Origin: Minisyncoccota bacterium
Lineage (GTDB): Bacteria > Patescibacteriota > Minisyncoccia > Phycocordibacterales > JABAAK01
NCBI GenBank assembly: GCA_963668425.1
Contig: OY764332.1
Coordinates: 359,504 to 423,503 of the forward strand
DNA: 64,000 bases
Direction: 5' to 3'
Shown: positions 1-64,000 of the stretch, one piece after another
Position numbering within the stretch: position 1 is the first letter of the stretch
Layout: every line of letters begins with the position of its first letter
The notes under the pieces: generated by a model
What the model was told of the DNA's origin: nothing
What the model saw: only the letters and a program-made list of their open reading frames with translations
Databases searched by the model: none
Made by a program: the position numbers and the translations under genes

Positions 1-1
1 T

Positions 2-925
2 GAGTATGATGGTGTTGGGGGTCAGCCGGCGTATTTCCGTTCTGATGTTCCGAAAAGTAAGCATATTTTTCTTCACACATTGTCACCTGGTCAGGTGCAG
101 GAGGAGGGGATTATTGTGCATAATCTTGATTCTTCGGGGTCTGATAAGGTTATTTTGATACATGGGGTAGATACCGTACACTCAAGCGGAGGAGGTGTGG
201 CGTGTGCACAGGTACTGGACACACAGAATGAGGTGGGATCCTGGATTGCATTTGAAACAAATGAAGTTATAATTCCTGCGCTAGGAAAAGAAAAAGTGCC
301 GTTTACCATTACTGTTCCAGAAGGTGTTTCTGCGGGTGAGTATAACGGGTGTGTTGTTATCCAGGAGAAAAAGGATGTGCAAGGATCCGGACTCTCTCTT
401 TCCACTCGTGTTGGATTGCGTGTTGCCATTACCGTACCTGGTGTGTTGCACCGAGAGATTGTTGCTCCGTCGGTTGTAATGCATACTCAGGATGATGGGG
501 ATTTTTCTTTTCAGGTTTCTGGTACAAATACAGGAAATGTTTCCGTTACTACGGAAGTTTCTCTGAAGACCCGCTCTCTTATAACTGGACTGTTGGTGTC
601 TGAGCAGGGTGGGGGATATCCCGTCTATCGTGGAAAAACACAGCGGTGGAATTTTGTTCTGGAGAAACCGTTTTGGGGAGGTCCTTACCTTGTTACCACA
701 CAGATTTCCTATGGTTCTAGTGATGATAGTGTGTATGATGTTGTTCTGAAGGCGTCTAATATTTTTTTGTTTGTGTTTCCCGCACCACTCGCGATTGGTA
801 TTGAGGTTGGAGTACTCTTTCTCATTGTCATTTCTCTTATCTTGCTTCGACGAAGGAGACGTGCGAGACGTGCGAGACGTGCACGTGGTGGTGCACGAAC
901 CACAAGGGTTGGTCGTGGCGAGTAA
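2..925 (+). CDS. Cell-surface/membrane-anchored hypothetical protein, 5'-truncated by the window edge. C-terminal TM helix followed by a poly-Arg tail (RRRRRARRARRAR).
   Basis: The frame of ORF 80..925 is open back to nt 2 with no stop, and the listed 'M' at 80 is a TTG codon. Hydrophobic C-terminal segment plus basic tail. No recognisable catalytic motif. Confidence 0.45.
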   Translation, partial: EYDGVGGQPAYFRSDVPKSKHIFLHTLSPGQVQEEGIIVHNLDSSGSDKVILIHGVDTVHSSGGGVACAQVLDTQNEVGSWIAFETNEVIIPALGKEKVPFTITVPEGVSAGEYNGCVVIQEKKDVQGSGLSLSTRVGLRVAITVPGVLHREIVAPSVVMHTQDDGDFSFQVSGTNTGNVSVTTEVSLKTRSLITGLLVSEQGGGYPVYRGKTQRWNFVLEKPFWGGPYLVTTQISYGSSDDSVYDVVLKASNIFLFVFPAPLAIGIEVGVLFLIVISLILLRRRRRARRARRARGGARTTRVGRGE

Positions 926-978
926 GATAGATCTTATACCCCATTCTTTTTTTGGTATACTTACTATGTTGAATCTGT

Positions 979-1599
979 ATGCAGTTACTGATGTTTTATA
1001 TTTTTGTACTCAGTGTGGTTTTTTTGGTAGTAGGGGGTGTTGTTGTACTTCCTTTTGCTGTGGAGGCAGTATCGGCGCGTGCCGTGATTGCTATTCAGGA
1101 TGATGAGGTTACGCCACCTCCTCCGCCCCCACCTACAACACCTACAAAGCGAACTTCTTCAGGGTTTTCTACTGTGGGTGGGTATTCTCTGCAATCTCTT
1201 TCAGATTGGTTTCTTTCCTTTTCCGAAGATCCACCTTCGCCGGTATCTGCACCTTCTGCGGATGTGCCTCCTGTTCCGGATACCTTCGTTGGTGTTCCTG
1301 AGCAACCTTCTTCTGTTGTGGTTGAAGAGATACGTCCATCACAGCCCGCGTTGACTCCTGTTACTGAGGATTCTTCCTCCACTGATTCTGATGCTGTGTC
1401 TTCCTCTGTGGAGTATCTGCGTGAAACTGTGCGTGATGTGGTTGATCTTCCGACACCTTCAGTTTCTACTTATGTCGGAAGCGTTGAGGAGCCACTGATT
1501 GTTTCTATTAAAGTGCTCTTTTCGAATGTGGAGTTAGAGGTGGTTGATCTTGATGTTGAGGAAGGTGCCGGCGTAGGATTCTTTTCCACACTGTTGTGA
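979..1599 (+). CDS. Hypothetical proline-rich membrane/secreted protein: N-terminal TM, PPPPPPPTTPT tract, acidic C-terminus.
   Basis: ATG start, N-terminal hydrophobic helix, low-complexity Pro/Ser/Val-rich body. Confidence 0.4.
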   Translation: MQLLMFYIFVLSVVFLVVGGVVVLPFAVEAVSARAVIAIQDDEVTPPPPPPPTTPTKRTSSGFSTVGGYSLQSLSDWFLSFSEDPPSPVSAPSADVPPVPDTFVGVPEQPSSVVVEEIRPSQPALTPVTEDSSSTDSDAVSSSVEYLRETVRDVVDLPTPSVSTYVGSVEEPLIVSIKVLFSNVELEVVDLDVEEGAGVGFFSTLL

Positions 1600-1626
1600 T
1601 GTGGTGCACAATACTATATACGGTCT

Positions 1627-2193
1627 ATGTTTATCTGGTGGAAATTTTTTAAAAAGAAAGGACTTGTAGCACTTGTGTTTCTTGTATTGGCGCTTTTGTC
1701 TGCGGTTTTTTCATTTCGTACGCACATTGTGAGTCGCGCTACTGCGTTTACGTCAGGTGTCACTATTGTTGTACAGAACCTTTCATTGTACGAAACGGCA
1801 CCTGTTGTGTTTACCTATGCTCTTTCTCAGGATGACACTGTGCTGTTTCTTGAGGAACGGGCAGTTGATGTTGTGCAGGAGCCAGTAGAAGCAATTCCTG
1901 GGACTAATCAGCATGCTCTATCTCTTTCACATACGTTCTATATCTCAAAGGAAGCCGTTCGAGGTTGGTATACCTTTACGGTTACCGCTCGGCAGCCACA
2001 TGAAACGGCGGGACAGGAGATAGCGCGGACAGATCTCTTTGTCGCTCCTTCACTGTTGGCGTTTCCTTTCTTCCGTTTCGGTATGTTTTTTTCCCTTCTT
2101 CTTTCACTCCTCCTTTTCTCGCTTTCTTTGCGTGATCGTTTTAATGCTCGGAGATATGCAGATTCTCCTGATACGGCGGGGACGGTTTCGTAA
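1627..2193 (+). CDS. Hypothetical membrane protein (TM helices at N- and C-terminus).
   Basis: ATG start. Hydrophobic N-terminal segment and C-terminal FPFFRFGMFFSLLLSLLLF helix. Confidence 0.35.
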   Translation: MFIWWKFFKKKGLVALVFLVLALLSAVFSFRTHIVSRATAFTSGVTIVVQNLSLYETAPVVFTYALSQDDTVLFLEERAVDVVQEPVEAIPGTNQHALSLSHTFYISKEAVRGWYTFTVTARQPHETAGQEIARTDLFVAPSLLAFPFFRFGMFFSLLLSLLLFSLSLRDRFNARRYADSPDTAGTVS

Positions 2194-2343
2194 GGAAATG
2201 ATGTGCACAAATCGTAACATCCTTGGTGTGTTATCTTGTTGCAGGTATGTGGTACTTCATCGTTGCTGTGGGATACGGTTTATTAGGTGATGTGCTGAGA
2301 GGTGTGCTTTTATGTGGTTCATCGTAGTGATATGCTGTAAATA

Positions 2344-2802
2344 ATGGATATTGCTATTCGGACACTTGAGGAGACGCGAATTTTTGCTGAGCAAATAGTA
2401 TTGGCGTTGCGTGGGGTGCCGTGGCGTTCTGATCGGGCAGTTGTGTTGGGGTTGTCCGGTCCACTTGGTGCAGGAAAGACCTCTCTTGTTCGGTGTGTTG
2501 CTGAAGTGTTGGGAGTTACTGATGTGGTAACAAGCTCTTCGTTTGTATTACGGTCTGATTACACCACAACTGATACTGTTTTTAAGCACTTAACTCATAT
2601 TGATGCATATAGATTTGAGCGCGCTGATGAGGTTGATACTATCGGTTGGGATGTAGTGCTTGCAGCACCGAACACTCTTGTGGCTGTTGAGTGGGCTGAC
2701 AAAGTTGCCGACCGTATCCCTGCTGATATGTTTTCTGTTGTTATCACTGTTCGTGGTGATGAGCGGGTTTTTACCACTACTATACTTTCGGATCATCAGT
2801 GA
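2344..2802 (+). CDS. tsaE: tRNA threonylcarbamoyladenosine biosynthesis protein TsaE (YjeE-family P-loop ATPase).
   Basis: Walker A 'LGLSGPLGAGKTSLVR' in the characteristic TsaE N-terminal context; ~150 aa. Confidence 0.7.
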   Translation: MDIAIRTLEETRIFAEQIVLALRGVPWRSDRAVVLGLSGPLGAGKTSLVRCVAEVLGVTDVVTSSSFVLRSDYTTTDTVFKHLTHIDAYRFERADEVDTIGWDVVLAAPNTLVAVEWADKVADRIPADMFSVVITVRGDERVFTTTILSDHQ

Positions 2803-2899
2803 AGAAATTGTTGCGTTTGATGTTTGTGGGTTTGTGGTAGTTGTGCCGGTGTTATACTGATTCTGTTTGGTGGCGGTGTGGTGTTGCCCGATGTTGTGT

Positions 2900-5254
2900 A
2901 TGATTTTGTATATAGATACCCTTGCCCTACTGTACCGTGCGTATTATGCATTTCCTGATTTGCGGGCGTCTGATGGTACACCTGCAGGAGCGTTATTCGG
3001 ACTGACGAATACACTTTTTCGTGTTGTTGCTGAGATGGAGCCGGATCATATTGTTGCGTGTTTTGACAGACCAGAGGAAACTTTTCGGCAGCAGTTGCAC
3101 GCTGAGTATAAGGCGAATCGTGAGATGCCGGAGGAGGATATGATTATGCAGATTGATTTGTCGCGGGAAATGTTGCAGTCGTATGGTGTGCATACTGTTG
3201 AAAAAGCAGGATACGAAGCGGATGATTTATTAGGGACACTTGTTGTTATTGATGCAAAACGTGAAGAAGAAGCGGTTATTGTCTCTGGTGATGGGGATTT
3301 GTTGCAGTTGACAGTGTATCCGAATGTGCGTGTGTATTTACTTCGGAAAGGGATGAGTGACTTTGTGTTGTATGACGAGAAGGAGGTAGAGAAGAAGAAT
3401 GGGTATCCGGCGAGGTATGTTATTGATTATAAAGGACTTGCGGGAGATAGTTCTGATAATATCACTGGTGTTCCGGGTGTTGGTGATGTCTATGCGAAGC
3501 GACTCATTACTGCTTTTGGTGATCTTGATGCGATTTATAAGGCGGTTGACGCCGAGGTTTTAGAAGGTGAGGGGTTTACAAAGCGGATTGTTACCTTGCT
3601 TGAGCAAGGTCGTGACAGCGCGTTTGCCTCGCGTGAGTTGGCGACTATTCATACTGATGTGCCGATTATTGCTCCACACACCAAGGCAAAGAAATGGAAA
3701 GATTTCATAGTATATTCTGATGCTCAGAAGATGCTTGAACGATATGCTTTCACATCACTCTTGTCGCGCTTGAGTGCTATTACTGGAGGTGGTGATGGTG
3801 CTGGAGGCAATAATGGATCTTCTGACGTTGTTGACACACCTTCTGGCGCTGTTTTTGAGGATGCTGCTACTCGGGCGGTGTCTGTCGCATTGTGGGTACT
3901 TGATGCGACCAAAACAAATGCAAGTTTTGAAGATGTGTGTGTTTGTACTGGTCAGCGTTCTCCAGAGGATGCACTTGCGTTTATTGAGAAGGAGTTGAAG
4001 GCGAATAACTTGTTGTCGGTGTGGAGGGATATTGAGCAACCACTTCTTCCTGTTGTTGAGGAGATGGAGCGGATTGGAGTTTGTTTTGACTTACAGGGTG
4101 CGAAAAGATTGAGCGGTATGTATCAGAAAAAGATTGCATCTTTGACAAAAGAAATATACAACCTTGTTGGCAAAGAGTTTAATATTAGTTCTCCGAAGCA
4201 ATTAAGTGAGGTGTTGTATGGTGATCTTAATTTAAAGCCAAGGCGTGCATCAAAGACCGCTTCTGGAGGAAAGACGACCAAGGAATCAGTGTTGTTGCAA
4301 ATGGTTGATGATCATCCTGTTGTGTCGTTGGTGCTTGAATATAGACGTTATGAGAAATTGCGCTCCACCTATGTTGATGCATTGCCTTCGTTTGTTGCTG
4401 CTGATGGGCGAATACACACAACCTTACAACAGAATGGGACAGTGTCAGGACGGTTTTCTTCTCGAGATCCGAATTTGCAGAATATACCAGCTGGTGGTGA
4501 GGATGGTATCGCTATTCGCAATCTGTTTGTTGCTGCTGATGGGTGGGAGATGGTGGCAATTGATTATTCGCAGGTGGAGTTGCGGCTCGCCGCTATTTTG
4601 TCGCAAGATAAGGCACTATTGGATGTTTTTCGACGAGGTGTGGATGTTCATCGGGCAGTTGCTGCGCAGGTTTTTTCGGTTTCGCAGGATGCTGTAACAC
4701 CAGAGCAGCGTCATAATGCGAAGACAATTAATTTTGGGGTTCTTTATGGCATGGGGGCACAGTCACTGAGTCGTTCGTTGGCTGTCCCGTTGACTGAAGC
4801 AGATGCATTTCTCACTGACTACAAAAAAGCATTTCCGGCGTTGTTTGATTACCTTGATGGACTCAAAGGAGAAGCGTTGACTTCTGGTTTTGTGACCACT
4901 GCGTTTGGGCGGGTGCGACCGATTAGTGGTATCACCTCTTCACTTGCTTTTGTGCGGGCACAAGCAGAGCGGACTGCTGCAAATACAGTGATACAAGGTA
5001 CCGCCGCTGATATCACCAAGATTGCGATGGTTCGTGTTGATGCGATGTTGAAAGAGACAGGGTTGGTGGAAGATGTGCGCATGCTGTTGCAAATTCATGA
5101 TGAATTGTTGTTTGAGATTCGCCCTCGTGTTGCTGATCGGGCGATAGAGAAGATTGTAGAGGTGATGGAATCGGTGTATCCGGAGAATAAGAAGCCAATA
5201 CCACTGTTGGCAAGTGTTGGCAGAGGGAAGTCGTGGGGGATGTTGAAAGAGTGA
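2900..5254 (+). CDS. polA: DNA polymerase I. It has a 5'-3' exonuclease domain plus a family A polymerase domain, with only a ~100-aa vestige where the 3'-5' proofreading domain would be.
   Basis: N-terminal 5' nuclease region (LYRAYYAFP, GDSSDNITGVPGVG). Pol A motifs 'RDPNLQNIPAGGEDGIAIRNLF', 'RHNAKTINFGVLYGMG', 'QIHDELLFE'. Start moved to the internal ATG (MILYIDTLALL). Confidence 0.9.
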   Translation: MILYIDTLALLYRAYYAFPDLRASDGTPAGALFGLTNTLFRVVAEMEPDHIVACFDRPEETFRQQLHAEYKANREMPEEDMIMQIDLSREMLQSYGVHTVEKAGYEADDLLGTLVVIDAKREEEAVIVSGDGDLLQLTVYPNVRVYLLRKGMSDFVLYDEKEVEKKNGYPARYVIDYKGLAGDSSDNITGVPGVGDVYAKRLITAFGDLDAIYKAVDAEVLEGEGFTKRIVTLLEQGRDSAFASRELATIHTDVPIIAPHTKAKKWKDFIVYSDAQKMLERYAFTSLLSRLSAITGGGDGAGGNNGSSDVVDTPSGAVFEDAATRAVSVALWVLDATKTNASFEDVCVCTGQRSPEDALAFIEKELKANNLLSVWRDIEQPLLPVVEEMERIGVCFDLQGAKRLSGMYQKKIASLTKEIYNLVGKEFNISSPKQLSEVLYGDLNLKPRRASKTASGGKTTKESVLLQMVDDHPVVSLVLEYRRYEKLRSTYVDALPSFVAADGRIHTTLQQNGTVSGRFSSRDPNLQNIPAGGEDGIAIRNLFVAADGWEMVAIDYSQVELRLAAILSQDKALLDVFRRGVDVHRAVAAQVFSVSQDAVTPEQRHNAKTINFGVLYGMGAQSLSRSLAVPLTEADAFLTDYKKAFPALFDYLDGLKGEALTSGFVTTAFGRVRPISGITSSLAFVRAQAERTAANTVIQGTAADITKIAMVRVDAMLKETGLVEDVRMLLQIHDELLFEIRPRVADRAIEKIVEVMESVYPENKKPIPLLASVGRGKSWGMLKE

Positions 5255-5280
5255 TATTGTAGTGTTATTATGGCAATACT

Positions 5281-5982
5281 ATGTTGTATGTGTTTTGTGG
5301 GGATCGATTTGGGGCGCGGGAGCTGAGTAAAGAGTTTGTTGCCGTGTGTCAGAAGAAGCGGGAGGGAGCTGAATATATCTATCTATCACCTGCAATTGCA
5401 TATCACTCCTTGGAGGAGTTGCTGTTTGGGCAGGGGTTGTTTGAACAGAAGTATATTGTGTTTTGTGATGAGATGTTGCATGATTCTTCAGGTCAGCACA
5501 TGATTGACAATTTGTCGCTCTATTCTGAGTCACCACATATGTTTGTGGTATTTGAGCCGTCTTTGTCCTCAGGGGATGAAAAAAAGCTTGTTAGCGCTGG
5601 TGCAGTGATTAAACGATGTGAGGAAGGAAGGGCAGTAGCAGAGGATGTTCGTCCAGTGTTTGCATTTGTTGATGTGTTTTTACGTGGAGATCGGGAGAAG
5701 TCGTTTGTTGCGCTGTATTCTTTGTTGGAGAGTGGAGCGTTGCCATCCTCGGTGTTGAATATGATGTTGTGGCAGTTGCGGATGTTGGTATTAGTGTCGC
5801 AATCTGATAGTGCCACCACCGCTGGTGTGAAGCCATTTGTATACACAAAGGCGAAAAAGGCACTCACTGTTGTCCGCGATCCCTTTGTTTTGTTTGTGCG
5901 AGCTGAAGAGGGTGTTCGTCAGAGTCGACTACGTGGTTTGCAGGATACGGAGATTGTAGAATGCCTTGTTTTAAGTTTGTAG
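5281..5982 (+). CDS. holA: Probable DNA polymerase III delta subunit (short HolA-like).
   Basis: The N-terminus 'MLYVFCGDRFGARE' resembles the delta-subunit 'IYLLYGEE' start. Size and position next to polA/ruvA are consistent. Assignment is by weak similarity only. Confidence 0.45.
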   Translation: MLYVFCGDRFGARELSKEFVAVCQKKREGAEYIYLSPAIAYHSLEELLFGQGLFEQKYIVFCDEMLHDSSGQHMIDNLSLYSESPHMFVVFEPSLSSGDEKKLVSAGAVIKRCEEGRAVAEDVRPVFAFVDVFLRGDREKSFVALYSLLESGALPSSVLNMMLWQLRMLVLVSQSDSATTAGVKPFVYTKAKKALTVVRDPFVLFVRAEEGVRQSRLRGLQDTEIVECLVLSL

Positions 5983-6064
5983 TTTTGCTTTGTGCCGTAA
6001 TTATTACCTGTGTTCTGCGTGTTTCTCTCGTGTGTGATTGTGGGTAGTATGGCATACTGGCTAT

Positions 6065-6637
6065 ATGATAGGAATACTTATGGGTACTGTTCGGGATGCG
6101 GGTAAGGATATGGTGGTGGTAGAAACAAAGGGAGGTGTTGGGTATGCGGTTGTTGTTTCGGCAGCAACAAAAAATAGCGCTCTTTCCAAAGAGCCCTGTA
6201 CCTTGTACACACATACTGCTGTTCGTAAAGATACAATAGATCTGTTTGGGTTTCTTGAGCAGGAGGAGTATTCTACCTTTTTACTACTTCTCTCTGTTTC
6301 TGGCGTTGGTCCGAAGAAGGCACTTGCAGTGCTTGATGCGATGCCGGTGCAGACACTTTTGTCAGCCATCCAAAAAGAGGATGTTGTCACCTTGGCTTCG
6401 TTTGGGGTAGGGAAAAAGCAGGCACAACGGATGGTGCTTGACCTGCAGAAGAAGATAGAGATTGATTCGGTTGATTCGGAGGTATCCAATGACCTTTTCG
6501 CTACTCTTATTGCACTTGGGTATGAGAAAAGGGAAATTTCAGAGGTCTTGAAGGATGTTGTTCTACAAGGTAATACAGTTGAGGAGCAGGTGCAGACATT
6601 TTTAAAACTTGTGCGTGAGGCGAAGGTTCGTCGCTGA
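6065..6637 (+). CDS. ruvA: Holliday junction DNA helicase RuvA.
   Basis: 'MIGILMGTV' start. HhH motifs 'LLLLSVSGVGPKKALAVLD' and a C-terminal domain III-like tail. ~190 aa. Confidence 0.85.
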   Translation: MIGILMGTVRDAGKDMVVVETKGGVGYAVVVSAATKNSALSKEPCTLYTHTAVRKDTIDLFGFLEQEEYSTFLLLLSVSGVGPKKALAVLDAMPVQTLLSAIQKEDVVTLASFGVGKKQAQRMVLDLQKKIEIDSVDSEVSNDLFATLIALGYEKREISEVLKDVVLQGNTVEEQVQTFLKLVREAKVRR

Positions 6638-6640
6638 GGT

Positions 6641-7627
6641 ATGAGGATTTTTCATAAGGTGTTTTTGGCTTTATGTGTTGTTGGTGTTATATTTTATTTT
6701 TCTTCATATCCGCAGCAACAGATTTCACTTACCTCATCAGAGCATCATCAAAAAAAACAGGAGGATTCATATACGATATTTTTTGCCGGTGATGTGATGT
6801 TGGACAGAGGTGTTGGTTTGCAAGTTGCACGGTACGGTGATGATGATTGGCGATTTCCGTGGCGTTTTATTGCTGAACAATTTTTATCGGCAGATGTGGT
6901 GTTTTTGAATCATGAGGGTGTGATGAGTGATGTTGGGCAGGATGCCGGTGGTGTGTATTCTTTTAATTTCCCTCTCGCCGCTCTTGATGGATTGTTATTT
7001 GCTGGTGTTGATGTGGTTAGCTTGGCGAATAATCATAGTTTTGATTGGGGAGGAGTGGCGCTATGTGACACAAAGAGACGGCTGAATGAGCATGATATCG
7101 GGACTGTTGGTGCTGGATGTTCGTATACAGAGGCAAATGCGCCATACGTTCATGCATTTGATGATGGGAGTAGTGTTGGTTTTCTTGGGTATACCTCATT
7201 TTATCCGAATGGTGTTGCCGGCAATACATACCCTGGTATTTCTGACTACACTCTGGAGAATATGCAACAGAATATTACTACTTTGAGGGAATCTGTTGAT
7301 GTGATCTTTGTTTCTCTACATTGGGGTGAGGAGTATCAGCCAAGGTCAAATGCAGAGCAGCAGATGATTGGGCGTGCACTTATTGATGCTGGAGCTGATA
7401 TTATTATTGGACATCACCCACACGTTATTCAGGAAGTTGAGGAGTATAATGGTGGGTGGATTTTTTATAGTTTGGGCAACTTTATTTTTGATCAGTATTT
7501 TTCTGCGGAGACGATGGAGGGTTTGGTTGCTATGGCAACTGTGCAAGGAGGTGCGATTGTGTCCGTTGATACTAAAAAAGTACTCCTTAATACCTATTTT
7601 CAGCCAATGTTTGTGGATGTGGAGTGA
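6641..7627 (+). CDS. CapA/PgsA-family calcineurin-like metallophosphatase (poly-gamma-glutamate capsule synthesis family).
   Basis: 'IFFAGDVMLDRGV', 'LANNHSFDWG' and 'GHHPHVIQEVE' are the conserved CapA motifs. N-terminal TM anchor. Confidence 0.75.
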   Translation: MRIFHKVFLALCVVGVIFYFSSYPQQQISLTSSEHHQKKQEDSYTIFFAGDVMLDRGVGLQVARYGDDDWRFPWRFIAEQFLSADVVFLNHEGVMSDVGQDAGGVYSFNFPLAALDGLLFAGVDVVSLANNHSFDWGGVALCDTKRRLNEHDIGTVGAGCSYTEANAPYVHAFDDGSSVGFLGYTSFYPNGVAGNTYPGISDYTLENMQQNITTLRESVDVIFVSLHWGEEYQPRSNAEQQMIGRALIDAGADIIIGHHPHVIQEVEEYNGGWIFYSLGNFIFDQYFSAETMEGLVAMATVQGGAIVSVDTKKVLLNTYFQPMFVDVE

Positions 7628-7674
7628 GTTTTATAATAGTATGTGCTGTTTCTAATATGTTATCTTGATGATGT

Positions 7675-8733
7675 ATGAAAGGTATGCAGTTAGGCACACT
7701 TTTGCCGATTTTTCTCTTCTTTTTACTCTTTGCTGGTATTCTCATTATCTACAGGGAAGAGATAGAAAAGATGGAGCTCTTTGGAAAATTGCACACGTCT
7801 CCGGTTCCCGCAACACGCATTGATCAACCTGCTGTCCCTTCTGCTCCGGTCATCCCACTATCTCTCACTTCTTCTGCGACTACTACATCAGTGTCCAATG
7901 TTCGTGTGATTTCTTTTGGGGATGGGCGTGTTGTTGATTCTACCTTACGTAATATTCCGATTGTTGATTTGCGTGCCGGTGTTGGATCGCTACACACCCT
8001 TTTACCAAACGTCAGTGATTATTACGCTCGAGCGTTTGTTGAAGAGTCGTCCGATTTGTATAATCCGTCTCCACATGTCGGTTCTGTTATTTTTCTTGAT
8101 AGGGTTTCTAATATCAAGGAAACAGACCCAGATCGTGAGTATTTTGTACTTCTTGTATCCAATGCTCTGTCAGCACCTATTACTATCACAGGTTGGAAGG
8201 TGCTTGATCGGCAGGACGGTGTTTCGTATACGTTTTCTCGTGGGGTTAAGGTATTTGGCTCAGGTGATGTTTCCTTGCCGATTGAGGTGTATTCTGGTGA
8301 CAGAATTTTTGTCTCTTCTGGGGATTCTCCGACCAACACTTCGTTTCAGGTGAATAAATGTTCTGGGTATCGTTCTCAGTTTGAGAACTTTACTCCGACC
8401 ATAAAAACATTTTGCTCAGATCCGGTTCAGGATTTTTCGGATTACGGAGATGTCCCTTTTTCTGATGCTGTGTGCTACTCAATGGTTTCCTCTCTTTCGC
8501 CTTGTACGACAGTGCGTACTATTCCTTCTGGTGTTACTGCAAAATGTCGTAGTTTTTTGCAGGACGTTTTGACTGAAAAAGGGTGTGTGTCCCGTCATCG
8601 CAATGATCCTGATTTTTTTACTGGAGAGTGGCGGTTGTTTTTAAAATCGGATAAAGAGATTTGGAAAAATCGTGATAATGTTTTGTATTTACTTGACGAG
8701 AATGACCTTCTCGTCGCCACTCTGGTGTATTAG
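7675..8733 (+). CDS. Membrane-anchored hypothetical protein with a lamin-tail-domain (LTD)-like segment.
   Basis: N-terminal TM. 'EYFVLLVSNALSAPITITGWKVLDRQDGVSYTFSRGVKVFGSGDVSL' matches the LTD pattern (EYIELxN...L.GW.L.D......F). Confidence 0.4.
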   Translation: MKGMQLGTLLPIFLFFLLFAGILIIYREEIEKMELFGKLHTSPVPATRIDQPAVPSAPVIPLSLTSSATTTSVSNVRVISFGDGRVVDSTLRNIPIVDLRAGVGSLHTLLPNVSDYYARAFVEESSDLYNPSPHVGSVIFLDRVSNIKETDPDREYFVLLVSNALSAPITITGWKVLDRQDGVSYTFSRGVKVFGSGDVSLPIEVYSGDRIFVSSGDSPTNTSFQVNKCSGYRSQFENFTPTIKTFCSDPVQDFSDYGDVPFSDAVCYSMVSSLSPCTTVRTIPSGVTAKCRSFLQDVLTEKGCVSRHRNDPDFFTGEWRLFLKSDKEIWKNRDNVLYLLDENDLLVATLVY

Positions 8734-8821
8734 TGCTACAAGTTGTACTACAGGGTCTGTGCACTCTTTTCAAATATTGTACATATTTCGTATTCCTATT
8801 TTTTCTTGATTTGAAAGTTTG

Positions 8822-8852
8822 TTAAAAAATATAAGATGAGGTGGTACATCTT
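8822..8852 (-). terminator. Rho-independent terminator downstream of tRNA-Lys (hairpin ATAAGATG...CATCTTAT followed by a U-run on the minus strand).
   Basis: 8-bp perfect stem with an 8-nt loop; A-run on the + strand (TTAAAAAAT) corresponds to a U-run in the minus orientation. Confidence 0.55.
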
Positions 8853-8863
8853 ATGTTATTGGG

Positions 8864-8936
8864 TCCGCCCACCAGGGCTCGAACCTGGGACCACCGGCTT
8901 AAAAGGCCGTTGCTCTACCAACTGAGCTATGGGCGG
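8864..8936 (-). tRNA. tRNA-Lys (anticodon UUU).
   Basis: Manual fold of the reverse complement: acceptor CCGCCCA/TGGGCGG, U8 A9, D-arm GCTC-AGTTGGTA-GAGC, anticodon stem ACGGC/GCCGG with loop CUUUUAA, T-arm CCAGG-TTCGAGC-CCTGG. CCA is not encoded in the canonical register. Confidence 0.85.
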
Positions 8937-9096
8937 AGTGAGTAGATAGTGAAAGGATACCACAGTATTCTTTCAATTCTACGAATGACAAGTTTATCAA
9001 ACTACGGCTTGATATGGGCGGAGTGAGTAGATAGTGAAAGGATACCACAGTATTCTTTTAATTCTACGAACGACAAGCTTATCAAACTACGGCTTG
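8929..9096. repeat. Tandem direct duplication (2 x 84 bp, about 4 mismatches) covering the 5' end of tRNA-Lys (TATGGGCGG...) and the region immediately upstream of it on the minus strand.
   Basis: Copy 1 is 8929-9012 and copy 2 is 9013-9096. Both begin with TATGGGCGGAGTGAGTAGATAGTGAAAGGATACCACAGTATTCTTT. Confidence 0.85.
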
Positions 9097-9244
9097 CTGT
9101 GTGCAGGGTTTGCTACCACTAGAATGATAGCATTGTTTCTGCTGTTGGCAAATTTATCAGAATATACCACACACTTTTGTCATTTGTATTGATTGCAGTG
9201 ATTTAGTGTTGCTATGTGCTGTTGTATGCGGTATAGTGTTTTTA

Positions 9245-9520
9245 ATGGCTAATACAGCTGCGGCTAAAAAGGCAATGCGCGTTTCTGCGCGGAAGAGGGT
9301 GTTTAACCTGCGTCGTTCGCGTACCATGCGGTCTCTTATGAAGGAGGTTGTTTTGAAGTATCGGAGTGGTGATGCTGAGGGTGCACGCACGCAGTTTCGT
9401 GAAGCACAGCAGGCGATTGACAAGGCGACAAAGCGGGGGGTGATTAAACAGCGGACAGCATCTCGCAGAAAGGCGATGTTGTCTCGGGCAATAAAGCCGG
9501 AGGTGGTAAGCAGTACATAG
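9245..9520 (+). CDS. rpsT: 30S ribosomal protein S20.
   Basis: 'MANTAAAKKAMRVSARKRVFNLRRS...' matches the S20 N-terminus (MANxKSAKKRA). Start taken at the internal ATG. Confidence 0.8.
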   Translation: MANTAAAKKAMRVSARKRVFNLRRSRTMRSLMKEVVLKYRSGDAEGARTQFREAQQAIDKATKRGVIKQRTASRRKAMLSRAIKPEVVSST

Positions 9521-9529
9521 GTGTGTTGT

Positions 9530-9874
9530 ATGGATATGATTGGTATTGAACATTTTTCTTCGGTTGAGATGGTTGTTGGTCGGATTGTGTTTGCTGAGAG
9601 TATGGACGGCTCTGATAAAATGTTGCGATTACTTGTTGATACTGGCGGTCCCAATAGCCGAACCATCCTCTCTGGCATCGCGCAGCACTATACTCCTGTT
9701 TCTCTGATTGGGCGGAAATGTGTTGTTGTGGTAAATTTGCAACCAAAGGACATTATGAATGTTGAGAGTAATGGTATGGTGATATGTGCAACGTACAAGG
9801 ATGGGTTGGGTGATGTCAGTGTACGGTTGATAGAGCCGGCACTTGGAATCCCTGTCGGATCTCGACTGTCGTAG
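9530..9874 (+). CDS. Standalone tRNA-binding OB-fold domain protein (Myf/EMAP/CsaA-like, as found at MetRS C-termini).
   Basis: 'MIGIEHF...VVGRIVFAESMDGSDKMLRLLVDTGGPNSRTILSGIAQHYTPVSLIGRKCVVVVNLQPK' is the tRNA-binding domain signature. Located directly upstream of metG. Confidence 0.6.
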   Translation: MDMIGIEHFSSVEMVVGRIVFAESMDGSDKMLRLLVDTGGPNSRTILSGIAQHYTPVSLIGRKCVVVVNLQPKDIMNVESNGMVICATYKDGLGDVSVRLIEPALGIPVGSRLS

Positions 9875-9903
9875 GTTTTTCTATTTTCTCTTGTTGCGGT
9901 AGT

Positions 9904-11643
9904 ATGGGTAGTATGAAGGGTGTTTCTGAATCAAAGCATGTTTTTGTCGCATCTGCGTGGCCCTATGCGAATGGGTTGTTGCACTTGGGACACATTGCTT
10001 CGCTTGTCGGGGCAGATGTGCTCGCGCGATATCATCGGCTGAAAGGGGATCAGGTATTATTTGTTTCAGGGAGTGATTGTTATGGCACTCCTGTTGCACT
10101 TGAGGCAGTTGCACAAGGTGTTGACCCTGCGTCCATTGCTGATAAGTACCATGCCGAATTTTGTAAATCATTTGATGCACTTTCATTTTCGTTTGATTTA
10201 TACACTAAAACTACCACACTGGAGCACCAAAAGGTAGTGCAAGATATTTTTTTACGTTTATATACATCTGGATATATCTACACCAAAGTTGATAAAGCAT
10301 TGTACTCTCCCGCTCTGCAACGATTTTTGCCGGATCGGTTTGTTGAAGGTGAGTGTCCTCACTGTGGTTTTGATGGTGCTCGAGGTGATCAGTGTGATGC
10401 GTGTGGTACGTTACTTGACTCATTGTTGCTTAAAAATCCTCGTGTTAACTCCAAGATGTTTGTAGGACAAGATGCTTCTGTTGACCAATCTCTTGAGGTG
10501 CGTGAGTCGGAACATTTTTATTTAAAACTTACCGCGTTTCAAGATGTGTTGGAGCAGTGGGTTGGTTCTGTGAGTGATTCATGGCGAGTACAGGCAGCAC
10601 AATTTACGAAAGGTTTTCTAAAGCAGGGGTTACATGATCGTGCTATTACACGAGATACTGATTGGGGGGTTCCAATACCGGTTGACGGCTATGATGATAA
10701 GCGGATATATGTGTGGTTTGAGGCAGTGTTGGGGTATTTGTCCGCGGCAATGCACTGTTGTCATGATCGGGGAGATGCTGCTGGTTGGAAGCAGTGGTTT
10801 TTTTCCGATGATGCGGTGCATTATTACGTACACGGTAAGGATAATGTGCCGTTTCATAGTATTATTTTGCCGGCGATTTTGAAAGGTGCAGGTACATATC
10901 ACTTACCGGATATGTTGTTTTCTTCGGAATATTTATCCCTTGAGGGAAAACAACTTTCTACTAGTCGCGGGTGGGCGATATGGGTTTCTGATTTTCTTGA
11001 GCAGTTTGATTCTGAGTTGTTGCGGTATTATATGTTGGCGCATGGTCCTGAGACCTCCGATACTGATTTTCGTTGGTCTGAATTTGGGCAGAGGGTGAAT
11101 GGGGAGTTGATCGGCACTTTTGGTAATTTGGTACATAGGATATGCTCATTTACACAGAAAAATTTTCCTGATGGAGTTTCCTTCAATGGTGAGGTTGATG
11201 ATTTTTCAAAGCAGCTACTTTCTGGTGCTGAGGGGGCGTTTGCTCTTGTTGGTGCACACATAGAATCTGGGCAGTTTCGGCAAGGGTTTCGTGAGGTGTT
11301 AAGGGTTGCTGAGGAGGCAAATCGTTTTGCACATACCAAGGAGCCATGGAAGCATTTGGATGATGTGGCTCGTGTTCAGACCGATCTTTCCGTGTTGTTG
11401 CATACTATTCGCACTCTTTCGGTCTTGGTGCAGCCGTTTTTGCCGAGGACTTCCGTTAAGATACAAGGTTTTTTTGGTTCTGATAGTATTGAGAGCACGT
11501 CTTGTGTTTCCCATGCACTTTCCACTTGGCGTTATTCTGAATTACCAAAAACTTTTACTTTGCAGGAGATTGAACCACTTTTTCAGAAGGTTGAAGATGA
11601 CGTGATACAGAAGCAGCAAGAAATATTACGTGCGCGTGGGTGA
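9904..11643 (+). CDS. metG: Methionyl-tRNA synthetase.
   Basis: 'WPYANGLLHLGH' (HIGH region), zinc knuckle 'CPHCGFDGARGDQCDACG', KMSKS-region 'GKQLSTSRG', and an anticodon-binding C-terminal domain. Confidence 0.9.
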   Translation: MGSMKGVSESKHVFVASAWPYANGLLHLGHIASLVGADVLARYHRLKGDQVLFVSGSDCYGTPVALEAVAQGVDPASIADKYHAEFCKSFDALSFSFDLYTKTTTLEHQKVVQDIFLRLYTSGYIYTKVDKALYSPALQRFLPDRFVEGECPHCGFDGARGDQCDACGTLLDSLLLKNPRVNSKMFVGQDASVDQSLEVRESEHFYLKLTAFQDVLEQWVGSVSDSWRVQAAQFTKGFLKQGLHDRAITRDTDWGVPIPVDGYDDKRIYVWFEAVLGYLSAAMHCCHDRGDAAGWKQWFFSDDAVHYYVHGKDNVPFHSIILPAILKGAGTYHLPDMLFSSEYLSLEGKQLSTSRGWAIWVSDFLEQFDSELLRYYMLAHGPETSDTDFRWSEFGQRVNGELIGTFGNLVHRICSFTQKNFPDGVSFNGEVDDFSKQLLSGAEGAFALVGAHIESGQFRQGFREVLRVAEEANRFAHTKEPWKHLDDVARVQTDLSVLLHTIRTLSVLVQPFLPRTSVKIQGFFGSDSIESTSCVSHALSTWRYSELPKTFTLQEIEPLFQKVEDDVIQKQQEILRARG

Positions 11644-11783
11644 TGAGTTGATTTGCTATTTCCATTCTTGCACCAAGAGAGATTACCTTATTTTGTTTGT
11701 TGCTTTATTGGTTGGTGCTTGGCGTTGTTAGAAGTGTTGGGTGTGTTTTTGCTGAAAACCCGATGTGCTATACTGTGTTTGTT

Positions 11784-12365
11784 ATGAGGAATTTGGTAAT
11801 ACCAACTGTTATAGAGCAGACCAGCACTGGGACTCGGGCATATGATATTTACTCTCGTTTGTTGAATGATAGAATAATTTTTCTTGGGGGGTCGATTGAT
11901 GATCAGAGTGCGAATTTGGTTGTGGCACAGTTGTTGCTGTTGGATTCGCAGAGTAAGGATAAACCAATGTATTTATATATCAATTCGCCGGGTGGCTCGG
12001 TAACAGCGGCCATGGCAATACTTGACACCATGAATCATGTGAAGGCGGATGTTGCAACGGTATGTGTCGGATTAGCTGCATCTGCGGGGTCAGTGATATT
12101 GTCAGCAGGGGAGCCGGGACATCGGTCAGCGTTGCGAAATGCGGAGATCATGATACATCAGCCACATGGTGGTGTTGAAGGACAGGTGTCTGATATTACT
12201 ATCGCTGCGAAGCGGATGCATGATGTTCGGGCTCGGCTGAATAAGATACTAGCGAAAAATACCGGTAAAACGGTGCAGCAGGTTGCTGAAGATGTTGAGC
12301 GGGATAAGTATATGATTGCTGAAGATGCAAAGAAATACGGGATAATAGACAAAATTCACGCTTGA
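11784..12365 (+). CDS. clpP: ATP-dependent Clp protease proteolytic subunit.
   Basis: '[36 protein letters not shown]...[11 protein letters not shown]...IMIHQPHGG', with the catalytic Ser/His contexts conserved. Confidence 0.9.
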
Positions 12366-12472
12366 TGACATTATATCCTCTTTTTGTGTAAGGTGTTTTG
12401 TTTTTTATTTCTTTGGTATACTCTGTATGTGGGCGAGAGCCCTCTTTTATCAGAAATATAAATCACATAGCT

Positions 12473-12751
12473 ATGATGAATAAGGCAAGTTTAGTAGAAA
12501 ATTTGCAGACGGAACAGGATTTGACCAAGGCGCAAGCTGAGCAGGTAGTTGAAGGTATTTTTGACTCAGTTGTAAAAGAAGTTGCAAAAGGTGAAACTGT
12601 TTCAATTGCTGGTTTTGGTATATTTGAGTCGAAAGAGCGAGCAGCGAGAATGGGAAGAAATCCAAAGACCGGTGAGGCAATACAGATTAAAGCATCGGTC
12701 AACCCAAAATTCCGACCTGCGAAGGCATTTAAAGATGCTGTTAACAGTTAG
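12473..12751 (+). CDS. hup: DNA-binding protein HU.
   Basis: 'MNKASLVENLQ...GFGIFESKERAARMGRNPKTGEAIQIKASVNPKFRPAKAFKDAVN' is the canonical HU/IHF fold sequence. Confidence 0.85.
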   Translation: MMNKASLVENLQTEQDLTKAQAEQVVEGIFDSVVKEVAKGETVSIAGFGIFESKERAARMGRNPKTGEAIQIKASVNPKFRPAKAFKDAVNS

Positions 12752-12770
12752 AGAGGAGTGGCATAATATG

Positions 12771-12812
12771 CAAAACAAACAACGACTGCACAGCAGTCGT
12801 TGTTTGTTTTGT
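12771..12812 (+). terminator. Rho-independent terminator after hup (AAACAAACAACGACTGC..GCAGTCGTTGTTTGTTTT).
   Basis: ~17-bp inverted repeat ending in a T-run. It lies inside the 5' part of ORF-track entry 12582..13451, which supports the later sodA start. Confidence 0.6.
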
Positions 12813-12859
12813 GTATCAAAAGGTGTGCGGTGTTATATCTGTTGTGTTATACTTACGGT

Positions 12860-13451
12860 AATGAAAGAATATCAACCAATGGAATTTGCTCTACCTGCCA
12901 TAGATGGTATTTCAGAGAAAACAATTGAAACTCATTTAGGTCTCTATAAGGGATATGTGACTCATCTGAATATGCAGTATCAGAAGATCAAGGAGATGTG
13001 CGAACAGGAAGCGGGCACCACAATCACCGTTTCCGCATTAACCAGAAGAATACCGTTTGAGCTTGCTGGGGTGATCAATCATGAGCGTTATTTCGGCGCA
13101 CTTGAAGGCGGAGCAACATCTCTGAGTGAGGGGAGTGCCTTTAGTGCTATAGTGCGTGAGCAGTTTGGTTCACTTGATGAATTTAAAATGGCAATACAAC
13201 ACACAGCGGCTGTTATGCGCGGGGTCGGGTGGGTAATTGTTGCATATGACAGTGCGCGCAGTGCACTACATATATACTGGGTTGTTGATCACGAGCTGGG
13301 GAACGTGAATTTGCCGACTGTCGTTGCGCTTGATATGTGGGAGCACTCGTATATGCTTGATTATTTACCGTCAGACAAGGGGAAATATGTTTCGGCATAT
13401 TTGGATGCGGTTAATTGGCACTATGTTGAGAAACAATTTGATTTGATTTAG
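12860..13451 (+). CDS. sodA: Fe/Mn-type superoxide dismutase.
   Basis: 'LPAIDGISEKTIETHLGLYKGYV', 'HERYFGAL' and 'DMWEHSYMLDY' are Fe/Mn SOD signatures. Start placed at the ATG after the hup terminator. Confidence 0.85.
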
Positions 13452-14122
13452 TAGCAGTCCTGTTGTTTTGCGATGTTTTTTGCGGGTGTTGTTAATGCTT
13501 CGTAGCTTTTCTTTTTGAACGGGGAAAGATATGCGGTTGCGATGGCATATCCTACGGAACACGCGGTGAATGGTGGTATTTTTTCTTTTTCATTACCCCA
13601 AAACCATTTTTCTATGTCTGGAGATGATGTGCTGTGCTCACTTTTTATTTTTTCCCATAGCCGTTTTATTTCCTTTTTTGGCAGTTGTGTGAAGCGACCT
13701 TTCGGCTTTGCGGACATTTTTTCTGTTACAAATGTCTCTGCAAGTCCTTCATTTATTACCTCTTCTAGTAGTCCACAGTCCGCATCAAGACCAATATGTT
13801 TTGTGCGTGCGGTTGTGTATAAGCTGCGGTAGCAGTGCTCTGTGATATTTTTTGTGATTATATTTTTGTTACTTGGTAGTGCCTTGTGTATCGTGTCAAC
13901 ATCAGCGAAGAGGTATATGGCAGTTTCATCACATGAGGATCCAAAAAACATTTCGCTATCAAGCATCTTTTTAGGGTTGGTGGAAATGAGTACTTCGCAT
14001 TCTGTGAGATTGAGATCGTTATGCGCTTCTTTATATATTTGGTCAATTGTTTGAGCAATGATATCCTGTGCAACTTTTTTGAGTGTTGTGATGTTGTTTT
14101 TTAAGAAGTGGATTCTATACAT
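13448..14122 (-). CDS. Hypothetical protein, possibly DUF2268-like (predicted metallopeptidase-like fold with a degenerate HExxH).
   Basis: The pattern 'EH..R...EGLAETF...W..L..EE.KRLWEKIK...WFWGN...P...GYAIATAYL' resembles DUF2268 members as I remember them. No intact HExxH. Confidence 0.3.
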   Translation of the reverse strand: MYRIHFLKNNITTLKKVAQDIIAQTIDQIYKEAHNDLNLTECEVLISTNPKKMLDSEMFFGSSCDETAIYLFADVDTIHKALPSNKNIITKNITEHCYRSLYTTARTKHIGLDADCGLLEEVINEGLAETFVTEKMSAKPKGRFTQLPKKEIKRLWEKIKSEHSTSSPDIEKWFWGNEKEKIPPFTACSVGYAIATAYLSPFKKKSYEALTTPAKNIAKQQDCY

Positions 14123-14213
14123 TGTCTTTATGGTACCAGATTTTGCTATTTTAGATTGTTGGCATGGTATGTTGGTAGTAATGGGCTTTTACAGCAGTTT
14201 CTTTTATGGAAAG

Positions 14214-17200
14214 ATGCGACGACCGGTGTTGTTTTTGTTATTGCTTATTTCTTGTTATTTGTTTTTTGTCACATTTGATGGCTTTGTGCATAACGATCAG
14301 ATTTTTGCTCATGCGCAGTCACTGAACACTGGCTCTTCTGATCAATCTTGGTCGGTACGATCGTTTATCTGGAATCAAAGGGGAAATACTTGGTTGCGTA
14401 CGCATTGTACGATGCGTATAGGTGGCTTGGGATCATTGGTGCCTGGTGAATCGTCTCGGTCGTCATGTAGTAATACCTCTGTGGATAAAAAATTGGGTTT
14501 TGTTCAATACTATCATGACATTGATCCTGATGACACTACACCGAATGATGATACTGATGATGTGTATGGTAAGTTGAAAGGTCGAGCGTGGTCTCCTTTT
14601 TATGGGGCTGTGTATTTTGATTTGTCTGATTTTCCCTCTTCTGGTAATGCCGCTTCTTGTTATGGACTCACTGGTGTCAGTAGGCAGGCGCGGGTACGGC
14701 GGTTGAGTGATGAGGTGAAGTTGGTTGGTTGTGCATATGTGCCGCTATTGAAGAATTATATTCTTTTTAATAAGTTTGGCACAACAGATTCTAGTATTCC
14801 TTCTTCTAGTTGGAATGGGGTTTCTGTTAGTGCTGTTGAAGATCCTGTCAGTGCGTATCTTACACTCTCTGGTTGTGCGTGGTCATCAAGGAGTGGTTTT
14901 TGGTCTGTTGGACCGAATAGATCTTCGGTGTTAAACAATGAGAACTGTTTGCCGCCAGGACATAACACTGCACTTCGGAGAGTGCTCCCTGAATCACGTA
15001 TTGGCTCTCCTGGTGGTGTGCTTACTACAGTCAGTCCGACTCGTACTTCCGCTAAAATTGGACAGGAGGTTGGATATCAGTATGTGTGCCCCGATGGTTA
15101 TTCTGCTCCATCTCTTCGTGTTGGTTCTAGGATTGTTTCCTCAATTCTTTCGTTTTTTCGTGGTTCATATCGTGAGATTTTCACTGATCCTGTTGACACC
15201 CTTTTACTCACTTGCACTGATAGAACAGGTGTTTTTACTACTTTACGAAATTCCTCTGGTGCAGTCAGCACCTCAGTTCAGAATTCCCTTTTTATTTCTT
15301 CATTTACTGCTACACCACCAGTGCTTACTGGAGGTGGCTTTATTTCGTTTGGTGGGCAGGTGAGCAATCAGGGTGGGTTTGCGAGCAGAACTTTTATTGA
15401 TACTGCTGTTGGACATTGTGATAATACCGTGCGGAACGGATGTCTTAACGGTGCTGTGAATGATGCAGTGATTGCTGATGATTCTCTGTATTATAAGTGG
15501 CGGTGTGAGGGGGTGGGTGGTGCAGCACACTCGGGAACTTGTCAATCTGTGAAGGTGCTATCTGTACCTACTCAGGCAAAGGTGGTTGCATCTGATAGAG
15601 CGGGCGATGATACTTTTGGCTACTCTGTTTCTATAGACGGAGACACCGCTATAGTTGGTGCTCACCTTGAGGATCACGATGCAAGTGGTAGCACTCCTAA
15701 ACCTGATGCTGGCTCCGCTTACATTTTCACCCGCACAGGAAGCACCTGGAGTCAGCAGGCAAAGATTGTTGCGTCTGATAGAGCGTCTTATAATTACTTT
15801 GGACACTCTGTTTCCATAGATGGAGATACCGCTATAGTTGGTGCTCACGCTGACGCCGGTTCCGCCTACATTTTTACCCGCACAGGAAGCACCTGGAGTC
15901 AGCAAGCAAAGATTGTTGCGTCTGATAAAGCGAGCGATGATACTTTTGGCTACTCTGTTTCTATAGACGGAGACACTGCTATAGTTGGTGCTTACAACGA
16001 AGATCACGATGTCAGCGGCGGCGCCTCTCAATTTAGTGCCGGCTCCGCTTACATTTTCACCCGCACAGGAAGCACCTGGAGTCAGCAGGCGAAGATTGTT
16101 GCGTCTGATAGAGCGTCTACTGATTATTTCGGCTACTCTGTTTCTATAGACGGAGACACCGCTATAGTTGGTGCTTACAACGAAGATCACGATGTCAGCG
16201 GTGGTGCTTCTAAAAATAACGCCGGTTCCGCCTATATCTTTACTCGTACAGGAAGCACCTGGAGTCAGCAGGCAAAGATTGTTGCGTCTGATCGATTTGA
16301 GAGGGACGATTTTGGTCGCTCTGTTTCCATAGATGGAGACACTGCTATAGTTGGTGCTCGCTTTGAGGACGACGATGTCAGCGGTGGCGCTTCTAAAAAT
16401 AACGCCGGCTCCGCTTACATTTTTACCCGCACAGGAAACGCCTGGAGTCAGCAGGCAAAGATTATTGCGTCTGATAGAGCGGTCAGTGATTCTTTTGGCT
16501 ACTCTGTTTTCATAGACGGAAACACCGCTATAGTTGGTGCTTACCTTGAGGATCACGATGTCAGTGGTGGCGCTTTTCAAACTAACGCCGGCTCCGCTTA
16601 CATTTTTACCCGCACAGGAAGCACCTGGAGTCAGCAGGCAAAGATTGTTGCGTCTGATAGAGCATCTAATGATTATTTTGGCCACTCTGTTTCCATAGAT
16701 GGTGGTATAGCCATGATTGGTGCTTATAATGAAGATCACGATGTCAGCGGTGGTGCTTCTAAAAATAACGCTGGTTCCGCTTATGCATTCACTTTTCCTA
16801 CTCAAGGGCTTTGTGATAACACTGTGCGAAATGGTTGCATGCTTGGTGTTGTGAATGACGCTGCGATTGTTGATACTGCCACACATTATCGTTGGCGGTG
16901 TGGTGGTGCTAATGGTGGTGGTGACTCTGGTGCTTGTCAGTTTTCTAAGGCGACTATTCCAGGTAATGAAGGGTATTGTGCTATTGTCAATAAGGTGACA
17001 GGGCGTGAGGTACACCGTTTTGACGTTGATGGATCTGCTGTTTCTGTTTCTGGCTCTGACTTGGTGGTGCGAGATACGGTGTATGACTTGCAGTGTCAAT
17101 ATAAAAAATTTACTGCTGATGGGCTGTTTGATAAATGGCAGTCGATCTCACCCCCCTCTGTTGTGGTGAAGGTGTTGCCGCGGAATGTTTCTGAGCGGAA

Positions 17201-18743
17201 TGTTTCTGGTTCTGTTGGTTTACCGGTTTTCTCTGAGACCAATGCTGCTGTTTCGGTTACTATTCCACCTAGTGCTGCCATGGTGTATGTGTATCGTCTT
17301 GATGTGTCCTCTTTGAGGCAGGTTACTCCGAACTCGTTGTATAAGATTTTTGTTGATCGAGATGCCGTTGAGTTGAGTGATAGTGAGACCATTAATGCTC
17401 TGAAGGCGCGATTGTTTGAGAGTGCGGTGCAGAGTAGGGTTGTGGTTGTTGGTTCTGGCTCTGGGAGTATTACCAGATCTGCTCTAACTGACAAATCTTT
17501 GGTTGCTGTTGCGCGAACTGTAGATGGTGCTTGGAGTCAGCAGGTCATATATTCTTTTTTGGTTGCCGGCTCTTGTGACAACGGTGTCCGTAACGGCTGC
17601 TCTGCCGGTTTCTTCAATGATTCAGCAGAGCCAGATACTGCTACTGAATACCGATGGCGGTGTGATGGAACGAGAGGTGGGGAAAATTCAGGTCAATGTT
17701 CCATCTTGAAATCCTCTGTTGTTGTCGGCTCTTGTGACAACAGTGTCCGCAACGGTTGCTCTTCTGGTACCCTCAATGATGCAGTAGAGTCAGATACTGC
17801 TACTGAATACCGATGGCGGTGTGATGGGGCTGGAGGTGAGAAAAATTCAGTCCAGTGTTCCATCGCTAAACCTGTTATCGGCTCTTGCAATAACAGTGTC
17901 CGCAACGGTTGTTCTACTGGAGTTGCTAATGATGCAGCAGAGTCAGATACTGCTACTGAATATCGATGGCGGTGTGATGGGGCTGGAGGTGAGAAAAATT
18001 CAGGTCAGTGTTCCATCTTGAAATCCTCTGTTTTCGCCGGCTCTTGCAATAACAGTGTCCGCAACGGTTGCTCTTCTGGTACCCTCAATGATGCGGCAGA
18101 GTCAGATACTGCTAGTGAATACCGATGGCGGTGTGATGGGTCTGGGGGTGGGCAAAATTCAGGTCAGTGTTCCATCTTGAAATCCTCTGTTGTTGTTGGC
18201 TCTTGTGACAACAGTGTCCGCAACGGTTGTTCTACTGGAGTTGCTAATGATGCAGCAGAGTCAGATACTGCTACTGAATATCGATGGCGGTGTGATGGGG
18301 CTGGGGGTGGTGTTCGTTCTGGTGTTTGTAAAAGAAACAAGCCAATTGATGGTGGCTGGAGTAAATGGGCACCACTCTCTGGAGCTAAAACTTGTGGTGA
18401 TGCATTTGTCCAGACGAGATCCTGCACTAATCCGGCACCGGCACATGGTGGTAAGGTGTGCTCTGGCTCTTCAAGTCGTCAGGATGTCGGTACGCAATGC
18501 TCATCCGGCAAGATTTGCAAGGATAAGAAGTGTGTGGTGTCGTCGATATCTTGTTCTGCTAACAATGCGTCTTTCAGACGCTGGGGCAGTAATGGCACCT
18601 GTTATGCTATTGGAGCTCGTGCTACTATTCCTGCCGGAGTGGTTGGAGGTCGCCACACAATTCAAGCTAATGTTGGAACTGGGAGGGCGGTATTTGAGTG
18701 TACGGATTCTGGTTGGACAGAAGTTAGCTCTACCTGTTCTTAG
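14214..18743 (+). CDS. Giant secreted/cell-surface protein (~1509 aa) with a signal peptide, 7 FG-GAP-type propeller repeats, 8 copies of a 4-Cys ~47-aa repeat, and a thrombospondin type-1-like module near the C-terminus.
   Basis: Start moved to the internal ATG giving 'MRRPVLFLLLLISCYLFF...'. Repeats 'FGYSVSIDGDTAIVGA...AGSAYIFTRTGSTWSQQAKIVASD' occur x7. 'GSCDNSVRNGCSxGxxNDAxESDTATEYRWRCDGxGG..SGQCSI' occurs x8. 'WSKWAPLSGAKTCGDAFVQTRSCTNPAPAHGGKVCSG' is TSP1-like. Confidence 0.7.
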   Translation: MRRPVLFLLLLISCYLFFVTFDGFVHNDQIFAHAQSLNTGSSDQSWSVRSFIWNQRGNTWLRTHCTMRIGGLGSLVPGESSRSSCSNTSVDKKLGFVQYYHDIDPDDTTPNDDTDDVYGKLKGRAWSPFYGAVYFDLSDFPSSGNAASCYGLTGVSRQARVRRLSDEVKLVGCAYVPLLKNYILFNKFGTTDSSIPSSSWNGVSVSAVEDPVSAYLTLSGCAWSSRSGFWSVGPNRSSVLNNENCLPPGHNTALRRVLPESRIGSPGGVLTTVSPTRTSAKIGQEVGYQYVCPDGYSAPSLRVGSRIVSSILSFFRGSYREIFTDPVDTLLLTCTDRTGVFTTLRNSSGAVSTSVQNSLFISSFTATPPVLTGGGFISFGGQVSNQGGFASRTFIDTAVGHCDNTVRNGCLNGAVNDAVIADDSLYYKWRCEGVGGAAHSGTCQSVKVLSVPTQAKVVASDRAGDDTFGYSVSIDGDTAIVGAHLEDHDASGSTPKPDAGSAYIFTRTGSTWSQQAKIVASDRASYNYFGHSVSIDGDTAIVGAHADAGSAYIFTRTGSTWSQQAKIVASDKASDDTFGYSVSIDGDTAIVGAYNEDHDVSGGASQFSAGSAYIFTRTGSTWSQQAKIVASDRASTDYFGYSVSIDGDTAIVGAYNEDHDVSGGASKNNAGSAYIFTRTGSTWSQQAKIVASDRFERDDFGRSVSIDGDTAIVGARFEDDDVSGGASKNNAGSAYIFTRTGNAWSQQAKIIASDRAVSDSFGYSVFIDGNTAIVGAYLEDHDVSGGAFQTNAGSAYIFTRTGSTWSQQAKIVASDRASNDYFGHSVSIDGGIAMIGAYNEDHDVSGGASKNNAGSAYAFTFPTQGLCDNTVRNGCMLGVVNDAAIVDTATHYRWRCGGANGGGDSGACQFSKATIPGNEGYCAIVNKVTGREVHRFDVDGSAVSVSGSDLVVRDTVYDLQCQYKKFTADGLFDKWQSISPPSVVVKVLPRNVSERNVSGSVGLPVFSETNAAVSVTIPPSAAMVYVYRLDVSSLRQVTPNSLYKIFVDRDAVELSDSETINALKARLFESAVQSRVVVVGSGSGSITRSALTDKSLVAVARTVDGAWSQQVIYSFLVAGSCDNGVRNGCSAGFFNDSAEPDTATEYRWRCDGTRGGENSGQCSILKSSVVVGSCDNSVRNGCSSGTLNDAVESDTATEYRWRCDGAGGEKNSVQCSIAKPVIGSCNNSVRNGCSTGVANDAAESDTATEYRWRCDGAGGEKNSGQCSILKSSVFAGSCNNSVRNGCSSGTLNDAAESDTASEYRWRCDGSGGGQNSGQCSILKSSVVVGSCDNSVRNGCSTGVANDAAESDTATEYRWRCDGAGGGVRSGVCKRNKPIDGGWSKWAPLSGAKTCGDAFVQTRSCTNPAPAHGGKVCSGSSSRQDVGTQCSSGKICKDKKCVVSSISCSANNASFRRWGSNGTCYAIGARATIPAGVVGGRHTIQANVGTGRAVFECTDSGWTEVSSTCS
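15570..16800 (+). repeat. Coding tandem repeats (~138 bp x 7) encoding the FG-GAP-like propeller blades.
   Basis: Near-identical nucleotide periodicity. The antisense ORF 15558..17099 is an artefact of this. Confidence 0.8.
17560..18330 (+). repeat. Coding tandem repeats (~141-150 bp x 6, plus 2 diverged copies upstream) encoding the 4-Cys module.
   Basis: Repeated GGCTCTTG(T/C)(G/A)ACAACAGTGTCCGCAACGG(T/C)TG(C/T)TCT...TACCGATGGCGGTGTGATGG units. Confidence 0.8.
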
Positions 18744-18770
18744 TTGATGTAATTACACTGCTTTCTGTTG

Positions 18771-19125
18771 GAGGGGGAGTAGTGTGCATAGTAATGCACG
18801 CCACTCCCCCTCCTTACTCCCCCTCCTTTTTTTAAAAACAAATATTTTTTACCTGCTTTTTTCTTCTTTTTTAAAAACAAATATTTTTTATCTGCGGAGG
18901 GGGAGGGATTCGGCGTCAAGTTTCTAAGCTCGCTATCGCTCACTAAGAACTTCCTGCCCGGGCTCGGCGACAATTTTGCTTCGCCCTGCTTCGCAAAATC
19001 GTAGACCGCCTCCGCCTTTCAAATCCCAACGTAGTGTGCATTACTATGCACACTACTCCCCCTCCTTACTCCCCCTCCTTTTTTTAAAAACAAATATTTT
19101 TTATCTGCGGAGGGGGAGGGATTCG
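18771..19125. repeat. Complex repeat region between the giant-protein gene and tRNA-Ser. Two ~250-bp-spaced copies of [palindromic hairpin GTAGTGTGCAT..ATGCACACTAC + CTCCCCCTCC T-rich tract + 17-nt tRNA-Ser 3' end]; the first copy lacks the rest of the tRNA.
   Basis: Copy 1 spans about 18771-18912 and contains an internal duplication of TTTTTAAAAACAAATATTTTTTA. Copy 2 spans about 19031-19125 and runs into the intact tRNA. 'TCTGCGGAGGGGGAGGGATTCG' is present at 18891-18912 and at 19104-19125. Confidence 0.8.
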
Positions 19126-19195
19126 AACCCTCGATACGGATAATCCGTATGCCGGTTTTCAAGACCGGTGCCTTCAACCACTCAGCCACCCCTCC
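19108..19195 (-). tRNA. tRNA-Ser (anticodon UGA) with a long variable arm.
   Basis: Manual fold: acceptor GGAGGGG/CCCCTCC, discriminator G, anticodon stem CCGGT/ACCGG with loop CUUGAAA, variable-arm hairpin ATACGGA-TTAT-CCGTAT, T-arm GAGGG-TTCGAAT-CCCTC. Confidence 0.85.
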
Positions 19196-19233
19196 AGTGT
19201 GTATGATACTGTATTTTGTCTGTGCGTGCTATT

Positions 19234-19791
19234 TTAGACAATCACTGTGGTGAGGCGATCTATGACAGTTGGTTCCAATGTTTCCTCTTTTGGTATTTCC
19301 ATCTCTGTTAAGGTGCGCTCTATGTCTTGTATGTGTACATCATAGATTGGGATAATTTCATTGATGTGTACTATTTTTTCTATTTTAAGTATGAGGCGGG
19401 CGCGGCTGCCTGGATCGTCTATAATATTGAATCCCTTGATGCATTTTGTTTCTATGAAGTCGTCATCCATGAACATGCCGATGGGTGTTATGTTGAATAG
19501 GAGGTGCTTGGGTTTTTTTCTCACAGTGCTTATGAGTGTGACGGTTGCAAGTGTAAGCAGTGCGCCGAATATGTAGTTTTTTGCGATGATTGTCAGTAGT
19601 ATTGCTCCAATGCCAATGATTATCATGAGCAGTTCCTTGTCTTTTGTGTACACCTTCTTTTCTTCGGTAAATTGCCACTTGATAAGTGACTTCATGTCTT
19701 CTGTGACATCTCTATTTTTTCTATTGCTACTTGTTTTTTCTGTTGTAGTGTGTTGTTTCATGTGCGTATGTAGGCAGTATACACCGCTCAT
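19234..19791 (-). CDS. Hypothetical membrane protein (two central TM helices).
   Basis: ORF with 'MIIIGIGAILLTIIAKNYIFGALLTLATVTLIST' hydrophobic hairpin. No family recognised. Confidence 0.35.
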   Translation of the reverse strand: MSGVYCLHTHMKQHTTTEKTSSNRKNRDVTEDMKSLIKWQFTEEKKVYTKDKELLMIIIGIGAILLTIIAKNYIFGALLTLATVTLISTVRKKPKHLLFNITPIGMFMDDDFIETKCIKGFNIIDDPGSRARLILKIEKIVHINEIIPIYDVHIQDIERTLTEMEIPKEETLEPTVIDRLTTVIV

Positions 19792-20059
19792 ACACAGTGA
19801 TTCGTCCGTCCGTTTTTATCTATGGCAGCATACTATTGTATGAGAAGGAGTATTTTTTCGTATCTCAATCTTTTTGTAACTTCGTTTCTATTTACGTATA
19901 GTATTGTGAATTTACTGGCACATTTTTTTGCGCGTTTTATATAGTTGGTGTACCTGTTGTTTGTGGATGGGGTGCTATTTGACTGTTGCGTGGTTAGATA
20001 GAGTGATTTTCGCTGTCGTTGGCACTGTGTTTTTGTTGTATTATGTATGATGTGGGTTT

Positions 20060-20133
20060 GGGCGATTAGCTCAGTTGGCTAGAGCGTCTGGTTTACACCC
20101 AGAAGGTCGCAGGTTCGAGCCCTGCATCGCCCA
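20060..20133 (+). tRNA. tRNA-Val (anticodon UAC).
   Basis: Manual fold: acceptor GGGCGAT/ATCGCCC, D-arm GCTC-AGTTGGCTA-GAGC, anticodon stem TCTGG/CCAGA with loop UUUACAC, T-arm GCAGG-TTCGAGC-CCTGC, discriminator A. No encoded CCA. Confidence 0.9.
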
Positions 20134-20156
20134 CCGAGGTCTGTAGTGTTATATGC

Positions 20157-20190
20157 GAAAAACCCTATGCAAATAGGGTTTTTATTTTGT
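20157..20190 (+). terminator. Rho-independent terminator after tRNA-Val (AACCCTAT-GCAA-ATAGGGTT + T-run).
   Basis: 8-bp perfect stem, tetraloop, followed by TTTTATTTT. Confidence 0.65.
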
Positions 20191-20294
20191 GCATCATCCA
20201 TACATTTGTGAATGATGCGTTTGTTGTTAAGCAACCTTTTGAGCTTTTTTGTGTGTGTGGTTGTGGTGGGTGGGGTATACTGGCGGTATAGAAT

Positions 20295-21035
20295 ATGTCG
20301 GATATGGAACCAGTGGTATTGTATGAGGACGCCTATATTGTGGCTATTGACAAGCCGTCGGGGCTAGTGGTGCATCAGGGAGTTGGGACTGATGAGACGC
20401 TGGTTGATTGGATTCTTGAGCGATACCCAGAGATGCGGGAGGTGGGGGAACGTGACTGCAACTTATTGCGACCTGGTATAGTGCATCGGCTTGACAAGGA
20501 GACCTCTGGGGTTATGGTGCTTGCAAGGCAGCAGGAAGTATTTGTGACATTGAAAAAGCATTTTCAGAAAGGGAAGGTTGAAAAGGAGTACCATGCTTTT
20601 GTGTATGGGAAGCCGCGGGAGTCGCGAGGGACGATTTCGTTGTCCATTGGGAAGAGCAGGTCTGACTTTCGGCGTTTTGCCACGCGACATATGCGAGGAG
20701 AGGTGCGTTCTGCGCGGACAGAGTACGTGGTCGTTGGATCGTGTGCGGAGGGGGTGTCGTTTGTGCGGTTTTATCCGAAGACGGGACGGACACACCAGAT
20801 TCGGGTGCATTCTCAATCGTTGCATACACCGATTGTGTGTGATTCACTGTATGCGGCAACGAAGTTGAAGATGTTGGGTTTCTCTCGGCTGGCATTGCAT
20901 TCACGGCGACTGTCGTTACAGGTGCATTGGTACAATAAAGTGTTGCATCTCGTTGCTCCACATCCTGCTGATTTTTTGCATGCACTTTCTTTTTGTGATG
21001 CTGCGGTGCAGAAGTCACTTTCGTTTCCGCGATAA
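20295..21035 (+). CDS. RluA-family pseudouridine synthase (no S4 domain).
   Basis: Catalytic motif 'VHRLDKETSGVMVLA' and overall RluA/RluC-family architecture. Confidence 0.8.
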   Translation: MSDMEPVVLYEDAYIVAIDKPSGLVVHQGVGTDETLVDWILERYPEMREVGERDCNLLRPGIVHRLDKETSGVMVLARQQEVFVTLKKHFQKGKVEKEYHAFVYGKPRESRGTISLSIGKSRSDFRRFATRHMRGEVRSARTEYVVVGSCAEGVSFVRFYPKTGRTHQIRVHSQSLHTPIVCDSLYAATKLKMLGFSRLALHSRRLSLQVHWYNKVLHLVAPHPADFLHALSFCDAAVQKSLSFPR

Positions 21036-21260
21036 TGGTATACTATTTTTGTTTAAAGTGGTGTATGGTTTTATTAGAGTCGTCACTGATTTTTAAAAAG
21101 TAGCTCTTTTAACTTGATGTAAAAAAAGGGGGTGATGGGTAGTGCGAATTTTTTTGCCACCTCTGGTTTTTTCGTTTTCTGAAACTATGGTTTGCATGCC
21201 CTGAAAGGGGGTGATCTAACATCTTAATGAGTGATTCTCTTGAGTCACTCATTATTTTTA

Positions 21261-21746
21261 TTAGTTGGCATTGTTGAATGCGGAGATGTAGGCATCTATA
21301 ATGGCACGGGTGGATTGTTGGACGGTCATACCAAGGTTATAGCATTTGAGTTGTCGCTCTTTTTCTTCGGTTTCTTGGTTGCGGAGGATGTTGTTTAGTT
21401 TTCCTGATGATTTCTGGAGATTGGTATATATTTTTTCGGTGAATTCGGCAAACTTTTCTCTTTCCTTGTGCAGATCTTCATTTTGTTCTACGTGACTTTT
21501 TATTTTTTCTATAGTTTGGGTTGCTGTTTCCATTATATTGTTACAGCGTTGGCGACAACTGTTGCCGTAGGTGGTTGCTTCAAAATCGCGTATCCTTGGA
21601 TCAATAAGAAGTTCTTCTGCGAAGATGTTTTTCAATTCGTTAAGGAGAGTATTCATTTTATCGACTGTGGTTGATTGTTCTTGTTTTGCTGTTGTTTGTC
21701 CAACATCCTTCTTCTTTTTTAATTTTGAAAGTATTTTTTTGAGCAT
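21261..21746 (-). CDS. Hypothetical coiled-coil protein, Lys-rich.
   Basis: Start moved to an internal ATG (MLKKILSKLKKKK) to avoid a 5' overlap with the divergent gene. Heptad-like charged sequence, no known motif. Confidence 0.3.
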   Translation of the reverse strand: MLKKILSKLKKKKDVGQTTAKQEQSTTVDKMNTLLNELKNIFAEELLIDPRIRDFEATTYGNSCRQRCNNIMETATQTIEKIKSHVEQNEDLHKEREKFAEFTEKIYTNLQKSSGKLNNILRNQETEEKERQLKCYNLGMTVQQSTRAIIDAYISAFNNAN

Positions 21747-21910
21747 ACGGCTGTAGTATATCTTATATTTTACTAAATATTGGTGTTGTGTTTTTGGCGT
21801 GGCACAATAGAGAATGTATGAGATTGCGCGATGTTTCACGAATGTTGTATTATGACAAGAGGAAGAGAGTGATTGATAAAAAGGCAAATCTTACCCGTCA
21901 GAAGGCAGAC

Positions 21911-23758
21911 ATGGATTCGCAATGGAGTGGTGAGGTTGAGCGACCGGTGCGGTCAAGGTACCTCGTGTATTTGACTATTGGAACTTTTTTGTTTTTTGTT
22001 ACAGCTGTTGCGACTGCATATTTTATTAGATATGCAGGCATTGATCGGACGGTTTCTCCGGAGAAGATCATGATTGTGACGCAGGGTGCAACTGCGGCTG
22101 ATGGTGGAGTTGCGGTGCCGTTGACGATACGGGTGGCAAATCAGAATTCTGTTGCTGTGGAAGGGGTGACTTTATACATTACGTATCCAAAAGGGGTTTA
22201 TATGTGGGAAGGTGATACTGTTGTGCCGCTTCAGAACAAAGATAAGGAATTGTTCTTGGGGGAAATACAACGAGGTGAGATACTAAATCGACATATTATG
22301 CCAGTGTTTTATGGAGAGAGTGGCGATGTGAAGGAGATTTCGTATTTGTTGGAGTATAAGGTTCCTGAGGTTGCGAAGCGACAGACGCGACGAGGATCGC
22401 ATGAGGTGTTGCTCCGCACCGCCCCTGTGTTGGTTAGTAAGCCGGAGTACAGTAGTGTGGTTGCAGGGAAGGAGGTGACTTTTACTTTTGATGTGCAGTC
22501 AAACTCTTCTTTTGTATTGCCAATGGTGTATGTTGATTTGCGATACCCTGTTGGTTTTACTCCGAAGCGTTTTTCACCACTTCCGGCTAATGTAGACGGG
22601 ACGGAGTGGCGGTTTCCTGGGTTGCGACCTGGCGCCAAAAAGACCATCACTATAACCGGCACGATTCGTGGCAAGGAACAAACACTACAAGCGATTTCCG
22701 CGCGTGCGCGCGTTGCGCCGTCTGGGGAAAAGTTTGTGGATGCTACTGTTGTTGCATCTGAAGAGGATGTTGTGGATGTTGGGGAGGCATTTCTTGACGT
22801 GCAGGTACGACTGAATGGTAAGATTTCTGATCGGATCATTGCTTCTCCTGGTGATGTGGTGCGGGGAGACGTTCGTTGGGTTAATCGGGATTCATCACAA
22901 CTGCATACTCTTGTTCTTACAGCGACCATTAGTGGGACAGGGTTAGATGAGAGTAGTATTGTTCCTGAAGATGGCGGGTACTTTGATGAGGTTAAGCGAT
23001 ATATCGTGTGGGATAAGGAGAGCGATAGGTCGTTTTCTTCTGTGCGTGTTGGCGATGGCGGTACTTCTTCTTTCACTTTTCGTGTTTTGCCGGATTTGGC
23101 TGAGTTTGTGCAGATGCAGCAGTCCATACAGGTGCATGTATCTGCGCAGGCACATCGGGTGAGCACCGGAGCGGTTGAGCGGATTGAGGATGTTGCGGTT
23201 GGTCAAGTAGATGTGCGGAGCGTGTTGCATGTCGTGGGGAATACACTATATTCAACGAGTGCGGTGCGGAATTCTGGACCGTTGCCGCCGCAGGTAGGGA
23301 AGGAGACTACCTATGTTTTGAAGTATTTTTTGAAGAACAGTGGTAATGATGTGTCTCAGATTGTGATTGTGGTGCCACTTGGGCGAGAGGTTGTGTTGAC
23401 AGATGTTACTTCGGGGATTGCGTTGAGTGAGTGGGAGTATGATGAAGATCAACATTTGGTGCTGGTACGTATACCACAGCTGGTGGCAGGTGGGCCTCGG
23501 TCAAGTCGATCGGTTGAGTTTCAGGTTGCGGTTAAGCCGCAGGGGCAGGATGTCGGTCGGCATCTTGTTTTGGCGAAGCGGGCAGAGTATAGCGCGCGGG
23601 ATGCTTATGTTGATGAAGTGTTTGAAGGCAGTGTTGATCCGTTAACTACAGAGATTACATCTGAGCCAGTAGGGGAGACAAGGGTTGTTGAATATCAGCG
23701 AGAGGTTGTTGAGCAGGGGCGGGTGGATATGGTTGATATTGTTACCCCTGTCCGCTGA
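21911..23758 (+). CDS. Large hypothetical membrane-anchored protein (~615 aa), N-terminal TM then a beta-rich extracellular-type sequence.
   Basis: Start placed at the ATG 'MDSQWSGE...' downstream of the overlap. 'YLVYLTIGTFLFFVTAVATAYFI' TM helix. No catalytic motifs. Confidence 0.35.
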   Translation: MDSQWSGEVERPVRSRYLVYLTIGTFLFFVTAVATAYFIRYAGIDRTVSPEKIMIVTQGATAADGGVAVPLTIRVANQNSVAVEGVTLYITYPKGVYMWEGDTVVPLQNKDKELFLGEIQRGEILNRHIMPVFYGESGDVKEISYLLEYKVPEVAKRQTRRGSHEVLLRTAPVLVSKPEYSSVVAGKEVTFTFDVQSNSSFVLPMVYVDLRYPVGFTPKRFSPLPANVDGTEWRFPGLRPGAKKTITITGTIRGKEQTLQAISARARVAPSGEKFVDATVVASEEDVVDVGEAFLDVQVRLNGKISDRIIASPGDVVRGDVRWVNRDSSQLHTLVLTATISGTGLDESSIVPEDGGYFDEVKRYIVWDKESDRSFSSVRVGDGGTSSFTFRVLPDLAEFVQMQQSIQVHVSAQAHRVSTGAVERIEDVAVGQVDVRSVLHVVGNTLYSTSAVRNSGPLPPQVGKETTYVLKYFLKNSGNDVSQIVIVVPLGREVVLTDVTSGIALSEWEYDEDQHLVLVRIPQLVAGGPRSSRSVEFQVAVKPQGQDVGRHLVLAKRAEYSARDAYVDEVFEGSVDPLTTEITSEPVGETRVVEYQREVVEQGRVDMVDIVTPVR

Positions 23759-23878
23759 ATATGTCTTGCTCCGTGCTGTAATTGTTACATGTTTGGCGTG
23801 TATTTCTTGCGAGAGGGTGGAGTGGCACTTGTTTGACATTATCTCAGTTGGCGTTTTGTGTGGTACGATAAAAGTGGC

Positions 23879-24925
23879 ATGAAGAGTAAGAATGTTACTA
23901 TACAGATTACTTCTGGCACGATTATTTTAGCACTGTTTTATTTGCTGGTTGCGTGGTTTTTGTATGAGATACGAGACATTCTTTTGATTGTTATCTCTGC
24001 AATTATATTTTCTATGGCACTAGCGCCGGGGAAACGTTTTTTTGCACGATTTAAGGTGCCGGAGCCGGTTACGGTGGTGCTGTTGTATGCAACAGCTTTT
24101 TTGGTGTTTTCTTATTTTTTGTATTCATTATTGCCGACCGTGCTGCAGCAGTATCAAGTGTTTTTAGAAACCTTGCCGAGTACCATTGACTCTATTAGAG
24201 GTGCAGCTGAAGGAACTGTTTTTGAAGGCATTATTGCCACGCACTCTATTGAGGCGTTGGCGAATTCACCGCAGCAGATAACAGAGACCGTACAGCGTCT
24301 GTTGCAGGTTGGCGGTGTCGGTGTCTTTTCTTTGTTTGGTGGGTTGGTGAACATAACGTTATTTTTTCTACTTACTTTCTTATTTGCGGTGAATCCAAAG
24401 TCATTGGACACCTTTTTGTTTGTTATGACACCTTTGAAATATCGGGAGTATGTGCTTGATTTGTGGGGTCGGGTGCAGGTGAAGATGAGTCAGTGGTTTC
24501 AGGGGCAGGCGTTGCTGATGCTTATCATCGGTGTCCTTACGTACTTGGCATTGGTTATTCTTGGCGTGCCAAATGCGCTGTTTTTATCAGTGTTTGCAGG
24601 TGTGATGGAGATTATTCCTATTTTTGGGCCGATTTTCGGTGCGATTCCGGCAGTTTTGATGGCATCAACAACCGGCAGTATCACTACGGTGTTTTTCGTG
24701 GTGGCATTATTTATTATTATTCAACAGCTTGAGAATAATCTGATCTATCCGTTAGTGGTGAGTAAGGTGGTTGGTATTTCATCTATACTTATTATTCTTG
24801 CTGCTGTGGTTGGAGGGGCGATTGCCGGGTTTGTTGGTGTGGTGATTTCAGTGCCATTGGCTGGGGTTATACAGGAGTTCTTTAGTGATGTGCGGGATGG
24901 GAAGTTAGAGAGGTTGCGATCTTGA
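23879..24925 (+). CDS. AI-2E/PerM-family (UPF0118) transporter-like polytopic membrane protein.
   Basis: ~8 predicted TM helices and a C-terminal conserved-looking 'GAIPAVL...VVSKVVGIS...VISVPLAGVIQEFF' region typical of the AI-2E family. Assigned by pattern memory only. Confidence 0.45.
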   Translation: MKSKNVTIQITSGTIILALFYLLVAWFLYEIRDILLIVISAIIFSMALAPGKRFFARFKVPEPVTVVLLYATAFLVFSYFLYSLLPTVLQQYQVFLETLPSTIDSIRGAAEGTVFEGIIATHSIEALANSPQQITETVQRLLQVGGVGVFSLFGGLVNITLFFLLTFLFAVNPKSLDTFLFVMTPLKYREYVLDLWGRVQVKMSQWFQGQALLMLIIGVLTYLALVILGVPNALFLSVFAGVMEIIPIFGPIFGAIPAVLMASTTGSITTVFFVVALFIIIQQLENNLIYPLVVSKVVGISSILIILAAVVGGAIAGFVGVVISVPLAGVIQEFFSDVRDGKLERLRS

Positions 24926-24979
24926 TTGTTGGTGAGCAGAGGTGTTGCGGTTTTGGTTTGCCCTGCTATACTGTGTAGT

Positions 24980-25468
24980 ATGGGAAATAAGAGTCCAGAG
25001 AAAGTGTATGAGGTGAGCTTTCATCTTATACCGACATTAGACGCAGATGGCGTTTTGAAAGTGTTTGAGCGAGTGAAGAAGGTTGTGTCGGAGACAGGGA
25101 AGGTGCTTAGTGAAGAGCATCCTGTGTTGCGTGATCTTGCATATATGATTCGACATACGGTTCGGCAACGTGATGGGTCGTATAATCGGTATACTGAGGC
25201 GCATTTTGGCTCTGTTAAGTTTTCGGCTCCTCGGGACAGTGTGAAGCAGGTTGAGCGGGCACTTTTAGATGATGATGAGGTGTTGCGATTTTTGATGCTT
25301 GAGACCTCTGCTGAGGATACTCGTGCCGGTGAGGTGTTGCCGGAGGATGAAGAGGAGAAAAAGGTGCGTGATGTTGCTGATACCTCTGGTGCGGATAAGC
25401 AGAAGCAGGAGGAGGGTGAGAGTGGTATTGCTGAACAGTCGAGCAAGGATAAGGATAGTGCAGAGTAA
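24980..25468 (+). CDS. rpsF: 30S ribosomal protein S6 with an acidic C-terminal tail.
   Basis: 'YEVSFHLIP...GKVLSEEHPVLRDLAYMI' matches the S6 fold pattern. It sits in the conserved rpsF-ssb-rpsR arrangement. E/D-rich tail. Confidence 0.65.
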   Translation: MGNKSPEKVYEVSFHLIPTLDADGVLKVFERVKKVVSETGKVLSEEHPVLRDLAYMIRHTVRQRDGSYNRYTEAHFGSVKFSAPRDSVKQVERALLDDDEVLRFLMLETSAEDTRAGEVLPEDEEEKKVRDVADTSGADKQKQEEGESGIAEQSSKDKDSAE

Positions 25469-25571
25469 GGACTCCTTTTAGTTTTTGATCTGTTATGGTG
25501 CGTAATAGGCGTTATTGTATGGGGGTAGCGTGAATATTATGTGGGTGGTATACTGATTGGCAAGGAAATAT

Positions 25572-26066
25572 ATGTTTGTAAACAAGGTAATGATATACGG
25601 CAACTTAACGCGGGATCCTGAACTTCGTCAGCTTCCGAGTGGTATTAATGTGGCGAATTTGGGTGTTGCGACTAATCGGTACTACAACAATCAGGAAGGG
25701 GAAAGAGTTGATGAGGCGGAATTTCATAACGTTGTGCTTTTTGGGCGATTGGCGGATCTTGCGCAGCAGTACTTGACAAAAGGTAGTGGGATTTTTATTG
25801 AAGGACGTTTGCGCACGAGCAGTTGGGATGATAAGGATACTGGACAGAAGCGATATCGGACGGAGATTGTTGGTGAACAGATGCAGTTTGGACCACGGCG
25901 GGATGGTGGTGGAGGTTCTGGGCAGGGTGGTGTTCAGCAGGCGACTCCTCCTGCACAGTCATCAACATCAAGAAGTGCGTCTGGTGCACCTAGTGCATCT
26001 AGTGCGCCTGCAAAAGCACCTGATTATCCTAAGGCGACTATTAACCCTGATGATATTCCATTTTAA
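25572..26066 (+). CDS. ssb: Single-stranded DNA-binding protein.
   Basis: OB-fold region 'MFVNKVMIYGNLTRDPELRQLPSG...VVLFGRLA', Gly/Gln-rich linker, and the C-terminal 'DDIPF' tip. Confidence 0.85.
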   Translation: MFVNKVMIYGNLTRDPELRQLPSGINVANLGVATNRYYNNQEGERVDEAEFHNVVLFGRLADLAQQYLTKGSGIFIEGRLRTSSWDDKDTGQKRYRTEIVGEQMQFGPRRDGGGGSGQGGVQQATPPAQSSTSRSASGAPSASSAPAKAPDYPKATINPDDIPF

Positions 26067-26081
26067 TATATTTATTTGCCT

Positions 26082-26300
26082 ATGCGTATGAAAAAAGGAG
26101 AACAATTTTGTTATTTTACAAAACATAACATACAATATGTTGACTATCGTGATGTACATCTGTTGACCCGTTTTGTTAATCCATATGGGAAGATGTTATC
26201 CCGACGCCGAAGCGGACTTTGTGCGAAATATCAGCGGAAAGTTAAGAAGGCAATAAAAAATGCACGGTATATGGCATTGATGCCATATATTAAGAAGTAG
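26082..26300 (+). CDS. rpsR: 30S ribosomal protein S18.
   Basis: 'MRMKKGEQFCYFTKHNIQYVDYRDVHLLTRFVNPYGKMLSRRRSGLCAKYQRKVKKAIKNARYMALMPY' is canonical S18. Confidence 0.8.
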   Translation: MRMKKGEQFCYFTKHNIQYVDYRDVHLLTRFVNPYGKMLSRRRSGLCAKYQRKVKKAIKNARYMALMPYIKK

Positions 26301-26331
26301 CGCTTGAGTATGTGCCTGATGTAGTGAGGTG

Positions 26332-26907
26332 CTAGTGGTTTTTTGTTATGCGCTCTGTATATTCGCCGGTTGTGGTGTTGATGCGGATACGATCACCTGT
26401 TTCTATGAAGAGGGGGGTGGTGATGGACGCACCGGTTTCTACCGTTACTTTTTTGGTGCCGCCTTGCGTGGTATTACCGCGGATGTTCGGTGGTGCCTCT
26501 TTGACGATGAGGTCAACCTTCATTGGTAGCTGTATTGTAATGATGGTGTCCTCCTCCTCCAGCGCAGTAACTTTTGTGCCGGATGGTATGAGGTGTATGT
26601 TTTGTATTGCGTCTGCAGGAACTGTTATTCTCTCCGATGGGTTGTTTTCAGGGTGTATCACCGCTTCATTATTACGAGTGTATACAAATATATAGCCCTC
26701 CTTTTTTAGTGATACTTTTTCAATTTTGTCTGATGTGTGGAGTGTTTTAACTGTTGTTGCACCCGTTTTGAGATTTTTCATACGGACTTGATTGGATCCT
26801 TTTTGACGACTCTTTTTGGAGAATGTTGCTGTAAGAGATTCATAGATGATACCATTCATTTTGAAATATGTACCCGCTTGTATTTCGGTGTAATCAAGAG
26901 ATGTCAT
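26332..26907 (-). CDS. efp: Elongation factor P.
   Basis: Three OB/KOW-like domains. 'GTYFKMNGIIYESLTATFSKKSRQKGSNQVRMKNLKTGA' contains the EF-P loop region. Confidence 0.85.
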   Translation of the reverse strand: MTSLDYTEIQAGTYFKMNGIIYESLTATFSKKSRQKGSNQVRMKNLKTGATTVKTLHTSDKIEKVSLKKEGYIFVYTRNNEAVIHPENNPSERITVPADAIQNIHLIPSGTKVTALEEEDTIITIQLPMKVDLIVKEAPPNIRGNTTQGGTKKVTVETGASITTPLFIETGDRIRINTTTGEYTERITKNH

Positions 26908-26913
26908 GGTGTG

Positions 26914-27972
26914 TTATTCACTGTTAGAGAGTTTTGTGTGAATTTCTTTTTCCAAATGTTCTTTAATTGGTTTGTTTTCTCGTAGGAATGTGCGTGCCGC
27001 ATCGTACCCTCTGCCGAGCTTATGCTCGCCGTAGCTGTATGATGCCGCTTTTTTGGTTATCAGGTCATATTTTTCTCCAAGCGCGAGAAGCTCACCTTCG
27101 CGTGTAATTCCCTCGTTGTACATTAGGTCAAACTCGGCACTGCGGTATGGTGCGCCGACCTTATTTTTTACCACCTTTACTCGCACGCGTCCTCCCATCA
27201 CTTCATCACCCTTTTTTATCTGTTGGATACGGCGTACATCAAGTCGCACGGAGCTGTAGAATTTTAATGCTTTTCCGCCTGATGTGGTCTCTGGATTGCC
27301 GAACATCACCCCAATTTGCATACGGATTTGGTTGATGAAGATAATGATTGTTGAGGAGCGGGAGACGATTGCTGTTAGTTTTCGTAGTGCCTGGCTCATC
27401 AGTCGCGCTTGACGACCGACATGATGTTCTCCCATGTCCCCCTCTATTTCTGCTTTTGGTGTTAGTGCTGCAACAGAATCAACCACGATGACATCCACAG
27501 TATTTGTGCGGGTTAATGAGTCAACAATGTCCAGTGCCTGCTCTCCGGTATCTGGTTGTGATACCAGCAACTCATCAAGTCGCACACCGATTCGTTTCGC
27601 GTAGCTCGGGTCAAGTGCGTGCTCTGCATCTACGAATGCGCAGATACCTTTCTGTTTTTGTGCTTCGGCAATGATGTGTAGTGCAAGCGTGGTCTTTCCG
27701 GATGATTCCGGTCCGAATATCTCAATGACTCTTCCGCGTGGCACACCACCGATGCCGATTGCAGTGTCAAGTCCAAGTGAGCCGGTTGGTATCGCTTCTA
27801 TTTTTTTGTGGGTTTCCTCGCCCATGCGTATGATGGACTCTTCGCCAAATTTTGTTTTGATGTCTGTCAATGCGTCATTCAGTGCGTTTGTATTTTTTGT
27901 GTTAGTATTCTTTCTTTTTTTCGGAAATACTTTCTTGTCTTTTTTTGTTGCTGTTTTCTTGAGTGGTGTCAT
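26914..27972 (-). CDS. recA: Recombinase RecA with a ~25-aa Lys-rich N-terminal extension.
   Basis: '[36 protein letters not shown]' (Walker A) and the L1/L2 loop regions are conserved. Confidence 0.9.
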
Positions 27973-28300
27973 AGGGCTGTATGTAGAGAGGTAGGTAAAT
28001 AATTCGTTCGCGTTTTTGTCGGTTGTGTGCGTACAGTTTCACTATAGTATATCCTGCTGACAATACCAAATCTTTTTCAAAAAAACCTTTTTTATCGGGA
28101 TATATTCTTTGATCGTTGATACTGAGGTAGGTGCTGTTTTTTGTGAATCCACGTAGGGTGAATGTGTGCTGAATGTGTTGATGCATCTTTGGGAACAGCA
28201 CTTCAAGTGTTGGTCCGAATAGGAATGATTGTGCTCGGAAGAATGCGTAGGCACCGACGATGAGAACTATGATGAGAGCGGCTATGGTGCTTATGCGCAT
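27902..28300 (-). CDS. Hypothetical small membrane protein (N-terminal TM). Its 3' end overlaps the recA 5' end by ~70 nt.
   Basis: ORF between ftsK and recA on the same strand. '[21 protein letters not shown]' helix. Uncertain whether it is really expressed. Confidence 0.3.
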
Positions 28301-28303
28301 ACG

Positions 28304-30487
28304 CTATAGATTGGTGTTGCCGAAGGTGTCAGATCCTGCATTGGTGTTGTCATGGTCTCTTTCTATTAGAATTTCGCGAGGTTTTGAGCCGACTTGTGGA
28401 CCCACTATACCATTTTCTTCCAACATATCAATCAGGCGGGCGGCACGGGAGTAGCCAATCTTTAATTTTCGTTGCAAGAGGGAGGTGGATGCTTTTTGTG
28501 CTTCTATGACGATGCGTAGTGCTTCAGGGTAGTGCTCGTCTTCATCATCTCCTCCTCCAAAATCAGTACTTCCTGCGACTTCTTGATTTTTGGTGATGTC
28601 AATGATACCTTCGGCGACACCGTTGTGTTTTAATAGATATGCGACCACCTTTTTTACTTCTATGTCAGTTACGAATGCTGATTGTGCCCGAACTGGTTTT
28701 TTGTTTTCAGAAGAGGAGAATAGCAAATCACCCGCGCCGATGAGATTTTCTGCCCCTGTTGTGTCAAGGATGGTGCGGGAGTCAATGTTTGAAGTGACTT
28801 GTAGTGCGATTCGTACTGGGATGTTCGCCTTTACGACACCGGTGATGATGTTGACAGACGGTCGTTGTGTTGAGATGATGAGATGAATGCCGACAGCGCG
28901 ACTTTTTTGTGCTATTCGAACAATGTTTGCCTCTATTTCTCGCGGGAAACTTTGCATCAGGTCTGCTAACTCGTCTATGACTACCACTAGGCAGGGTAGA
29001 TATCCTTCCTCATCGTCAATTGCTTCGTTGTATGCGCTTATGTTTCGTGCGCGGTGTGCTTCTAATAACTCGTAACGGCGTTCCATCTCTGAAACAATCC
29101 ATACTAATGCTTGTAATGCCTTCTTCGGGTCGGTGATAGGGTCGGTGTAGAGGTGTGGCACTCCTTTGTACAGTGTTAATTCCACCCGTTTCGGATCAAT
29201 GAAAATAAAGCGAAGGTCTCGTGGACCGTAATTGAACAGGAGTGAGAGGATGAAGTTGTGGATGAGTACACTTTTGCCTGATCCAGTAGTGCCGGCGACT
29301 AAAATGTGTGGCATTTTTTCTAAACTTTTCGCGAATATTGAGCCGTTGATGGTTTTTCCTATTACCAGTCCTAGGGAGTTTTTGATGCGGGTAAATTCTT
29401 TTGACTTTAGGAGGGTTTGCAGTCCTACTGTCGCCCGAGTGGAGTTTGGCACCTCAATGCCGATGAGCGATTGTCCCGGTATTGGTGCTTCAATGCGGAT
29501 TGGGTGCGCGGCGAGCGCTAACTCAAGATTTTGTTGTAAGCTGGTGATGCGAGAGACGCGTACCCCTTCTGCCGGGCGCACTGAATAGCGAGTGAATGAT
29601 GGTCCGACAGTCACTTCTTCAACCTCTACGTGTATTTTGAAGTTTTGTAGTGTTCGTTGTATGGCGAGTGACTGTGCCTTGGTGTTGTTTGCCGCTTGCC
29701 CCTTCCCTTTTTCGGCATTCAGTAGTGATGAAGGAGGGGCGATGTACGGGGGCGTCTCATTATCTGTGTGGTATTCTTCTTCATCCTCGTCGTCATCATT
29801 GTCCTCTTGCTCTTCATCATCATCATATTCATCCTCGTCATATTCATCCTCTTCATCATCCTCTTCATCTTCATCTTCCTCCTCTTCCTCTTCTTCATCC
29901 TCATCATCATATTCCTCATCTTCATCTTCATCCTCATCATATTCATCTTCCATGAAATCAAGATCGTTCAGCCATTTCCAGATGGTGAATGGTGAGAAAA
30001 TCTTAAGGATGTAGAGTGCACTGAGTAGTGCCAATGGCATCAACACGTATGAGAAAACCCCTAACACATCCTGCAGTGTACTGAAGATTGTCGCGCCGAG
30101 CACTCCGCCGGCAATTTCATCGGATCCTGCAGCGAAGAGTACTGATGCACTTACGATTGCCAGTATGCCACCGAGGATGAGTCGGATGTATGATAGTGGT
30201 TCTTTGACAAAGAGAAGATAGACCCCTCCTGTGGTTAGTAAGGTGATGAGGACAATGAAGCTCCAGCCGAGCAGTGCAGGAGAGCCGTCGGGTTTCATAA
30301 AGAGGTATTCGCGTATCCATGTGCCGAATGAGCCGGCGGTATCAAAGATGATAAGTGTGCAGAATAGTGCCGCGAGGAGGCATACGATGCTCACAGAGAC
30401 CGCGCGAAACCGTGATGATGTGTTTGTATACCAGTCGGCAGATCGCCGCAGCAGAGAATCTTTTCCTTTTTTTTTCTTTCGTGTCAT
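28304..30487 (-). CDS. ftsK: DNA translocase FtsK/SpoIIIE with an extremely acidic (~65-aa poly-D/E) linker.
   Basis: N-terminal TM helices. Walker A 'GTTGSGKSVLIHNFI'. Gamma winged-helix 'LLQRKLKIGYSRAARLIDMLEENGIVG'. Linker 'DEYDEDEDEDEEYDDEDEEEEEEEDEDEEDDEEDEY...'. Confidence 0.85.
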   Translation of the reverse strand: MTRKKKKGKDSLLRRSADWYTNTSSRFRAVSVSIVCLLAALFCTLIIFDTAGSFGTWIREYLFMKPDGSPALLGWSFIVLITLLTTGGVYLLFVKEPLSYIRLILGGILAIVSASVLFAAGSDEIAGGVLGATIFSTLQDVLGVFSYVLMPLALLSALYILKIFSPFTIWKWLNDLDFMEDEYDEDEDEDEEYDDEDEEEEEEEDEDEEDDEEDEYDEDEYDDDEEQEDNDDDEDEEEYHTDNETPPYIAPPSSLLNAEKGKGQAANNTKAQSLAIQRTLQNFKIHVEVEEVTVGPSFTRYSVRPAEGVRVSRITSLQQNLELALAAHPIRIEAPIPGQSLIGIEVPNSTRATVGLQTLLKSKEFTRIKNSLGLVIGKTINGSIFAKSLEKMPHILVAGTTGSGKSVLIHNFILSLLFNYGPRDLRFIFIDPKRVELTLYKGVPHLYTDPITDPKKALQALVWIVSEMERRYELLEAHRARNISAYNEAIDDEEGYLPCLVVVIDELADLMQSFPREIEANIVRIAQKSRAVGIHLIISTQRPSVNIITGVVKANIPVRIALQVTSNIDSRTILDTTGAENLIGAGDLLFSSSENKKPVRAQSAFVTDIEVKKVVAYLLKHNGVAEGIIDITKNQEVAGSTDFGGGDDEDEHYPEALRIVIEAQKASTSLLQRKLKIGYSRAARLIDMLEENGIVGPQVGSKPREILIERDHDNTNAGSDTFGNTNL

Positions 30488-30808
30488 AGATGGGAGTATA
30501 TCCTATTGTCAATATTGCTTTTATGTTGTTTATTATCACATGATTTTTTCCTTCTGGTTTCCATGCTGTTATTTGCGTGTTGTGTTACGTGTCAAACTCC
30601 TCTACTATTTAAAAAATGTGTGCCAAGTTCCTGGTAATAGTGTATTTTTGTGTTGGTTATTATCCACACGTCTCTTTTGACACTCCGAACATATCCTATA
30701 CAATACAATTGTCGTGTAGTGTTATGCAGTTTTTATATACCGTGTGTCATTTATGCGACACAAGAAATTATTAATTTTTTGTTAATTTAGTAAAATTCTT
30801 AATCGATT

Positions 30809-33800
30809 ATGAGTATTACAAATAAAGTAACCGTAGGGTTAGTTTCTTTTGCTTTCGTCTTTTCTTTTGTTGTGGTTAATTCTGTAACCGCACAGAACGA
30901 CGAAGATCAAATAGCCACTCTTCAGGCGCAGATTGCACAATTGCTTGAGCAAATCAAGGGATTGGAATCAGGGCAGACGAGTGGTGGTAGTAGCAGTACT
31001 TACACTGCCACTGCTACAGGAAGCAATGCAGCATGTTCATATACATGGACACGAAACCTTTCCATAGGATCTACTGGCGATGACGTCCGCCAGTTGCAAC
31101 GATTCCTCAATGGTAACCCTCAAACTCAAGTAGCTGTAACAGGTGTTGGTTCTCCTGGTAATGAGTCTAGCTACTATGGACCTGCAACCGCTCGGGCGGT
31201 GAGCAAGTTCCAAGAGATGTATGCTGCGCAAATCTTGACTCCGCTTGGTCTGACGAATGGTACTGGTGGTTTTTACACCTCAACACGTGCCCGCTTGAAT
31301 GAAGTGTGTCAGGGAAGCAGTGGAAGTGGATCTGGTATTTCAGTTAATCATGCTGGAACACGATCAGCGACTTCGCCTGCTGTTGTGCGGGTAACGGGTG
31401 ACGCCCTTGCAGTAACGGCTGGAAATCCAATCAGTGATTCATATGTTGTGCTTGGTGCGCAACGAGCGCCGTTTACCTCGGTTGTGTTGACCGCAGGATC
31501 TGATGATGTTCGGATAGAGAGTATTCGTATTAAGCGATTCGGACTCTCTTCATCTGACAACTTTGAGAGTATTGCGTTGGTTGATGCCAATGGTGTACAA
31601 GTTGGCTCCGCTCGATCGTTGAACAGTCGGGATGAGGTTAGCTTAGGTAGCAATTTTATAGTGCCGGCGAATCGATCAGTAACCTTGGCGGTCATTGGTA
31701 ATATGTCCAGTGATACTGACGAGTTTACTTCAGGATCTATCGCAGGTCTTGAGGTGGCAGAGGTTGTCGCTGATGCTCGGGTTCAGGGTACATTCCCAAT
31801 TCGTGGAGCAGCTCACGTTCTTTCGACGAGTATTGAACTCCAGAAAGTTGAGATTGAAGTGAGTGGAGGAGGTGGTAGTATTGAGTTTAATGAGGATACT
31901 GAGGTTGCCTCAGTTTCTATTGATTTGAGATCTGAGACCGTTGGAGGTGTTGATGCTGATAAGGAGGATGCGTATCTTCGGTCTGTTATTCTTGAGCAGA
32001 TTGGTAGTGTAGATGCTAGTGAAATCGGAGATCTCACAGTGTTTGTGGATGATGATAGAGTTGACCATGTTATTGCTGTTGATCGTGACCGTTTCATTAT
32101 CAATTTTGGTGGTAAGGGTGTAATGATTGAAGAAGGTGATGATGTGGAAATAACCGTTGAGGCGAACACCGATCGTGGCTATGAGGAGACCGTGCAGTTT
32201 GCTATTGATGACATGTCTGATGTGTATATTCTCGGTGCGAGTTATGGCTATGGTCTGCCGGTTTGTTTTGCAGGTGACGATAATTGTGATGGTAAGCAGG
32301 ATGAGACTGATTCATGGGACGATAACACCAAGACCTCTGTGGCGACTATTTCTTCCGGAAAGATTGCTAAAGGTGATCGTCTGAAGAAGTTTGAGGATGA
32401 AGTTCACTATGGCGACGATGTTATCCTTGGTGCGTATTCTGTTGAATTTGAGGGTGAAGATGTTTTGATGGAAGACCTAACTTTTGAAGTTTCGTTGAGC
32501 AATTATCCATGGACAAGCACCAGCGACAATGCGTGGGTAGACGCGGATGAGGACACTGTTCGTTTTGATAGTGTTCGTCTGCGAGTGGATGGTGAGAATG
32601 TCGCCTACGCTAGTGACAGTATTGACTTTGATGATTCGGATGCGGATGGTACTAGTATAGATTTGGATGTTGAATTTGATGGTGGTTTCACCGTTGATGT
32701 TCGTGATGATCGCGAAGTTATCTTTGAGATTGTCGCTGATCTTGATGCGGCATGGGGTCACTTCGAAGGCACATCTGTTGAATTTACCCTTACGGATGTT
32801 GATACTGCCGAGGGTGTGAGTTCTGAACGGGACTACACCGCTACGGGTGAGTACTTTGCGTCTGCTATTGAATTTGAAGATGTGAAGATTATGGGTAATG
32901 AGATTTCCTTTGATATTAACGATGATGGTGTTGATGGTACCAGTTTCGTTAGAGGTGCTGACAGTGTCGTGTTTGGTACCTTTGAAGTTGATGCGAAGGA
33001 TGCTATTGATGATGTGGAATTGCGTGATCTCTACTTGAGCTTCCAGATTCCATCTGACTCTGACCTTAGCACTGCTGTTGGTGACTTGAGTGATTTGAAT
33101 AACTGTCGCATTCTTGACGAAGGTGGTGATGAGATTGCCGATAGTCGTGGTGTTACAGGTGTGAAAGTAGCTGCTGACACTGATGTGGTAAATGATCAGG
33201 CGCGATTCCGATTTGACGACTATGTTGTTGAAGCAGGAGAGCGTGAGGATATGGATATCGTCTGTGATATTGATGACGGAGCTGACTCTGGAGATGCATT
33301 CAGGATTTCTGTTGATGTTAGTTCTACTGTGAATGACCGTGTGAAGTATAGAATTGGTCGAGATGAGGATGACATGTCGCTTGGTACTGGTTCGTCATCT
33401 ATTATTCAGATTGGTTCAAGTGGTGAGCTTACGATCTCAACAGATTACCCTGATGAGGATGAGGCTGTTATAGCAGTGGCAACTGGTAAGAGCGGTGCTG
33501 ATGATGTTGCTGTGCTTGAGATTGAGCTTGAGGCGGAGAAAGAAGATATAGAGATTTTAGATGTGTATCTCTCGCTCCCAACAAACATGGGTGCTCAAGT
33601 TGGCGGTAGTGCTGTTACTGTAGATGCAGATGAGCTGGAGGAGGTGTATGATCGCTTTACTCTGAAACTCGGTAACACGACCGCTGATGTGGATGATTAT
33701 ATGGCAACTGAGACATTTGCTGCGGCTGATTATGTCAATCAAAGTAGTGATGTTACTGGCACTAAATTAGTTATGTTTGAAGATGTGAATGAGATTGTTC

Positions 33801-34537
33801 GGGAAGGTGATGACAATGCGGAGACATTTGACCTGACATTTGACTTTAATGGTATTGACGATGATGATGGTGTTGCCGGTCAGTTTATTAAAGGATTCGA
33901 ATTGATTGTTGTTTGGGAAGGTGATGATAGTGGTACGGTTAACCTTACTAGACACACAATTGGTGATATCTTTACTGTTGCGTTGCCATTCCCAACTGTG
34001 CCGACTGTTTCAACGACGGAGACGAATCGCACATTGCAGGTAAGCGAGCAGAAGATCTATGAATTTACCGTGAATGCTGATGATGAAGGTGATGTGTATC
34101 TTGGTCAGGTTGGGTTTTCTATCAGCTTGAGCGATGGTGCCCAAATTGACGCAGGAGGTATTAAAGTCTATCGGGGTACTGGTAACAGTGGTGATTCTCG
34201 CGGTACGAATGCTTCTGCTGCTTCTGCTGCTACGAAGGTTGAGTTTACCACTCCTGAGCGAATTGACGCTGGTGAATCAAGAACGTACTCAGTGTATGCT
34301 GATGTGGGGGATGGTCTTGGGGAGAATGCTTCTGTAACTGTTCAGTTACTTCACGATGAGAAAGAGACCACTCCAGAGGCCGGTCGTCAGCATGGGGCAG
34401 CAAAAACAGCTGGTAACTTTGTTTGGTCACCGAATGCGCTTGACAATGACGGAGCGAAAACTAGCAATGCTGACTGGTTTACTGGTTGGACGGTTGTTAA
34501 GGACTCTGACACTAAGCAGTGGCGCCTTGAGAGATAG
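30809..34537 (+). CDS. Large (1242 aa) secreted, strongly acidic protein with an N-terminal signal/TM, a coiled-coil, a peptidoglycan-binding (PG_binding_1-like) domain and a long D/E/V/G-rich beta-type body.
   Basis: 'LSIGSTGDDVRQLQRFLNGNP...YYGPATARAVSKFQEMYAAQILTPLGLTNGTGGFYTSTRARL' fits the PG-binding domain pattern. The rest is low-complexity acidic. Confidence 0.5.
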   Translation: MSITNKVTVGLVSFAFVFSFVVVNSVTAQNDEDQIATLQAQIAQLLEQIKGLESGQTSGGSSSTYTATATGSNAACSYTWTRNLSIGSTGDDVRQLQRFLNGNPQTQVAVTGVGSPGNESSYYGPATARAVSKFQEMYAAQILTPLGLTNGTGGFYTSTRARLNEVCQGSSGSGSGISVNHAGTRSATSPAVVRVTGDALAVTAGNPISDSYVVLGAQRAPFTSVVLTAGSDDVRIESIRIKRFGLSSSDNFESIALVDANGVQVGSARSLNSRDEVSLGSNFIVPANRSVTLAVIGNMSSDTDEFTSGSIAGLEVAEVVADARVQGTFPIRGAAHVLSTSIELQKVEIEVSGGGGSIEFNEDTEVASVSIDLRSETVGGVDADKEDAYLRSVILEQIGSVDASEIGDLTVFVDDDRVDHVIAVDRDRFIINFGGKGVMIEEGDDVEITVEANTDRGYEETVQFAIDDMSDVYILGASYGYGLPVCFAGDDNCDGKQDETDSWDDNTKTSVATISSGKIAKGDRLKKFEDEVHYGDDVILGAYSVEFEGEDVLMEDLTFEVSLSNYPWTSTSDNAWVDADEDTVRFDSVRLRVDGENVAYASDSIDFDDSDADGTSIDLDVEFDGGFTVDVRDDREVIFEIVADLDAAWGHFEGTSVEFTLTDVDTAEGVSSERDYTATGEYFASAIEFEDVKIMGNEISFDINDDGVDGTSFVRGADSVVFGTFEVDAKDAIDDVELRDLYLSFQIPSDSDLSTAVGDLSDLNNCRILDEGGDEIADSRGVTGVKVAADTDVVNDQARFRFDDYVVEAGEREDMDIVCDIDDGADSGDAFRISVDVSSTVNDRVKYRIGRDEDDMSLGTGSSSIIQIGSSGELTISTDYPDEDEAVIAVATGKSGADDVAVLEIELEAEKEDIEILDVYLSLPTNMGAQVGGSAVTVDADELEEVYDRFTLKLGNTTADVDDYMATETFAAADYVNQSSDVTGTKLVMFEDVNEIVREGDDNAETFDLTFDFNGIDDDDGVAGQFIKGFELIVVWEGDDSGTVNLTRHTIGDIFTVALPFPTVPTVSTTETNRTLQVSEQKIYEFTVNADDEGDVYLGQVGFSISLSDGAQIDAGGIKVYRGTGNSGDSRGTNASAASAATKVEFTTPERIDAGESRTYSVYADVGDGLGENASVTVQLLHDEKETTPEAGRQHGAAKTAGNFVWSPNALDNDGAKTSNADWFTGWTVVKDSDTKQWRLER

Positions 34538-34571
34538 TGCAGTTCTGAGATTTGCCATCAACTATGGCAAT

Positions 34572-34728
34572 CAAAACCAAAAACCCGCTGAAAGAAAAGC
34601 GGGTTTTTGGTTTGTCTCGTAGGGGTTACTTGAGCAATCTATTGAACAGAGAATATTTGGATGGGATACTGTACTGCATTGCCCAACATCCTATGTGTTG
34701 GCAGAGAGTGCAAAACTGGTGCTTAGGT
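34572..34728. repeat. Direct repeat copy 1 (~150 bp incl. a 23-bp insertion). Contains a bidirectional terminator-like hairpin AAAAACCCGC-TGAAAGAA-AAGCGGGTTTTT followed by a conserved ~90-bp segment.
   Basis: Near-identical to 35744-35880, with about 5 substitutions in the shared ~130 bp. Confidence 0.85.
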
Positions 34729-35019
34729 TGCGTATTTTACAGTGTTGATTGCAATAACAATAAGTCCGGTAACCCCAGAAACCAATAGGATTGACTGAAT
34801 GGCAATATATAGCCAGCTCTTCTTGAGCGATTCTTTGATTTTTTGATCAATAGTATCACCAAACTTCCCACTATCTATGTGCTCTCCTATGATGGTTTTG
34901 ATTATTCTTTCAACCTCCTTGCTTTCAGAAAGCATGTGTAGCATGCGGCTTTCAAAGTCTTCATTAGCAACAAACGTGTCTCGTTGTTTATCTGTGATTG
35001 TTTCTTTATTTTTTGCCAT
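34723..35019 (-). CDS. Hypothetical small tail-anchored membrane protein (98 aa, single C-terminal TM).
   Basis: ORF with 'WLYIAIQSILLVSGVTGLIVIAI' C-terminal helix. A-rich codon usage unlike the flanking genes. Overlaps the upstream 73-aa ORF by 14 nt. Confidence 0.35.
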   Translation of the reverse strand: MAKNKETITDKQRDTFVANEDFESRMLHMLSESKEVERIIKTIIGEHIDSGKFGDTIDQKIKESLKKSWLYIAIQSILLVSGVTGLIVIAINTVKYAT

Positions 35020-35227
35020 CTTTCATTTCATCAGAGGGTGTGTATTTTTTGGAGCCAACAGATAACCCCTGTCCTTTTGACTGCTCTGCAACATCCAAGA
35101 GAAAGGCAATTGTGCTTGCATCTCCTTTCATTCCGTACTCTTTAGTGATGGTGCGAAGTTTGTCAAAGTGTCCGTTAGTGAATTCAACGTTAATCTTGTT
35201 GTCAGTGTTTTCTAAGTTGATAGCCAT
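35006..35227 (-). CDS. Hypothetical small soluble protein (73 aa), first gene of a two-gene minus-strand pair.
   Basis: ATG start. A -10-like CATACT lies immediately upstream, so the transcript may be leaderless. No recognised domain. Confidence 0.3.
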   Translation of the reverse strand: MAINLENTDNKINVEFTNGHFDKLRTITKEYGMKGDASTIAFLLDVAEQSKGQGLSVGSKKYTPSDEMKDGKK

Positions 35228-35340
35228 ACCAATAGTATGCCATGACTGCCTAATCTGTGCTATTCTGAAGACACAATAGTTTTCCCCACGTTAACCACAT
35301 TTTTTGTTGGTTGCCGTTGAAACTGAAAGCATTGAAATGA

Positions 35341-35358
35341 CTCCTCTACGGAGAGGAG
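35341..35358. promoter_or_regulatory. Perfect 18-bp palindrome CTCCTCT-ACGG-AGAGGAG in the divergent intergenic region between the small-gene pair and the STAS-like gene. Candidate operator or hairpin.
   Basis: 7-bp arms with a 4-bp spacer. Followed by a T-run and a TATACT -10-like box 7 nt before the ATG at 35391. Confidence 0.35.
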
Positions 35359-35390
35359 TAGGGGTATTTTTTCTTTTGTATACTAAATAT

Positions 35391-35723
35391 ATGAAAAAAG
35401 TGTTTCTTAAAGCATATGGCACTGTCTTGGTTGGTAGGAAAGATGGTACTGAGGCATTTGTTGCACTAGAGAGAAATATGCGGGACATGCCTGAGGGTGA
35501 GGTACTATTTTTTGATTTTTCAGACATTATCACCTTTGCACCAACATGGTGTGATGAGTTCTTTGGAGAAGCTACAATCAAATATCCTGGAAGAATAGTC
35601 ATTGATGAATCAATTGGCGAAGGATTAAGGAAGCCCTTTGAGGTTATAGCAGAAGCAAGAAAAATAGCATTCACTTTTGGATCGTTTGTTGAAACCAAGA
35701 ATGAGAAGATGAGCCAAGATTAA
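35391..35723 (+). CDS. Small STAS-like (DUF4325-like) domain protein (~110 aa).
   Basis: The pattern 'K.YGTVLVGRKDGTEAF..LE......EGEVLFFDFSDIITFAPTWCDEFFGE' resembles the DUF4325 STAS-like signature (..DF..V..isSSF.DEl.G.). Start moved to the internal ATG 'MKKVFLKAYG'. Confidence 0.35.
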   Translation: MKKVFLKAYGTVLVGRKDGTEAFVALERNMRDMPEGEVLFFDFSDIITFAPTWCDEFFGEATIKYPGRIVIDESIGEGLRKPFEVIAEARKIAFTFGSFVETKNEKMSQD

Positions 35724-35743
35724 GGAATGATACACCGGCAACC

Positions 35744-35880
35744 TAAAACTAAAAACCCGCTGAAAGAAAAGCGGGTTTTTGGTTTGTCTTCTATTGAACA
35801 GAGAATATTTGGATGGGATGCTGTACTGCATTGCCCAATATCCTATATGCTGGCAGAGAGTGCAAAACTGGTGTTTAGGT
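35744..35880. repeat. Direct repeat copy 2 (~130 bp); see copy 1.
   Basis: Shares the AAAAACCCGCTGAAAGAAAAGCGGGTTTTTGGTTTGTCT...GGCAGAGAGTGCAAAACTGGTG core. Confidence 0.85.
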
Positions 35881-35896
35881 GATATAGTAGAAGTAT

Positions 35897-36367
35897 ATGG
35901 GAGATATAGCATTTACTGTTAATGCACTAAATGTATTAATTGCGTGTGGAGGATTAATTGCACTCACTTTGGGGTGGTTATTCAAAATACACGGCAGGGT
36001 GTCAGAGCTTGAAGGCATAAACAAAGGTAAAGAATTAGCAAAAGAACAAAGCCCACTTACTCTCACAGATGCAGGCAATGCCTTATTGTGTGATAGTGGT
36101 GGTAAAAAATACATTGAAGATAACGAAAAATCATTGATAAAAAACTTTAATGACTTGGACAATGCTTTTGATATACAGGAGAAGGCAAAAGACATAATAC
36201 GGGAAAAGATGAAAGAGCCAAACGCTCTTAAAAATATCAAGATATACCTTTTTGATAATGGAAAGTCCGTTGAAGATATAGTTTTGGTGATGGGGTTGGA
36301 ATTGCGCGATGCTGTCTTTAAGCATAAAGGTATAGCAGTTGAGCAAGTGGACGCAGACAAAAGTTGA
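35897..36367 (+). CDS. Hypothetical membrane-anchored protein (N-terminal TM + ~120-aa soluble domain) immediately upstream of the MTase-HNH gene.
   Basis: 'VNALNVLIACGGLIALTLGWLF' helix. A-rich codon usage. No family recognised. Confidence 0.35.
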   Translation: MGDIAFTVNALNVLIACGGLIALTLGWLFKIHGRVSELEGINKGKELAKEQSPLTLTDAGNALLCDSGGKKYIEDNEKSLIKNFNDLDNAFDIQEKAKDIIREKMKEPNALKNIKIYLFDNGKSVEDIVLVMGLELRDAVFKHKGIAVEQVDADKS

Positions 36368-36463
36368 CCTTGCTCTATATAAGCAAAAGAACATACAAGT
36401 TTGAGTTCTTAACAATTCGCTCTTATAAACGCTGGCTGAATTGCCTGACTGCCATAGAGTAAA

Positions 36464-37915
36464 ATGCTTGTGGTTTATACTGTTTTCAAGATGTCTACTC
36501 CTAATTTCAAGCCGAATACACTCTTCACGAGAGATAATTTGTATATTTTGCGTGGCATGAACAGTGAGTGTGTTGACTTGATATATCTTGATCCGCCATT
36601 TAATTCAAAAAAAAACTATGTTGCACCTTTGCCTGTGAAGGATGAAGAAATACTTGCCTCATTCAAGGATGTATGGAAACTCATTGATATTGATGAAGCG
36701 TTGCATGAGGAATTGCAGGAGACTCAGCCATGTTTGTATGAGATTATTAAGGGTGTTGAAGCAGCACACTCCAAGGCGATGTTTTCATACTTGATATACA
36801 TGACCATGCGACTGGTTGAAATGCATCGTGTGCTAAAACCAACAGGAAGTATATTTCTGCACTGCGATCCAACGGCAAGCCACTACTTAAAAATAGTGAT
36901 GGATTGTATTTTTGGAAAGAGTAATTTTAGAAATGAGATTATTTGGTGTTACGGTGAAACGGCCAGAGGTGCAAAGGCAAAAGCCAGTCAGTTTGCACGA
37001 AATAATGATGTGATACTTTTTTACGGAAAAACAAGTCAACATCTCTTTAACAAAACATATTTTGAAAGGAAAATAAAGTTTGAGGGGTCAGGGTATCAGC
37101 GGGAGGATGATGGACGATGCTTTAGAACAGCACCACGAGGCGATTATACAGATGACAGTATTGAAAGGTTAAGAAGGGAAGGTAGGATTTATGAGACAAG
37201 AAACGGGACTATACGCATTAAATATCATGAAAAATGTGATGAAACCTTTGTGTATGAAAAAAAACTTTTTGGTAATGTTTGGTCAGATATACCTGATATG
37301 ATGCACGCAGAAGAGATAGAAAAAACCGGCTATTCAACTCAAAAGCCGTTAAAACTATTACAGCGAATCATCAATACAGGTAGCAAAAAAGGTGGTTGGG
37401 TACTTGACCCATTCTGTGGATGTGCAACTACCATGGTTGCCGCAGAAAAACTGGGGAGGAAGTGGGTTGGCATTGATGCCTCTCATTTTGCAAAATTTTT
37501 TGTTAAAAGCAGAATGGAAAAAGAATTGGAGAAAAAAATTCCTTTTATTTTTCTCAAGGATATATCTGGTAGGCAGTTCAGTGATGAAAAAGAATTGAGT
37601 GATTGGGAAAATAAGAAAAGGATGTATGAAGAGCAGGAAGGTGTATGCAATGGATGCGTTGGTCATTATCATGAAAAAGATATGACTATTGACCATATCA
37701 TACCAACATCAAAGGGCGGTCAAGACACACAAGATAACAAGCAATTACTTTGTTTTCACTGTAACACGACAAAGGGGACAGGAACAATGCCAACGCTATG
37801 GCAAAAACTTGCAAAAGGGCATGTATTGGAGTATCACGAAGCGGATAAACTCATACAAGAGCACAAAGACAGAAAAAAGAAACTTGAAAAAGAGTATGGA
37901 ACTAAAACACTATGA
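36464..37915 (+). CDS. DNA methyltransferase (beta-class N6-adenine/N4-cytosine type, motif IV before motif I) fused to a C-terminal HNH endonuclease domain.
   Basis: 'DLIYLDPPFNSKKNY' (DPPF catalytic motif) near the N-terminus and 'VLDPFCGCATTMVAAEKLGRKWVGID' (SAM-binding motif I) near residue 315. C-terminal 'CNGCVGHYHEKDMTIDHIIPTSKGGQDTQDNKQLLCFHCNTTKG' is a Zn-finger HNH motif. Confidence 0.8.
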   Translation: MLVVYTVFKMSTPNFKPNTLFTRDNLYILRGMNSECVDLIYLDPPFNSKKNYVAPLPVKDEEILASFKDVWKLIDIDEALHEELQETQPCLYEIIKGVEAAHSKAMFSYLIYMTMRLVEMHRVLKPTGSIFLHCDPTASHYLKIVMDCIFGKSNFRNEIIWCYGETARGAKAKASQFARNNDVILFYGKTSQHLFNKTYFERKIKFEGSGYQREDDGRCFRTAPRGDYTDDSIERLRREGRIYETRNGTIRIKYHEKCDETFVYEKKLFGNVWSDIPDMMHAEEIEKTGYSTQKPLKLLQRIINTGSKKGGWVLDPFCGCATTMVAAEKLGRKWVGIDASHFAKFFVKSRMEKELEKKIPFIFLKDISGRQFSDEKELSDWENKKRMYEEQEGVCNGCVGHYHEKDMTIDHIIPTSKGGQDTQDNKQLLCFHCNTTKGTGTMPTLWQKLAKGHVLEYHEADKLIQEHKDRKKKLEKEYGTKTL

Positions 37916-38063
37916 GCAAAAAAGCATTTCTAAAACTTTTGAACAAAACCCTTACACCCGTGAAAGCAAAACCTGAAACAAAGGAACAGAGGAAAGACGG
38001 TGGTTGTAATGTGTTTTTGCACAAGATGTGGACATCTGTGTAAGTGTGTTATACTTTTGGTAT

Positions 38064-39215
38064 ATGGAAGTAGGAAAAAAGGTTGGGGCAATTTTTATTA
38101 TTTTAATTGTATTAGCGGTGGGGTATTATGTGACGCAGGGTGGTGTTGGAGGTGATGGATCTGATAAGGTTCTTACCATCGGTTTTGTCGGTCCTTTGAC
38201 GGGAGATGCGGTGAGCTATGGTGAGCCAATTAGCAATGCTGTTCGTATGGCGGTGGATGACATTAATCAATCTGGTGGTGTGAATGGTATGATGCTTGAG
38301 GTTATTTATGAGGATGGTCGGTGTTCTAATGAGGATGCATTGAACGCAGCACAGAAGTTGGTGAATGTTGACCGAGTCAAGATGATTGTTGGTGGTGTCT
38401 GTAGTGGGGAGGCATTGGCTATGTTGCCGATTACTGAAGTAGCGGGTGTGATTATTGTCTCACCGTCTGCGTCAAGTCCTGATCTGACAGGGATTGGGCA
38501 GTACTTTTTCCGAAACGCTCCCTCTGATGATGCAGGTGGTAGAAAACTGGCAGAGATTGTAATGACATCCTATAAAAAAGTTGCGCTTATTTCTGAGGAG
38601 ACCGATTACGCGCAGGGTTTTGCGCGGGTGTTTAAGGAGAATGTGTTGCTTGCGGAAGGTGAGATCGTTGCGGATGAGAACTTTACCCCTGAGACCAGTG
38701 ACTTTAGGAGTATATTGACTAAAATAAAGGCAGCTGAGCCGGAGGCAATTTTTGTTAATCCGCAAACGGAGATTGCAGGTGGCACTGTTATCAAGCAGGC
38801 AAGAGAATTGGGTATCACGGTACCTCTGTTTGGTTCAAATGTGACCGGTGGTACGGCGTCAATAGAGATTGCCGGAGATCATATAGAAGGACTTGTGTTT
38901 GTTGATGCGCCAGGACTGAGCCCAGCTAATCCAAAAGCGGTTGCGTTTCTTGACCGGTATCGTGCGCGTTATGGAGAGCCGAGTATAGAATTTTACACCG
39001 GAGCCGCGTATGATGCTGTGCATATTCTTGCGTTGGCAGTAGAGATGGTTGGATCTGTGGAGGATATTGAGCCGGTGCGTAACTACCTTAGTACGATGGG
39101 TAATTTTGACGGTGTTGTTGGTAGTTACCGATTCCGACCCGATGGTGATCCTGAAGGCATTGGATTTATCACGAAGCAAATTGAAGGAGGGGAAATTGTA
39201 GTGACAGAGCAGTAG
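38064..39215 (+). CDS. Periplasmic binding protein type 1 (LivJ/LivK-like branched-chain amino acid/amide ABC substrate-binding protein), membrane/signal anchored.
   Basis: 'LTIGFVGPLTGDAVSYGEPISNAVRMAVDDINQSGGVNGMMLEVIYEDGRCSNEDALNAAQKLVNVDRVKMIVGGVCSGEA' is the typical Leu/Ile/Val-binding family N-terminal lobe. Confidence 0.7.
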   Translation: MEVGKKVGAIFIILIVLAVGYYVTQGGVGGDGSDKVLTIGFVGPLTGDAVSYGEPISNAVRMAVDDINQSGGVNGMMLEVIYEDGRCSNEDALNAAQKLVNVDRVKMIVGGVCSGEALAMLPITEVAGVIIVSPSASSPDLTGIGQYFFRNAPSDDAGGRKLAEIVMTSYKKVALISEETDYAQGFARVFKENVLLAEGEIVADENFTPETSDFRSILTKIKAAEPEAIFVNPQTEIAGGTVIKQARELGITVPLFGSNVTGGTASIEIAGDHIEGLVFVDAPGLSPANPKAVAFLDRYRARYGEPSIEFYTGAAYDAVHILALAVEMVGSVEDIEPVRNYLSTMGNFDGVVGSYRFRPDGDPEGIGFITKQIEGGEIVVTEQ

Positions 39216-39240
39216 AGCTTTGTCTTCTGTAGCAGTAAGA

Positions 39241-39272
39241 AAGCCGCCAAATGCATGTTTGGCGGTTTTTGT
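39241..39272 (+). terminator. Rho-independent terminator (GCCGCCAAA-TGCATG-TTTGGCGG + TTTTT) after the binding-protein gene.
   Basis: Perfect 8-9-bp stem followed by a T-run, and preceded by an A-run, so it may be bidirectional. Confidence 0.65.
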
Positions 39273-39326
39273 GTGTAGCAGTAGCATACTTTTTGGTGTT
39301 TTGTGTGCTGTATACTATCTTTATGT

Positions 39327-42044
39327 ATGGTTGCCGCTCCAAAGAAGAAAAAAACGCTCAACAGTAGAGTTGGTAAGCGTGTTGGTGTAGCAAAGAAGGG
39401 TATTGGGGTAGCGAAAAAGAAGGTCTCATCAACAAAATCTGTTACTAAGACATTGGTTGGTGGTGACAGTGGTTGGATACGGGTACATGGCGCGTCCACG
39501 CATAATTTGAAGCATATTGATGTTGCTATACCTCGGAACAAGATGACCGTGTGTACCGGTTTGTCGGGGTCTGGGAAGTCATCGTTGGCGTTTGATACTA
39601 TTTTTGCGGAGGGGCAGCGGCGGTATGTGGAGTCGTTGTCGGCGTATGCACGGCAGTTTTTGCGACAGATGCAGAAGCCGGAGGTGCGGGAAATCACCGG
39701 ATTGTCGCCTGCTATTTCTATTGATCAAAAAAGTCGTTCTAATAATCCGCGATCTACTGTTGCTACTATTACTGAGACCTATGATTATTTGCGAGTGCTG
39801 TTTTCTCGGGTTGGTGTCCCTTACTGTCCGACATGTGATACGATAATTGAGCGTGTGTCTAAAGATGAAATTGTCAAGCGGTTGGAGAAAAAGATACAGC
39901 AGGAGAAGTGGTTTGAAAAGAATACGAAGGTGGTCGGTGTTTCCTATAATGATCGGGCTATTGCAGTGTTTGCTCCGGTGGTGGTCGGGCGGAAAGGTGA
40001 GTATTACCAACTGTTGTATGATATGTTGCGGAAAGGGTATGAGATGGCACGGATTGATGGCAAAGAGTATAGTTTGCGGAACCGTATCACGCTTTCTAAG
40101 AATAAAAAGCATGACATTGATATTTTTGTTGATTCGTTGTACTTGAGTGATTATGCTAAGGATCCGAAGGTGTTTCGTGAGCGGCTTTCTGATGCGGTTG
40201 AGCGGTCGCTGCACGAGGCGGATGGATTGGTTCGATTTCAGTACCCGGATACCTCTGATGTGTTGGTGTCGTCACGTTTTTTGTGTCCGAAGTGTGGTTT
40301 TTCATTTCCTGAAATTGAGCCACGACTATTTTCTTTTAACTCGCCGTATGGGGCGTGTACTGCCTGTAATGGCTTGGGGCAGATTGATATGATTGATGAT
40401 TCTGAGTGCTCTGAGTGTGAAGGTGCGCGACTGCGTCCTGAAGCACTACATGTTTTTTTACTGAATAAAGATGGTGAGCGTTTTGCTATTAATACTCTTA
40501 TCGGCATGACCATTACTGACGCGATGGCGTTTTTTGAAAATTTGCAGGTTTCAAAACAGCAGCAGGAGATTGTTGAGCCGTTGCTTAATGAGATTGTCGG
40601 ACGGATTTCTTTTTTGTCGGATGTTGGTCTTGCGTATATGGCGCTTAATCGACGGGCGAATACCTTGTCTGGCGGAGAGGCACAGCGGATACGGCTTGCA
40701 TCTCAACTTGGTTCTGGGTTGGTTGGTGCGTTGTATGTGTTGGATGAGCCGACTATTGGCTTGCATCAGCGGGACAATGATAGATTGATACAGACGCTTA
40801 CACGTCTGCGGGACTTGGGGAACACGATTATTGTGGTTGAGCATGATGAGGATACTATTTTTGCTTCTGATTACCTTGTTGACATTGGTCCGGGGGCGGG
40901 AAAGCACGGTGGGGAGGTTGTGGTTTCAGGATTCCTTGATTCACTGTTGTCAGCGAAGCGGAATGTGTCCGGGTCGGTAACGTTGTCGTATTTGCGAGGG
41001 GATCGGCGGATTGAGGTACCGGATAGGAGGCGGAATACGCAGGTAGGGCGATTAGTGCTTGCCGGTGCATCAGCAAATAATATTAAAAATATGCACGTTG
41101 AGATTCCGCTCGGACGAATGACATCTATTACAGGAGTTTCCGGGTCGGGTAAGTCAACATTGTTGTATGATTTGGTGTATAAGAATTTGCGACATAAATT
41201 AGACAGGCGGCTGACTGTTGCGAAGGCGTTTAATGCAAAGCAGTTTACTGGGTATGAGTTTTTACATCGAGTGGTGTTGGTTGATCAATCGCCGATTGGT
41301 CGGACACCGCGATCCACGCCGGTTACCTATGTTGGGGCGTTCACCCATATTCGTGACTTGTTTGCCTATACTGAGGAAGCGCGATATCGTGGTTGGAAGC
41401 CGGGACGATTTTCGTTTAATGTTTTTGGTGGGCGATGTGAGAAGTGTCAAGGGAATGGATCGGTTGCGGTTGAGATGCACTTTTTGCCAACAGTGTATGT
41501 TACTTGTGATATGTGTTTTGGGAGGCGGTATAGTAAGGAAGTATTGGATATTTTGTATCGTGATAAAAGTATTTATGATGTTTTGTCTATGTCGGTTGAG
41601 GAGTCCGTGAAGTTTTTTCAGGATATACCGGCGGTTCATGATCGACTACGATCCCTGCAAGATGTTGGGCTTGGGTATTTGGAGCTTGGGCAGCCGTCCA
41701 CTACTCTTTCTGGCGGTGAGGCACAGCGGGTGAAGATTGCGTCTGAATTGTACCGACCGAATACCCACAAGACAATATACTTATTGGATGAGCCGACGGT
41801 TGGGCTGCATTATGAGGATGTGGCGCGGTTGATAGAGATACTGAATCAGTTAGTTGATCGTGGTAATACAGTGCTTCTTATTGAGCATAATCTTGATGTG
41901 ATAAAATGCTCTGACTATATCATTGATATTGGTCCCGAGGGAGGGTTGCAGGGTGGTAGTATTGTGGCAAAGGGCACACCTGAGCAAGTGGCAAATGTGA
42001 AGGAGAGTTATACGGGACAGTACTTAAAGAAAGCACTTGGTTAG
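39327..42044 (+). CDS. uvrA: Excinuclease ABC subunit A with a Lys-rich N-terminal extension.
   Basis: '[24 protein letters not shown]', '[30 protein letters not shown]', zinc-finger CxxC pairs, and two ABC signature/Walker sets (LSGGEAQR x2). Confidence 0.9.
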
Positions 42045-42378
42045 ATGGATGAGAGGGTTTGTGTGAGTTGCGTATTGGTTTTCTATCACCGTCTGCGGTG
42101 TTGCCAGATAGATTATTGAGTTGTTTTATGGTTACAGATATCATTTTCTATCTGTGATGGTGTGCTGTGTGTTGTTGTTGTTTGCCTATTTTGTTCTTGA
42201 CGATGATTTATAAACAGGTTAGTATATATATGTCGTGTGAACGACAGTAGTGCATGTGGCTCTTTTTTGCACAGCGCCCTTTTTGGTGTATCGGTATTTG
42301 GGCGTTGAGGTGGTTGTGGCGGAAGGCGAAAAATCCTTGATTGCAATAATTTTATTCATATACAGAAAAAGAAATACT

Positions 42379-43569
42379 ATGGCAGAAATGTTTGACAGAA
42401 GTAAACCACATGTTAATGTGGGAACAATCGGTCATGTTGACCACGGTAAAACGACACTCACTGCGGCTATTTTGAATGTTTTGGATAACGCAGAGGAGTA
42501 TAGTGCTCGAGTGAAAAATGTTGAAGGTATTGATAATGCGCCTGAAGAGAAGGCGCGTGGTATCACTATCGCGCTTTCGCATAATGAGTACGAGACACCG
42601 AAGCGACACTATGCGCACGTGGATGCTCCTGGGCATGCTGATTATATTAAAAATATGATTACTGGTGCGGCACAGATGGATGGTGCTGTTATTGTTGTTG
42701 CGGCGACGGATGGTGCTATGCCGCAGACAAAAGAGCACATCTTGCTTGCTCGGCAGGTAGGTGTACCGAATTTGATTGTATTTATTAATAAGTGCGATAT
42801 GGTTGATGATGAGGAGATTATTGAGTTGGTTGAGGCGGAGATGCGGGAATTGTTAACCAAGTATGAATTTGATGGGGAGAAAACTCCAGTGATTCGCGGT
42901 TCTGCGTTGAAAGCTCTTGAAGATCCGAGTGGTGAGTGGGGGCAAAAGGTGTTAGAGCTTGTGAATACTATGGATGAGTACTTTCCGGAGCCGAAGCGGG
43001 AAATGGATAAGCCATTTCTTATGCCGATTGAAGACATCTTTTCTATTGAGGGTCGTGGTTCTGTGGTAACTGGTAAGATTGAGCGTGGTGTGGTGAAGGT
43101 AGGAGAAGAAATTGAAATTGTCGGTATCAAGGAAACTGAGAAAACGATCGTTACTGGTGTTGAGATGTTTAATAAACAGTTGGAGGAAGGGCAGGCAGGA
43201 GATAATGCCGGCATTCTTCTCCGTGGTGTGAAGAAGGAAGATATTCATCGTGGGCAGGTTCTTGCAAAGACGGGATCTGTAACGCCACATAAGGAGTTTG
43301 AAGCGGAGATTTATATCCTCTCAAAAGATGAGGGTGGAAGACATACGCCTGTCTTGAATGGTTATAAGCCACAGTTCTATATCAGGACGACTGATGTGAC
43401 TGGTGAATTGAAATTGTCGGAAGGTACTGAGATGGCGATGCCTGGAGATACGATTAAAACAACTATTTCTCTAATCAACGCGGTTGCTTTGGAGGAACAA
43501 CAGCGATTTGCTATTCGTGAAGGTGGGAGAACAGTTGGTGCGGGAGTGGTAACAAAGATACTATCCTAA
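42379..43569 (+). CDS. tuf: Elongation factor Tu.
   Basis: '[31 protein letters not shown]', 'DAPGHADY', 'NKCD'. 396 aa. Confidence 0.95.
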
Positions 43570-43608
43570 TACCCTGTCCTTTTATTATTAACATAGGATT
43601 ACTATAGT

Positions 43609-43953
43609 ATGGCGAATACTAAAAAGCCCGCAAAAGGGTCACATATCAACAAGTTACGCATTCGTGTACAGGCGTATGAACCGAGAATATTGGACTCTTC
43701 TGTGAAGCAGATTATAGAAACAGCGACACGGCTTGAGACAGAGATTGCTGGCCCTATTCCACTTCCGACTAAGATCAAGAAACATTCAGTTAATCGTGCT
43801 TCATTCATCTTCAAATCCTCTCAGGAGCAGTTTGAGATGCGTACACACACTCGCCTCATTGATATTAAGCATCCATCACCGCAGGTGATAGAGGCACTCA
43901 GCAATCTTTCGTTGCCGGCTGGGGTGTCTATTGAGGCACGAATGCTTTCATAA
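43609..43953 (+). CDS. rpsJ: 30S ribosomal protein S10.
   Basis: 'RIRVQAYEPRILDSSVKQIIETATRLETEIAGPIPLPT...EMRTHTRLIDI' is canonical S10. First gene of the S10 operon after tuf. Confidence 0.85.
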   Translation: MANTKKPAKGSHINKLRIRVQAYEPRILDSSVKQIIETATRLETEIAGPIPLPTKIKKHSVNRASFIFKSSQEQFEMRTHTRLIDIKHPSPQVIEALSNLSLPAGVSIEARMLS

Positions 43954-43962
43954 GCAATCAAT

Positions 43963-44526
43963 ATGAAATTCGTATTAGGTAGAAAATTACAAATGACACA
44001 GCTGTTTGATGAGAACGGTGTTGTGCGACCAGTGACTGTTGTTGCACTTGAGCCGTTGGAGGTTTCGTTATGTCGCACTGACGAGCGAGATGGTTATGAG
44101 GCGGTGCAGGTTCAGTATGGCGATGGCAAGAGAAAGCAGCAGAGAAAAGAATTCAGAGGTGATACTTCGTCGTATAAGGTTGGAGAATCTATACATAGTG
44201 TTGAGGTTTTCAGCCCCGGGGATGTGGTGCGAGTGAGTGCTCAATCAAAAGGGAAAGGATTTCAAGGAGTTGTGAAACGTTACGGATTTGCTGGTGGACC
44301 GAGAACACACGGACAGAAGCATAATGAGCGGCAACCTGGCTCTATTGGATCTGGGTTGCGAAACCGTGTCCCAAAGGGGACTAAGATGGGTGGGAGAATG
44401 GGTGGTGATCGAGTAACTGCTCGCGGAACGCAGGTGATTTCTATTGATAAGGAGCGTGGATTGTTGCTATTGCAAGGTTCTATTCCTGGTAGGCGAGGTA
44501 CTCTTGTTGAAATTCAAGGCGTATGA
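43963..44526 (+). CDS. rplC: 50S ribosomal protein L3.
   Basis: 'GRKLQMTQLFDENGVVRPVTVV...GKGFQGVVKRYGFAGGPRTHGQ' matches L3. Confidence 0.85.
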   Translation: MKFVLGRKLQMTQLFDENGVVRPVTVVALEPLEVSLCRTDERDGYEAVQVQYGDGKRKQQRKEFRGDTSSYKVGESIHSVEVFSPGDVVRVSAQSKGKGFQGVVKRYGFAGGPRTHGQKHNERQPGSIGSGLRNRVPKGTKMGGRMGGDRVTARGTQVISIDKERGLLLLQGSIPGRRGTLVEIQGV

Positions 44527-45224
44527 TAGAGGTACCAATCTACAAACAGGACGGTAGTAAAAAGGGAGTAGCCCAACTTCCTGAACACTTGTTTACCCTT
44601 CCATGGGTAGATGCACTGGTGCATCAGGTGGTAGTTGGTATTGCGAGTAATCAGCGATCTGCTACCGCACACACGAAAGGTCGTTCTGAGGTTCGAGGTG
44701 GTGGGCGGAAGCCATGGCGACAGAAGGGGACTGATCGAGCGCGGCATGGGTCTATTCGGTCTCCACTATGGGTTGGAGGCGGTGTTACTTTTGGCCCGAA
44801 TAAGGAGAAGAAATACGCAAAGTCAATTAATAAAAAAATGCGAGCACAAGCATTTTTTATTGTACTGTCTCAAAAGATGCGCAATGGTGTACTTGCATTT
44901 GTTGATGACTTTGCTATGGAGATGCCGTCAACAAAAACCGCGGTGACTTGTATTGAAAAGATATGTGGTGAGCCGGTAGAGAAGAGAAAGAATATTTGTA
45001 CTGTGGTGTTCTCGGAACGTGATGCGGTGTTGCGAAAGAGTTTCGCTAATATACAGGGTGTAAACACTGTTGCATTAGAGGCGTTTAATGTTAAAGATGC
45101 GTTACGTGCGCGGAAAATTCTTTTTTTGGATTCAGAGAAGTCCATTGATTATCTGAAAAATCGTGGTGGAAGTATGCAGCAGCAAGTGGATGGACATAAC
45201 ACAAAACATAATACAGACGTATGA
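44523..45224 (+). CDS. rplD: 50S ribosomal protein L4.
   Basis: Operon position, ATGA overlap with rplC, and 'SNQRSATAHTKGRSEVRGGGRKPWRQKGTDRARHGSIRSPLWVGGGVTFGP'. Confidence 0.85.
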   Translation: MIEVPIYKQDGSKKGVAQLPEHLFTLPWVDALVHQVVVGIASNQRSATAHTKGRSEVRGGGRKPWRQKGTDRARHGSIRSPLWVGGGVTFGPNKEKKYAKSINKKMRAQAFFIVLSQKMRNGVLAFVDDFAMEMPSTKTAVTCIEKICGEPVEKRKNICTVVFSERDAVLRKSFANIQGVNTVALEAFNVKDALRARKILFLDSEKSIDYLKNRGGSMQQQVDGHNTKHNTDV

Positions 45225-45769
45225 TTTTTGATCGACTATTTAAGAGAAAAAAGGATTCGGTATCGGATCAGCAAGCCACACAGGATGATGATGTGCAGGC
45301 AACTGCATTGCATGAGGAGTATGGTGGCGATGTGTCTCCATTGACTGAACAGTTCACAAAGAAAACGAAGCAGGATAAAAAGAACACTGCGTTAGACAGA
45401 AAGCGAAAGAGACGGTCAAATAGGGTGGTGCACACAAAGCGATCATTTCATCGTGGAGAGCGGCATGAAGCGGGGCGTGTGAATGTGTATGATGTTATTG
45501 AGCGACCAGTCATCACTGAAAAAGCAGCGAATCAGTCCGAGGGCGGGGTGTATACTTTTCTTGTGCGCGGAAGTGCGAATAAGTATGCTATTGCGGATGC
45601 TATTGAGGTGCTGTACGGTGTGCGACCAAAGAAGGTTCGGATTGCAAAACGTCCTTCAAAAAGAAAGCGTATTCGTATTTCTGGAAAGGAGCGTGAATAT
45701 GGTATGACAACACAGAAGAAGAAGGCGTACGTGTTTCTGCGTGAAGGTGATACTATCAAGTTAACATAG
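45221..45769 (+). CDS. rplW: 50S ribosomal protein L23 with a ~90-aa basic N-terminal extension.
   Basis: The C-terminal 90 aa 'VYDVIERPVITEKAANQSEGGVYTFLVRGSANKYAIADAIEVLYGVRPKKV' is L23. ATGA overlap with rplD. No internal ATG to shorten it. Confidence 0.75.
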   Translation: MIFDRLFKRKKDSVSDQQATQDDDVQATALHEEYGGDVSPLTEQFTKKTKQDKKNTALDRKRKRRSNRVVHTKRSFHRGERHEAGRVNVYDVIERPVITEKAANQSEGGVYTFLVRGSANKYAIADAIEVLYGVRPKKVRIAKRPSKRKRIRISGKEREYGMTTQKKKAYVFLREGDTIKLT

Positions 45770-45774
45770 TGTGT

Positions 45775-46632
45775 ATGACAGCCAAGATAAAAAAATATAA
45801 ACCAAAGACACCCGGGCTTCGTGGTACTGTGTTGCCGTTGTATAGAAATCTGTTGTCGCAGGGGAATTTGCCGCATAGAAGTTTGACTAAAGGAATGAAT
45901 AGAAGTGTTGGTAGGAATAATGCTGGGCGAATTACCACTCGACACAAGGGTGGTGGACATAAGCGACTGCACCGTGCTATTGATTTTTTACAGGATAAAT
46001 TTGATGTTCCTGCGAAGGTTGAGTCAGTGGAATATGATCCAAACCGCTCATCGTTTATTTCACTTATTTGTTATACGGATGGTGAGCGACGATATGTCCT
46101 GACCCCTGATGGTGTTTCAGTTGGTGATACTTTAACTGTTGCGGAAAAGGCGCCGCTGAGACCGGGGAATAGGATGATGTTGTACAATATCCCAGTTGGC
46201 AGTGCGATTTATAATATTGAGATGAAGGTTCGTGGTGGCGCAAAGATTGCTCGATCAGCAGGGAATGCAGCAACATTACTTGGGTATGATGCTTCGTTTG
46301 CACATATTCGGATGCCGTCTCAAGAGGTGCGAAAGGTACCGGCACAATGTTTTGCGTCAATCGGTGCTGTTAGTAACAAAGGACATCGTTTGCGGGTGGT
46401 TGGGAAAGCAGGCAGGAGTCGTTGGATGGGGAAGCGTCCGACTGTTCGTGGAAGTGCAATGAATGCCGTTGATCATCCGCATGGAGGTGGTGAAGGGAAG
46501 CAGGGGCGTGGGCGGCGGCGGGCGGTGACGAAGTGGGGTAAACCGTCTGGAAAAGGGCAGAAAACAAGGAAACCGAAGCGATATTCAAATCCGCATATTG
46601 TGCGACGACGGCAGGTAACGAAGAGGAAGTAG
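45775..46632 (+). CDS. rplB: 50S ribosomal protein L2.
   Basis: 'MTAKIKKYKPKTPGLRG...' N-terminus, plus 'GGGHKRLHR', 'VDHPHGGGEGK'. Confidence 0.9.
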   Translation: MTAKIKKYKPKTPGLRGTVLPLYRNLLSQGNLPHRSLTKGMNRSVGRNNAGRITTRHKGGGHKRLHRAIDFLQDKFDVPAKVESVEYDPNRSSFISLICYTDGERRYVLTPDGVSVGDTLTVAEKAPLRPGNRMMLYNIPVGSAIYNIEMKVRGGAKIARSAGNAATLLGYDASFAHIRMPSQEVRKVPAQCFASIGAVSNKGHRLRVVGKAGRSRWMGKRPTVRGSAMNAVDHPHGGGEGKQGRGRRRAVTKWGKPSGKGQKTRKPKRYSNPHIVRRRQVTKRK

Positions 46633-46700
46633 ATAAGGTGTTTGACCAACGTGAGAAATATGAGTACCATATATAGTATTGTTATTATGTATACATATCT

Positions 46701-47036
46701 ATGACTAGATCAGTTAAGAAAGGTCCCTTTGTGGACGTAAAGTTATTGAAGAAAATACAGGGTAAAAAGCCGGAGGATGTCGGTGTTGTTCAAACGTGGG
46801 CTCGACAGAGTCAGATATCTCCTAAAATGATCGGGTTTACTTTTGGTGTACATAATGGGCGTGTGCATACTGATGTCTTTGTAACTGAGGAGATGGTTGG
46901 ACATCGTCTTGGTGAGTTTGCCTCATCAAAACGATTTGTTCGGCATGGTGGAAGAATACAGAAGGATGCAGATGACGCAAAGCGGGGTGCGGAGATACAG
47001 GCAGCAAAGGCAGCGCGTGCGGAGCCAGCCGCATAA
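46701..47036 (+). CDS. rpsS: 30S ribosomal protein S19 with a C-terminal basic/Ala-rich extension.
   Basis: '[20 protein letters not shown]...[24 protein letters not shown]' is canonical S19. Confidence 0.85.
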
Positions 47037-47056
47037 TGTATATATGATATATTTTT

Positions 47057-47377
47057 ATGAAAGCAACACTTAAAAATTTTAAACAGTCGCCAAGAAAGGT
47101 GTCTCTTGTTGCGAGATCATTGCGTGGAAAGCAGGTGAAGCAGGCGTTGGAGACGTTGCGTTTGGTTAACAAGAAGTCCTCTGACCCGTTGCGTAAGCTT
47201 ATTCTTTCTGCGGTAAATAATGCAGGGGAGAGTGGTGTGGAAAATATAGATACTTTATTGATTAGAGAGGTTCGGGTTGATCAAGGTATGTTGTTGAAGC
47301 GATGGCGACCGAGAGCGTTTGGCAGAGCGACATTGATTAGGCGACGGTCCAGTACTATACACATAGAATTACAATAG
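47057..47377 (+). CDS. rplV: 50S ribosomal protein L22.
   Basis: 'ATLKNFKQSPRKVSLVARSLRGKQVKQALETL' plus the beta-hairpin region 'RWRPRAFGRATLIRRRSSTIHIEL'. Confidence 0.85.
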   Translation: MKATLKNFKQSPRKVSLVARSLRGKQVKQALETLRLVNKKSSDPLRKLILSAVNNAGESGVENIDTLLIREVRVDQGMLLKRWRPRAFGRATLIRRRSSTIHIELQ

Positions 47378-47380
47378 CAT

Positions 47381-48052
47381 ATGACACATTCATCACATCC
47401 TTATGGTTTTAGATTAGGCATTACCCGGGACTGGCGTACCCAGTGGTTTGCTAGTGATCGCAAAAAGTATCAGTCGCTGTTGCGGGAGGATTACTATATT
47501 CGCACTTTTCTTGAGAAAGATCTGAGTAGTAAGATGGTGAGTAGTATTTTGTTTGAGCGGGAGCGGGATACCTTAGTTATTACTATTAAGACCGCTCGTC
47601 CAGGACTTATTATTGGTAGAGAGGGTGCCGGTATTGAAGATTTAATACTTCGTGTGAAACATCTTGCTCGCAAACGTGCCTTGAATGATGATATTAAGAT
47701 ACGTGTTGAGGAGGTTCGGTATGTTGAGCAGGATGCTATGCTGGTTGCTGAGTCAATCGTTGAGTCGCTTAAGCGGTATATGCATCCGCGCCGCTTGATA
47801 AAGCACACTGTTGAGAAAGTTATGGCAAATCGGAATGTGCGTGGGTGTCGGATTACTATCTCGGGGCGGTTAGGAGGTGCTGAGATTGCCCGGACTGAGA
47901 GTGTTAAAAAGGGGAGTATACCGTTGCAGACCCTGCGTGCTGATATAGATTATGCACAGAAAGAGGCCGTTCTTTCATACGGCACACTTGGTATCAAGGT
48001 TTGGATATACAAGGGGGATATTGAGAGAGAAAAAAAAGAAGATAAAGGGTAG
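47381..48052 (+). CDS. rpsC: 30S ribosomal protein S3.
   Basis: 'GFRLGITRDWRTQWFA', KH domain, 'GREGAGIEDL'. Confidence 0.85.
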   Translation: MTHSSHPYGFRLGITRDWRTQWFASDRKKYQSLLREDYYIRTFLEKDLSSKMVSSILFERERDTLVITIKTARPGLIIGREGAGIEDLILRVKHLARKRALNDDIKIRVEEVRYVEQDAMLVAESIVESLKRYMHPRRLIKHTVEKVMANRNVRGCRITISGRLGGAEIARTESVKKGSIPLQTLRADIDYAQKEAVLSYGTLGIKVWIYKGDIEREKKEDKG

Positions 48053-48053
48053 T

Positions 48054-48470
48054 ATGTTGTTTCCTAAGAAGGTAAAATATCGTAAATTTCAGCGGATGCG
48101 GAGTTTTCTCGGCAATAGGAATGCTGGTCGTGGTGCTACTGTTGTTTTTGGTACCTATGGCATGAAGGCGATGTCTCAAAAGCGGGTTCGTTCTAATCAA
48201 ATAGAGGCGGCGCGGAAAGTTATTGTGCGGACGCTCGGGAAGACCGGTCGGGTGTGGATTCGCATTTTTCCTGATCGTCCATGGACGCAGAAAGCAGCTG
48301 AAATGGGTATGGGTAAAGGGAAGGGAGACCCGCAAGGGTTTGAGGTTGAGGTTTTGCCGGGGCGAGTTTTGTTTGAAGTGTCGGGTGTTTCGGAGGATGT
48401 GGCGCGGAGCGCTATTGTGCAGGCGGGAAAGAAGTTGCCGGTGAAGGTAAAGCTTGTTACCAAGGTGTAG
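48054..48470 (+). CDS. rplP: 50S ribosomal protein L16.
   Basis: 'MLFPKKVKYRKFQRMRSFLGNRNAGRG...' canonical L16. Start at the ATG one nt after the rpsC stop. Confidence 0.85.
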   Translation: MLFPKKVKYRKFQRMRSFLGNRNAGRGATVVFGTYGMKAMSQKRVRSNQIEAARKVIVRTLGKTGRVWIRIFPDRPWTQKAAEMGMGKGKGDPQGFEVEVLPGRVLFEVSGVSEDVARSAIVQAGKKLPVKVKLVTKV

Positions 48471-48607
48471 CCCTTATCTGTCTGTGTATGAAATATGTTT
48501 GTTGCTATTTATTATTGGTAAGTAGTTGAGTGTATGTTCTTGATGGTTGTTGTGTGTAAAAAAATAATATGCGGCTTTGTGGTGGTTTTCCAAAGCCGCA
48601 ATTTATG

Positions 48608-49213
48608 TTACTTGTATAGGTTGAGTTCGGTGAGGAGATGGATCGCGTTATTGAAGACATCTTTCGGTAAGGGTATGTTTCTATCCGCCGCATGCCTCTT
48701 GATGTCTGAGATAGTACGTTCTATCGGTAGATTGTTCGGTTGGTGGTGGCTATGTAGCAGATGAGTTGCGACTGAAAGAGCGTGCCAATCTTTGCCGCTC
48801 GGATGCTCGTTGACTTGATCAATAACCCCTTGCCATCTCTTGAAATCGGGGTTGTTGGTGGTGAGGTATCGGTCTTCAATTTGTTCACAGGAAAGTGTTA
48901 CAAGTTTTTGGCGTAATTCACCACAATAGTTTTCTGTGCCTTCACTTTCCTTATTTACTATCTTTGCGAGATCAAACCATCCTATCATTCTTATTCTGTC
49001 TTGTATGAAATTGCTAGCTATGCCGCCGGTATGGTTCTGACTGAATCCGAATAGGTCAAGTTTGCGCATTTTCTCTACCAAGTAGCATTTCTTGGTTAGG
49101 TACGGAAATCCAAATAATCCCTCATTGCCCTCTGATCTTATAATTTCCAGCAGGACGGTTAGGGTGTAGGATGTGGATGTCTCTCCAAAAGAGTTGAACC
49201 TTTCAAATTTCAA
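48608..49213 (-). CDS. Hypothetical protein (201 aa) encoded antisense within the ribosomal-protein gene block, between rplP and rpmC. Family not recognised.
   Basis: TTG start preceded by a strong SD (TAGGAGGT, 7-nt spacing). Its own terminator hairpin GCGGCTTTG..CAAAGCCGC plus a U-run at ~48557-48599. Cytoplasmic-looking and His-rich (HLLHSHHQ). Confidence 0.5.
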   Translation of the reverse strand: MKFERFNSFGETSTSYTLTVLLEIIRSEGNEGLFGFPYLTKKCYLVEKMRKLDLFGFSQNHTGGIASNFIQDRIRMIGWFDLAKIVNKESEGTENYCGELRQKLVTLSCEQIEDRYLTTNNPDFKRWQGVIDQVNEHPSGKDWHALSVATHLLHSHHQPNNLPIERTISDIKRHAADRNIPLPKDVFNNAIHLLTELNLYK

Positions 49214-49574
49214 TATCGTAACCTCCTATGTAAAAGTGTTCAGTACTGTATTGGGTCTTTGTCAAGTATACCATATTTAGTTCCTTTGCCTTGAATGTAA
49301 ATAGCTACGTTGCCATTGGTATATAAAAGGCGATATTTGCATGATGTTTGGTTAGAGGAAATGCCTGTTGCCAGTACTGTTGTCCGAAAGCAGGTTGCTC
49401 TGTGTGGTGGTGCATGAAATGAGGTGGTAGGTGTGTGGGTTTTTGCTACTGGGTGTGGTAGTATGGAAATGTATGGTGAAGAAACGTGTTAGTAGCACGA
49501 AAAAGGAAATGACGGATCTCTCTTCTGGTGATGCTAAGAAGGCAACTGCCTCGCAACGCAAGAAAGCGTCAAAA

Positions 49575-49769
49575 ATGCCAAAGGTAATGAAGAAGGAGGA
49601 TTTAGTTGAGCAGATGCATAAGCACAAGAAAGGAGTGCAGGAGATGCGGTTTGGGCTTTCTAAAGAGGGGCAGCAGAAAGGTGATTCCCGTCAGAATTTG
49701 CGTAAGCAGATTGCTCGGACGGCGACACAGTTGACTGCGTTGCGAAAAAATGATGGTGTACGTGCGTGA
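49575..49769 (+). CDS. rpmC: 50S ribosomal protein L29. Start uncertain; upstream in-frame starts at 49509 or 49473 would add a basic N-terminal extension.
   Basis: 'MKKEDLVEQMHKHKKGVQEMRFGLSKEGQQKGDSRQNLRKQIARTATQLTALRK' is the L29 pattern. AAAGGA SD before the 49509 ATG. Confidence 0.6.
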   Translation: MPKVMKKEDLVEQMHKHKKGVQEMRFGLSKEGQQKGDSRQNLRKQIARTATQLTALRKNDGVRA

Positions 49770-49832
49770 TACTTGGTGTCGCGTAAAAATTGTATTTGTG
49801 CCATACTGTATGTATCTTATATACCTTTGTAT

Positions 49833-50081
49833 ATGGAAGAGAAAAAGAACAGAAAAACGTTGCGTGGGGTAGTGGTTTCAGACAAGATGCAGGACACTGT
49901 TGTAGTGGCAGTTGATAGGTATGTGCGACATCCTGTGTATGGCAAGTATCGGCGTATAACCAAGCGGTATAAAGCACATTGTCCGGGGAGTGATGTCCTT
50001 ATGGGTGAGCAGGTGGTCATAGAGTCGTGTCGACCTATTTCAAAAGAAAAGCATTTCCAAATAATTTCTGAGAACATATGA
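49833..50081 (+). CDS. rpsQ: 30S ribosomal protein S17.
   Basis: 'KTLRGVVVSDKMQDTVVVAVDRYVRHPVYGKYRRITKRYKAHC' is canonical S17. Start at the internal ATG. Confidence 0.85.
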   Translation: MEEKKNRKTLRGVVVSDKMQDTVVVAVDRYVRHPVYGKYRRITKRYKAHCPGSDVLMGEQVVIESCRPISKEKHFQIISENI

Positions 50082-50449
50082 TACAGCCACAGACCATTGT
50101 AAAAGTAACTGATAACTCGGGTGCAAAGATTGCGCGAGTGTTTAAGGTCTTGAGAGGGAGTAAGCGGCGGTATGCGCGGATTGGTGATGAGGTGGTGTGT
50201 GCGGTGCAGATTGCGGAACCTCGGAAAGAGGTGAAAAAGAAACAGGTGGTACATGCAGTGGTGGTGCGGCAGCGGAAGCCGTTTCGTCGGGAGGATGGGT
50301 CATATGTTTCTTTTAGCGAGAATGCGGTTGTGGTGGTGGATAGTAAAAAGAAAGAGCCGTTATCAACCCGTGTTTTTGGTCCGGTGCCGCGGGAGCTTGA
50401 AAAGGTTGGGTATGGCAGAATAACTTCTATGGCACCTGAGGTGGTGTAA
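50078..50449 (+). CDS. rplN: 50S ribosomal protein L14.
   Basis: 'MIQPQTIVKVTDNSGAKIARVFKVLRGSKRRYARIGDEVVCAV' is canonical L14. Confidence 0.9.
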   Translation: MIQPQTIVKVTDNSGAKIARVFKVLRGSKRRYARIGDEVVCAVQIAEPRKEVKKKQVVHAVVVRQRKPFRREDGSYVSFSENAVVVVDSKKKEPLSTRVFGPVPRELEKVGYGRITSMAPEVV

Positions 50450-50461
50450 TACAATACTATT

Positions 50462-50815
50462 ATGAAAATACATACTGGAGATATCGTGACTGTGTGCAAG
50501 GGCGTTGACCGTGGTAAGGAAGGTGCTGTTTTGCGTGTGTTGCAGGAGAGTGGCAAGGTTGTGGTTGCTGGTGTGAATATTCGTACCTTCCATAGGAAGC
50601 CACAAGCCGGCGAGGAAAAAGGTCGTATTGAAAAGAAAGAGGCGCCTATTGATTGTTCTAATGTGATGTTGCTTGATCCATCAGATAAGCAGCGGACGCG
50701 AGTTGGTTACACTGGGCTTGGTCGGGAAAAGAAGCGAATTGCTACGCGTACTGGTGCCGTGCTTAAAAATATTTCTAAGAAAAAGAAGAGTGCTTCTGTT
50801 CAAGAAAAAGTATAA
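50462..50815 (+). CDS. rplX: 50S ribosomal protein L24.
   Basis: 'MKIHTGDIVTVCKGVDRGKEGAVLRV...' KOW motif. Confidence 0.85.
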   Translation: MKIHTGDIVTVCKGVDRGKEGAVLRVLQESGKVVVAGVNIRTFHRKPQAGEEKGRIEKKEAPIDCSNVMLLDPSDKQRTRVGYTGLGREKKRIATRTGAVLKNISKKKKSASVQEKV

Positions 50816-50817
50816 TT

Positions 50818-51360
50818 ATGACTATAGTAGAGACAAAAATGAATAGTGCATTTGAAACATTGAAAACTTTGTTTCAATGGAAGAATGCTATGCAGGTGCC
50901 GAGAGTTGAGAAGGTTGTTATTTCAGTTGGTGTTGGGCGTGTGCGTAAAGATAAACAACGGATTGACTTAATACAGGATCGTTTGGCGAAGATTGCCGGG
51001 CAGAAGGTGGTTCCTCGAAAAGCGAAGAAATCCATTGCCTCTTTTAAGTTGCGGGATGGTGAATGTGTCGGATTTATGACTACTTTGCGTGGCAAAAAAA
51101 TGTATGCGTTTTTGGATAAGTTTATCAATGTTGCTATTCCCCGGACACGTGATTTTCGTGGCATACCAAGGCATTCCGTTGATGAGGTGGGTAATTTGAC
51201 TATCGGTGTGTCTGAACATACGATATTTCCTGAGACACCAGATGAAAACTTGCAGGATATTTTTGGCATGTCGGTAACTGTTGTTACCACGGCTCAGGAT
51301 AGGGAAGAGTCGTTGGCATTTTTGCGACACATTGGTGTACCTTTTGTTGATGCGAGTTAG
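50818..51360 (+). CDS. rplE: 50S ribosomal protein L5.
   Basis: 'NAMQVPRVEKVVISVGVGR...DFRGIPRHSVDEVGNLTIGVSEHTIFPE' is canonical L5. Confidence 0.85.
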   Translation: MTIVETKMNSAFETLKTLFQWKNAMQVPRVEKVVISVGVGRVRKDKQRIDLIQDRLAKIAGQKVVPRKAKKSIASFKLRDGECVGFMTTLRGKKMYAFLDKFINVAIPRTRDFRGIPRHSVDEVGNLTIGVSEHTIFPETPDENLQDIFGMSVTVVTTAQDREESLAFLRHIGVPFVDAS

Positions 51361-51509
51361 TGTTGTATTTGTGGTGTTGATTTATCTGTTTTTGATATAC
51401 GTGCCACCTATCATATTTTTTATTTTTGTCCAGTTTCCACAGATTTGATTTTGTTGTTGTGTGGGCGGGTGTTTTGGTGGTGCTATGGGTGTGTACACTA
51501 CTGTTGTTT

Positions 51510-52589
51510 ATGAGTGATATTGTGTTGCCATCTGGGTATCATTTTGGGTCGGTACCTTCGTCACCAACTGTGGCTGGTGACGGTGTTATTGCTGATATTA
51601 CTGATAGTGATGATGAACCGTTGTTGCGGGAGAATAAAGATCGGTTTGTCTTGTTTCCTATTGAGCATAATGATATTTGGGAGTTTTATAGACATGCGGT
51701 GGCGAATTTTTGGGTGCCGGAGGAAGTAAATTTTTCTGACGATATCAGTCACTGGCAGGAGCGGCTGAGTGATAATGAACGGCATTTTGTTAAGCATATT
51801 TTAGCGTTTTTTGCGGCTTCTGATGGGATTGTGAATGAGAATTTAGCAGAGGACTTTTTGGAGCGAGTGCAGTATACAGAGGCAAAATTTTTTTATGGGT
51901 TCCAAATTGCGGTTGAGAATATTCATTCGCACACCTATTCGTTGTTTATTGATACGTATATAAAAGATAGGTCCGAGCAGGATTATTTGTTACATGCCGT
52001 TGAAACAGTTCCATCGGTGAAAAAGAAGGCGGATTGGGCGTTGCGGTGGATTGAGCGGGGGAGTTTTGTGGAGCGTTTAGTCGCGTTTGCTATTGTTGAA
52101 GGTATTTTCTTTTCAGGGAGTTTTTGTTCTATTTTTTGGTTGAAACACCGAGGATTGATGCCGGGGTTGTCGTTTGCGAATCAGTTGATTTCTCGGGATG
52201 AGGGATTGCATCGTGATTTTGCGTGCTTGTTGTATCGTGATCATATTGAGCAGCAGATGCCGCGGGAGAAACTGATATCTGTTATACAGGAGGCGGTCGC
52301 ACTGGAGAAGGAGTTTGTTACAGAGTCGTTGCCGGTGCGGTTAATTGGTATGAATGCTGATAAGATGTCACAGTATATTGAATATGTGACAGATCACTTG
52401 TTGGTGGAGATGGGGTTGGAGAAGCTGTTTAATGCCTCCAATCCGTTTGATTTTATGGATATGATTTCGTTGGAGGGTAAGACGAATTTTTTTGAGCGGA
52501 GGGTGTCGGAGTATCAGAAGGCAGGTGTGGCAACTGGTGGTGAACAGGAAACCGCGCGGCTGGACTTTAATTTAGATCAGGATTTTTAG
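51510..52589 (+). CDS. nrdB: Ribonucleotide reductase class I small subunit (R2).
   Basis: '[29 protein letters not shown]', di-iron ligand contexts ([24 protein letters not shown]), and a C-terminal R1-binding tail ending '...DF'. Start moved to the ATG 'MSDIVLP', because the listed start is a TTG. Confidence 0.85.
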
Positions 52590-52590
52590 T

Positions 52591-55035
52591 ATGATGTATG
52601 TTCTTAAAAGAAGTGGAGAGCGGGAAGAAGTGCGGTTTGATGCCGTTTTGGAGCGAATTTCCGCGTTGACTGATGGTTTGGATAAGAGGTTTATTGATCC
52701 GGCGGAGATCACACAGCGAGTTGTTGATGGTTTGTATGATGGGATTAAGACAACTGATTTGGATGAGTTGGCGGCACAGGTGTGTGCATCTATGGCGACG
52801 GTGCATTTTGATTTTGCTCGTCTGGCGGCGCGAATTGCTATCTCTAATTTGCACAAGGAGACACATGCTTCTTTTTCTGAGACGGTGAAGAAATTGCATG
52901 CCTATGTTGAGCCGCGGACGGGATTGCATGCGCCGTTTGTGTCTGATGAGTTGCTTGAGTTGGTTACATTGCACGGTGAAAAAATAGATGCAGCGATTGA
53001 TCACAGTCGGGATTATGAGATGTTTGACTATTTTGGTATCAAGACCTTAGGGAAGGGATATCTCATGTCGTTTGGTGATGTTCCGGTTGAGCGACCGCAG
53101 CATATGTTTATGCGGGTTGCACTTGGGATACATGGTAGTGACTTTGATGCGGTGTTTGAGACCTATGATCATCTTTCTTTGAAGGATTTTACGCATGCCA
53201 CACCGACATTATTTAATGCAGGTACACCACTGCCGCAGATGAGTTCGTGTTTTTTGGTGGCGATGTCGGATGATAGCATTAAGGGGATTTATAAAACGTT
53301 GTCTGATGCTGCATTAATTTCACAGCATGCGGGTGGTTTGGGTATCAATGTACACAATGTTCGCGCAAAGGGGAGTTTCATTGCTGGATCTCGTGGATAC
53401 TCTAATGGATTGGTGCCAATGTTGCGAAATTTTAATGAAACAGCTCGATATGTTGACCAAGGGGGTGGTAAACGGAAAGGGGCATTTTGTGTGTATCTTG
53501 AGCCGTGGCATGCTGATGTGTTTGACTTTCTTGATTTGCGGAAAAATCATGGAGCAGAGGAGATGCGGACACGAGATTTGTTTTTGGGGTTGTGGATTCC
53601 TGATGAGTTTATGCGGCGTGTTGAGGTGGATGGTGAGTGGACACTGATGTGTCCGAAGGAGTGTCCGGGGTTGTATACCTCTCATGGGGAGGAGTTTGAG
53701 TCGCTGTATCGTCGGTATGAACAGGAAGGACGGGGACGTAAGACCATAAGAGCGCGGGATTTATGGCATACCATTATTGATTCGCAGATAGAAACAGGCA
53801 CACCGTTTATGCTGTATAAGGATTCGGCGAATCGGAAGTCCAATCAGAAGAATTTGGGGACGATTCGCAGTAGTAATTTGTGTACTGAAATTATTGAATA
53901 TTCTGATGAGAAGGAGACAGCGATGTGTAATTTGGCATCTATTTGTGTGAATAAATTTGTTCAGCCGGATGGATCATATGATTTTAAGCGGTTACATGCT
54001 GTGACAAAGGTGGCGTGTCGTAACCTGAACAAGGTGATTGATCGAAACCATTATGTGGTACCGGAGTCGTCATACTCTAATTTGCGGCATAGACCTATTG
54101 GTATCGGAGTGCAGGGGCTTGCTGATGCGTTTGCTTTATTGAAGTACTCGTTTGATGAGTCGCGAGCACGGGAGTTGAACAAAAGTATTTTTGAGACAAT
54201 TTATCACGGAGCAGTTGAGGCGTCTATTGAGTTGGCGAAGAAGGATGGAGCATATGAGACCTTTGCAGGATCTCCCGCATCTGAGGGGAAGTTTCAGTTT
54301 GATTTATGGGGAGTGATTCCTGATTCTGGATTGTGGGACTGGGAGGCAGTCCGGAAAGAAATGATTGAGCATGGTTTGCGGAATTCGTTGTTTTTGGCAC
54401 CGATGCCAACAGCGACGACGGCGCAGATATTTGGTAATAATGAGTCGGTGGAGCCGTTTACTTCTAACTTGTATGTGCGGCGAGTGTTGTCTGGAGAATT
54501 TATTGTGATCAATAAGCATTTGTTGCGGGATTTACAGGAGTTGGGTATTTGGAATGAGGATATGCGTATGCGGTTGATTGCTGCGCGCGGTTCAGTGCAG
54601 GATATTGTGGAGATTCCTGAGGAGGTGCGGCAGAGGTATCGTACGGTATGGGAGATATCACAACGGCATATTGTTGATATGGCAGCTGATCGAGGTCCAT
54701 ATATTTGTCAGAGTATGAGTTTGAATATTCATATGCGGGATGCGACTGCCGGGAAGTTGACTGCGTTACATTTTCACACATGGAAGCGTGGGTTGAAGAC
54801 CGGAATGTACTATTTACGTAATACGCCGGCTGTTGAGGCGGTGCAATTTACTGTTGATAAAACAAAGGTTGAAGGTGGTGTGGTGCAAAAAGTACGTGAT
54901 TCTGATGTTTCAGACGTGCCCTCATCGGTGACGGAGGTGGATTTGGCACAGGAGGTTGAGGAAGAGGTTGCTTCGGTGACGGCTTCTGGAGGAGATGATG
55001 AAGATAAGAATATGTGTATCTCTTGTGGGTCTTGA
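52591..55035 (+). CDS. nrdA: Ribonucleotide reductase class Ia large subunit (R1) with an N-terminal ATP-cone.
   Basis: ATP-cone 'MYVLKRSGEREEVRFDAVLERISAL'. Active-site regions 'NLCTEI' and 'PMPTATTAQIFGNNESVEPFTSNLYVRR'. C-terminal Cys pair 'CISCGS'. Confidence 0.9.
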   Translation: MMYVLKRSGEREEVRFDAVLERISALTDGLDKRFIDPAEITQRVVDGLYDGIKTTDLDELAAQVCASMATVHFDFARLAARIAISNLHKETHASFSETVKKLHAYVEPRTGLHAPFVSDELLELVTLHGEKIDAAIDHSRDYEMFDYFGIKTLGKGYLMSFGDVPVERPQHMFMRVALGIHGSDFDAVFETYDHLSLKDFTHATPTLFNAGTPLPQMSSCFLVAMSDDSIKGIYKTLSDAALISQHAGGLGINVHNVRAKGSFIAGSRGYSNGLVPMLRNFNETARYVDQGGGKRKGAFCVYLEPWHADVFDFLDLRKNHGAEEMRTRDLFLGLWIPDEFMRRVEVDGEWTLMCPKECPGLYTSHGEEFESLYRRYEQEGRGRKTIRARDLWHTIIDSQIETGTPFMLYKDSANRKSNQKNLGTIRSSNLCTEIIEYSDEKETAMCNLASICVNKFVQPDGSYDFKRLHAVTKVACRNLNKVIDRNHYVVPESSYSNLRHRPIGIGVQGLADAFALLKYSFDESRARELNKSIFETIYHGAVEASIELAKKDGAYETFAGSPASEGKFQFDLWGVIPDSGLWDWEAVRKEMIEHGLRNSLFLAPMPTATTAQIFGNNESVEPFTSNLYVRRVLSGEFIVINKHLLRDLQELGIWNEDMRMRLIAARGSVQDIVEIPEEVRQRYRTVWEISQRHIVDMAADRGPYICQSMSLNIHMRDATAGKLTALHFHTWKRGLKTGMYYLRNTPAVEAVQFTVDKTKVEGGVVQKVRDSDVSDVPSSVTEVDLAQEVEEEVASVTASGGDDEDKNMCISCGS

Positions 55036-55328
55036 CTCGGGTATCCGTTGTACACTTTTTTACCGTAAGCGGCACTCCACAATCTTTCTTTTGTAGGGGG
55101 AGATAAGCAGGAACTCCCAACAAAAGAAAATTGTTCCGTACCATAGATTTGTTGCTTGTTCAACGTGTACCTCTCGCATGTGGGTTGGGCGATATTTGGT
55201 TGGTGTTGGGTTGAATGGGGTGCTTGTCGCGGGTACTGTGTTTGGTTAAACGGGGTGATCTTCACTGGGTAAATATTGCCTGTGTTCTGCGTACTTATTT
55301 TTGTTTATTTTGATGGTAGTATGCAGAT

Positions 55329-55366
55329 GTAGGGTTGATAGGTGTATACACCCTACAAGATTTTTT
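55329..55366 (+). terminator. Hairpin GTAGGGT-TGATAGGTGTATACA-ACCCTAC followed by TTTTTT, ~290 nt downstream of nrdA.
   Basis: 7-bp stem containing an inner palindromic GGTGTATACACC, followed by a T-run. Confidence 0.5.
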
Positions 55367-55419
55367 ACGAGAGACGACTGTTAGTGCTTTGGTGTAGGCA
55401 CTCGGATATTTCGTCTCAA

Positions 55420-55456
55420 CAAAAGAGAGCCCTCCCTGGACTCTCTTTTGTTTTTT
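55420..55456. terminator. Bidirectional rho-independent terminator (CAAAAGAGAG-CCCTCCCTGGA-CTCTCTTTTG + TTTTTT) at the convergent nrdA/recG junction.
   Basis: Perfect 10-bp stem, A-run upstream and T-run downstream, 27 nt from the recG stop. Confidence 0.7.
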
Positions 55457-55482
55457 ATACGTGGGAAGATGTATATATTGCT

Positions 55483-57672
55483 TTATTCGTTGTGGATTTC
55501 TTTGCGCTTGAGGTAGTGTTTGAGAGTTTTGTGGTTTTGGAGTGTTGGGTCAATTTTTACGATATCTGCCGCTTCTTTTCTGGCAAAGGCGGTGAGTTTT
55601 TGGTTTTTGAGTCCTTCCATGACGAGATCGGGGATGCCGGATTGACGGAGTCCAGCGAGTTCACCACTGCCTCGAGTGTCTAGATCTTTTTGTGCAAGAG
55701 TGAATCCGTTGTGTGTGCTCTCAAAGATTTTGAGTCGATCTAGAGTTTGTTTGTTTTTGCTGTCGGTTATTGCATAACAGTATGATTGGTGATTGCTGCG
55801 GATAACTCTGCCACGGAGCTGGTGGAGTTGGGCAAGTCCGAATCGTTCGGCGTGGAGTATTGTGATAATGGTTGCGTTCGGGATGTTCATTCCTACTTCC
55901 ACAACTGTTGTGCATACAAGGATGTCTATGTCGCCATCACTGAACTGCCCCATTATTTTTTGTTTTTCACCTTGCTTCATTTTGCCGTGTATGCTGTTGA
56001 TAGTGAGATCGGGAAATATGTTTTTTGTGAGATGCTCGTACTCTTCTTCTACCGATCGGAGATTTGATTCTTCGCTTTCTTGTATGCGTGGGCAGAGGAC
56101 GTATGCCTGATGCCCTTTTTTGATTTCTTTGCGGATATAATCATATGCTTTTTGTATATGACCCGTTGAAAGGAGCTTTGTTTTGACTGTTTTTCGCCCC
56201 TTTGGCATTTCTTCAATAATGCTAATGTCCAGATCGCCGTATATAGTGAGTGCGAGTGTGCGAGGTATTGGTGTTGCAGTCATTGAGAGTAGATGTGGAA
56301 TATGGGTGTCTGTGGTGTTTATGAGTTTTTGTCGTTGTGCTACACCAAAGCGATGTTGTTCGTCTATGATGACCAGCGTGAGGCGTTTGAATTGTATATT
56401 TTTTTGTATGATTGCGTGTGTTCCGACAATAATTGCAAGTTCACCAGATGCTATCCATTTCTTCAGCTGTGTTTTTTCTATTTTTGTTGGCTCTTCTGAA
56501 TTTACCTTTGATGGATATTTGAGGCACTCTTTGCCACTAATAAAACCAATTTTTAGTGGGAGATGGTTGAACAGCTGCACAAGGGTGTTGAACTGTTGTT
56601 TTGCTAGTATTTCTGTTGGTGCAAGGTATGCGCATTGGGGCTTGCCACTTGTTCTTTCTTTAGCAGATGCTGTTACCACGCCGTGCATTATTGCTGCTGC
56701 GACCGCTGTTTTTCCTGATCCTACATCACCTTCCAGCAGGCGGGACATTGGTTGATTTCTGTGTATGTCTTTGAGAATTTCAGCTACAACTTTTTTCTGA
56801 TCTTCAGTCGGGGTGAATTCAAAGCGTTTTTGCATGAAAGCATCTGTTTTTTTTGTGTCTATTGATAGATTGTATGCTTGTGATGTAAGGCGGTTGTTTT
56901 TTGTTATCTGTTGTGCAATTTGTAGTGCGAATGTTTGTTCAAAAGAAAATCGCTTTCTTGCTGCCTCGTGTTCGTTTTGTGTCGTTGGTTTATGTATGTA
57001 GATGAGGGCGTTATAGCAGTTGGGGAGACGGAGACGATTGCGTATCTCTTTTGGTATTGGGTCTTCCATTTTCTTAATATCTTCTTCTGCAAGAATTTTC
57101 TCTATGTTGGCGCGAAGCCAGAGTGATGAGATACCCTTTGTTTCTGGATAAATAGCAATACGTTCCCTGCGGAGATCTGTATCTTCGGTGTTATTGCTTG
57201 TGGTTGGTGCACCTTCCTTTTGTCTTGTTGCGTGTTTGATAATTGGGTTTGCAAAGTATGGATTTTTCTCTCCTGTTACTTTACCTGTTATTTCTACCAC
57301 ATCTCCTTCAGTGTGTTGTCTTGCGATGTAGGGTTGGTTGAACCAGACGGCTCGTATTTTTTGTGTGTCTGTGTAGAGAGATGCCTCGGCTATCATGATT
57401 CTTTTTTTCCCACCAGTTCGACGCATGATTATCTTTTCTATGGTGCCTGTGAGTGCAGCTTCCTGCCCCTTTTTGAGTGTTCCATTGAATGTTTCTGCGG
57501 CATCTGTGTAGTGGCTTGGAAAGTGGTAGAGGAGGTCGTGTGTAGTTTCTATGTTTAGTTTTTTAAGTGCACTTATTTGTGTTTTTTTGATAAATGGTAG
57601 GTAGTGAGATATTGGAGATGACTCCTGCATAGTATCATTAGTATACTTTGTGTTTCGCTGTATATTTCTCAC
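55483..57672 (-). CDS. recG: ATP-dependent DNA helicase RecG.
   Basis: N-terminal wedge/OB region. Helicase motifs 'LLEGDVGSGKTAVAAAIM', 'VIIDEQHRFGVAQR', 'QLHQLRGRVIR'. ~730 aa. Confidence 0.85.
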   Translation of the reverse strand: MRNIQRNTKYTNDTMQESSPISHYLPFIKKTQISALKKLNIETTHDLLYHFPSHYTDAAETFNGTLKKGQEAALTGTIEKIIMRRTGGKKRIMIAEASLYTDTQKIRAVWFNQPYIARQHTEGDVVEITGKVTGEKNPYFANPIIKHATRQKEGAPTTSNNTEDTDLRRERIAIYPETKGISSLWLRANIEKILAEEDIKKMEDPIPKEIRNRLRLPNCYNALIYIHKPTTQNEHEAARKRFSFEQTFALQIAQQITKNNRLTSQAYNLSIDTKKTDAFMQKRFEFTPTEDQKKVVAEILKDIHRNQPMSRLLEGDVGSGKTAVAAAIMHGVVTASAKERTSGKPQCAYLAPTEILAKQQFNTLVQLFNHLPLKIGFISGKECLKYPSKVNSEEPTKIEKTQLKKWIASGELAIIVGTHAIIQKNIQFKRLTLVIIDEQHRFGVAQRQKLINTTDTHIPHLLSMTATPIPRTLALTIYGDLDISIIEEMPKGRKTVKTKLLSTGHIQKAYDYIRKEIKKGHQAYVLCPRIQESEESNLRSVEEEYEHLTKNIFPDLTINSIHGKMKQGEKQKIMGQFSDGDIDILVCTTVVEVGMNIPNATIITILHAERFGLAQLHQLRGRVIRSNHQSYCYAITDSKNKQTLDRLKIFESTHNGFTLAQKDLDTRGSGELAGLRQSGIPDLVMEGLKNQKLTAFARKEAADIVKIDPTLQNHKTLKHYLKRKEIHNE

Positions 57673-57834
57673 CTGATGTGGGTGAGTTGCCTTATTGGCT
57701 TGATTATGGTGTAGCTCTGTTGATTATTCAATATATATTGTCAATGGTTGTTTTTATACTGTTTTTAGGTGATACTACTGGTGTATTGACGGTGTTTGCT
57801 AGTTATGTAACGTGTAAAGAAAAGGAGGTGCAAA

Positions 57835-58335
57835 ATGCGTAGTTTTGCTGTTTATGTATGCTCTTTCCTCTTTTTGGCCTTTTTGGCTGGGTGCAGTGGT
57901 ATGAATAACCCTCTTCAATCCACGCCTACCACCACCTCTTCCCGTATTTCTTCTGGAGGAGAAGGTGCTGCTTCTGATGAGGCGGAGGATGAGGGTACTG
58001 TTATTTTCAATGATCATCTTGTTATATCTTCTGGGGGATTGGTGAATCCTATCCCATCACTACTAGAACAGGGTATGGAGAGGGGTGGCACTAATGATGA
58101 CGGTGATATATGGCCTGATGAGGTGCGAAATCCTGTTGATGAGGCACCGGAGCCCGATGCGATTGAAGATAGCAGTGGCGGTATTAATCCTGATGATGTG
58201 GTTGAGGATTCTGATGATGATGATGGTTTAATTCCTGAAGTCATTAATGATGCCTCTTCGGATGATGATCAACCAGGTGAGCCCGATGAAGTTATTGAAG
58301 ATGACGGGGAAATTTGGGGTGAAGTTGTTGATTGA
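57835..58335 (+). CDS. Acidic lipoprotein (lipobox LAGC), D/E-rich, no recognised domain.
   Basis: 'MRSFAVYVCSFLFLAFLAGCSG' is a signal peptidase II-type signal. The rest is Asp/Glu/Pro-rich. Confidence 0.5.
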   Translation: MRSFAVYVCSFLFLAFLAGCSGMNNPLQSTPTTTSSRISSGGEGAASDEAEDEGTVIFNDHLVISSGGLVNPIPSLLEQGMERGGTNDDGDIWPDEVRNPVDEAPEPDAIEDSSGGINPDDVVEDSDDDDGLIPEVINDASSDDDQPGEPDEVIEDDGEIWGEVVD

Positions 58336-58347
58336 GGGGGATATTAT

Positions 58348-58515
58348 ATGTATCAGAAAAGAAGTCGGTCAAAAAGAAGGGTATTTTTTCGCTCTACTTC
58401 TGTGACGCACTTGAAGCGATGCAGAGAGCATTGTGATGATGATACTTGCGCTTGTTACGTCCGAGATCGGAAAGGTAACCGTCATAGATCACGGCAACGG
58501 AAGCGTTTACGGTAG
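58348..58515 (+). CDS. Unlisted small ORF: a 55-aa extremely basic protein with four Cys (C-x3-C-x4-C-x-C): MYQKRSRSKRRVFFRSTSVTHLKRCREHCDDDTCACYVRDRKGNRHRSRQRKRLR.
   Basis: Strong SD GAGGGGG 7 nt upstream of the ATG. Followed by a terminator hairpin (AATGCCGGTTGTG-TTTTA-CACAGCCGGCATT + T-rich) at ~58528-58567. Below the 60-aa cutoff of the ORF track. Confidence 0.45.
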   Translation: MYQKRSRSKRRVFFRSTSVTHLKRCREHCDDDTCACYVRDRKGNRHRSRQRKRLR

Positions 58516-58557
58516 ATAATCACATATAATGCCGGTTGTGTTTTACACAGCCGGCAT

Positions 58558-58818
58558 TTATTGATTTAGAACACGGATGGTTTGTGAGTTGTTGAGTATG
58601 TTTTCACTTGGTTTTTTGTTACTACTGTATGTAACCATTGAGCTGATGCTAATGAATATGAGGGCGATCATCAGAAGTCCGATGGTTGTCGTCTGTAGTG
58701 GTGTTAATCGTTTTCTGCTTGCTACAATTTTGCTTGATGCATCTTTTTTAACTATGTTTATTTTTTCGTTCATACACTTCTGTACCTTTTTGTATATATG
58801 TAGTATATAGTCATACAT
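58558..58818 (-). CDS. Hypothetical small membrane protein (single TM 'IGLLMIALIFISISSMV').
   Basis: ORF only; no family recognised. Confidence 0.3.
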   Translation of the reverse strand: MYDYILHIYKKVQKCMNEKINIVKKDASSKIVASRKRLTPLQTTTIGLLMIALIFISISSMVTYSSNKKPSENILNNSQTIRVLNQ

Positions 58819-58879
58819 TTTTTTTTACGATAGTAATCCACAATGGTATTATGGTGTTGTTTTATCTCCCTGTTTATTT

Positions 58880-60754
58880 ATGTTAAACAAAGAACAAGAA
58901 GAGGCGGTGCAAAAAAATGATTGTTCTCTTTTGATTGTTGCGGGCGCGGGTACTGGGAAGACGCGAGTGTTAGTTGAGAAGGTTGTGTATTTATTGCAGA
59001 GCTCTGTTGCGGCTCATCGTATCCTTGCACTCACCTTTACCAACAAGGCAGCGGATGAGATGCTTTCTCGGGTGCGTGAGAGATGTCCATCTGTACAACT
59101 TCCTTTTGTGGGTACCTTTCACTCGGCTTGTGTAACTCTCTTGCGGGAGTTTTATGTTGATGCCGCAGTTCCTGAGAGATTTGTTATTTTTGATCGCGAT
59201 GTTTGTCGGCGGATTCTGAGGCGATGTATGAAGCAGGTTGGTATTACTGCTATAACACCGCGAGTTATGCAGCATGCTGTTGGTAAGTTGAAGACCGGTC
59301 TTGCATCTGGAGAGGCGGATGATCTTATTGTTGCTGCGGAACAGGTTTTGCCGTTGTATGCGCGTGCTCTAGAGCAGGAGCATGCACTTGATTTTGATGA
59401 TTTGTTGCTAAAGGTGATTGCACTGTTGCAGCGTAGTGCTTCTGTGCGGGAGCGGGTGCAGTCCCGCTATGCATACATTTTAGTTGATGAATTTCAGGAT
59501 ACCGATGGTATACAGAGCCGTCTCATTTCTCTTTTGAAGGGTGAACAAACATTTGTTATTGCGGTCGGAGATACTGATCAGACCATTTATTCGTGGCGTG
59601 GTGCTAGTATTCATACCATGCTTTCTTTTGCTGAGCGGTATGATCCGGTTTCTACTATTTTTCTTACGCAGAATTATCGTTCAAGCGGCAGAATACTTGC
59701 TGCTGCTAATGCTGTTATTGCACAGAATGTATTTCGTCAGGATAAGGATCTTGTCGCCACTCGTGCTGAAGGAGATCGAATTGGCCTGTTAATTTCTGAT
59801 GATGGAGAGAGTGAGGCAATGACCATTGCACAAACCATTGTTGATTTGCGCGCGCGCGGTGTCTCGTACAGTGATATTGCCATCTTGTTCCGTGCTAATT
59901 TTCAGGCGCGTGTACTTGAGTCGCAGATGCTTGCGGAGCGGATACCTTATATTGTCCTCGGCACTCGTTTTTTTGAGCGTTCGGAGGTGAAGGATTTACT
60001 TGCGTATCTTGAATTGGTGCAGAATCCGAATTCTCGTGAGGCATTTACTCGCGCTGCTAGTGTGCCACGGCGTGGTATTGGCGCACGCACGCTTGAGCGG
60101 ATTTTTGCTGGTCAGGAGCATTTACTTTCTGCGGCGGCTGCCTTAAAAGTCGCAGAATTACGTTCTTGTATTGTTCGCATTGCTGCTCTTGCAGAGACAC
60201 AACCTGCCGTTGCGCTATTGCAGGAGTTGCTGGTTGTGCTTGAGTACCCGAAGTATCTTGCCGGTGCGTATGATAATCCTGATGAGCGGATGCAAGAAGT
60301 TGGGGAGTTACTCTCTTTTGCTGACCGTTTTTCGCACCTTTCTGGCATTGTTGGTATTTCGCAGATGCTTGCTGAAGTCGCGTTGAGTAGTGAGCAGGAT
60401 TCTTTGCGTGCTAACACAAAGGATAGTGTTCGGCTCATGACGATACATGCGGCAAAAGGGCTTGAGTTTCCATGTGTGTTTATTGCCGGTATGGAAGAAG
60501 GATTGTTTCCGTTTTTTCATGATGAGGATGGCGTGCGTGATGGGGAAGAGGAGCGGCGATTGTGCTATGTTGCGATGACACGGGCAAGAGATAGATTGTA
60601 TTGCTCGTATGCGCAACGGCGCAACATATTTGGTTCATGGCGCAGTATGCGGCCATCTTCGTTTCTTTCTGATATTCCTGAATACTTGATTGCTGATGTT
60701 GGTGATGTTTCAGGGTGTGATGGTGTGGAGGAGGAGGATGCTATTGCATGGTAG
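58880..60754 (+). CDS. UvrD/PcrA/Rep-family superfamily 1 DNA helicase.
   Basis: 'LIVAGAGTGKTRVLVEKVVYLL' (Walker A), 'ALTFTNKAADEM', 'ILVDEFQDTD', 'TIHAAKGLEFPCVFIAG', 'YVAMTRARDRL'. Confidence 0.85.
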   Translation: MLNKEQEEAVQKNDCSLLIVAGAGTGKTRVLVEKVVYLLQSSVAAHRILALTFTNKAADEMLSRVRERCPSVQLPFVGTFHSACVTLLREFYVDAAVPERFVIFDRDVCRRILRRCMKQVGITAITPRVMQHAVGKLKTGLASGEADDLIVAAEQVLPLYARALEQEHALDFDDLLLKVIALLQRSASVRERVQSRYAYILVDEFQDTDGIQSRLISLLKGEQTFVIAVGDTDQTIYSWRGASIHTMLSFAERYDPVSTIFLTQNYRSSGRILAAANAVIAQNVFRQDKDLVATRAEGDRIGLLISDDGESEAMTIAQTIVDLRARGVSYSDIAILFRANFQARVLESQMLAERIPYIVLGTRFFERSEVKDLLAYLELVQNPNSREAFTRAASVPRRGIGARTLERIFAGQEHLLSAAAALKVAELRSCIVRIAALAETQPAVALLQELLVVLEYPKYLAGAYDNPDERMQEVGELLSFADRFSHLSGIVGISQMLAEVALSSEQDSLRANTKDSVRLMTIHAAKGLEFPCVFIAGMEEGLFPFFHDEDGVRDGEEERRLCYVAMTRARDRLYCSYAQRRNIFGSWRSMRPSSFLSDIPEYLIADVGDVSGCDGVEEEDAIAW

Positions 60755-60846
60755 GTTTGGCATTTACCTCTTGTGTGTTGTTGGGCCGTTTGGTAGGCAG
60801 ATTTTTCTTTTTTGGTATATGTGGTAGTGTTGTGTAAAATAGGGGT

Positions 60847-61620
60847 ATGAGGAGAAAACTTGGTCAGTATTTTTTGCGATCGCGCGAAGCGTTGCGAGCA
60901 GTTGTGGGAGCATTGGATATTTCGCAGGATATGTTGGTTGTTGAGGTTGGTCCGGGGAAGGGGGCGTTGACCGAGCATATTCTTGAGGGGTATGATTTTG
61001 TGGTTGCGATTGAGCGGGATCCTGCTCTCGTGGAAGTATTGCAGAGGCGTTTTTCTGATGCCATCTCTGAGGGACGATTGGTGCTTGTTGCCGGAGATGT
61101 ACGTGATGGTGAGTGGTTAGGAGTGGTGGGGGACAGGTCGTATGCTGTTATTGCGAATATTCCGTACTATCTTACTGGTTCGCTTATACGGGACTTGCTA
61201 ACCGGCGGACATGCGCCGACTGCGATGTCGCTTGTATTGCAGAAGGAGGTTGCGGAACGAATCACCAGACGGAACAGTGATAAGGAGTCATTGTTATCGC
61301 TTTCAGTGCAGTTGTTTGGCACTGCAACATACGTTCGGACTATTTTACGATCGGCATTTTCTCCGCAGCCACAGGTTGATTCGGCAATTATTGCTATTAC
61401 TGGTATACAGCAACCACCTCGGTATATTCAGGATACTTTTTTTAGCATTATTAAGATTGCGTTTCAGGAGAAGCGGAAGACCGTTTTGAAAAAGTTCAGA
61501 TATATTCCGGGTGTTCAGGACAAACTTTTGCAAAGTGGTGTTTCTCGCACTGAGCGTGCAGAAGACATTCCTTTTGATGTGTGGTTTGCTGTAGCTCGAT
61601 CTATTGTAGGTGATAGTTAG
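60847..61620 (+). CDS. rsmA: 16S rRNA (adenine1518/1519-N6)-dimethyltransferase.
   Basis: 'KLGQYFLRSREALRAVV...VVEVGPGKGALTEHIL...ANIPYY' are KsgA/Dim1 signatures. Confidence 0.85.
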   Translation: MRRKLGQYFLRSREALRAVVGALDISQDMLVVEVGPGKGALTEHILEGYDFVVAIERDPALVEVLQRRFSDAISEGRLVLVAGDVRDGEWLGVVGDRSYAVIANIPYYLTGSLIRDLLTGGHAPTAMSLVLQKEVAERITRRNSDKESLLSLSVQLFGTATYVRTILRSAFSPQPQVDSAIIAITGIQQPPRYIQDTFFSIIKIAFQEKRKTVLKKFRYIPGVQDKLLQSGVSRTERAEDIPFDVWFAVARSIVGDS

Positions 61621-62006
61621 AGTCCAAAGGCGGTGCCGTAGAAAATGCTCATTCTGCCAGTGAGCGTTACTGGTGGGATTGTTGGTGTGGTGCAATCAAT
61701 AAACGCGCCGATGAGTCCAAGTGTTGTGACTCCGAGGATTGGTGGCAGGTAGTTTCTTCTCATACGTTGGCTCGGGTAGAGGTAGACGATGGGTGTGGGA
61801 TTATTTACTTTCAGTGTCCAGAATCCGGGACCCATTGATGAGATACATGGTGTGGAAAATGCTATTGTTCCACCTTCGGGGCTTGTGAAAAAGGCGCCTG
61901 TTATTGGGGATGTGATAACGCTGATACCTATTGTTAGTGGTACCAGCACTTTTACAATGTTTTTTGATACATTTTTATAATTCATAGTTATTGGGTATGG
62001 TAGCAT
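61617..62006 (-). CDS. Hypothetical small membrane protein (2-3 TM). Start uncertain: the listed 62135 start is a GTG that would overlap the divergent gene.
   Basis: 'IVKVLVPLTIGISVITSPITGAFF' and 'LPPILGVTTLGLIGAFIDC' helices. Overlaps the rsmA stop by 4 nt. Confidence 0.3.
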   Translation of the reverse strand: MLPYPITMNYKNVSKNIVKVLVPLTIGISVITSPITGAFFTSPEGGTIAFSTPCISSMGPGFWTLKVNNPTPIVYLYPSQRMRRNYLPPILGVTTLGLIGAFIDCTTPTIPPVTLTGRMSIFYGTAFGL

Positions 62007-62013
62007 ACCATTA

Positions 62014-62883
62014 GTGAAGCGAGTTTTTTTACTTATAATTGGTGTATTTTTTGTGTTGTTGCTTTTGGTTTCCTTGTTGCTGGTTTTTCGTTCTGGTGAT
62101 GGTGATGAGCCAATTGTTTTTCTTGAAACACACACTGCGTTTTCTGGTACGACAGACAGCGATGGCGACGGTGTTCCTAACTGGCTTGAGGAAGTTACTG
62201 ATTCTGATGCGTTGAATGCGGAATCTTTTCCCTATGACAAGGATGTTGTTCGGGCGAAGAAGAGTACCGCTAATGCACTACTGTATGATGGTCCAGGTGA
62301 TTTTACTGAGGAGATTATTCAGCGATTTCTTTTTGATGTTGATGGGTCTGCCTCTGTTACCGAGGAGGAGCGTCGTCAATTTGCTGATGAATCGGCCGCT
62401 TATTTTTTACGTGCTGTTGAGAAAAGGGGTTTGCCTGATGTTGTTTTGTCTGTTGATGATACTGTTTCTCGCTCGGTGGTTTTGAATCGTTTTGTCTTAT
62501 CTATACGACGGTTTTCTGATGCGAAGAAGCCAATTGACGTTTTTGTTTTTGATGTTTTTTCAAAAGATGCCTCAGCGATTGAGTATGCTCGTCAGGCGCG
62601 CGTGTCTTGTGATTATGCCTTACAAACACTGCCAAGAGAGGTGCCGCAAGATGTGTATACGCCGTACCGTCTTGTGCTTGAGCGAGTTACTTATTTGTGT
62701 GAGTCCTTATCTATTGCCCTTACTTCTGCCACCGCTGAGAACTTCTTTTATGTTTTGCGACTGCTGAGTGCTGGTTTGTTGTTTGAAAATCTTGATTCAA
62801 GTCAGGTTTCTCAGCCCTCTGATGACCGCTCCAATGAATTTGCTCTTGCGGTTGATCAGGTTATTCGGCTGTTGCAGGAGTGA
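62014..62883 (+). CDS. Hypothetical membrane-anchored protein (N-terminal TM, acidic extracytoplasmic domain). GTG start.
   Basis: 'VFLLIIGVFFVLLLLVSLLLVF' helix. No family recognised. Confidence 0.35.
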   Translation: MKRVFLLIIGVFFVLLLLVSLLLVFRSGDGDEPIVFLETHTAFSGTTDSDGDGVPNWLEEVTDSDALNAESFPYDKDVVRAKKSTANALLYDGPGDFTEEIIQRFLFDVDGSASVTEEERRQFADESAAYFLRAVEKRGLPDVVLSVDDTVSRSVVLNRFVLSIRRFSDAKKPIDVFVFDVFSKDASAIEYARQARVSCDYALQTLPREVPQDVYTPYRLVLERVTYLCESLSIALTSATAENFFYVLRLLSAGLLFENLDSSQVSQPSDDRSNEFALAVDQVIRLLQE

Positions 62884-62921
62884 TGGTCGTAAATACACGA
62901 AAACCTTGGTTATACTAAAGG

Positions 62922-64000
62922 TATGTTTTCGTCTGACACTCAGCGTGGAGGTTTTGCTACTATTGTTATTATCGGCGGCACTGTTGTTGCGGCTGCACTC
63001 GGGGGAGTGTTTTATTTTTTGCGCAGTGAGCCAGTTGAAATTGATACTATTGTAACAGAAGAATCTGTTGCTGTTATTGGTGATGGTTCTGAGTTATCTG
63101 TTGATGCGGAGCGTGTTTTGCTTAGAGGTTTGCCGCGTGGGCGTGGCTCTAACTACTGTTCATTGCTTGGACTTGATCGGGATTCTTGTGCAGATGGTGC
63201 TGCGCGTGCATGTCGGGATTTGTTCGGTGCTTGTAGTGTTGATTTACGTAATGATGTGCCTGAGGTCCAACAACATCTTGCTGAGGCGTGCTTGGTCTTA
63301 GGGGACCCGGATGGGCAATCTATGTATTTTGCGTGGCTTGATAGTGATGATCCCAGCCCATTCCCGCTGTACTATGCTATTTTTGGCTTATCTTCGGACA
63401 CCTTTAGTCAGAAGAAGATTTCTGATGCGTACCAGGCACTATTGGATTCGTATTTTTCCACTTCATCTTGTGATAATCGTGATGCTGCTCGTCTTTTGAC
63501 CGAGGGGTATCTTGTACTTTCTGATTCTGAGGGGCGGGATATGTATGATGAATGGTTTGATGATGGTGCCAACAATCCATTTCCGCTTTATTGTGCATCT
63601 CTTGGGTTGCGTAGAGATGCTTTTGCTCGGGATGAAGTCACTGTTGCTTATAGAGAGATCTTGGATCGATATTTTGCTGGGTATTATGGTAGTAATACAG
63701 AGATTTTGCGATTGGCAACGGAGGCATATACGGTGTTACATACGTCGCCATCTTTTTCTACTTGTAGTGAAGCTCTTGATGATGGTTTGCTAACTGTTTT
63801 TTCTAACCCCTCTTTTAACCTTCCTTCTGGTGATTTAGATAATCTTCTTTCTCCTCTCAACCTTTCTTCTGGCGATCTCGGCACTCTGCTTGGCAATCTC
63901 AACCTTCCTCCTAGTGACCTCGGTACTCTACTTGGCAATCTCAACCTTCCTCCTAGTGACCTCGGTACTCTACTTGGCAATCTCAACCTTCCTCCTAGTG
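62922..64000 (+). CDS. 3'-truncated hypothetical membrane-anchored protein with three degenerate J-domain-like segments (no HPD motif), followed by at least 3 tandem 14-aa repeats (DLGTLLGNLNLPPS) that run off the window.
   Basis: Not in the ORF track because it has no stop within the window. The frame is open from the ATG at 62922 to nt 64000. 'LYYAIFGLSSDTFSQKKISDAYQALL' and 'LTEGYLVLSDSEGRDMYDEWF' resemble J-domain helix II and helix IV (DYYEILGV.., ..AYEVLSDPEKRAIYDQ). 42-bp DNA repeats at ~63870-64000. Confidence 0.5.

What the first reader, a model, noticed from the sequence alone, without database searches (positions are those of the whole stretch)
14214..18743. Giant surface protein combining a 7-blade FG-GAP propeller, eight copies of an unrecognised 4-Cys 47-aa repeat and a thrombospondin-type-1-like module
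The seven near-identical blades 'FGYSVSIDGDTAIVGA...AGSAYIFTRTGSTWSQQAKIVASD' are integrin-alpha-type FG-GAP repeats. They are flanked and followed by eight copies of 'GSCDNSVRNGCSxGxxNDAxESDTATEYRWRCDGxGGxxNSGQCSI' (C-x5-C-x~20-C-x~10-C), a module I do not recognise. Near the C-terminus, 'WSKWAPLSGAKTCGDAFVQTRSCTNPAPAHGGKVCSGSSSRQDVGTQC' matches the TSP1 pattern. TSP1 domains are overwhelmingly eukaryotic, and an integrin-like propeller plus TSP1 suggests an adhesin aimed at a host or partner-cell surface. The repeats are nearly identical at the DNA level, which implies recent expansion and recombinational length variation.
Basis: partly seen in the sequence, partly recalled or inferred. Interest (0 to 1): 0.6.

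Follow-up and report, generated by a model that had tools for sequence, protein, structure and literature searches.

The report
Modular surface adhesin of a CPR bacterium
This is a real 1,509-residue exported protein of a tiny Kaiserbacteria-like (CPR) bacterium that joins a seven-repeat FG-GAP array, seven copies of an uncatalogued disulfide-rich repeat and a divergent thrombospondin type-1 repeat on a rare scaffold, and it is most likely a cell-attachment protein whose binding modules are swapped between close relatives.

Summary
The gene is real (window 14214..18743, + strand). Orthologues sit in the same gene neighbourhood in three other assemblies, and dN/dS is 0.1-0.3 in every domain.

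- **FG-GAP repeats:** Pfam finds seven FG-GAP_2 repeats (E 1.9e-114). They lack the integrin Ca2+ motif.
- **4-Cys repeat:** there are seven copies, not eight, with spacing C-x7-C-x20-C-x11-C. It has no match in Pfam, NCBIfam or the PDB. AlphaFold models it at pLDDT 93-98, and it recurs in many metagenomic proteins, up to 29 copies in one.
- **TSP1 module:** Pfam misses it (11.8 bits against a cut-off of 21.6). Homology is still clear: phmmer hits human thrombospondin-1 repeats (E 2e-14), and profile-profile comparison gives 99.2%.

These form a rare conserved core of about 40 clusters among 1.84 billion representatives. The [4-Cys, FG-GAP array, 4-Cys] cassette appears to be inserted into a loop of an Ig-like sandwich in that core. 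Relatives carry other inserts at that domain, or none.

Repeat number and module content differ between orthologues, and the internal repeats evolve in concert.

My best reading is a Sec-exported adhesin with exchangeable heads, used to attach to a partner cell. No binding function has been tested.

The parts
14214..14315 (+). Signal peptide (aa 1-34): MRRP, hydrophobic core VLFLLLLISCYLFFVTF, predicted cleavage AHA|QS
   Evidence: This is the only hydrophobic segment in the protein (Kyte-Doolittle scan). Homologues have the same short n-region, h-region and AxA/VRG-Q junction. Cleavage itself is inferred.
14316..15407 (+). N-dom (aa 35-398): all-beta domain with 8 Cys and no database annotation; first half of the conserved family core
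15408..15551 (+). 4-Cys repeat #1 (aa 399-446), N-terminal flank of the FG-GAP array
   Evidence: It is a positional orthologue of L003 copy 1 (86% nt).
15579..16796 (+). Seven FG-GAP_2 repeats (aa 456-861): blade boundaries 15579, 15762, 15909, 16092, 16275, 16458, 16641. Presumed 7-bladed beta-propeller.
   Evidence: Pfam FG-GAP_2 E 1.9e-114, 7 stretches. Register taken. Relatives have 7 or 14 repeats. Propeller closure was not modelled.
16803..16946 (+). 4-Cys repeat #2 (aa 864-911), C-terminal flank of the FG-GAP array
   Evidence: It is a positional orthologue of L003 copy 2 (84% nt). It lies directly next to repeat #1 in L004, which has no FG-GAP array.
16947..17564 (+). mid-dom (aa 912-1117): beta-rich domain with 2 Cys; second half of the conserved core. 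It continues the Ig-like sandwich begun at the end of N-dom.
   Evidence: It follows N-dom directly in most family members. See the P0065 DSSP and sequence. No Pfam hit.
17565..18338 (+). Five tandem 4-Cys repeats #3-7 (aa 1118-1375): unit starts at 17565, 17724, 17877, 18036, 18195
   Evidence: TRF period 159, 4.7 copies, 84% matches. AF2 of repeat #7 gives pLDDT 93-98.
18348..18533 (+). Divergent thrombospondin type-1 repeat (aa 1379-1440), 6 Cys, pI 9.1
   Evidence: phmmer against the PDB hits thrombospondin-1 TSR2/3 at E 2.2e-14. hhalign against canonical TSRs gives 99.2%, E 6.6e-20. Foldseek top hits are all TSR proteins. The Pfam TSP_1 score is only 11.8 bits.
18534..18743 (+). C-dom (aa 1441-1509), a 4-Cys terminal module, plus the TAG stop codon
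   Evidence: Found only in orthologues and close relatives (L002, L003 out of frame, L004/P0063 twice, P0064). AF2 pLDDT 64-86. No significant sequence hit in Pfam or the PDB.
13448..14122 (-). Divergent neighbour: DUF2268 predicted Zn-protease gene. Not part of the adhesin, but it fixes the adhesin's start.
   Evidence: Pfam DUF2268 E 2.4e-17. tblastn finds it full-length in L002, L003 and L004 at 98%, 79% and 66% identity.

Best explanation
The gene encodes a Sec-exported, disulfide-rich, all-beta surface or extracellular adhesin of a small-genome Kaiserbacteria-like (CPR/Patescibacteria) bacterium.

A rare conserved core (N-dom + mid-dom) acts as a display scaffold. Into one loop of an Ig-like sandwich in that core, a cassette is inserted. 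The cassette is a seven-repeat FG-GAP_2 array, presumably a propeller, held between two 4-Cys modules. This projects the array outward in the manner of a 'split-domain' ligand-binding head.

The C-terminal arm is a rod of five 4-Cys modules. It ends in a basic thrombospondin type-1 repeat and a small 4-Cys C-dom, which form a second candidate binding tip.

The protein most likely mediates attachment to a partner or host cell surface, through glycans or proteins. Unequal recombination and gene conversion in the repeat arrays, together with wholesale module gain and loss, retune its reach and specificity between strains.

**Shown:** the domain identities, the family architecture, variation between orthologues, and purifying selection.

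**Inferred:** signal-peptide cleavage, propeller closure, the split-domain geometry, disulfide bonding, and every binding function.
For: **Export**
- There is a single N-terminal hydrophobic segment with an AHA|QS junction, and no other transmembrane segment or LPXTG motif.
- Every ectodomain segment has an even number of Cys: 8, 4, 0, 4, 2, 20, 6, 4.

**Adhesive modules**
- FG-GAP_2 x7.
- The TSR is homologous to solved TSRs.

**Scaffold with swappable heads**
- In about 40 family representatives N-dom and mid-dom are contiguous.
- A subset carries the [4-Cys, 7 or 14 FG-GAP repeats, 4-Cys] cassette between them.
- P0083 and P0088 carry DUF6923/DUF4394 repeats in the same Ig-like region.
- Other members add other modules: P0077 has C-terminal LRRs, P0082 has Big_9/Cadherin_5, and P0072 has fn3-like domains.
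- The window's insertion point, between 'VSNQGGFA' and 'YCAIVNK', maps to the loop between consecutive strands 366-376 and 385-391 of the P0065 model.

**Fast architectural change under purifying selection**
- L003 has 6 tandem 4-Cys units against 5 in the window.
- L004 (Ca. Kaiserbacteria) lacks the FG-GAP array and duplicates the [4-Cys + TSR + C-dom] unit.
- Internal repeats are homogenised within a genome. L003 units are 91-100% identical to each other but 74-84% identical to the window's.
- dS across the FG-GAP array between the window and L002 is 0.34, against 0.03-0.12 in the other segments.
- dN/dS is 0.1-0.3 throughout.

**Organism**
- The source contig is 696,550 bp.
- The syntenic orthologue lies in a Ca. 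Kaiserbacteria MAG.

**Precedent**
- Large surface proteins with adhesion domains, including integrin domains, have been proposed as host-recognition factors in Patescibacteria (PMC13059738).
- In RTX adhesins, ligand-binding domains emerge from split domains (PMC12077191).
Against: - No experimental data exist.
- The host or partner is unknown.
- No cell-anchoring motif was found, so the protein could be released rather than displayed.
- The genomic neighbours are housekeeping genes, so there is no adhesion, pilus or secretion operon to lean on.
- The split-domain geometry rests on a homologue's model (pLDDT 78.7, 24-sequence alignment) and its DSSP string. I could not inspect coordinates.
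- The FG-GAP array itself was not modelled.
Confidence: 0.55

Rival explanations
1. It is a structural envelope or matrix protein of the bacterium itself, such as an S-layer-associated, cell-cell cohesion or biofilm scaffold protein, rather than a host-directed adhesin.
Against: Purely structural proteins rarely swap whole binding modules between close relatives (FG-GAP array present or absent, TSR units duplicated, other propeller-like inserts, LRRs). The family is also very rare (about 40 clusters), which does not fit a general envelope component.
Confidence: 0.2
2. It is a eukaryote-directed mimic. The TSR (and the integrin-like array) would have been acquired from an animal or protist host, and would bind eukaryotic matrix or cell-surface receptors.
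For: The TSR is 45-53% identical to animal TSRs over about 50 residues and shares the CTNPAPAHGG core. TSRs act as adhesion modules in animals and apicomplexans (PMC3417536).
Against: The module belongs to a prokaryotic subtype with a shortened QTR[ST]C rung. That subtype recurs next to 4-Cys repeats in other prokaryotic proteins (P0005, P0023, P0026, P0033), including one on an archaeal-looking contig. Scores do not place it closer to eukaryotic than to prokaryotic TSRs. FG-GAP_2 arrays are common in bacteria (PMC3192720). All cultivated Patescibacteria are episymbionts of other microbes (PMC12206443).
Confidence: 0.1
3. It is a secreted effector whose uncharacterised N-dom/mid-dom core carries a lytic, toxic or nutrient-harvesting activity, with the repeats serving only for targeting.
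For: The core has no annotation and no close structural relative. There is no anchoring motif. A related 4-Cys array is fused to a subtilase in P0101.
Confidence: 0.1
4. The repeat architecture is an assembly artefact: collapsed or chimeric repeats.
For: Tandem repeats with periods of 147-183 and 153-159 nt are the kind of sequence that short-read assemblers mishandle.
Against: Copies are only 71-91% identical, so they can be told apart. The ORF is intact over 4.5 kb. Two independent assemblies give the same seven blades, and one has 96% aa identity. dN/dS is 0.1-0.3.
Confidence: 0.03

Closest known systems
Bacterial FG-GAP_2 (PF14312) integrin-type beta-propeller proteins (Chouhan et al. 2011, PMC3192720)
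   Same: There are seven consecutive FG-GAP-class repeats in an exported protein. Relatives carry two tandem sets of seven, as that paper describes for bacteria.
   Different: No blade has the integrin Ca2+ motif DxDxDGxxD. Only FG-GAP_2 is hit, not the integrin-alpha FG-GAP model. Here the array sits as an insert flanked by two 4-Cys modules within another domain.
Thrombospondin type-1 repeat (TSR; Pfam TSP_1 PF00090; thrombospondin-1 TSR2/3, PDB 1LSL)
   Same: Homology is significant to solved TSRs and to a canonical TSR profile. It shares WSxW, CG, QTR-x-C, TNPAPxxGG-x-C and G-x-S. The fold search returns only TSR proteins at the top.
   Different: It falls below Pfam's threshold. It lacks the first Cys of CSxTCG and the third Trp (WSKWAPL), and has one Arg rung instead of two or three. 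Two extra C-terminal Cys keep the total at six. Incomplete CWR layers and atypical disulfides have a precedent in CCN3 (bioRxiv 10.1101/779553). It occurs in a CPR bacterium, next to 4-Cys repeats.
Split-domain ligand-binding regions of RTX adhesins (PMC12077191, PMC10865825)
   Same: A candidate binding module emerges from a loop of a beta-sandwich 'companion' domain. Different family members present different modules in that domain.
   Different: There are no RTX nonapeptide repeats and no type I secretion signal. Export is through a Sec signal peptide. The rod is made of 4-Cys modules rather than Ca2+-stiffened Ig-like repeats. The organism is a CPR bacterium. The resemblance is one of mechanism, not family membership.
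Large surface proteins of episymbiotic Patescibacteria proposed as host-recognition factors (PMC13059738)
   Same: It is a large exported protein of a small-genome CPR bacterium, built from adhesion-type domains that include an integrin-like one.
   Different: The lineage differs (Kaiserbacteria-like rather than Absconditicoccaceae). The domain set differs too: the TSR, the 4-Cys repeat and the N-dom/mid-dom core are not among the adhesion domains that passage of the paper lists. The role is equally untested.
Small disulfide-rich beta modules: fibronectin type I finger, CCP/sushi, and the class-B GPCR hormone-receptor ectodomain

Membership tests
FG-GAP_2 / integrin-type beta-propeller | Repeats match the family HMM above the curated threshold | tested here: met
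   Pfam FG-GAP_2 scores 374 bits against a cut-off of 23, E 1.9e-114, with 7 stretches.
FG-GAP_2 / integrin-type beta-propeller | Seven repeats closing into one propeller | not tested
   Seven repeats are counted, and relatives have 7 or 14.
Integrin alpha-type propeller (metazoan sense) | Ca2+-binding hairpin motif DxDxDGxxD in blades, and a match to the integrin FG-GAP model (PF01839) | tested here: not met
   A regex finds no DxD/NxD/NGxxD or DxDxDG anywhere in the protein. Pfam reports only FG-GAP_2.
Thrombospondin type-1 repeat (TSR) | Score above Pfam TSP_1 gathering threshold | tested here: not met
   The isolated module scores 11.8 bits against 21.6 (E 0.3). TSP_1 is also not reported in relatives P0063 and P0064.
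Thrombospondin type-1 repeat (TSR) | Statistically significant sequence homology to bona fide TSRs | tested here: met
   phmmer against the PDB hits thrombospondin-1 at E 2.2e-14 (per-repeat 1e-6 and 4e-6), then UNC5B, properdin, ADAMTS13, C6 and C8. hhalign of profile A7 against A8 gives 99.2%, E 6.6e-20 over 47 columns. Eukaryotic proteins annotated with TSP_1 were hit in the 5.8e9 database.
Thrombospondin type-1 repeat (TSR) | Complete CWR layering (WxxWxxW plus RxRxR) and six Cys including CSxTCG | tested here: not met
   The sequence is WSKWAPL (two Trp) and VQTRSC (one Arg rung). The first Cys of CSxTCG is replaced (SGAKTCG). Six Cys are kept through two extra C-terminal Cys. It is therefore a variant TSR.
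Thrombospondin type-1 repeat (TSR) | TSR fold | tested here: inconclusive
   The AF2 model has pLDDT 70-84 over the module. The Foldseek PDB top 28 are all TSR-bearing chains, with probability up to 0.99 (UNC5A), but the best E-value is 0.019 and none is <= 0.001.
RTX split-domain adhesins | Binding module emerging from a split beta-sandwich | tested here: inconclusive
   The insertion point maps to a loop between consecutive strands of the homologue model. Alternative inserts occur in the same region. Coordinates could not be inspected.
RTX split-domain adhesins | RTX nonapeptide repeats and type I secretion architecture | tested here: not met
   No RTX or HemolysinCabind family appears in the Pfam scans. 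A Sec-type signal peptide is present instead.
Sushi/CCP, FnI or HormR modules (for the 4-Cys repeat and C-dom) | Significant sequence or fold match | tested here: not met
4-Cys repeat as a degenerate TSR | Profile-profile similarity to TSR | tested here: not met
   hhalign of A5 against A8 gives a probability of 0.17%. MAFFT's earlier co-alignment of the two was an artefact of Cys spacing.

The most novel reading that the evidence does not exclude
The 4-Cys repeat is a previously undescribed, widespread prokaryotic extracellular domain. Together with a prokaryotic TSR subtype it forms a portable adhesion cassette. Lineages that live on other cells would use this cassette: CPR bacteria, an archaeon with DPANN-like context, Micavibrio and Bdellovibrio.

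The N-dom/mid-dom family would be a dedicated display scaffold whose Ig-like loop accepts interchangeable propeller-type heads that set host range. If so, TSRs have a deeper or more reticulate prokaryotic history than the textbook 'eukaryotic adhesion module' view allows.
Probability: 0.3. Interest if true: 0.7.

Novelty: new variant of a known kind. Interest (0 to 1): 0.5.

Why it matters
How CPR/Patescibacteria recognise and hold on to their hosts is largely unknown outside type IV pili in Saccharibacteria (PMC12206443). Hosts of Kaiserbacteria-like lineages are not established.

This locus gives a concrete candidate that can be expressed and tested. It has three separable putative binding parts: the FG-GAP array, the TSR and the C-dom. 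It also comes with natural variants in which these parts are present, absent or duplicated.

It further defines two uncatalogued sequence families: the 4-Cys repeat, and the N-dom/mid-dom core with its insertion hotspot. And it shows that a Pfam-negative TSR subtype exists in prokaryotes, which bears on the origin and spread of a classic 'eukaryotic' adhesion module.

None of this is revolutionary, because modular repeat adhesins are a well-known kind of protein.

Tried and rejected
- **Exact look-ups.** Looking up the protein from either start, and the DUF2268 neighbour, found nothing. I reached the orthologues through neighbouring genes instead.
- **First C-terminal alignment (A2).** It was unusable because MAFFT stacked TSR fragments on the 4-Cys columns. 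I rebuilt it with bridging sequences after local tests.
- **4-Cys as a degenerate TSR.** Rejected: hhalign gives 0.17%.
- **Third homologue search.** Run with the 4-Cys profile, it returned one hit, because the word index is a poor fit for 50-residue fragments. This was a wasted search.
- **afdb50 fold library.** It was unavailable, so I have no AFDB-based taxonomy of the 4-Cys fold.
- **Cluster look-ups.** They gave no organism names.
- **Diversity-generating retroelement.** A reverse transcriptase lies 4.9 kb downstream of the orthologue in L001. I found no template/variable repeat pair involving the adhesin. The RT belongs to an island bracketed by 198-nt direct repeats. Rejected.
- **Pfam TraI_hel_assoc_N** (E 3e-10, 0 stretches). 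This is summed weak matches inside FG-GAP blades, and it also appears in P0061 and P0062. Treated as spurious.
- **PKD_3 and Noggin hits** on the 4-Cys array. Both are below threshold. Spurious.
- **'L003 lacks the C-dom.'** My first reading was wrong. The C-dom is encoded out of frame after an A6 run.
- **Promoter and terminator scans.** No more sites than expected by chance.
- **Literature.** I found no paper on TSRs in Patescibacteria or other prokaryotes in the held library.
Full report
**What is there**

The finding lies in one long ORF that ends at 18743. I place the start at 14214 (MRRPVLFLLLLISCYLFFVTF...AHA|QS) for three reasons.
- This gives the protein's only hydrophobic segment.
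- It matches the short n-region/h-region N-termini of all homologues.
- It avoids overlapping the 5' end of a divergent DUF2268 gene (13448..14122, minus strand; Pfam E 2.4e-17). That gene is conserved full-length in three related loci at 98%, 79% and 66% identity.

The product is 1,509 aa. The mature protein is 155 kDa with pI 5.6, and it has no sortase motif and no second transmembrane segment.

**Domain map**

| Segment | Residues (aa) |
|---|---|
| Signal peptide | 1-34 |
| N-dom | 35-398 |
| 4-Cys #1 | 399-446 |
| Seven FG-GAP_2 repeats | 456-861 |
| 4-Cys #2 | 864-911 |
| mid-dom | 912-1117 |
| Five tandem 4-Cys repeats | 1118-1375 |
| TSR | 1379-1440 |
| C-dom | 1441-1509 |

Every extracellular segment has an even number of Cys (8, 4, 0, 4, 2, 20, 6, 4), which fits a fully disulfide-bonded ectoprotein.

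*FG-GAP repeats.*
- Pfam gives FG-GAP_2 at E 1.9e-114 with seven stretches.
- Blades are 61 aa, except blade 2 at 49 aa.
- No blade has the integrin Ca2+ motif, and phmmer finds no solved relative.
- So 'integrin-type' holds only at superfamily level. Such arrays are known in bacteria, including tandem pairs (PMC3192720).
- I did not model this region. Closure into a propeller is inferred from the count of seven here and of 7 or 14 in relatives.

*4-Cys repeat.*
- There are seven copies, not eight, spaced C-x7-C-x20-C-x11-C.
- Nothing matches in Pfam, NCBIfam or PDB sequences, whether searched as a single sequence or as a 38-sequence profile.
- Pfam is also blank on homologues with up to 29 copies.
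- It is not a degenerate TSR (hhalign 0.17%).
- AlphaFold2 models it at pLDDT 93-98, as a small module of short beta strands.

*TSP1.*
- The Pfam model fails: 11.8 bits against a cut-off of 21.6.
- Homology is nevertheless clear.
  - phmmer against the PDB ranks thrombospondin-1 TSR2/3 first (E 2.2e-14; per-repeat 1e-6 and 4e-6). UNC5B/D, properdin, ADAMTS13 and C6/C8 follow.
  - A profile of the four Kaiserbacteria-type modules against 14 canonical TSRs gives 99.2%, E 6.6e-20.
  - The top Foldseek hits are all TSR chains, although none has E <= 0.001.
- It is a variant TSR. The first Cys of CSxTCG and the third Trp are missing, there is one Arg rung, and two extra C-terminal Cys are present.
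- Incomplete CWR layers have a precedent in CCN3 (bioRxiv 10.1101/779553).

**Organism and orthologues**

- Neighbouring proteins place the window on a 696,550-bp contig.
- Syntenic orthologues (MetRS, ClpP, HU, SOD, DUF2268, then this gene) occur in two ENA assemblies: L002 at 96% aa identity and L003 at 80%.
- A further orthologue lies in a MAG titled Candidatus Kaiserbacteria (L004, 68% in N-dom).
- The architecture changes between them.
  - L003 has six tandem 4-Cys units instead of five, and a longer loop in blade 2.
  - L004 has no FG-GAP array at all, so 4-Cys #1 and #2 are adjacent. It also has the [4-Cys + TSR + C-dom] unit twice.
- The internal repeats evolve in concert.
  - L003's tandem units are 91-100% identical to each other but 74-84% identical to the window's.
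  - Two L003 blade cores are 100% identical.
  - The flanking and last 4-Cys units behave as positional orthologues, at 84-87%.
- Between the window and L002, dS is 0.34 across the FG-GAP array and 0.03-0.12 in the other segments. dN/dS is 0.1-0.3 throughout.
- This supports recombinational length variation. It also rules out both a pseudogene and an assembly artefact.
- 'Nearly identical DNA' is overstated: TRF gives 83-87%, and pairwise values are 71-91%.

**The overlooked core**

- N-dom has only two word-index homologues.
- A full HMMER scan of 1.84 billion representatives finds 50 hits, of which about 40 are true family members.
- Local annotation shows that in most members N-dom and mid-dom are contiguous.
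- A subset has [4-Cys, 7 or 14 FG-GAP_2 repeats, 4-Cys] inserted between them.
- C-terminal decorations vary: 4-Cys arrays, TSR + C-dom, a second FG-GAP array, LRRs in P0077, Big_9/Cadherin_5 in P0082, and fn3-like domains in P0072.
- P0083 and P0088 carry DUF6923/DUF4394 repeats inside the same Ig-like region.
- The AF2 model of P0065, a contiguous member, has pLDDT 78.7 and is all-beta.
- Pfam and PDB profiles are blank for the core.
- The window's cassette sits between 'GGQVSNQGGFA' and 'YCAIVNKVTG'. In P0065 these are consecutive strands 366-376 and 385-391, separated by an eight-residue loop.
- I infer that the cassette projects from a split Ig-like sandwich. This is analogous to the way ligand-binding domains emerge from split domains in RTX adhesins (PMC12077191). 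It is not membership of that family, because there are no RTX repeats and export is by a Sec signal.

**Distribution of the 4-Cys repeat and the prokaryotic TSR**

- The C-terminal query found 52 proteins.
- Many are 4-Cys arrays from metagenomes. Two are named by NCBI as Micavibrio sp. and Bdellovibrio sp. MAG proteins.
- Several combine 4-Cys repeats with TSRs. Some of these pass Pfam (P0024-26, P0033, P0037).
- These prokaryotic TSRs share the shortened QTR[ST]C rung.
- P0026 lies on a contig that encodes a canonical RpoN/Rpb10 subunit, so that contig is probably archaeal.
- Eukaryotic TSR proteins are hit at similar scores, so I cannot tell the direction of any transfer.

**Mechanism**

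My best reading, at confidence about 0.55, is a Sec-exported adhesin. A rare conserved scaffold displays exchangeable binding heads: the FG-GAP array on a two-module stalk, and a basic TSR (pI 9.1) plus C-dom at the end of a five-module rod. The protein would attach this episymbiont-type bacterium to a partner cell.
- All cultivated Patescibacteria are episymbionts (PMC12206443).
- Large adhesion-domain surface proteins have been proposed as host-recognition factors in another CPR lineage (PMC13059738).
- The rivals are a self-directed envelope or matrix protein, a eukaryote-directed mimic, and an effector with an unrecognised enzymatic core.
- No ligand, localisation or expression data exist.

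**Verdict**

The TSP1 and FG-GAP calls are right, and the eukaryote-target inference is unnecessary. This is a new variant of a known kind, the modular repeat adhesin, and it contains at least one uncatalogued domain family.

Noticed in passing
L001:2554-8809 (same contig as L002); corresponds to window ~18744-19100: In the 96%-identical strain, a ~6-kb island lies just downstream of the adhesin gene. It is bracketed by 198-nt direct repeats (92% identical) and carries two N6_N4 DNA methyltransferases, a 416-aa ORF and an RVT_1 reverse transcriptase. The window has no such island between the adhesin and its tRNA-Ser (19107-19195). This looks like a mobile element and shows no DGR-type repeat with the adhesin.
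   Followed up: partly
L003:6625-6660, aligned to window 18519-18530: The L003 orthologue stops after '...KICKK' because an A-run has six A where L002 has five. The C-dom is still encoded downstream in the +1 frame (tblastn 51% identity, L003 6643-6879). This is either a homopolymer sequencing error or a genuine, possibly phase-variable, frameshift that removes the terminal module.
   Followed up: partly
window 13448-14122 (-) and 14058-14213 (+): The gene calls stored for L002 and L003 extend the adhesin ORF upstream, and replace the conserved minus-strand DUF2268 gene with short plus-strand ORFs. tblastn shows the DUF2268 gene is intact in all four loci, so those stored calls are probably wrong.
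   Followed up: yes
L005:4196-4387 (-) and L005:8001-9089 (+): P0026 has a Pfam-positive TSP_1 followed by two 4-Cys repeats. It sits on a 48-kb contig that encodes a canonical archaeal/eukaryotic RNA polymerase subunit N (MIIPIRCFSCGKPVG...CCR), which suggests that an archaeon carries the same module pair.
   Followed up: partly
L006:1476-9159: P0024 has three 4-Cys repeats and several TSRs. It is followed by two reprolysin-type zinc metalloprotease genes and LRR proteins. This is an ADAMTS-like set of parts spread over neighbouring prokaryotic genes.
   Followed up: no
window 15579-16796 compared with L002: Synonymous divergence between the two 96%-identical strains is 0.34 across the FG-GAP array but 0.03-0.12 in all other segments of the same gene. 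This points to localised recombination or gene conversion.
   Followed up: partly
window 36001-38000 (ORF 36464-37915): This is a low-GC segment (37.7% against about 44-46%) with reversed AT skew. It encodes an N6_N4 methyltransferase fused to an HNH endonuclease, and is probably a horizontally acquired restriction-modification-type element.
   Followed up: no
window 1-64000: GC skew is positive in every 2-kb window, so the cumulative skew rises without a turn. Nearly all long ORFs are on the + strand. The whole window appears to lie on one replichore with strong co-orientation of genes.
   Followed up: no
window 21788-23758 and 30809-34537: Two further large proteins of unknown function lie nearby. 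One is 656 aa with a DUF11 match, and the other is 1,242 aa with a peptidoglycan-binding PG_binding_1 match. Both are possible additional envelope or surface proteins.
   Followed up: no
L004:13121-14434: In the Kaiserbacteria MAG, 3.8 kb downstream of the adhesin orthologue, there is a 437-aa Cys-rich ORF with SYGP/AYGP repeats. It is unannotated.
   Followed up: no
window 14580-14920 (aa ~123-235 of the protein): N-dom contains three spaced copies of a motif of the form G-[RC]-A-[WY]-[SV]-x(3-6)-[FY]-x-x-x-[FN] (GRAWSPFYGAVYFD, GCAYVPLLKNYILFN, GCAWSSRSGFWSVGPN). P0102 matches parts of N-dom six times in series, so N-dom may itself be built from an unrecognised repeat.
   Followed up: no

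Follow-up and report, generated by a model that had tools for sequence, protein, structure and literature searches.

The window, by which we mean the whole 64-kb stretch of DNA analysed here, contains an intact tRNA-Ser(TGA) gene and a convergent FG-GAP gene whose stop codon lies at 18741-18743. The features of the locus are listed in Table 1. As the preliminary description had noted, the 22-mer TCTGCGGAGGGGGAGGGATTCG is present in exactly two copies, at 18891-18912 and 19104-19125 (no matches in 100 shuffles), and both of them are preceded by the same module of hairpin, C-rich box and A/T tract. The 22-nt identity is correct, but the true extent of the direct repeat is ~95 nt, so the 22-mer is not the whole repeat. 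It contains, in order, the hairpin, CTCCCCCTCC, TTA, CTCCCCCTCC, the A/T tract, TCTG and 18-19 nt of the tRNA 3' end, the tRNA part starting at C56, in the T-loop. In the proximal copy, this part is the last ~19 nt of tRNA-Ser(TGA) itself, from C56 of the T-loop to the discriminator.

The hairpin GTAGTGTGCAT-N4-ATGCACACTAC is found at 19031-19056 (exact) and at 18779-18804 (two mismatches), with no copy expected by chance. The 4-nt loops, AGTA and TACT, are reverse complements of each other, and the two hairpins therefore also form a 35-nt inverted repeat. Copy 1 of the direct repeat has an internal 39-nt tandem duplication of its A/T tract (18828-18866 versus 18867-18905), and its hairpin has an additional left arm, GGAGGGGGA, which gives a 20-bp stem at 18770-18813.

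The preliminary description placed ~120 bp of unique DNA between the two copies. A segment of 118 bp (18913-19030) is present, but it is the best-conserved part of the locus rather than an anonymous spacer. Together with the orphan tRNA 3' fragment it makes up one 137-nt unit, which we named SerX. The H1 module is located at the place of a second SerX unit, without the P1-P3 body described below, and the orientation of its loop is inverted relative to every other copy. Another tRNA gene of the window, tRNA-Val, is followed by a plain hairpin and a T-run.

Table 1. Features of the tRNA-Ser/SerX locus, with positions in the window.
Feature	Position	Strand	Description or evidence
H1 module	18770..18826	.	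G-box, hairpin and C-box as a 20-bp stem, TTA, second C-box, T7 run
Second A/U-rich spacer	18827..18893	-	39-nt internal tandem duplication; repeat search
Orphan tRNA-Ser 3' fragment CGAAUCCCUCCCCCUCCGC	18894..18912	-	P1 3' strand and SerX tail
SerX core, 137-nt Y-shaped RNA	18894..19030	-	Alignment A1, RNAalifold, covariance model
Hairpin arm H2, arm of the long-form RNA	19031..19056	-	11-bp stem and 4-nt loop; repeat search, covariation
Two G-boxes, GGAGGGGGAG UAA GGAGGGGGAG in tRNA sense	19056..19078	-	Inverted repeats
A/U-rich spacer between tRNA-Ser and SerX	19079..19106	-	Partly palindromic; no -10-like motif of the tRNA-upstream type
tRNA-Ser(TGA), intact	19107..19195	-	ARAGORN; Rfam RF00005, 61 bits

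Searches with Rfam, at gathering thresholds for the whole window and at E<=10 for 18700-19250, returned tRNA and chance matches only, and no family corresponding to SerX. The locus has no BLAST match in phage and plasmid collections and no exact-pattern match in IMG/VR, and a full-text search of the literature found no description of such an element. The exact protein of a neighbouring 185-aa ORF is not on record. The hammerhead and other small ribozymes, SRP RNA, RNase P RNA, group II intron domains V/VI and the guide RNAs of IS200/605 (TnpB) and IS110 were compared by eye and, together with the negative Rfam result, rejected because either their core motifs or an associated gene are missing.

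Fold and covariation of SerX

Eight copies of SerX, aligned with MAFFT only (alignment A1), have a column identity of 94%, and RNAalifold predicts 41 pairs, eight of them covarying. In this alignment 99.4% of the cells can pair, against 31-43% when the partners are slid, and both-sided changes occur in 8 of the 41 pairs, compared with 3.1±1.2 in shuffles (0 of 500 reach this number) and 0-1 in the slid controls. When the Leu and Cys types described below are added, both-sided changes occur in 15 of the 41 pairs, against 4.9±1.5 in shuffles (0/500) and 0-4 in slid controls, for a small set of 11 distinct copies from about 7 genomes with one alignment fitted to the model.

The covariation shows that the SerX core is a three-way junction, formed by a closing stem (P1) and the long arms P2 and P3; the nucleotides at the junction are invariant. 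P1 consists of the 3' half of the T-loop and the 3' strand of the T-stem, paired with a complementary 5' segment, i.e. the T-loop is in effect zipped shut. It is followed by an 11-nt 3' tail, which is the acceptor 3' strand of tRNA-Ser plus the discriminator. An invariant G·U pair (columns 31/59) and the U·G variants can pair on the tRNA-sense strand only. The covariance model scores SerX of the window at 166.7 bits (E=9e-38) and finds it to be the sole copy within the 64 kb.

The conservation of the unit is local. SerX is 80-95% identical to that of species whose RluA proteins are just 79-86% identical, and the flanking spacers differ; the intergenic DNA is unalignable between species where SerX stays conserved. 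A 77-aa ORF (18740-18973, minus strand) overlaps SerX and was rejected as a gene because the substitutions are stem-compensatory and the indels are not multiples of three. SerX is not a tRNA either: there is no ARAGORN call and no Rfam tRNA match even at E<=10, and just an acceptor-like stem, the T-stem and one extra arm of a tRNA are kept. What is found are compensatory substitutions within a conserved structure, as in a structured RNA. SerX is a conserved structured RNA, not described before, that is located just downstream of tRNA genes in bacteria with tiny genomes (CPR/Paceibacterota), and it is very probably a functional RNA gene derived from a tRNA and not the scar of a lost mobile element.

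In the Ser type, the tail (acceptor 3' strand and discriminator G) pairs with the G-box just upstream of H2, which in the window is the proximal one (19056-19065). The resulting 9-bp helix, GGAGGGGGA/UCCCCCUCC and then G-CA, is present in the alifold consensus and in 9 of 9 single-sequence MFE folds of this type, and over its first 7 bp it has the sequence of the tRNA-Ser acceptor stem. In these folds, the two ends of the RNA come together in an acceptor-type helix that leaves the discriminator end single-stranded. The helix is 90% paired and has one G-C to A-U covariation, which tracks the tRNA variant in L007 and L041, and the neighbouring H2 has both-sided compensatory changes in 5 of 10 pairs (nine copies). 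The acceptor-like helix is thus predicted by folding and weakly supported by covariation. L004 and L041 have mispaired positions in this helix, the Leu type retains just 4 bp of it, and the Cys type lacks it. The G-box could pair equally well with the 3' end of the tRNA itself, which makes its partner ambiguous. In one of the SerX copies of L087 (SerX-1) the tail has diverged and the body is intact, which suggests that the tail sequence is not strictly required.

With H2 and the G-box included, the predicted 172-nt long form would resemble a tRNA-Ser in which the acceptor stem and a single long hairpin arm are kept. The D and anticodon arms would be lost, and the Y-shaped domain would replace the T-loop.

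Occurrence in related genomes

SerX was found in at least five species, without cargo between the repeats. The complete Paceibacterota genome OZ241963.1 has it after tRNA-Ser(CGA), tRNA-Ser(GGA) and tRNA-Ser(TGA), and the same body is found after tRNA-Leu(CAA) in L084 and after tRNA-Cys in L080. P1 and the tail match the local tRNA, GGUCG/CGACC in Leu, AAUCG/CGAUU in Cys and AUUCG/CGAAU in Ser. The orphan fragment is identical to the variant of the adjacent tRNA (GGAGGGGG or GGAGAGGG) in every genome examined, and only tRNAs that carry a SerX element have a downstream copy of their own 3' end.

The copy number varies. L006 has two full copies and one decayed copy; L087, a conspecific contig (96.5-98.3% identical), has two copies, one of them a full SerX (8131-8267, 159 bits) at the position of H1 in the window. 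The close relative L005 has no SerX at two tRNA-Ser loci, where the hairpin module stands alone, and the element is thus dispensable. A different orphan T-arm/acceptor fragment is located ~25 nt downstream of tRNA-Ser in L005. Many copies have decayed or are truncated (L006, L041, L080, L086 and H1 of the window), which would also fit a selfish repeat.

An extended -10-like motif, (T)GGTATCAT, precedes most of the compared tRNA-Ser genes at a distance of 7-20 nt; at two tRNA-Ser(GGA) loci it has diverged. A scan of GTDB genomes with a GC-rich 19-mer gave mostly chance matches in high-GC genomes, the three OZ241963.1 loci being the only real ones. A first metagenome scan (23-mer) gave no match, and a second gave eight loci, five of which (L079, L081-L083 and L085) are chance matches inside protein-coding genes.

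Integration, mobility and termination as alternatives

The preliminary description interpreted the duplicated tRNA 3' end as the scar of an excised or decayed element, or as a repeatedly used attachment site. The tRNA 3' end is indeed directly repeated on both sides of an element; the repeat spans the T-loop to the end of the tRNA, which is the identity block of T-loop-class tyrosine integrases. Under such a model the repeats would be attL and attR, and the DNA between them the remnant of an attP arm from a decayed island. A case in point is L087, in which a defence island of 5.8 kb has its insertion point precisely at the orphan tRNA 3' boundary. A GCGG duplication of 4-6 bp flanks the island, which encodes a restriction enzyme and a reverse transcriptase as well as two methyltransferases. 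The orphan fragment of L005 would also fit this model.

The island is one concrete instance of a usable attachment site, and to that extent the earlier proposal survives. However, the island lies outside the repeat pair, with just the 4-6 bp flanking duplication, and no integrase was seen among its ORFs that we examined. In the window, the observation that no integrase is nearby holds: Pfam finds no integrase or transposase domain in the ORFs of at least 150 aa between window 80 and 42044, and none lies near the locus. Between the repeats there is neither an integrase, or a remnant of one, nor cargo, and the 118-nt RNA body and the hairpin are alone there. The same "remnant" would have to be shared by three tRNA-Ser loci and by five or more species, and the spacer and hairpin are duplicated too and homogenised within each genome. 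Compensatory changes and conserved G·U pairs are unexpected for a protein-binding att arm. The model of an att pair is already largely refuted, and we regard it as extremely improbable. The idea of a scar largely fails, as the intervening DNA is a conserved structured RNA with compensatory changes, found in several species and at three tRNA-Ser loci, and the related units after tRNA-Leu and tRNA-Cys also count against a lost element. Among relatives, occupancy takes the form of tRNA-Ser without a SerX unit in L005 and of the filled locus in L087, with its island outside the repeat pair. The preliminary description stated that its interpretation would be refuted, in favour of a structural or regulatory role, by conservation of the repeat structure in relatives, and the structure is conserved in them.

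SerX could instead be a selfish, non-autonomous element, comparable to a MITE or SINE, that targets the T-loop or 3' end of tRNA genes as a structured RNA or as folded ssDNA. A recombinase or reverse transcriptase with its gene at another place would act on it in trans, and the fold would be the feature recognised by this enzyme. Such an element would explain the occurrence at several tRNA loci of one genome and at different tRNA species across lineages, as well as the tandem arrays, the many decayed copies and the absence from close relatives. Relatives' contigs break at the locus (L002 starts inside the tRNA-Ser gene), P1 amounts to an 8-11 bp terminal inverted repeat, and in L087 the reverse-transcriptase gene abuts one SerX copy. 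This gene, however, is convergent with SerX, belongs to the restriction-modification island and has no counterpart at any other SerX locus, and for these reasons we rejected a link between the two. The enzyme scores best with the UG17/DRT model. P1 resembles the a1/a2 stem of retrons; a retron ncRNA (msr-msd) was rejected, since there is no reverse transcriptase at the locus of the window and the one of L087 is convergent, island-borne and UG17/DRT-like.

Further evidence against a selfish element comes from the repeat itself. The flanking repeat takes in the locus-specific spacer and hairpin (64-95 nt), which is the signature of a local tandem duplication and not of an insertion of foreign DNA. 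A short target-site duplication and conserved termini intrinsic to the element are both missing; the inverted termini are copies of the T-loop and stem of the host tRNA and change with it, unlike those of a MITE or IS. The neighbours are housekeeping genes, with no candidate enzyme consistently nearby, and SerX is a single copy in 64 kb, without matches in the viral and plasmid collections. A selfish origin seems rather unlikely to us.

The H1 hairpin starts 26 nt past the FG-GAP stop codon, and on the plus strand its outer stem (GGAGGGGGAGTA/TACTCCCCCTCC) is directly followed by T7; H1 probably also serves to terminate transcription from both sides, that of the FG-GAP gene and that of tRNA-Ser/SerX. 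The whole block could be a cis-acting device for 3' processing or termination of the tRNA-Ser transcript and the convergent FG-GAP gene, with no separate role as an RNA. The position of the block between convergent genes and the 20-bp H1 hairpin with its C-box and T7 would agree with this, and the presence of SerX at each tRNA-Ser locus of one genome is what is expected of a cis element. However, termination does not require a three-way junction of 137 nt whose junction nucleotides are invariant and whose sequence is 94% conserved. The tRNA-Ser loci of L005 manage with the hairpin module only, and tRNA-Val of the window uses a simple hairpin and T-run. The consensus terminator scan called neither H1 nor H2, and H2 has no U-run on the tRNA-sense strand. 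We consider a purely cis-acting role very unlikely.

Proposed origin and comparison with known systems

The explanation that we consider probable is that SerX is a tRNA-derived, tRNA-like RNA gene, co-transcribed with tRNA-Ser and multiplied in tandem by unequal crossing-over. SerX would be read on the same strand as tRNA-Ser, as its tandem partner. Transcription would start from the tRNA-Ser promoter, because a TGnTATCAT-like motif is conserved upstream of the tRNA and none is seen in the spacers before SerX. The ends of SerX would be made by the tRNA-maturation machinery, i.e. RNase P, RNase Z and CCA addition. The 95-nt direct repeat would then exist because SerX and tRNA-Ser share a 3' module and a spacer. 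Unequal crossing-over and gene conversion between the repeats could produce the variable copy number (0-3) and the decayed copies, and also the homogenisation within a genome and the spread to other tRNA-Ser loci.

A more far-reaching idea, which we put forward as speculative and unlikely, is that SerX and its Leu and Cys relatives form a new class of tRNA mimics that can be charged or that recruit enzymes, or else the first RNA-structured element that copies itself into tRNA T-loops. As a mimic, SerX would keep the acceptor stem and discriminator of its parent, the long extra arm of the Ser type could satisfy SerRS, and the Y-shaped domain would be an effector placed where the T-loop was. If true, such mimics would be a functional analogue of tmRNA for non-ribosomal or regulatory aminoacyl use in CPR bacteria.

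The genomes of CPR/Patescibacteria are minimal and, to our knowledge, hardly any non-coding RNAs have been characterised in these bacteria. [quoted passage not shown] It also calls for caution, as a duplicated tRNA 3' end need not be the scar of an integration. SerX may explain the assembly breaks and the hot-spot behaviour downstream of tRNA-Ser, seen as defence-island insertion and repeat arrays.

Among known systems, the attL/attR repeats of tRNA islands of the T-loop sublocation class resemble SerX in that the repeat runs from the T-loop through the tRNA 3' end and in that the L087 island abuts the repeat of the SerX locus. The SerX locus differs in having no integrase or cargo between the repeats, RNA-type covariation in the intervening DNA, a repeat that extends over the locus-specific spacer and hairpin, and units at several tRNA loci, in arrays.

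In E. coli, 3'ETS-leuZ is an sRNA made from the 3' external transcribed spacer of a tRNA and released by tRNA processing. SerX is likewise a non-tRNA RNA immediately downstream of a tRNA, where co-transcription would be expected from our model. Spacer-derived sRNAs are short, poorly structured and lineage-specific, whereas SerX folds into a large three-way junction, is conserved and makes use of the 3' sequence of the tRNA itself.

The bacterial Y RNA YrlA is ~100-150 nt long, has paired 5' and 3' ends and contains a domain mimicking part of a tRNA, the D/T elbow; it is linked to the rsr (Ro60) gene. SerX, in contrast, is linked to a tRNA, contains literal copies of the T-stem and acceptor strand of its neighbour, has no T-loop and has no match to Y RNAs in Rfam.

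In tmRNA (SsrA), the acceptor stem, discriminator and T-stem of a tRNA are kept and a functional domain stands in for the rest. The enzymes that process tRNAs also mature tmRNA, and islands frequently insert at the 3' end of its gene. A tmRNA was rejected as the identity of the locus: ARAGORN finds none, and the Rfam tmRNA and permuted-tmRNA matches (12-18 bits) are far below the gathering threshold and fall on the T-arm/trailer region of the tRNA, not on the SerX body. SerX has no tag reading frame or pseudoknots, its domain sits in the T-loop and not in place of the anticodon arm, its acceptor stem is that of tRNA-Ser (or Leu) and not of the Ala type with G3:U70, and it stands in tandem with its parent tRNA and shares its 3' module. 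The likeness is that both are RNAs with a tRNA end in which the remainder of the tRNA has been replaced.

The repeat at tRNA-Ser and its genomic setting

The 22-mer TCTGCGGAGGGGGAGGGATTCG is found at two sites and no third, while the shuffle expectation is none, Table. The two copies of the tRNA-Ser 3' end and the two palindromic hairpins paired with them were thus described correctly. The length of 22 nt was not: sequence reading and repeat analysis give a true direct repeat of ~95 nt, consisting in order of the hairpin, CTCCCCCTCC-TTA-CTCCCCCTCC, an A/T tract, TCTG and the tRNA 3' end from T-loop C56 through the discriminator. In the distal copy the A/T tract has a 39-nt internal duplication, and an extra GGAGGGGGA arm extends the hairpin to a 20-bp stem. 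The distal loop appears flipped, as recombination or template switching between the palindrome arms would give, because the two loops (AGTA and TACT) are mutual reverse complements and all other copies in relatives have the TACT orientation.

The surroundings are core chromosome of a small-genome bacterium, with genes for MetRS, ClpP, a superoxide dismutase-like protein, an FG-GAP repeat protein, RluA, ribosomal protein S6, SSB, RecA and FtsK. The window has a G+C of 0.44 and a strongly positive GC skew, and the closest named relatives are Candidatus Paceibacterota and Kaiserbacteria. The stop of the 1561-aa FG-GAP protein is 26 nt ahead of the distal hairpin, and the distal module H1 is probably also a bidirectional terminator for this convergent gene. 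The FG-GAP gene contains two internal tandem DNA arrays; the C-terminus of the protein is rich in cysteine, and the orthologues in relatives have 1502-2056 aa.

ORFs of at least 150 aa at window positions 80-42044 yielded no domain of an integrase, transposase or reverse transcriptase, and the preliminary description's remark that no integrase is nearby holds to that extent. One ORF encodes an N6/N4 DNA methyltransferase fused with an HNH endonuclease. It sits in the window's lowest-GC stretch (0.377), and the AT skew is reversed in sign at 36-38 kb, so that a small restriction-modification or mobile module may have been imported here.

Features at the tRNA-Ser locus and in related loci (window positions unless a locus is named)
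Feature	Position	Strand	Description
tRNA-Ser(TGA)	19107-19195	minus	ARAGORN; Rfam tRNA 61 bits
-10-like motif	19196-19215; equivalents in L004, L006, L007, L040, L005	minus	7-20 nt upstream of mature tRNA-Ser 5' end
22-mer copies	18891-18912; 19104-19125		tRNA-Ser 3' end
SerX core	18894-19030	minus	single covariance-model copy in window, 166.7 bits
SerX long form	19065->18894	minus	172 nt
H1 module	18770-18826		position of second unit; G-box, hairpin and C-box only; loop inverted
Distal hairpin	18770-18813		20-bp stem
Hairpin loops	18790-18793; 19042-19045		AGTA; TACT
FG-GAP gene	14058-18743	plus	arrays: 183-nt period x5.1 (15853-16783), 159-nt period x4.7 (17562-18310)
Methyltransferase/HNH ORF	36464-37915	plus	
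Island	L087:8346-14188 (= L001:1-4604)		5.8-kb insertion
SerX at H1-equivalent position	L087:8131-8267		full unit, 159 bits
Tandem array	L006:4160-4401		54-nt unit x4.5 (94% matches)
Comparable repeat	L004:4480-4680		~80 nt
Degraded P2/P3 piece	L041:3985-4045		TTGTCGCTGAGCCTGGGCAGGAG in tRNA-Ser(GGA) trailer
Other orphan fragment	L005:3958-3979		AGGGTTCAAATCCCTCCTCTTC in tRNA sense

Conservation of the DNA between the repeats

The duplicated 3' end had been read as the att-like scar of a lost integrated element, with unique DNA between the copies. Both statements are overturned by the relatives, whose syntenic contigs were fetched through RluA homologues. The 118 bp between the repeats are the best-conserved non-tRNA sequence at the locus, and together with the orphan 3' fragment they keep 80-95% identity in L004, L006, L007 and the conspecific L001/L087. 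The spacers and hairpins, unlike this unit (SerX), vary from genome to genome. A scan of one genome for each GTDB species identified three units in the complete chromosome OZ241963.1 (661,662 bp), directly downstream of three different tRNA-Ser genes, with anticodons CGA, GGA and TGA. In every case the variant of the orphan 3' fragment (GGAGGGGG or GGAGAGGG) is that of the adjacent tRNA. Among the tRNAs of the fetched loci, a downstream 3'-end copy is restricted to those bearing the element; tRNA-Lys, Val, Arg and Gly have none.

Locus L006 contains two full units and a decayed third in tandem. An array of 54-nt repeats, each with a small hairpin, lies between the decayed copy and the next full copy, and L004 has a comparable repeat; local repeats seem to expand readily downstream of SerX arrays. 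The tRNA-Ser(GGA) trailer in OZ241963.1 holds a fragment of the P2/P3 junction of SerX in degraded form, and this locus therefore formerly had two units. In L005, a relative without SerX, another orphan fragment ~25 nt downstream of tRNA-Ser(TGA) comprises the full T-arm and acceptor 3' strand of another tRNA, and may be a true scar left by integration or deletion.

L001 and L087 are conspecific with the window (96.5-98.3% identity). L087 has a defence island, absent from the window, between two SerX units. It encodes two N6/N4 methyltransferases, a type II restriction enzyme, a type III methyltransferase fragment and a 401-aa reverse transcriptase (top PADLOC match RT_UG17/DRT), and its left end is 785 nt of non-coding, GC-rich DNA. 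The left boundary is …CCTGCGG|GGAGTATGG, and the right boundary, …TTTAACA|GCGGAGGGGG, is the exact 3' end of the second SerX; the island is therefore flanked by a 4-6 bp GCGG duplication, and the tRNA-like 3' end has been the site of insertion at least once. The att idea survives in this one island at a SerX 3' end, which lies outside the repeat pair first described and in whose examined ORFs no integrase was seen.

Fold of SerX and its dependence on the host tRNA

Eight copies were aligned with MAFFT (137 columns, mean identity 94%). RNAalifold predicts 41 pairs, which make up the closing stem P1 and the composite arms P2 and P3. Standard pairs fill 99.4% of the cells, against 31-43% with the partners slid, and eight pairs show changes on both sides, against 3.1±1.2 in shuffled alignments (0/500) and 0-1 in slid ones. 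An invariant G·U and several U·G variants fit the tRNA-sense strand only. These substitution patterns mark SerX as a structured RNA read in tRNA sense. Rfam 15 has no family that matches it. An overlapping 77-aa ORF was rejected as a gene, because the substitutions are stem-compensatory and indels among the copies break the frame.

Each of the nine Ser-type copies has, directly 5' of the hairpin H2, a G-box (GGAGGGGGA or a variant) whose pairing partner is the 3' tail UCCCCCUCC. The resulting 9-bp helix is found in the alifold consensus and in all single-sequence MFE folds of these copies; its first 7 bp reproduce the tRNA-Ser acceptor stem exactly, and the discriminator G and then CA come next. 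This helix is 90% paired, one G-C to A-U covariation follows the GGAGAGG tRNA variant, and H2 has five covarying pairs. In our model the long form is therefore a three-way junction, at which an acceptor-like stem and a long hairpin arm meet P1 with its arms P2 and P3. According to this model, it resembles a tRNA-Ser that lacks the D and anticodon arms and has its T-loop zipped shut, with a Y-shaped domain in its place.

A covariance model was built from the eight copies, and more distant ones were sought by a degenerate 22-mer scan of JGI metagenomes. Three more loci with matches to the model were obtained: L084, L080 and L086, the last with a decayed copy close to the contig end. In L084 the unit is downstream of tRNA-Leu(CAA), its 3' end CGACCCCCTCCCGCGGCA equals that tRNA from the T-loop on, its 5' end GAGGGGGTCG is the reverse complement of the start of CGACCCCCTCCCGCGGCA, and the 50-nt trailer hairpin of the tRNA is repeated exactly behind the unit. 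In L080 a short-P2 variant behind tRNA-Cys carries the 3' sequence of that tRNA at its end, with a single mismatch, and a truncated copy is found behind the next gene, tRNA-Leu(TAA). The genes next to the unit in these loci have housekeeping functions (ParB, RelA/SpoT, topoisomerase I, IF-2, RbfA).

The body is kept in the Ser, Leu and Cys types alike, and P1 and the tail co-vary with the host tRNA (AUUCG/CGAAU, GGUCG/CGACC and AAUCG/CGAUU, respectively). By this comparison, P1 and the tail are supplied by the host tRNA. With the Leu and Cys types added, changes on both sides occur in 15 of the 41 pairs, against 4.9±1.5 shuffled (0/500), in an alignment slightly biased toward structure because it is fitted to the model. 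Acceptor mimicry is well supported in the Ser type and is no family-wide rule; the Leu type recreates only the first four acceptor pairs (GCCG/CGGC) and the Cys type none.

Probable transcription, spread and role

A conserved extended -10-like motif, (T)GGTATCAT(A), lies upstream of most tRNA-Ser genes compared, with diverged versions at two tRNA-Ser(GGA) loci, and is likely a promoter element of the lineage. None was seen in the A/U spacers ahead of SerX, so co-transcription of SerX with tRNA-Ser would be the simplest model.

tRNA-Ser and SerX have the last 19 nt and the following spacer in common, which gives the locus direct repeats of 64-95 nt. Exchange between these repeats, by unequal crossing-over and gene conversion, would explain the copy numbers (none in L005, one in the window, two in L087, two and a remnant in L006), the remnants in L041 and L080, the homogenisation of repeats within a genome, and the spread over tRNA-Ser loci with the same 3' end. 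In the conspecific L087 a full SerX occupies the position equivalent to H1.

The locus belongs to a family of structured RNAs, so far undescribed, that in CPR bacteria are linked to tRNAs and derived from them. A selfish element that targets T-loops and mainly propagates itself would be an unlikely, though not negligible, account of it. We favour, with some confidence, a functional RNA that passes through the maturation machinery of tRNAs and may serve the cell as a tRNA mimic or as a cis-acting partner of tRNA-Ser.

Follow-up and report, generated by a model that had tools for sequence, protein, structure and literature searches.

Positions 34619-38042 of the window (the whole 64,000-nucleotide stretch of Minisyncoccota bacterium DNA analysed here, GCA_963668425.1 OY764332.1:359504-423503) are probably the local, and smallest, version of a hypervariable defence/addiction island that occupies a fixed slot in Kaiserbacteria and is a mosaic of four separately transcribed, independently travelling units. 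The islet is mostly ordinary, with two undescribed gene families that recur beside restriction-modification genes. About a dozen independent loci underlie this mosaic reading.

Composition and boundaries of the island

The GC content of positions 34540-37920 was 0.383, compared with 0.448 +/- 0.013 (minimum 0.416) in the other 3,381-nt intervals of the 64 kb, while the A content was 0.328, compared with 0.230 +/- 0.023 (maximum 0.291). As both values lie outside the range of all other intervals of that length, this is the lowest-GC and highest-A segment of the window. Moreover, A occupied 0.32-0.37 of the third codon positions in the islet genes and 0.13-0.27 in the native plus-strand genes, which were rich in T and G at that position. 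A first-pass annotation had described an A-rich islet of five genes with a codon usage unlike that of its surroundings; the composition profile was indeed not flat, the codon contrast was recovered, and all five open reading frames (ORFs) were present as described. Nucleotide homology to two relatives (L007 and L022) stopped at 34614/34618 and restarted at 38043/38044, and the GC content was 0.37-0.39 within the island and about 0.45 beyond it. The features of the locus are as follows:

34619..38042, no strand: variable island proper, from the surface-protein terminator to the -10 element of the livJ-like gene
34573..34728, no strand: direct repeat copy 1, formed by a hairpin at 34574-34613 (bidirectional terminator), a 20-nt copy-specific insertion and a 91-nt conserved segment
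34723..35019, minus strand: ORF of a 98-aa tail-anchored membrane protein, second gene of a pair, candidate toxin/effector
35006..35227, minus strand: ORF of a 73-aa soluble protein, first gene of the pair, predicted ribbon-helix-helix fold
35391..35723, plus strand: ORF of a 110-aa soluble protein, weakly DUF4325/STAS-like, common to L007
35745..35880, no strand: direct repeat copy 2, formed by a terminator hairpin at 35746-35785 and the 91-nt segment
35897..36367, plus strand: ORF of a 156-aa protein with an N-terminal membrane anchor
[quoted passage not shown]

The slot in syntenic genomes

In the two syntenic relatives, the slot, which is flanked by the surface-protein gene and the livJ-like gene, held other low-GC islands, of 6.9 kb in L007 and 14.9 kb in L022. 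L007 is Ca. Kaiserbacteria APA_bin_25, whose flanks showed 74-80% nucleotide identity to the window, and its island carried two 73/98-type pairs, the STAS-like gene, two Panacea genes and two 156-aa homologues, with no methyltransferase-HNH gene. In L022, the livJ and surface-protein homologues were 86% and 68% identical to those of the window at the protein level, and the island comprised an rve integrase, an OLD/AriA-like ATPase, a methyltransferase-HNH gene, four 73-aa-like genes, three 156-aa-like genes and three Panacea pairs. Since the slots of these relatives hold different islands, the locus is read as a hypervariable hot spot and not as one inserted five-gene system. The islet thus combines an atypical composition with a content that differs between syntenic genomes, as hot-spot genomic islands do, and is therefore accessory, exchangeable DNA, in keeping with its foreign composition and with the horizontal acquisition proposed at first. 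None of the genomes compared had the slot empty. Furthermore, the window's copy of the islet had no integrase or other mobility gene, the rve integrase being confined to the L022 version among the versions of the slot compared; no tRNA lay at the island border, the nearest being >14 kb away; and the direct repeat was internal, not placed at both borders in the manner of att sites.

The earlier description of an insertion between two native genes held in that the slot contains accessory DNA, but it fitted the 110-aa gene less well, as this gene is common to L007 and has diverged from its counterpart as the flanks have (76% vs. 74-80% nucleotide identity). In particular, it was 73% identical at the protein level to L007:5131-5460, and has probably resided in the slot for longer than the other units. 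The label STAS-like/DUF4325 given to its product could not be upheld, because the score against Pfam DUF4325 was under the curated threshold (E = 0.017, 15.3 bits, cut-off 23); the L007 orthologue was likewise below it (E = 0.012, 15.7 bits). No sequence match of the 110-aa protein, STAS proteins included, was found in PDB, and an hhalign comparison of its profile, of low power with two sequences, with SpoIIAA returned nothing. A STAS-like fold is thus doubtful on sequence grounds.

Direct repeat and transcription units

The direct repeat, absent from the first-pass annotation, is 136-156 nt long and had only two copies in the window, with 0 expected by chance. The copies were 98% identical in the hairpin part and 95% in the 91-nt part, and no Rfam match or significant fold was found for them. 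The first two units (the 73/98-aa pair and the STAS-like gene) lie between its copies, and the repeat probably marks this block as gained, or losable, through recombination. Copy 2 stops 1-2 nt short of the -10 element of the 156-aa gene, for which the motif scan gave the promoter-like sequence TGATATAGT, 8 nt ahead of the ATG at 35897. A promoter-like -10 element was found shortly before the start codon in each of the four units; these elements were read by eye, and those of the 156-aa gene and livJ were also found by the motif scan. Moreover, two terminators lie within the islet.

Two small gene families near restriction-modification genes

The 73-aa and 98-aa genes overlap by 14 nt, with the antitoxin-like gene first, a layout of small overlapping genes typical of type II toxin-antitoxin systems; the overlap was also 14 nt in L018 and L019, and shorter in L021 (8 nt) and L007 (4 nt). 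The predicted fold of the 73-aa protein is ribbon-helix-helix-like with extra beta-hairpins, and not helix-turn-helix. Residues 73-91 of the 98-aa protein form a hydrophobic helix at its C-terminal end (Kyte-Doolittle mean 2.29). The protein had no credible match in Pfam, PADLOC, PHROGs or NCBIfam (best E = 0.021), and was placed in no known toxin family by the profile searches, while its homologues invariably appeared directly downstream of a 73-aa homologue. Judging from these sequence features, the pair looks like a toxin-antitoxin or abortive-infection cassette, in which the 73-aa protein would act as repressor of the promoter and as antidote to the 98-aa protein, and the latter, once released, would damage the membrane. 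However, the 73-aa members were 74-78% identical to that of the window, compared with about 40% for their 98-aa partners, which counts against the toxin-antitoxin reading because an antitoxin better conserved than its toxin is the reverse of the usual pattern.

The 156-aa protein is anchored by a hydrophobic helix near its N terminus (residues 13-31) and ends in a conserved helical domain of some 90-110 residues; its family is large, with 1076 cluster representatives, and unannotated. The helical domain is probably cytoplasmic, as read by eye from the basic residues that follow the anchor, and the protein may act in exclusion or sensing at the membrane. Its homologues adjoined methyltransferase-HNH genes (L002 and L003), a HinfI-type system (L004) or an EcoRI-type system (L005), and had no adjoining restriction-modification genes in L006 and L021.

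The pair and the 156-aa family are genuinely, though not obligately, associated with restriction-modification genes. In the loci sampled, both seemed to adjoin methyltransferase genes more tightly than plain independent modules would predict, and a looser functional link to restriction-modification is conceivable. An unlikely alternative to the mosaic gives the pair, the 156-aa protein or both of them an accessory or regulatory part in restriction-modification systems, so that the islet would be a loose restriction system with one passenger gene added; a ribbon-helix-helix controller tethered to the membrane by its partner could, for instance, govern when or how strongly the methyltransferase-nuclease is expressed. 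The pair was found in five further genomes, and in its favour two of these cases, with a 73-aa member 74-78% identical to the window's, lay immediately ahead of a methyltransferase gene of the same orientation (in L019/L020 before a methyltransferase-HNH gene, with a gap of 31 nt in L019, and in L018 before a methyltransferase gene and a 226-aa gene). A restriction-modification gene was likewise at most 1-2 genes away from the 156-aa homologue in 5 of 9 independent loci. Small regulator genes before restriction genes are, moreover, a known arrangement, C proteins being the precedent. On the other hand, both families occurred without a nearby methyltransferase gene (L006, L007, L021 and L023), the pair lying beside SMODS and SLATT genes in L021 and beside Panacea genes in L023, and both were present in multiple copies per island. 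Furthermore, the window's pair points away from the methyltransferase gene, with two genes and a terminator in between, the methyltransferase-HNH gene of L019 has its own TATACT element, and no conserved operator was found upstream of the 73/98-type pairs. A C-protein-type controller was itself rejected, as the 73-aa protein is predicted not to be helix-turn-helix and its gene is transcribed away from the methyltransferase gene in the window.

The methyltransferase-HNH fusion

The fusion reported for the 483-aa protein was confirmed by Pfam for both domains (N6_N4_Mtase PF01555, 1.7e-39; HNH PF01844, 4.6e-11). PADLOC matched the protein to MTase_II (2.4e-53), and the isolated HNH domain had REase_II, a type II restriction enzyme model, as its top PADLOC match (4.8e-9). 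The true start is probably Met10 (36491), as the homologues start at this residue and a TATACT promoter element immediately precedes it. Motif IV precedes motif I, which is the beta-class order. Across 30 homologues, the catalytic residues of both domains were invariant or nearly so: DPPF (residues 43-46) and motif I (D315.FCGC.T322) were invariant, and the zinc cysteines C395/C398, D410-H411, N425 and C430..C433-N434..K437 of the HNH domain were conserved. By sequence, one polypeptide thus holds both the methyltransferase motifs and an intact nuclease active site. The architecture is widespread, and nearly all of the 120 best homologues, from several phyla, kept both domains.

Compared with the homologue in L022, the fusion was 89% identical over residues 10-155, 26% over residues 156-290 and 63-70% over the remainder, while the homologue in L001 retained 82% identity in that middle region. 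The recognition region has thus diversified between close relatives, and this mosaic looks like specificity swapping. Taken with the analogy to known enzymes, these features suggest that the fusion is most likely a self-contained single-chain restriction-modification enzyme, in which one target-recognition region would steer both activities: the DPPF-type (probably N6-adenine) methyltransferase would mark host DNA, and the HNH domain would cut incoming DNA that lacks the mark. As a full-text literature search found no paper characterising the beta-class methyltransferase plus HNH architecture, the term single-chain restriction enzyme is used by analogy and not by precedent.

A non-defensive role, as a selfish or mobile gene or an orphan methyltransferase whose HNH domain serves homing, mobility or DNA processing, is less probable still than the regulatory alternative above. 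Against it, the recognition region has been swapped and both catalytic domains kept, as would be expected if specificity diversified in a restriction-modification enzyme; T5orf172, which we take to be an alternative nuclease, substitutes for HNH in two relatives (P0033 and P0058); and none of the 147 matches in 50,697 phage records covered at least 80% of the fusion. The points in favour of such a role are that the fusion appears solitary between housekeeping genes in different places, as in its nearest homologue (L001, 77% identity), that the methyltransferase domain by itself is common in actinophages, and that HNH domains are common in homing endonucleases (PMC4081073).

One system or several units

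The first-pass annotation had proposed a compact five-gene module of the restriction or toxin-antitoxin type with no described counterpart. A restriction-type enzyme and a toxin-antitoxin-like pair are present, and no described defence system fitted the islet, as PADLOC gave no credible match for the four small proteins and, among the multi-gene anti-phage systems of PADLOC-DB 2.0, only the methyltransferase-HNH protein matched (methyltransferase models); the parts, however, do not form one system. That the five genes together make up a compact defence system of a new type, acquired horizontally, is very improbable and largely refuted by the comparative sequence data: the genes are contiguous with an atypical composition in common, no known system matches them and three of the families are repeatedly found in the same islands, but all five occurred at no other locus compared, the STAS-like gene was seen only in the window and in L007/L017 among the loci compared, every family occurred without the others (the fusion without the other four genes in L001, the 156-aa family beside HinfI-type, EcoRI-type or no restriction-modification genes, and the pair beside SMODS/SLATT or Panacea genes with no methyltransferase), gene order and orientation were unlike at every locus, and each of the four units has a promoter-like element, with two terminators inside the islet.

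Comparison with known systems

As a mosaic, the locus resembles the defence/addiction islands of chromosomal hot spots in its low GC, fixed flanks and genome-specific cargo (3.4, 6.9 and 14.9 kb), as well as in the kinds of cargo (restriction-modification genes, Panacea pairs, an OLD/AriA-like ATPase and, in one relative, an rve integrase). It differs from them in that the window's copy lacks an integrase, tRNA or other mobility gene, and in that most of the inhabitants' families have no Pfam, PADLOC, PHROGs or NCBIfam entry. The pair, in turn, is similar to ribbon-helix-helix toxin-antitoxin systems (ParD, MazE, CopG-type and TacA) in having first a small protein with a predicted ribbon-helix-helix-like fold, an overlap of 4-14 nt, and a multi-copy, island-borne occurrence in either orientation. 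In contrast to those systems, the 98-aa partner is tail-anchored and has no similarity to any known toxin, and the 73-aa protein has extra beta-hairpins and is better conserved than its partner.

The fusion shares with Type IIC/IIG (MmeI-like) enzymes the combination of methyltransferase and nuclease in one chain and one recognition region, set between the methyltransferase motifs and variable among relatives. In the known enzymes of this kind, the nuclease is typically N-terminal and of the PD-(D/E)XK or Mrr type, and the methyltransferase is gamma-class, whereas the window's fusion joins a beta-class methyltransferase to a C-terminal HNH domain. Another single-chain restriction-modification case is LlaGI (PMC2790903). 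Furthermore, the HNH beta-beta-alpha-metal motif and zinc-binding cysteine pairs of the fusion are akin to those of the HNH-type Type II restriction endonucleases KpnI, MnlI, Hpy99I and PacI (PMC4081073), although these are separate proteins encoded beside a methyltransferase and the window's nuclease is fused.

Implications for CPR/Patescibacteria

CPR/Patescibacteria have tiny genomes, mostly without CRISPR, and rely heavily on restriction-modification, and their pool of accessory genes is hardly annotated. The locus gives a clean three-genome view of a Kaiserbacteria defence-island hot spot and a testable single-chain methyltransferase-HNH candidate with natural specificity variants, the L001 enzyme having the same recognition region and that of L022 a different one. 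It also reveals two uncharacterised families that are repeatedly found beside restriction-modification genes, one of them with 1076 cluster representatives. It is a long shot that the pair and the 156-aa family are undescribed restriction-modification partners in CPR/Patescibacteria, as membrane-tethered regulators or sensors or as a new membrane-acting layer of abortive infection that would couple envelope events to restriction, and that the fusion represents a new, widespread subclass of single-chain restriction enzymes. If these families were functional partners of restriction, this would be new biology; if not, the locus would be a routine mosaic island.

Composition and gene content of the islet

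To begin with, the base composition of the whole 64 kb was profiled in sliding windows of 3,381 nt, in which the stretch 34540-37920 showed a GC content of 0.383 and an A content of 0.328, versus means of 0.448 for GC (sd 0.013, minimum 0.416) and 0.230 for A (sd 0.023, maximum 0.291) in the remaining windows. Thus, the islet is the extreme of the 64 kb in both measures, and the first-pass annotation, which had described it as A-rich, was borne out by a profile that is far from flat. In addition, the native genes had a strong strand bias, with third codon positions rich in T and G on the plus strand, a bias lacking in the islet genes (A3 and T3 similar, about 0.3). Across window positions 1-64000, GC skew was positive in almost all 1-kb steps, and third positions on the plus strand were T/G-rich irrespective of gene orientation. 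The cumulative skew climbed near-monotonically, which places the whole window on one replichore with a strong strand bias and makes the islet conspicuous. Elsewhere in the window, an FtsK-like protein (28304-30487, minus strand) has its membrane part separated from the motor domain by a near-pure Asp/Glu run of about 70 residues.

The five open reading frames first proposed were all present; they are listed together with the other features of the islet.

Features of the islet and related sites (window positions)
34573-34728: direct repeat, copy 1, with a 20-nt insertion absent from copy 2
34723-35019, minus: 98-aa tail-anchored membrane protein
35006-35227, minus: 73-aa predicted ribbon-helix-helix protein
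35391-35723, plus: 110-aa protein, weakly STAS/DUF4325-like
35745-35880: direct repeat, copy 2
35880-35897, 36464-36491 and 38028-38064: TGnTAYAMT-type promoter-like sites; also at 11784, 12861 and 24980
35897-36367, plus: 156-aa membrane-anchored protein
36464-37915, plus: 483-aa methyltransferase-HNH fusion

Profile searches recognized the 483-aa protein, with Pfam matches to N6_N4_Mtase (1.7e-39) and HNH (4.6e-11), as had been expected from the sequence. The STAS/DUF4325 assignment of the 110-aa protein is doubtful, its DUF4325 match being below threshold (E = 0.017, 15.3 bits vs. a cut-off of 23), and none of the four small proteins had a credible match in PADLOC, PHROGs or NCBIfam.

Islands between the surface-protein and livJ-like genes in syntenic relatives

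The islet lies in a slot between the genes of a large surface protein (1242 aa) and a livJ-like protein. Scanning species-representative genomes with the livJ-like protein retrieved Ca. Kaiserbacteria APA_bin_25 (L007), whose flanks have 74-80% nucleotide identity to the window. Between the same two genes, it harbours a 6.9-kb island of low GC (0.36-0.41 vs. 0.47-0.50) with two 73/98-type pairs, a 352-aa gene without known identity, a homologue of the 110-aa gene, two SocA/Panacea genes with a 162-aa partner and two tandem 156-aa homologues; the methyltransferase-HNH gene is absent from it. A second relative, an 847-kb contig (L022), encodes livJ and surface-protein homologues with 86% and 68% protein identity to those of the window, separated by 14.9 kb of low-GC DNA. 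This island contains an rve integrase, an OLD/AriA-like ATPase, a methyltransferase-HNH gene, a Peptidase_M78 gene, four 73-aa-like genes (three with a tail-anchored partner), three 156-aa-like genes, an SDH_protease gene and three Panacea pairs. At L022 2555-6361, the integrase and the ATPase (OLD/AriA/PtuA-like, AAA_15/21) stand directly upstream of the methyltransferase-HNH gene, and an ATPase adjoining an HNH protein recalls Septu-type pairs.

Homology of the window to both relatives ends at 34614/34618, just past the terminator of the surface-protein gene, and restarts at 38043/38044, the -10 element of livJ, so that the island is delimited as 34619-38042. The slot is a hot spot holding differing islands and not the site of one single insertion, and the islet is accessory, exchangeable DNA of this defence-island hot spot. 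The idea of a single novel five-gene defence system is unsupported: the slot is conserved in both relatives, but the gene set in it differs in each, and the islet is a mosaic. Integration at a tRNA was rejected, as no tRNA lies near the islet.

Direct repeat and transcription units

A direct repeat of 136-156 nt, not mentioned in the first-pass annotation, consists of a perfect bidirectional terminator hairpin with a 16-bp stem and a 91-nt segment. Its two copies, the only ones within the 64-kb window, are 95-98% identical and flank precisely the 1.15-kb block that comprises the 98-aa, 73-aa and 110-aa genes. The repeat was found neither in the other 24 loci fetched nor in IMG/VR viral contigs, and a permissive Rfam search assigned neither it nor the islet to any credible family. 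A structured RNA was rejected, the 91-nt segment folding no better than shuffled sequences on either strand (z -0.5 to +1.0). In our reading, the repeat is no RNA gene but a trace of recombination, in which the 3' region of the surface-protein gene underwent segmental duplication.

The motif TGnTAYAMT followed after 4-10 nt by ATG occurred eight times in the window versus 1.7 in shuffles. Five of these matches precede open reading frames of at least 60 aa (0.08 expected), including the 156-aa gene (35897) and livJ (38064, not 38028). Its position ahead of several genes suggests leaderless or near-leaderless mRNAs, and the motif implies that the livJ-like and methyltransferase-HNH genes start later, at 38064 and 36491, respectively. 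Moreover, similar -10 elements were read by eye directly ahead of the 73-aa and 110-aa genes and of the fusion's Met10, and one also directly precedes the fusion gene of L019. Together with the two terminators, these elements make the islet look like a set of four distinct units whose leaders are very short or missing. L007 has three copies of a 64-nt repeat that includes a promoter (8489-8552, 9187-9250 and 9958-10021), preceding both tandem 156-aa homologues and livJ, as if the livJ promoter had been copied with each inserted gene.

The small genes

The 110-aa gene differs between the window and L007 (73% protein and 76% nucleotide identity) about as much as the flanks do, and it is regarded as an older resident of the slot. 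A STAS fold was not recovered, since a profile search against the PDB produced nothing but spurious S100 matches and hhalign against SpoIIAA gave no match. For this family, a metagenome scan returned solely a duplicate of L007, IMG/VR contained no member, and a full-text literature search found almost nothing on DUF4325.

The 98-aa protein has a C-terminal anchor (residues 73-91 by hydropathy), and a tail-anchored partner gene follows the 73-aa gene directly, with a 4-14-nt overlap, in the window, L007 (twice), L006, L018, L019/L020, L021 (twice), L022 and L023. The 73-aa protein of the window is 74-78% identical to the versions of L018, L019 and L022, versus 36% for that of the syntenic L007. 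The pair of L019/L020 has a methyltransferase-HNH gene 31 nt downstream, and that of L018 is followed by a methyltransferase and a 226-aa gene without known identity; the pairs of L021 and L023 adjoin SMODS and SLATT genes and Panacea pairs, respectively, at loci without a methyltransferase. In our interpretation, the pair is a cassette of the toxin-antitoxin or abortive-infection type, although the predicted ribbon-helix-helix protein is better conserved than its partner and the 98-aa protein matches no known toxin. A shared operator ahead of the 73-aa genes was rejected, as their upstream regions do not align.

The 156-aa protein, with an N-terminal anchor (residues 13-31 by hydropathy), belongs to a large, unannotated membrane-protein family of 1076 representatives. 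Its homologues neighbour a methyltransferase-HNH gene (window, L002, L003; two genes off in L022), a HinfI-type system (L004), an EcoRI-type system one gene off (L005), a 73/98-type pair (L006), Panacea genes (L007) or pilin-like genes (L021). Since the restriction-modification genes involved are of different types, this proximity points to a shared defence-island habitat or to a generic role, rather than to a specific partnership with the fusion. A phage origin of the small genes was rejected: neither the 73-aa nor the 156-aa family was found in IMG/VR, and PLSDB contained none of the latter. The sole 156-aa homologue found in curated phage records belongs to the Megaira phage MAnkyphage_25.80 prophage (L024 4785-5321), where it lies in the early/immunity region, with exonuclease/Bet recombination genes on one side and a transcription regulator on the other.

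The methyltransferase-HNH fusion

Of the candidate homologues of the fusion, 8000 were scored and all of these proved significant, and nearly all of the best 120 carry both PF01555 and PF01844. The few of these with a named source come from Kaiserbacteria, Thermodesulfobacteriota, Rhodothermaceae, Gammaproteobacteria and Poribacteria, and the architecture is widespread. Among 30 homologues (44-76% identity), the DPPF, motif I (D.FCGC.T), the zinc cysteines, D-H, N and C..CN..K were invariant or nearly so. Motif IV precedes motif I, which assigns the methyltransferase to the beta class, and DPPF suggests N6-adenine methylation. The isolated HNH domain best matched a type II restriction enzyme model in PADLOC, followed by Cas9 and PtuB, and resembles a restriction nuclease. 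Two relatives, P0033 and P0058, have T5orf172, which we take to be a nuclease domain, where HNH would be; the C-terminal domain can be exchanged. Across P0033, P0058 and P0086, some close methyltransferase relatives carry T5orf172/MUG113 instead of HNH, and another has an extra HTH_3.

Two of the closest homologues differ in their surroundings, that of L001 standing alone between AmiA-like and acetyltransferase genes and that of L002 downstream of Mrr_cat and PDDEXK genes. The metagenomic contig L003 has two paralogues (360-3071 and 6001-8123), one after an AbiTii/Hypoth_Ymh gene and the other after a 156-aa homologue, with SocA/Panacea genes nearby. Compared with the fusion in the same slot of L022 (5102-6361), that of the window is 89% identical over residues 10-155, 26% over residues 156-290 and 63-70% beyond, versus 86% and 82% over the first two segments for L001 (5675-7096). 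Residues 156-290 form the predicted target-recognition region, and this mosaic looks like a domain swap between relatives. Catalytic modules kept and a recognition module swapped have the look of specificity diversification in restriction-modification systems.

In cultured phage records, none of 147 matches covered at least 80% of the fusion, only the methyltransferase part being matched, and PLSDB had essentially no full-length fusion, so that in these curated collections the fusion does not count as a phage or plasmid gene. A full-text literature search found no paper characterizing this architecture, and in reviews, type II enzymes with an HNH domain are listed solely as separate proteins. 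We consider the fusion most likely to be a self-contained single-chain restriction-modification enzyme, its activity being inferred.

Overall, the mosaic combines what is probably a single-chain restriction enzyme with a toxin-antitoxin-like pair, an older resident gene and a member of a large membrane-protein family, with functions deduced from sequence, predicted structure and context. The real interest lies in two uncharacterized families, the 73/98-aa pair and the 156-aa protein, which occur recurrently but non-obligately near restriction-modification genes in CPR bacteria, and also in the methyltransferase-HNH architecture, widespread yet uncharacterized.
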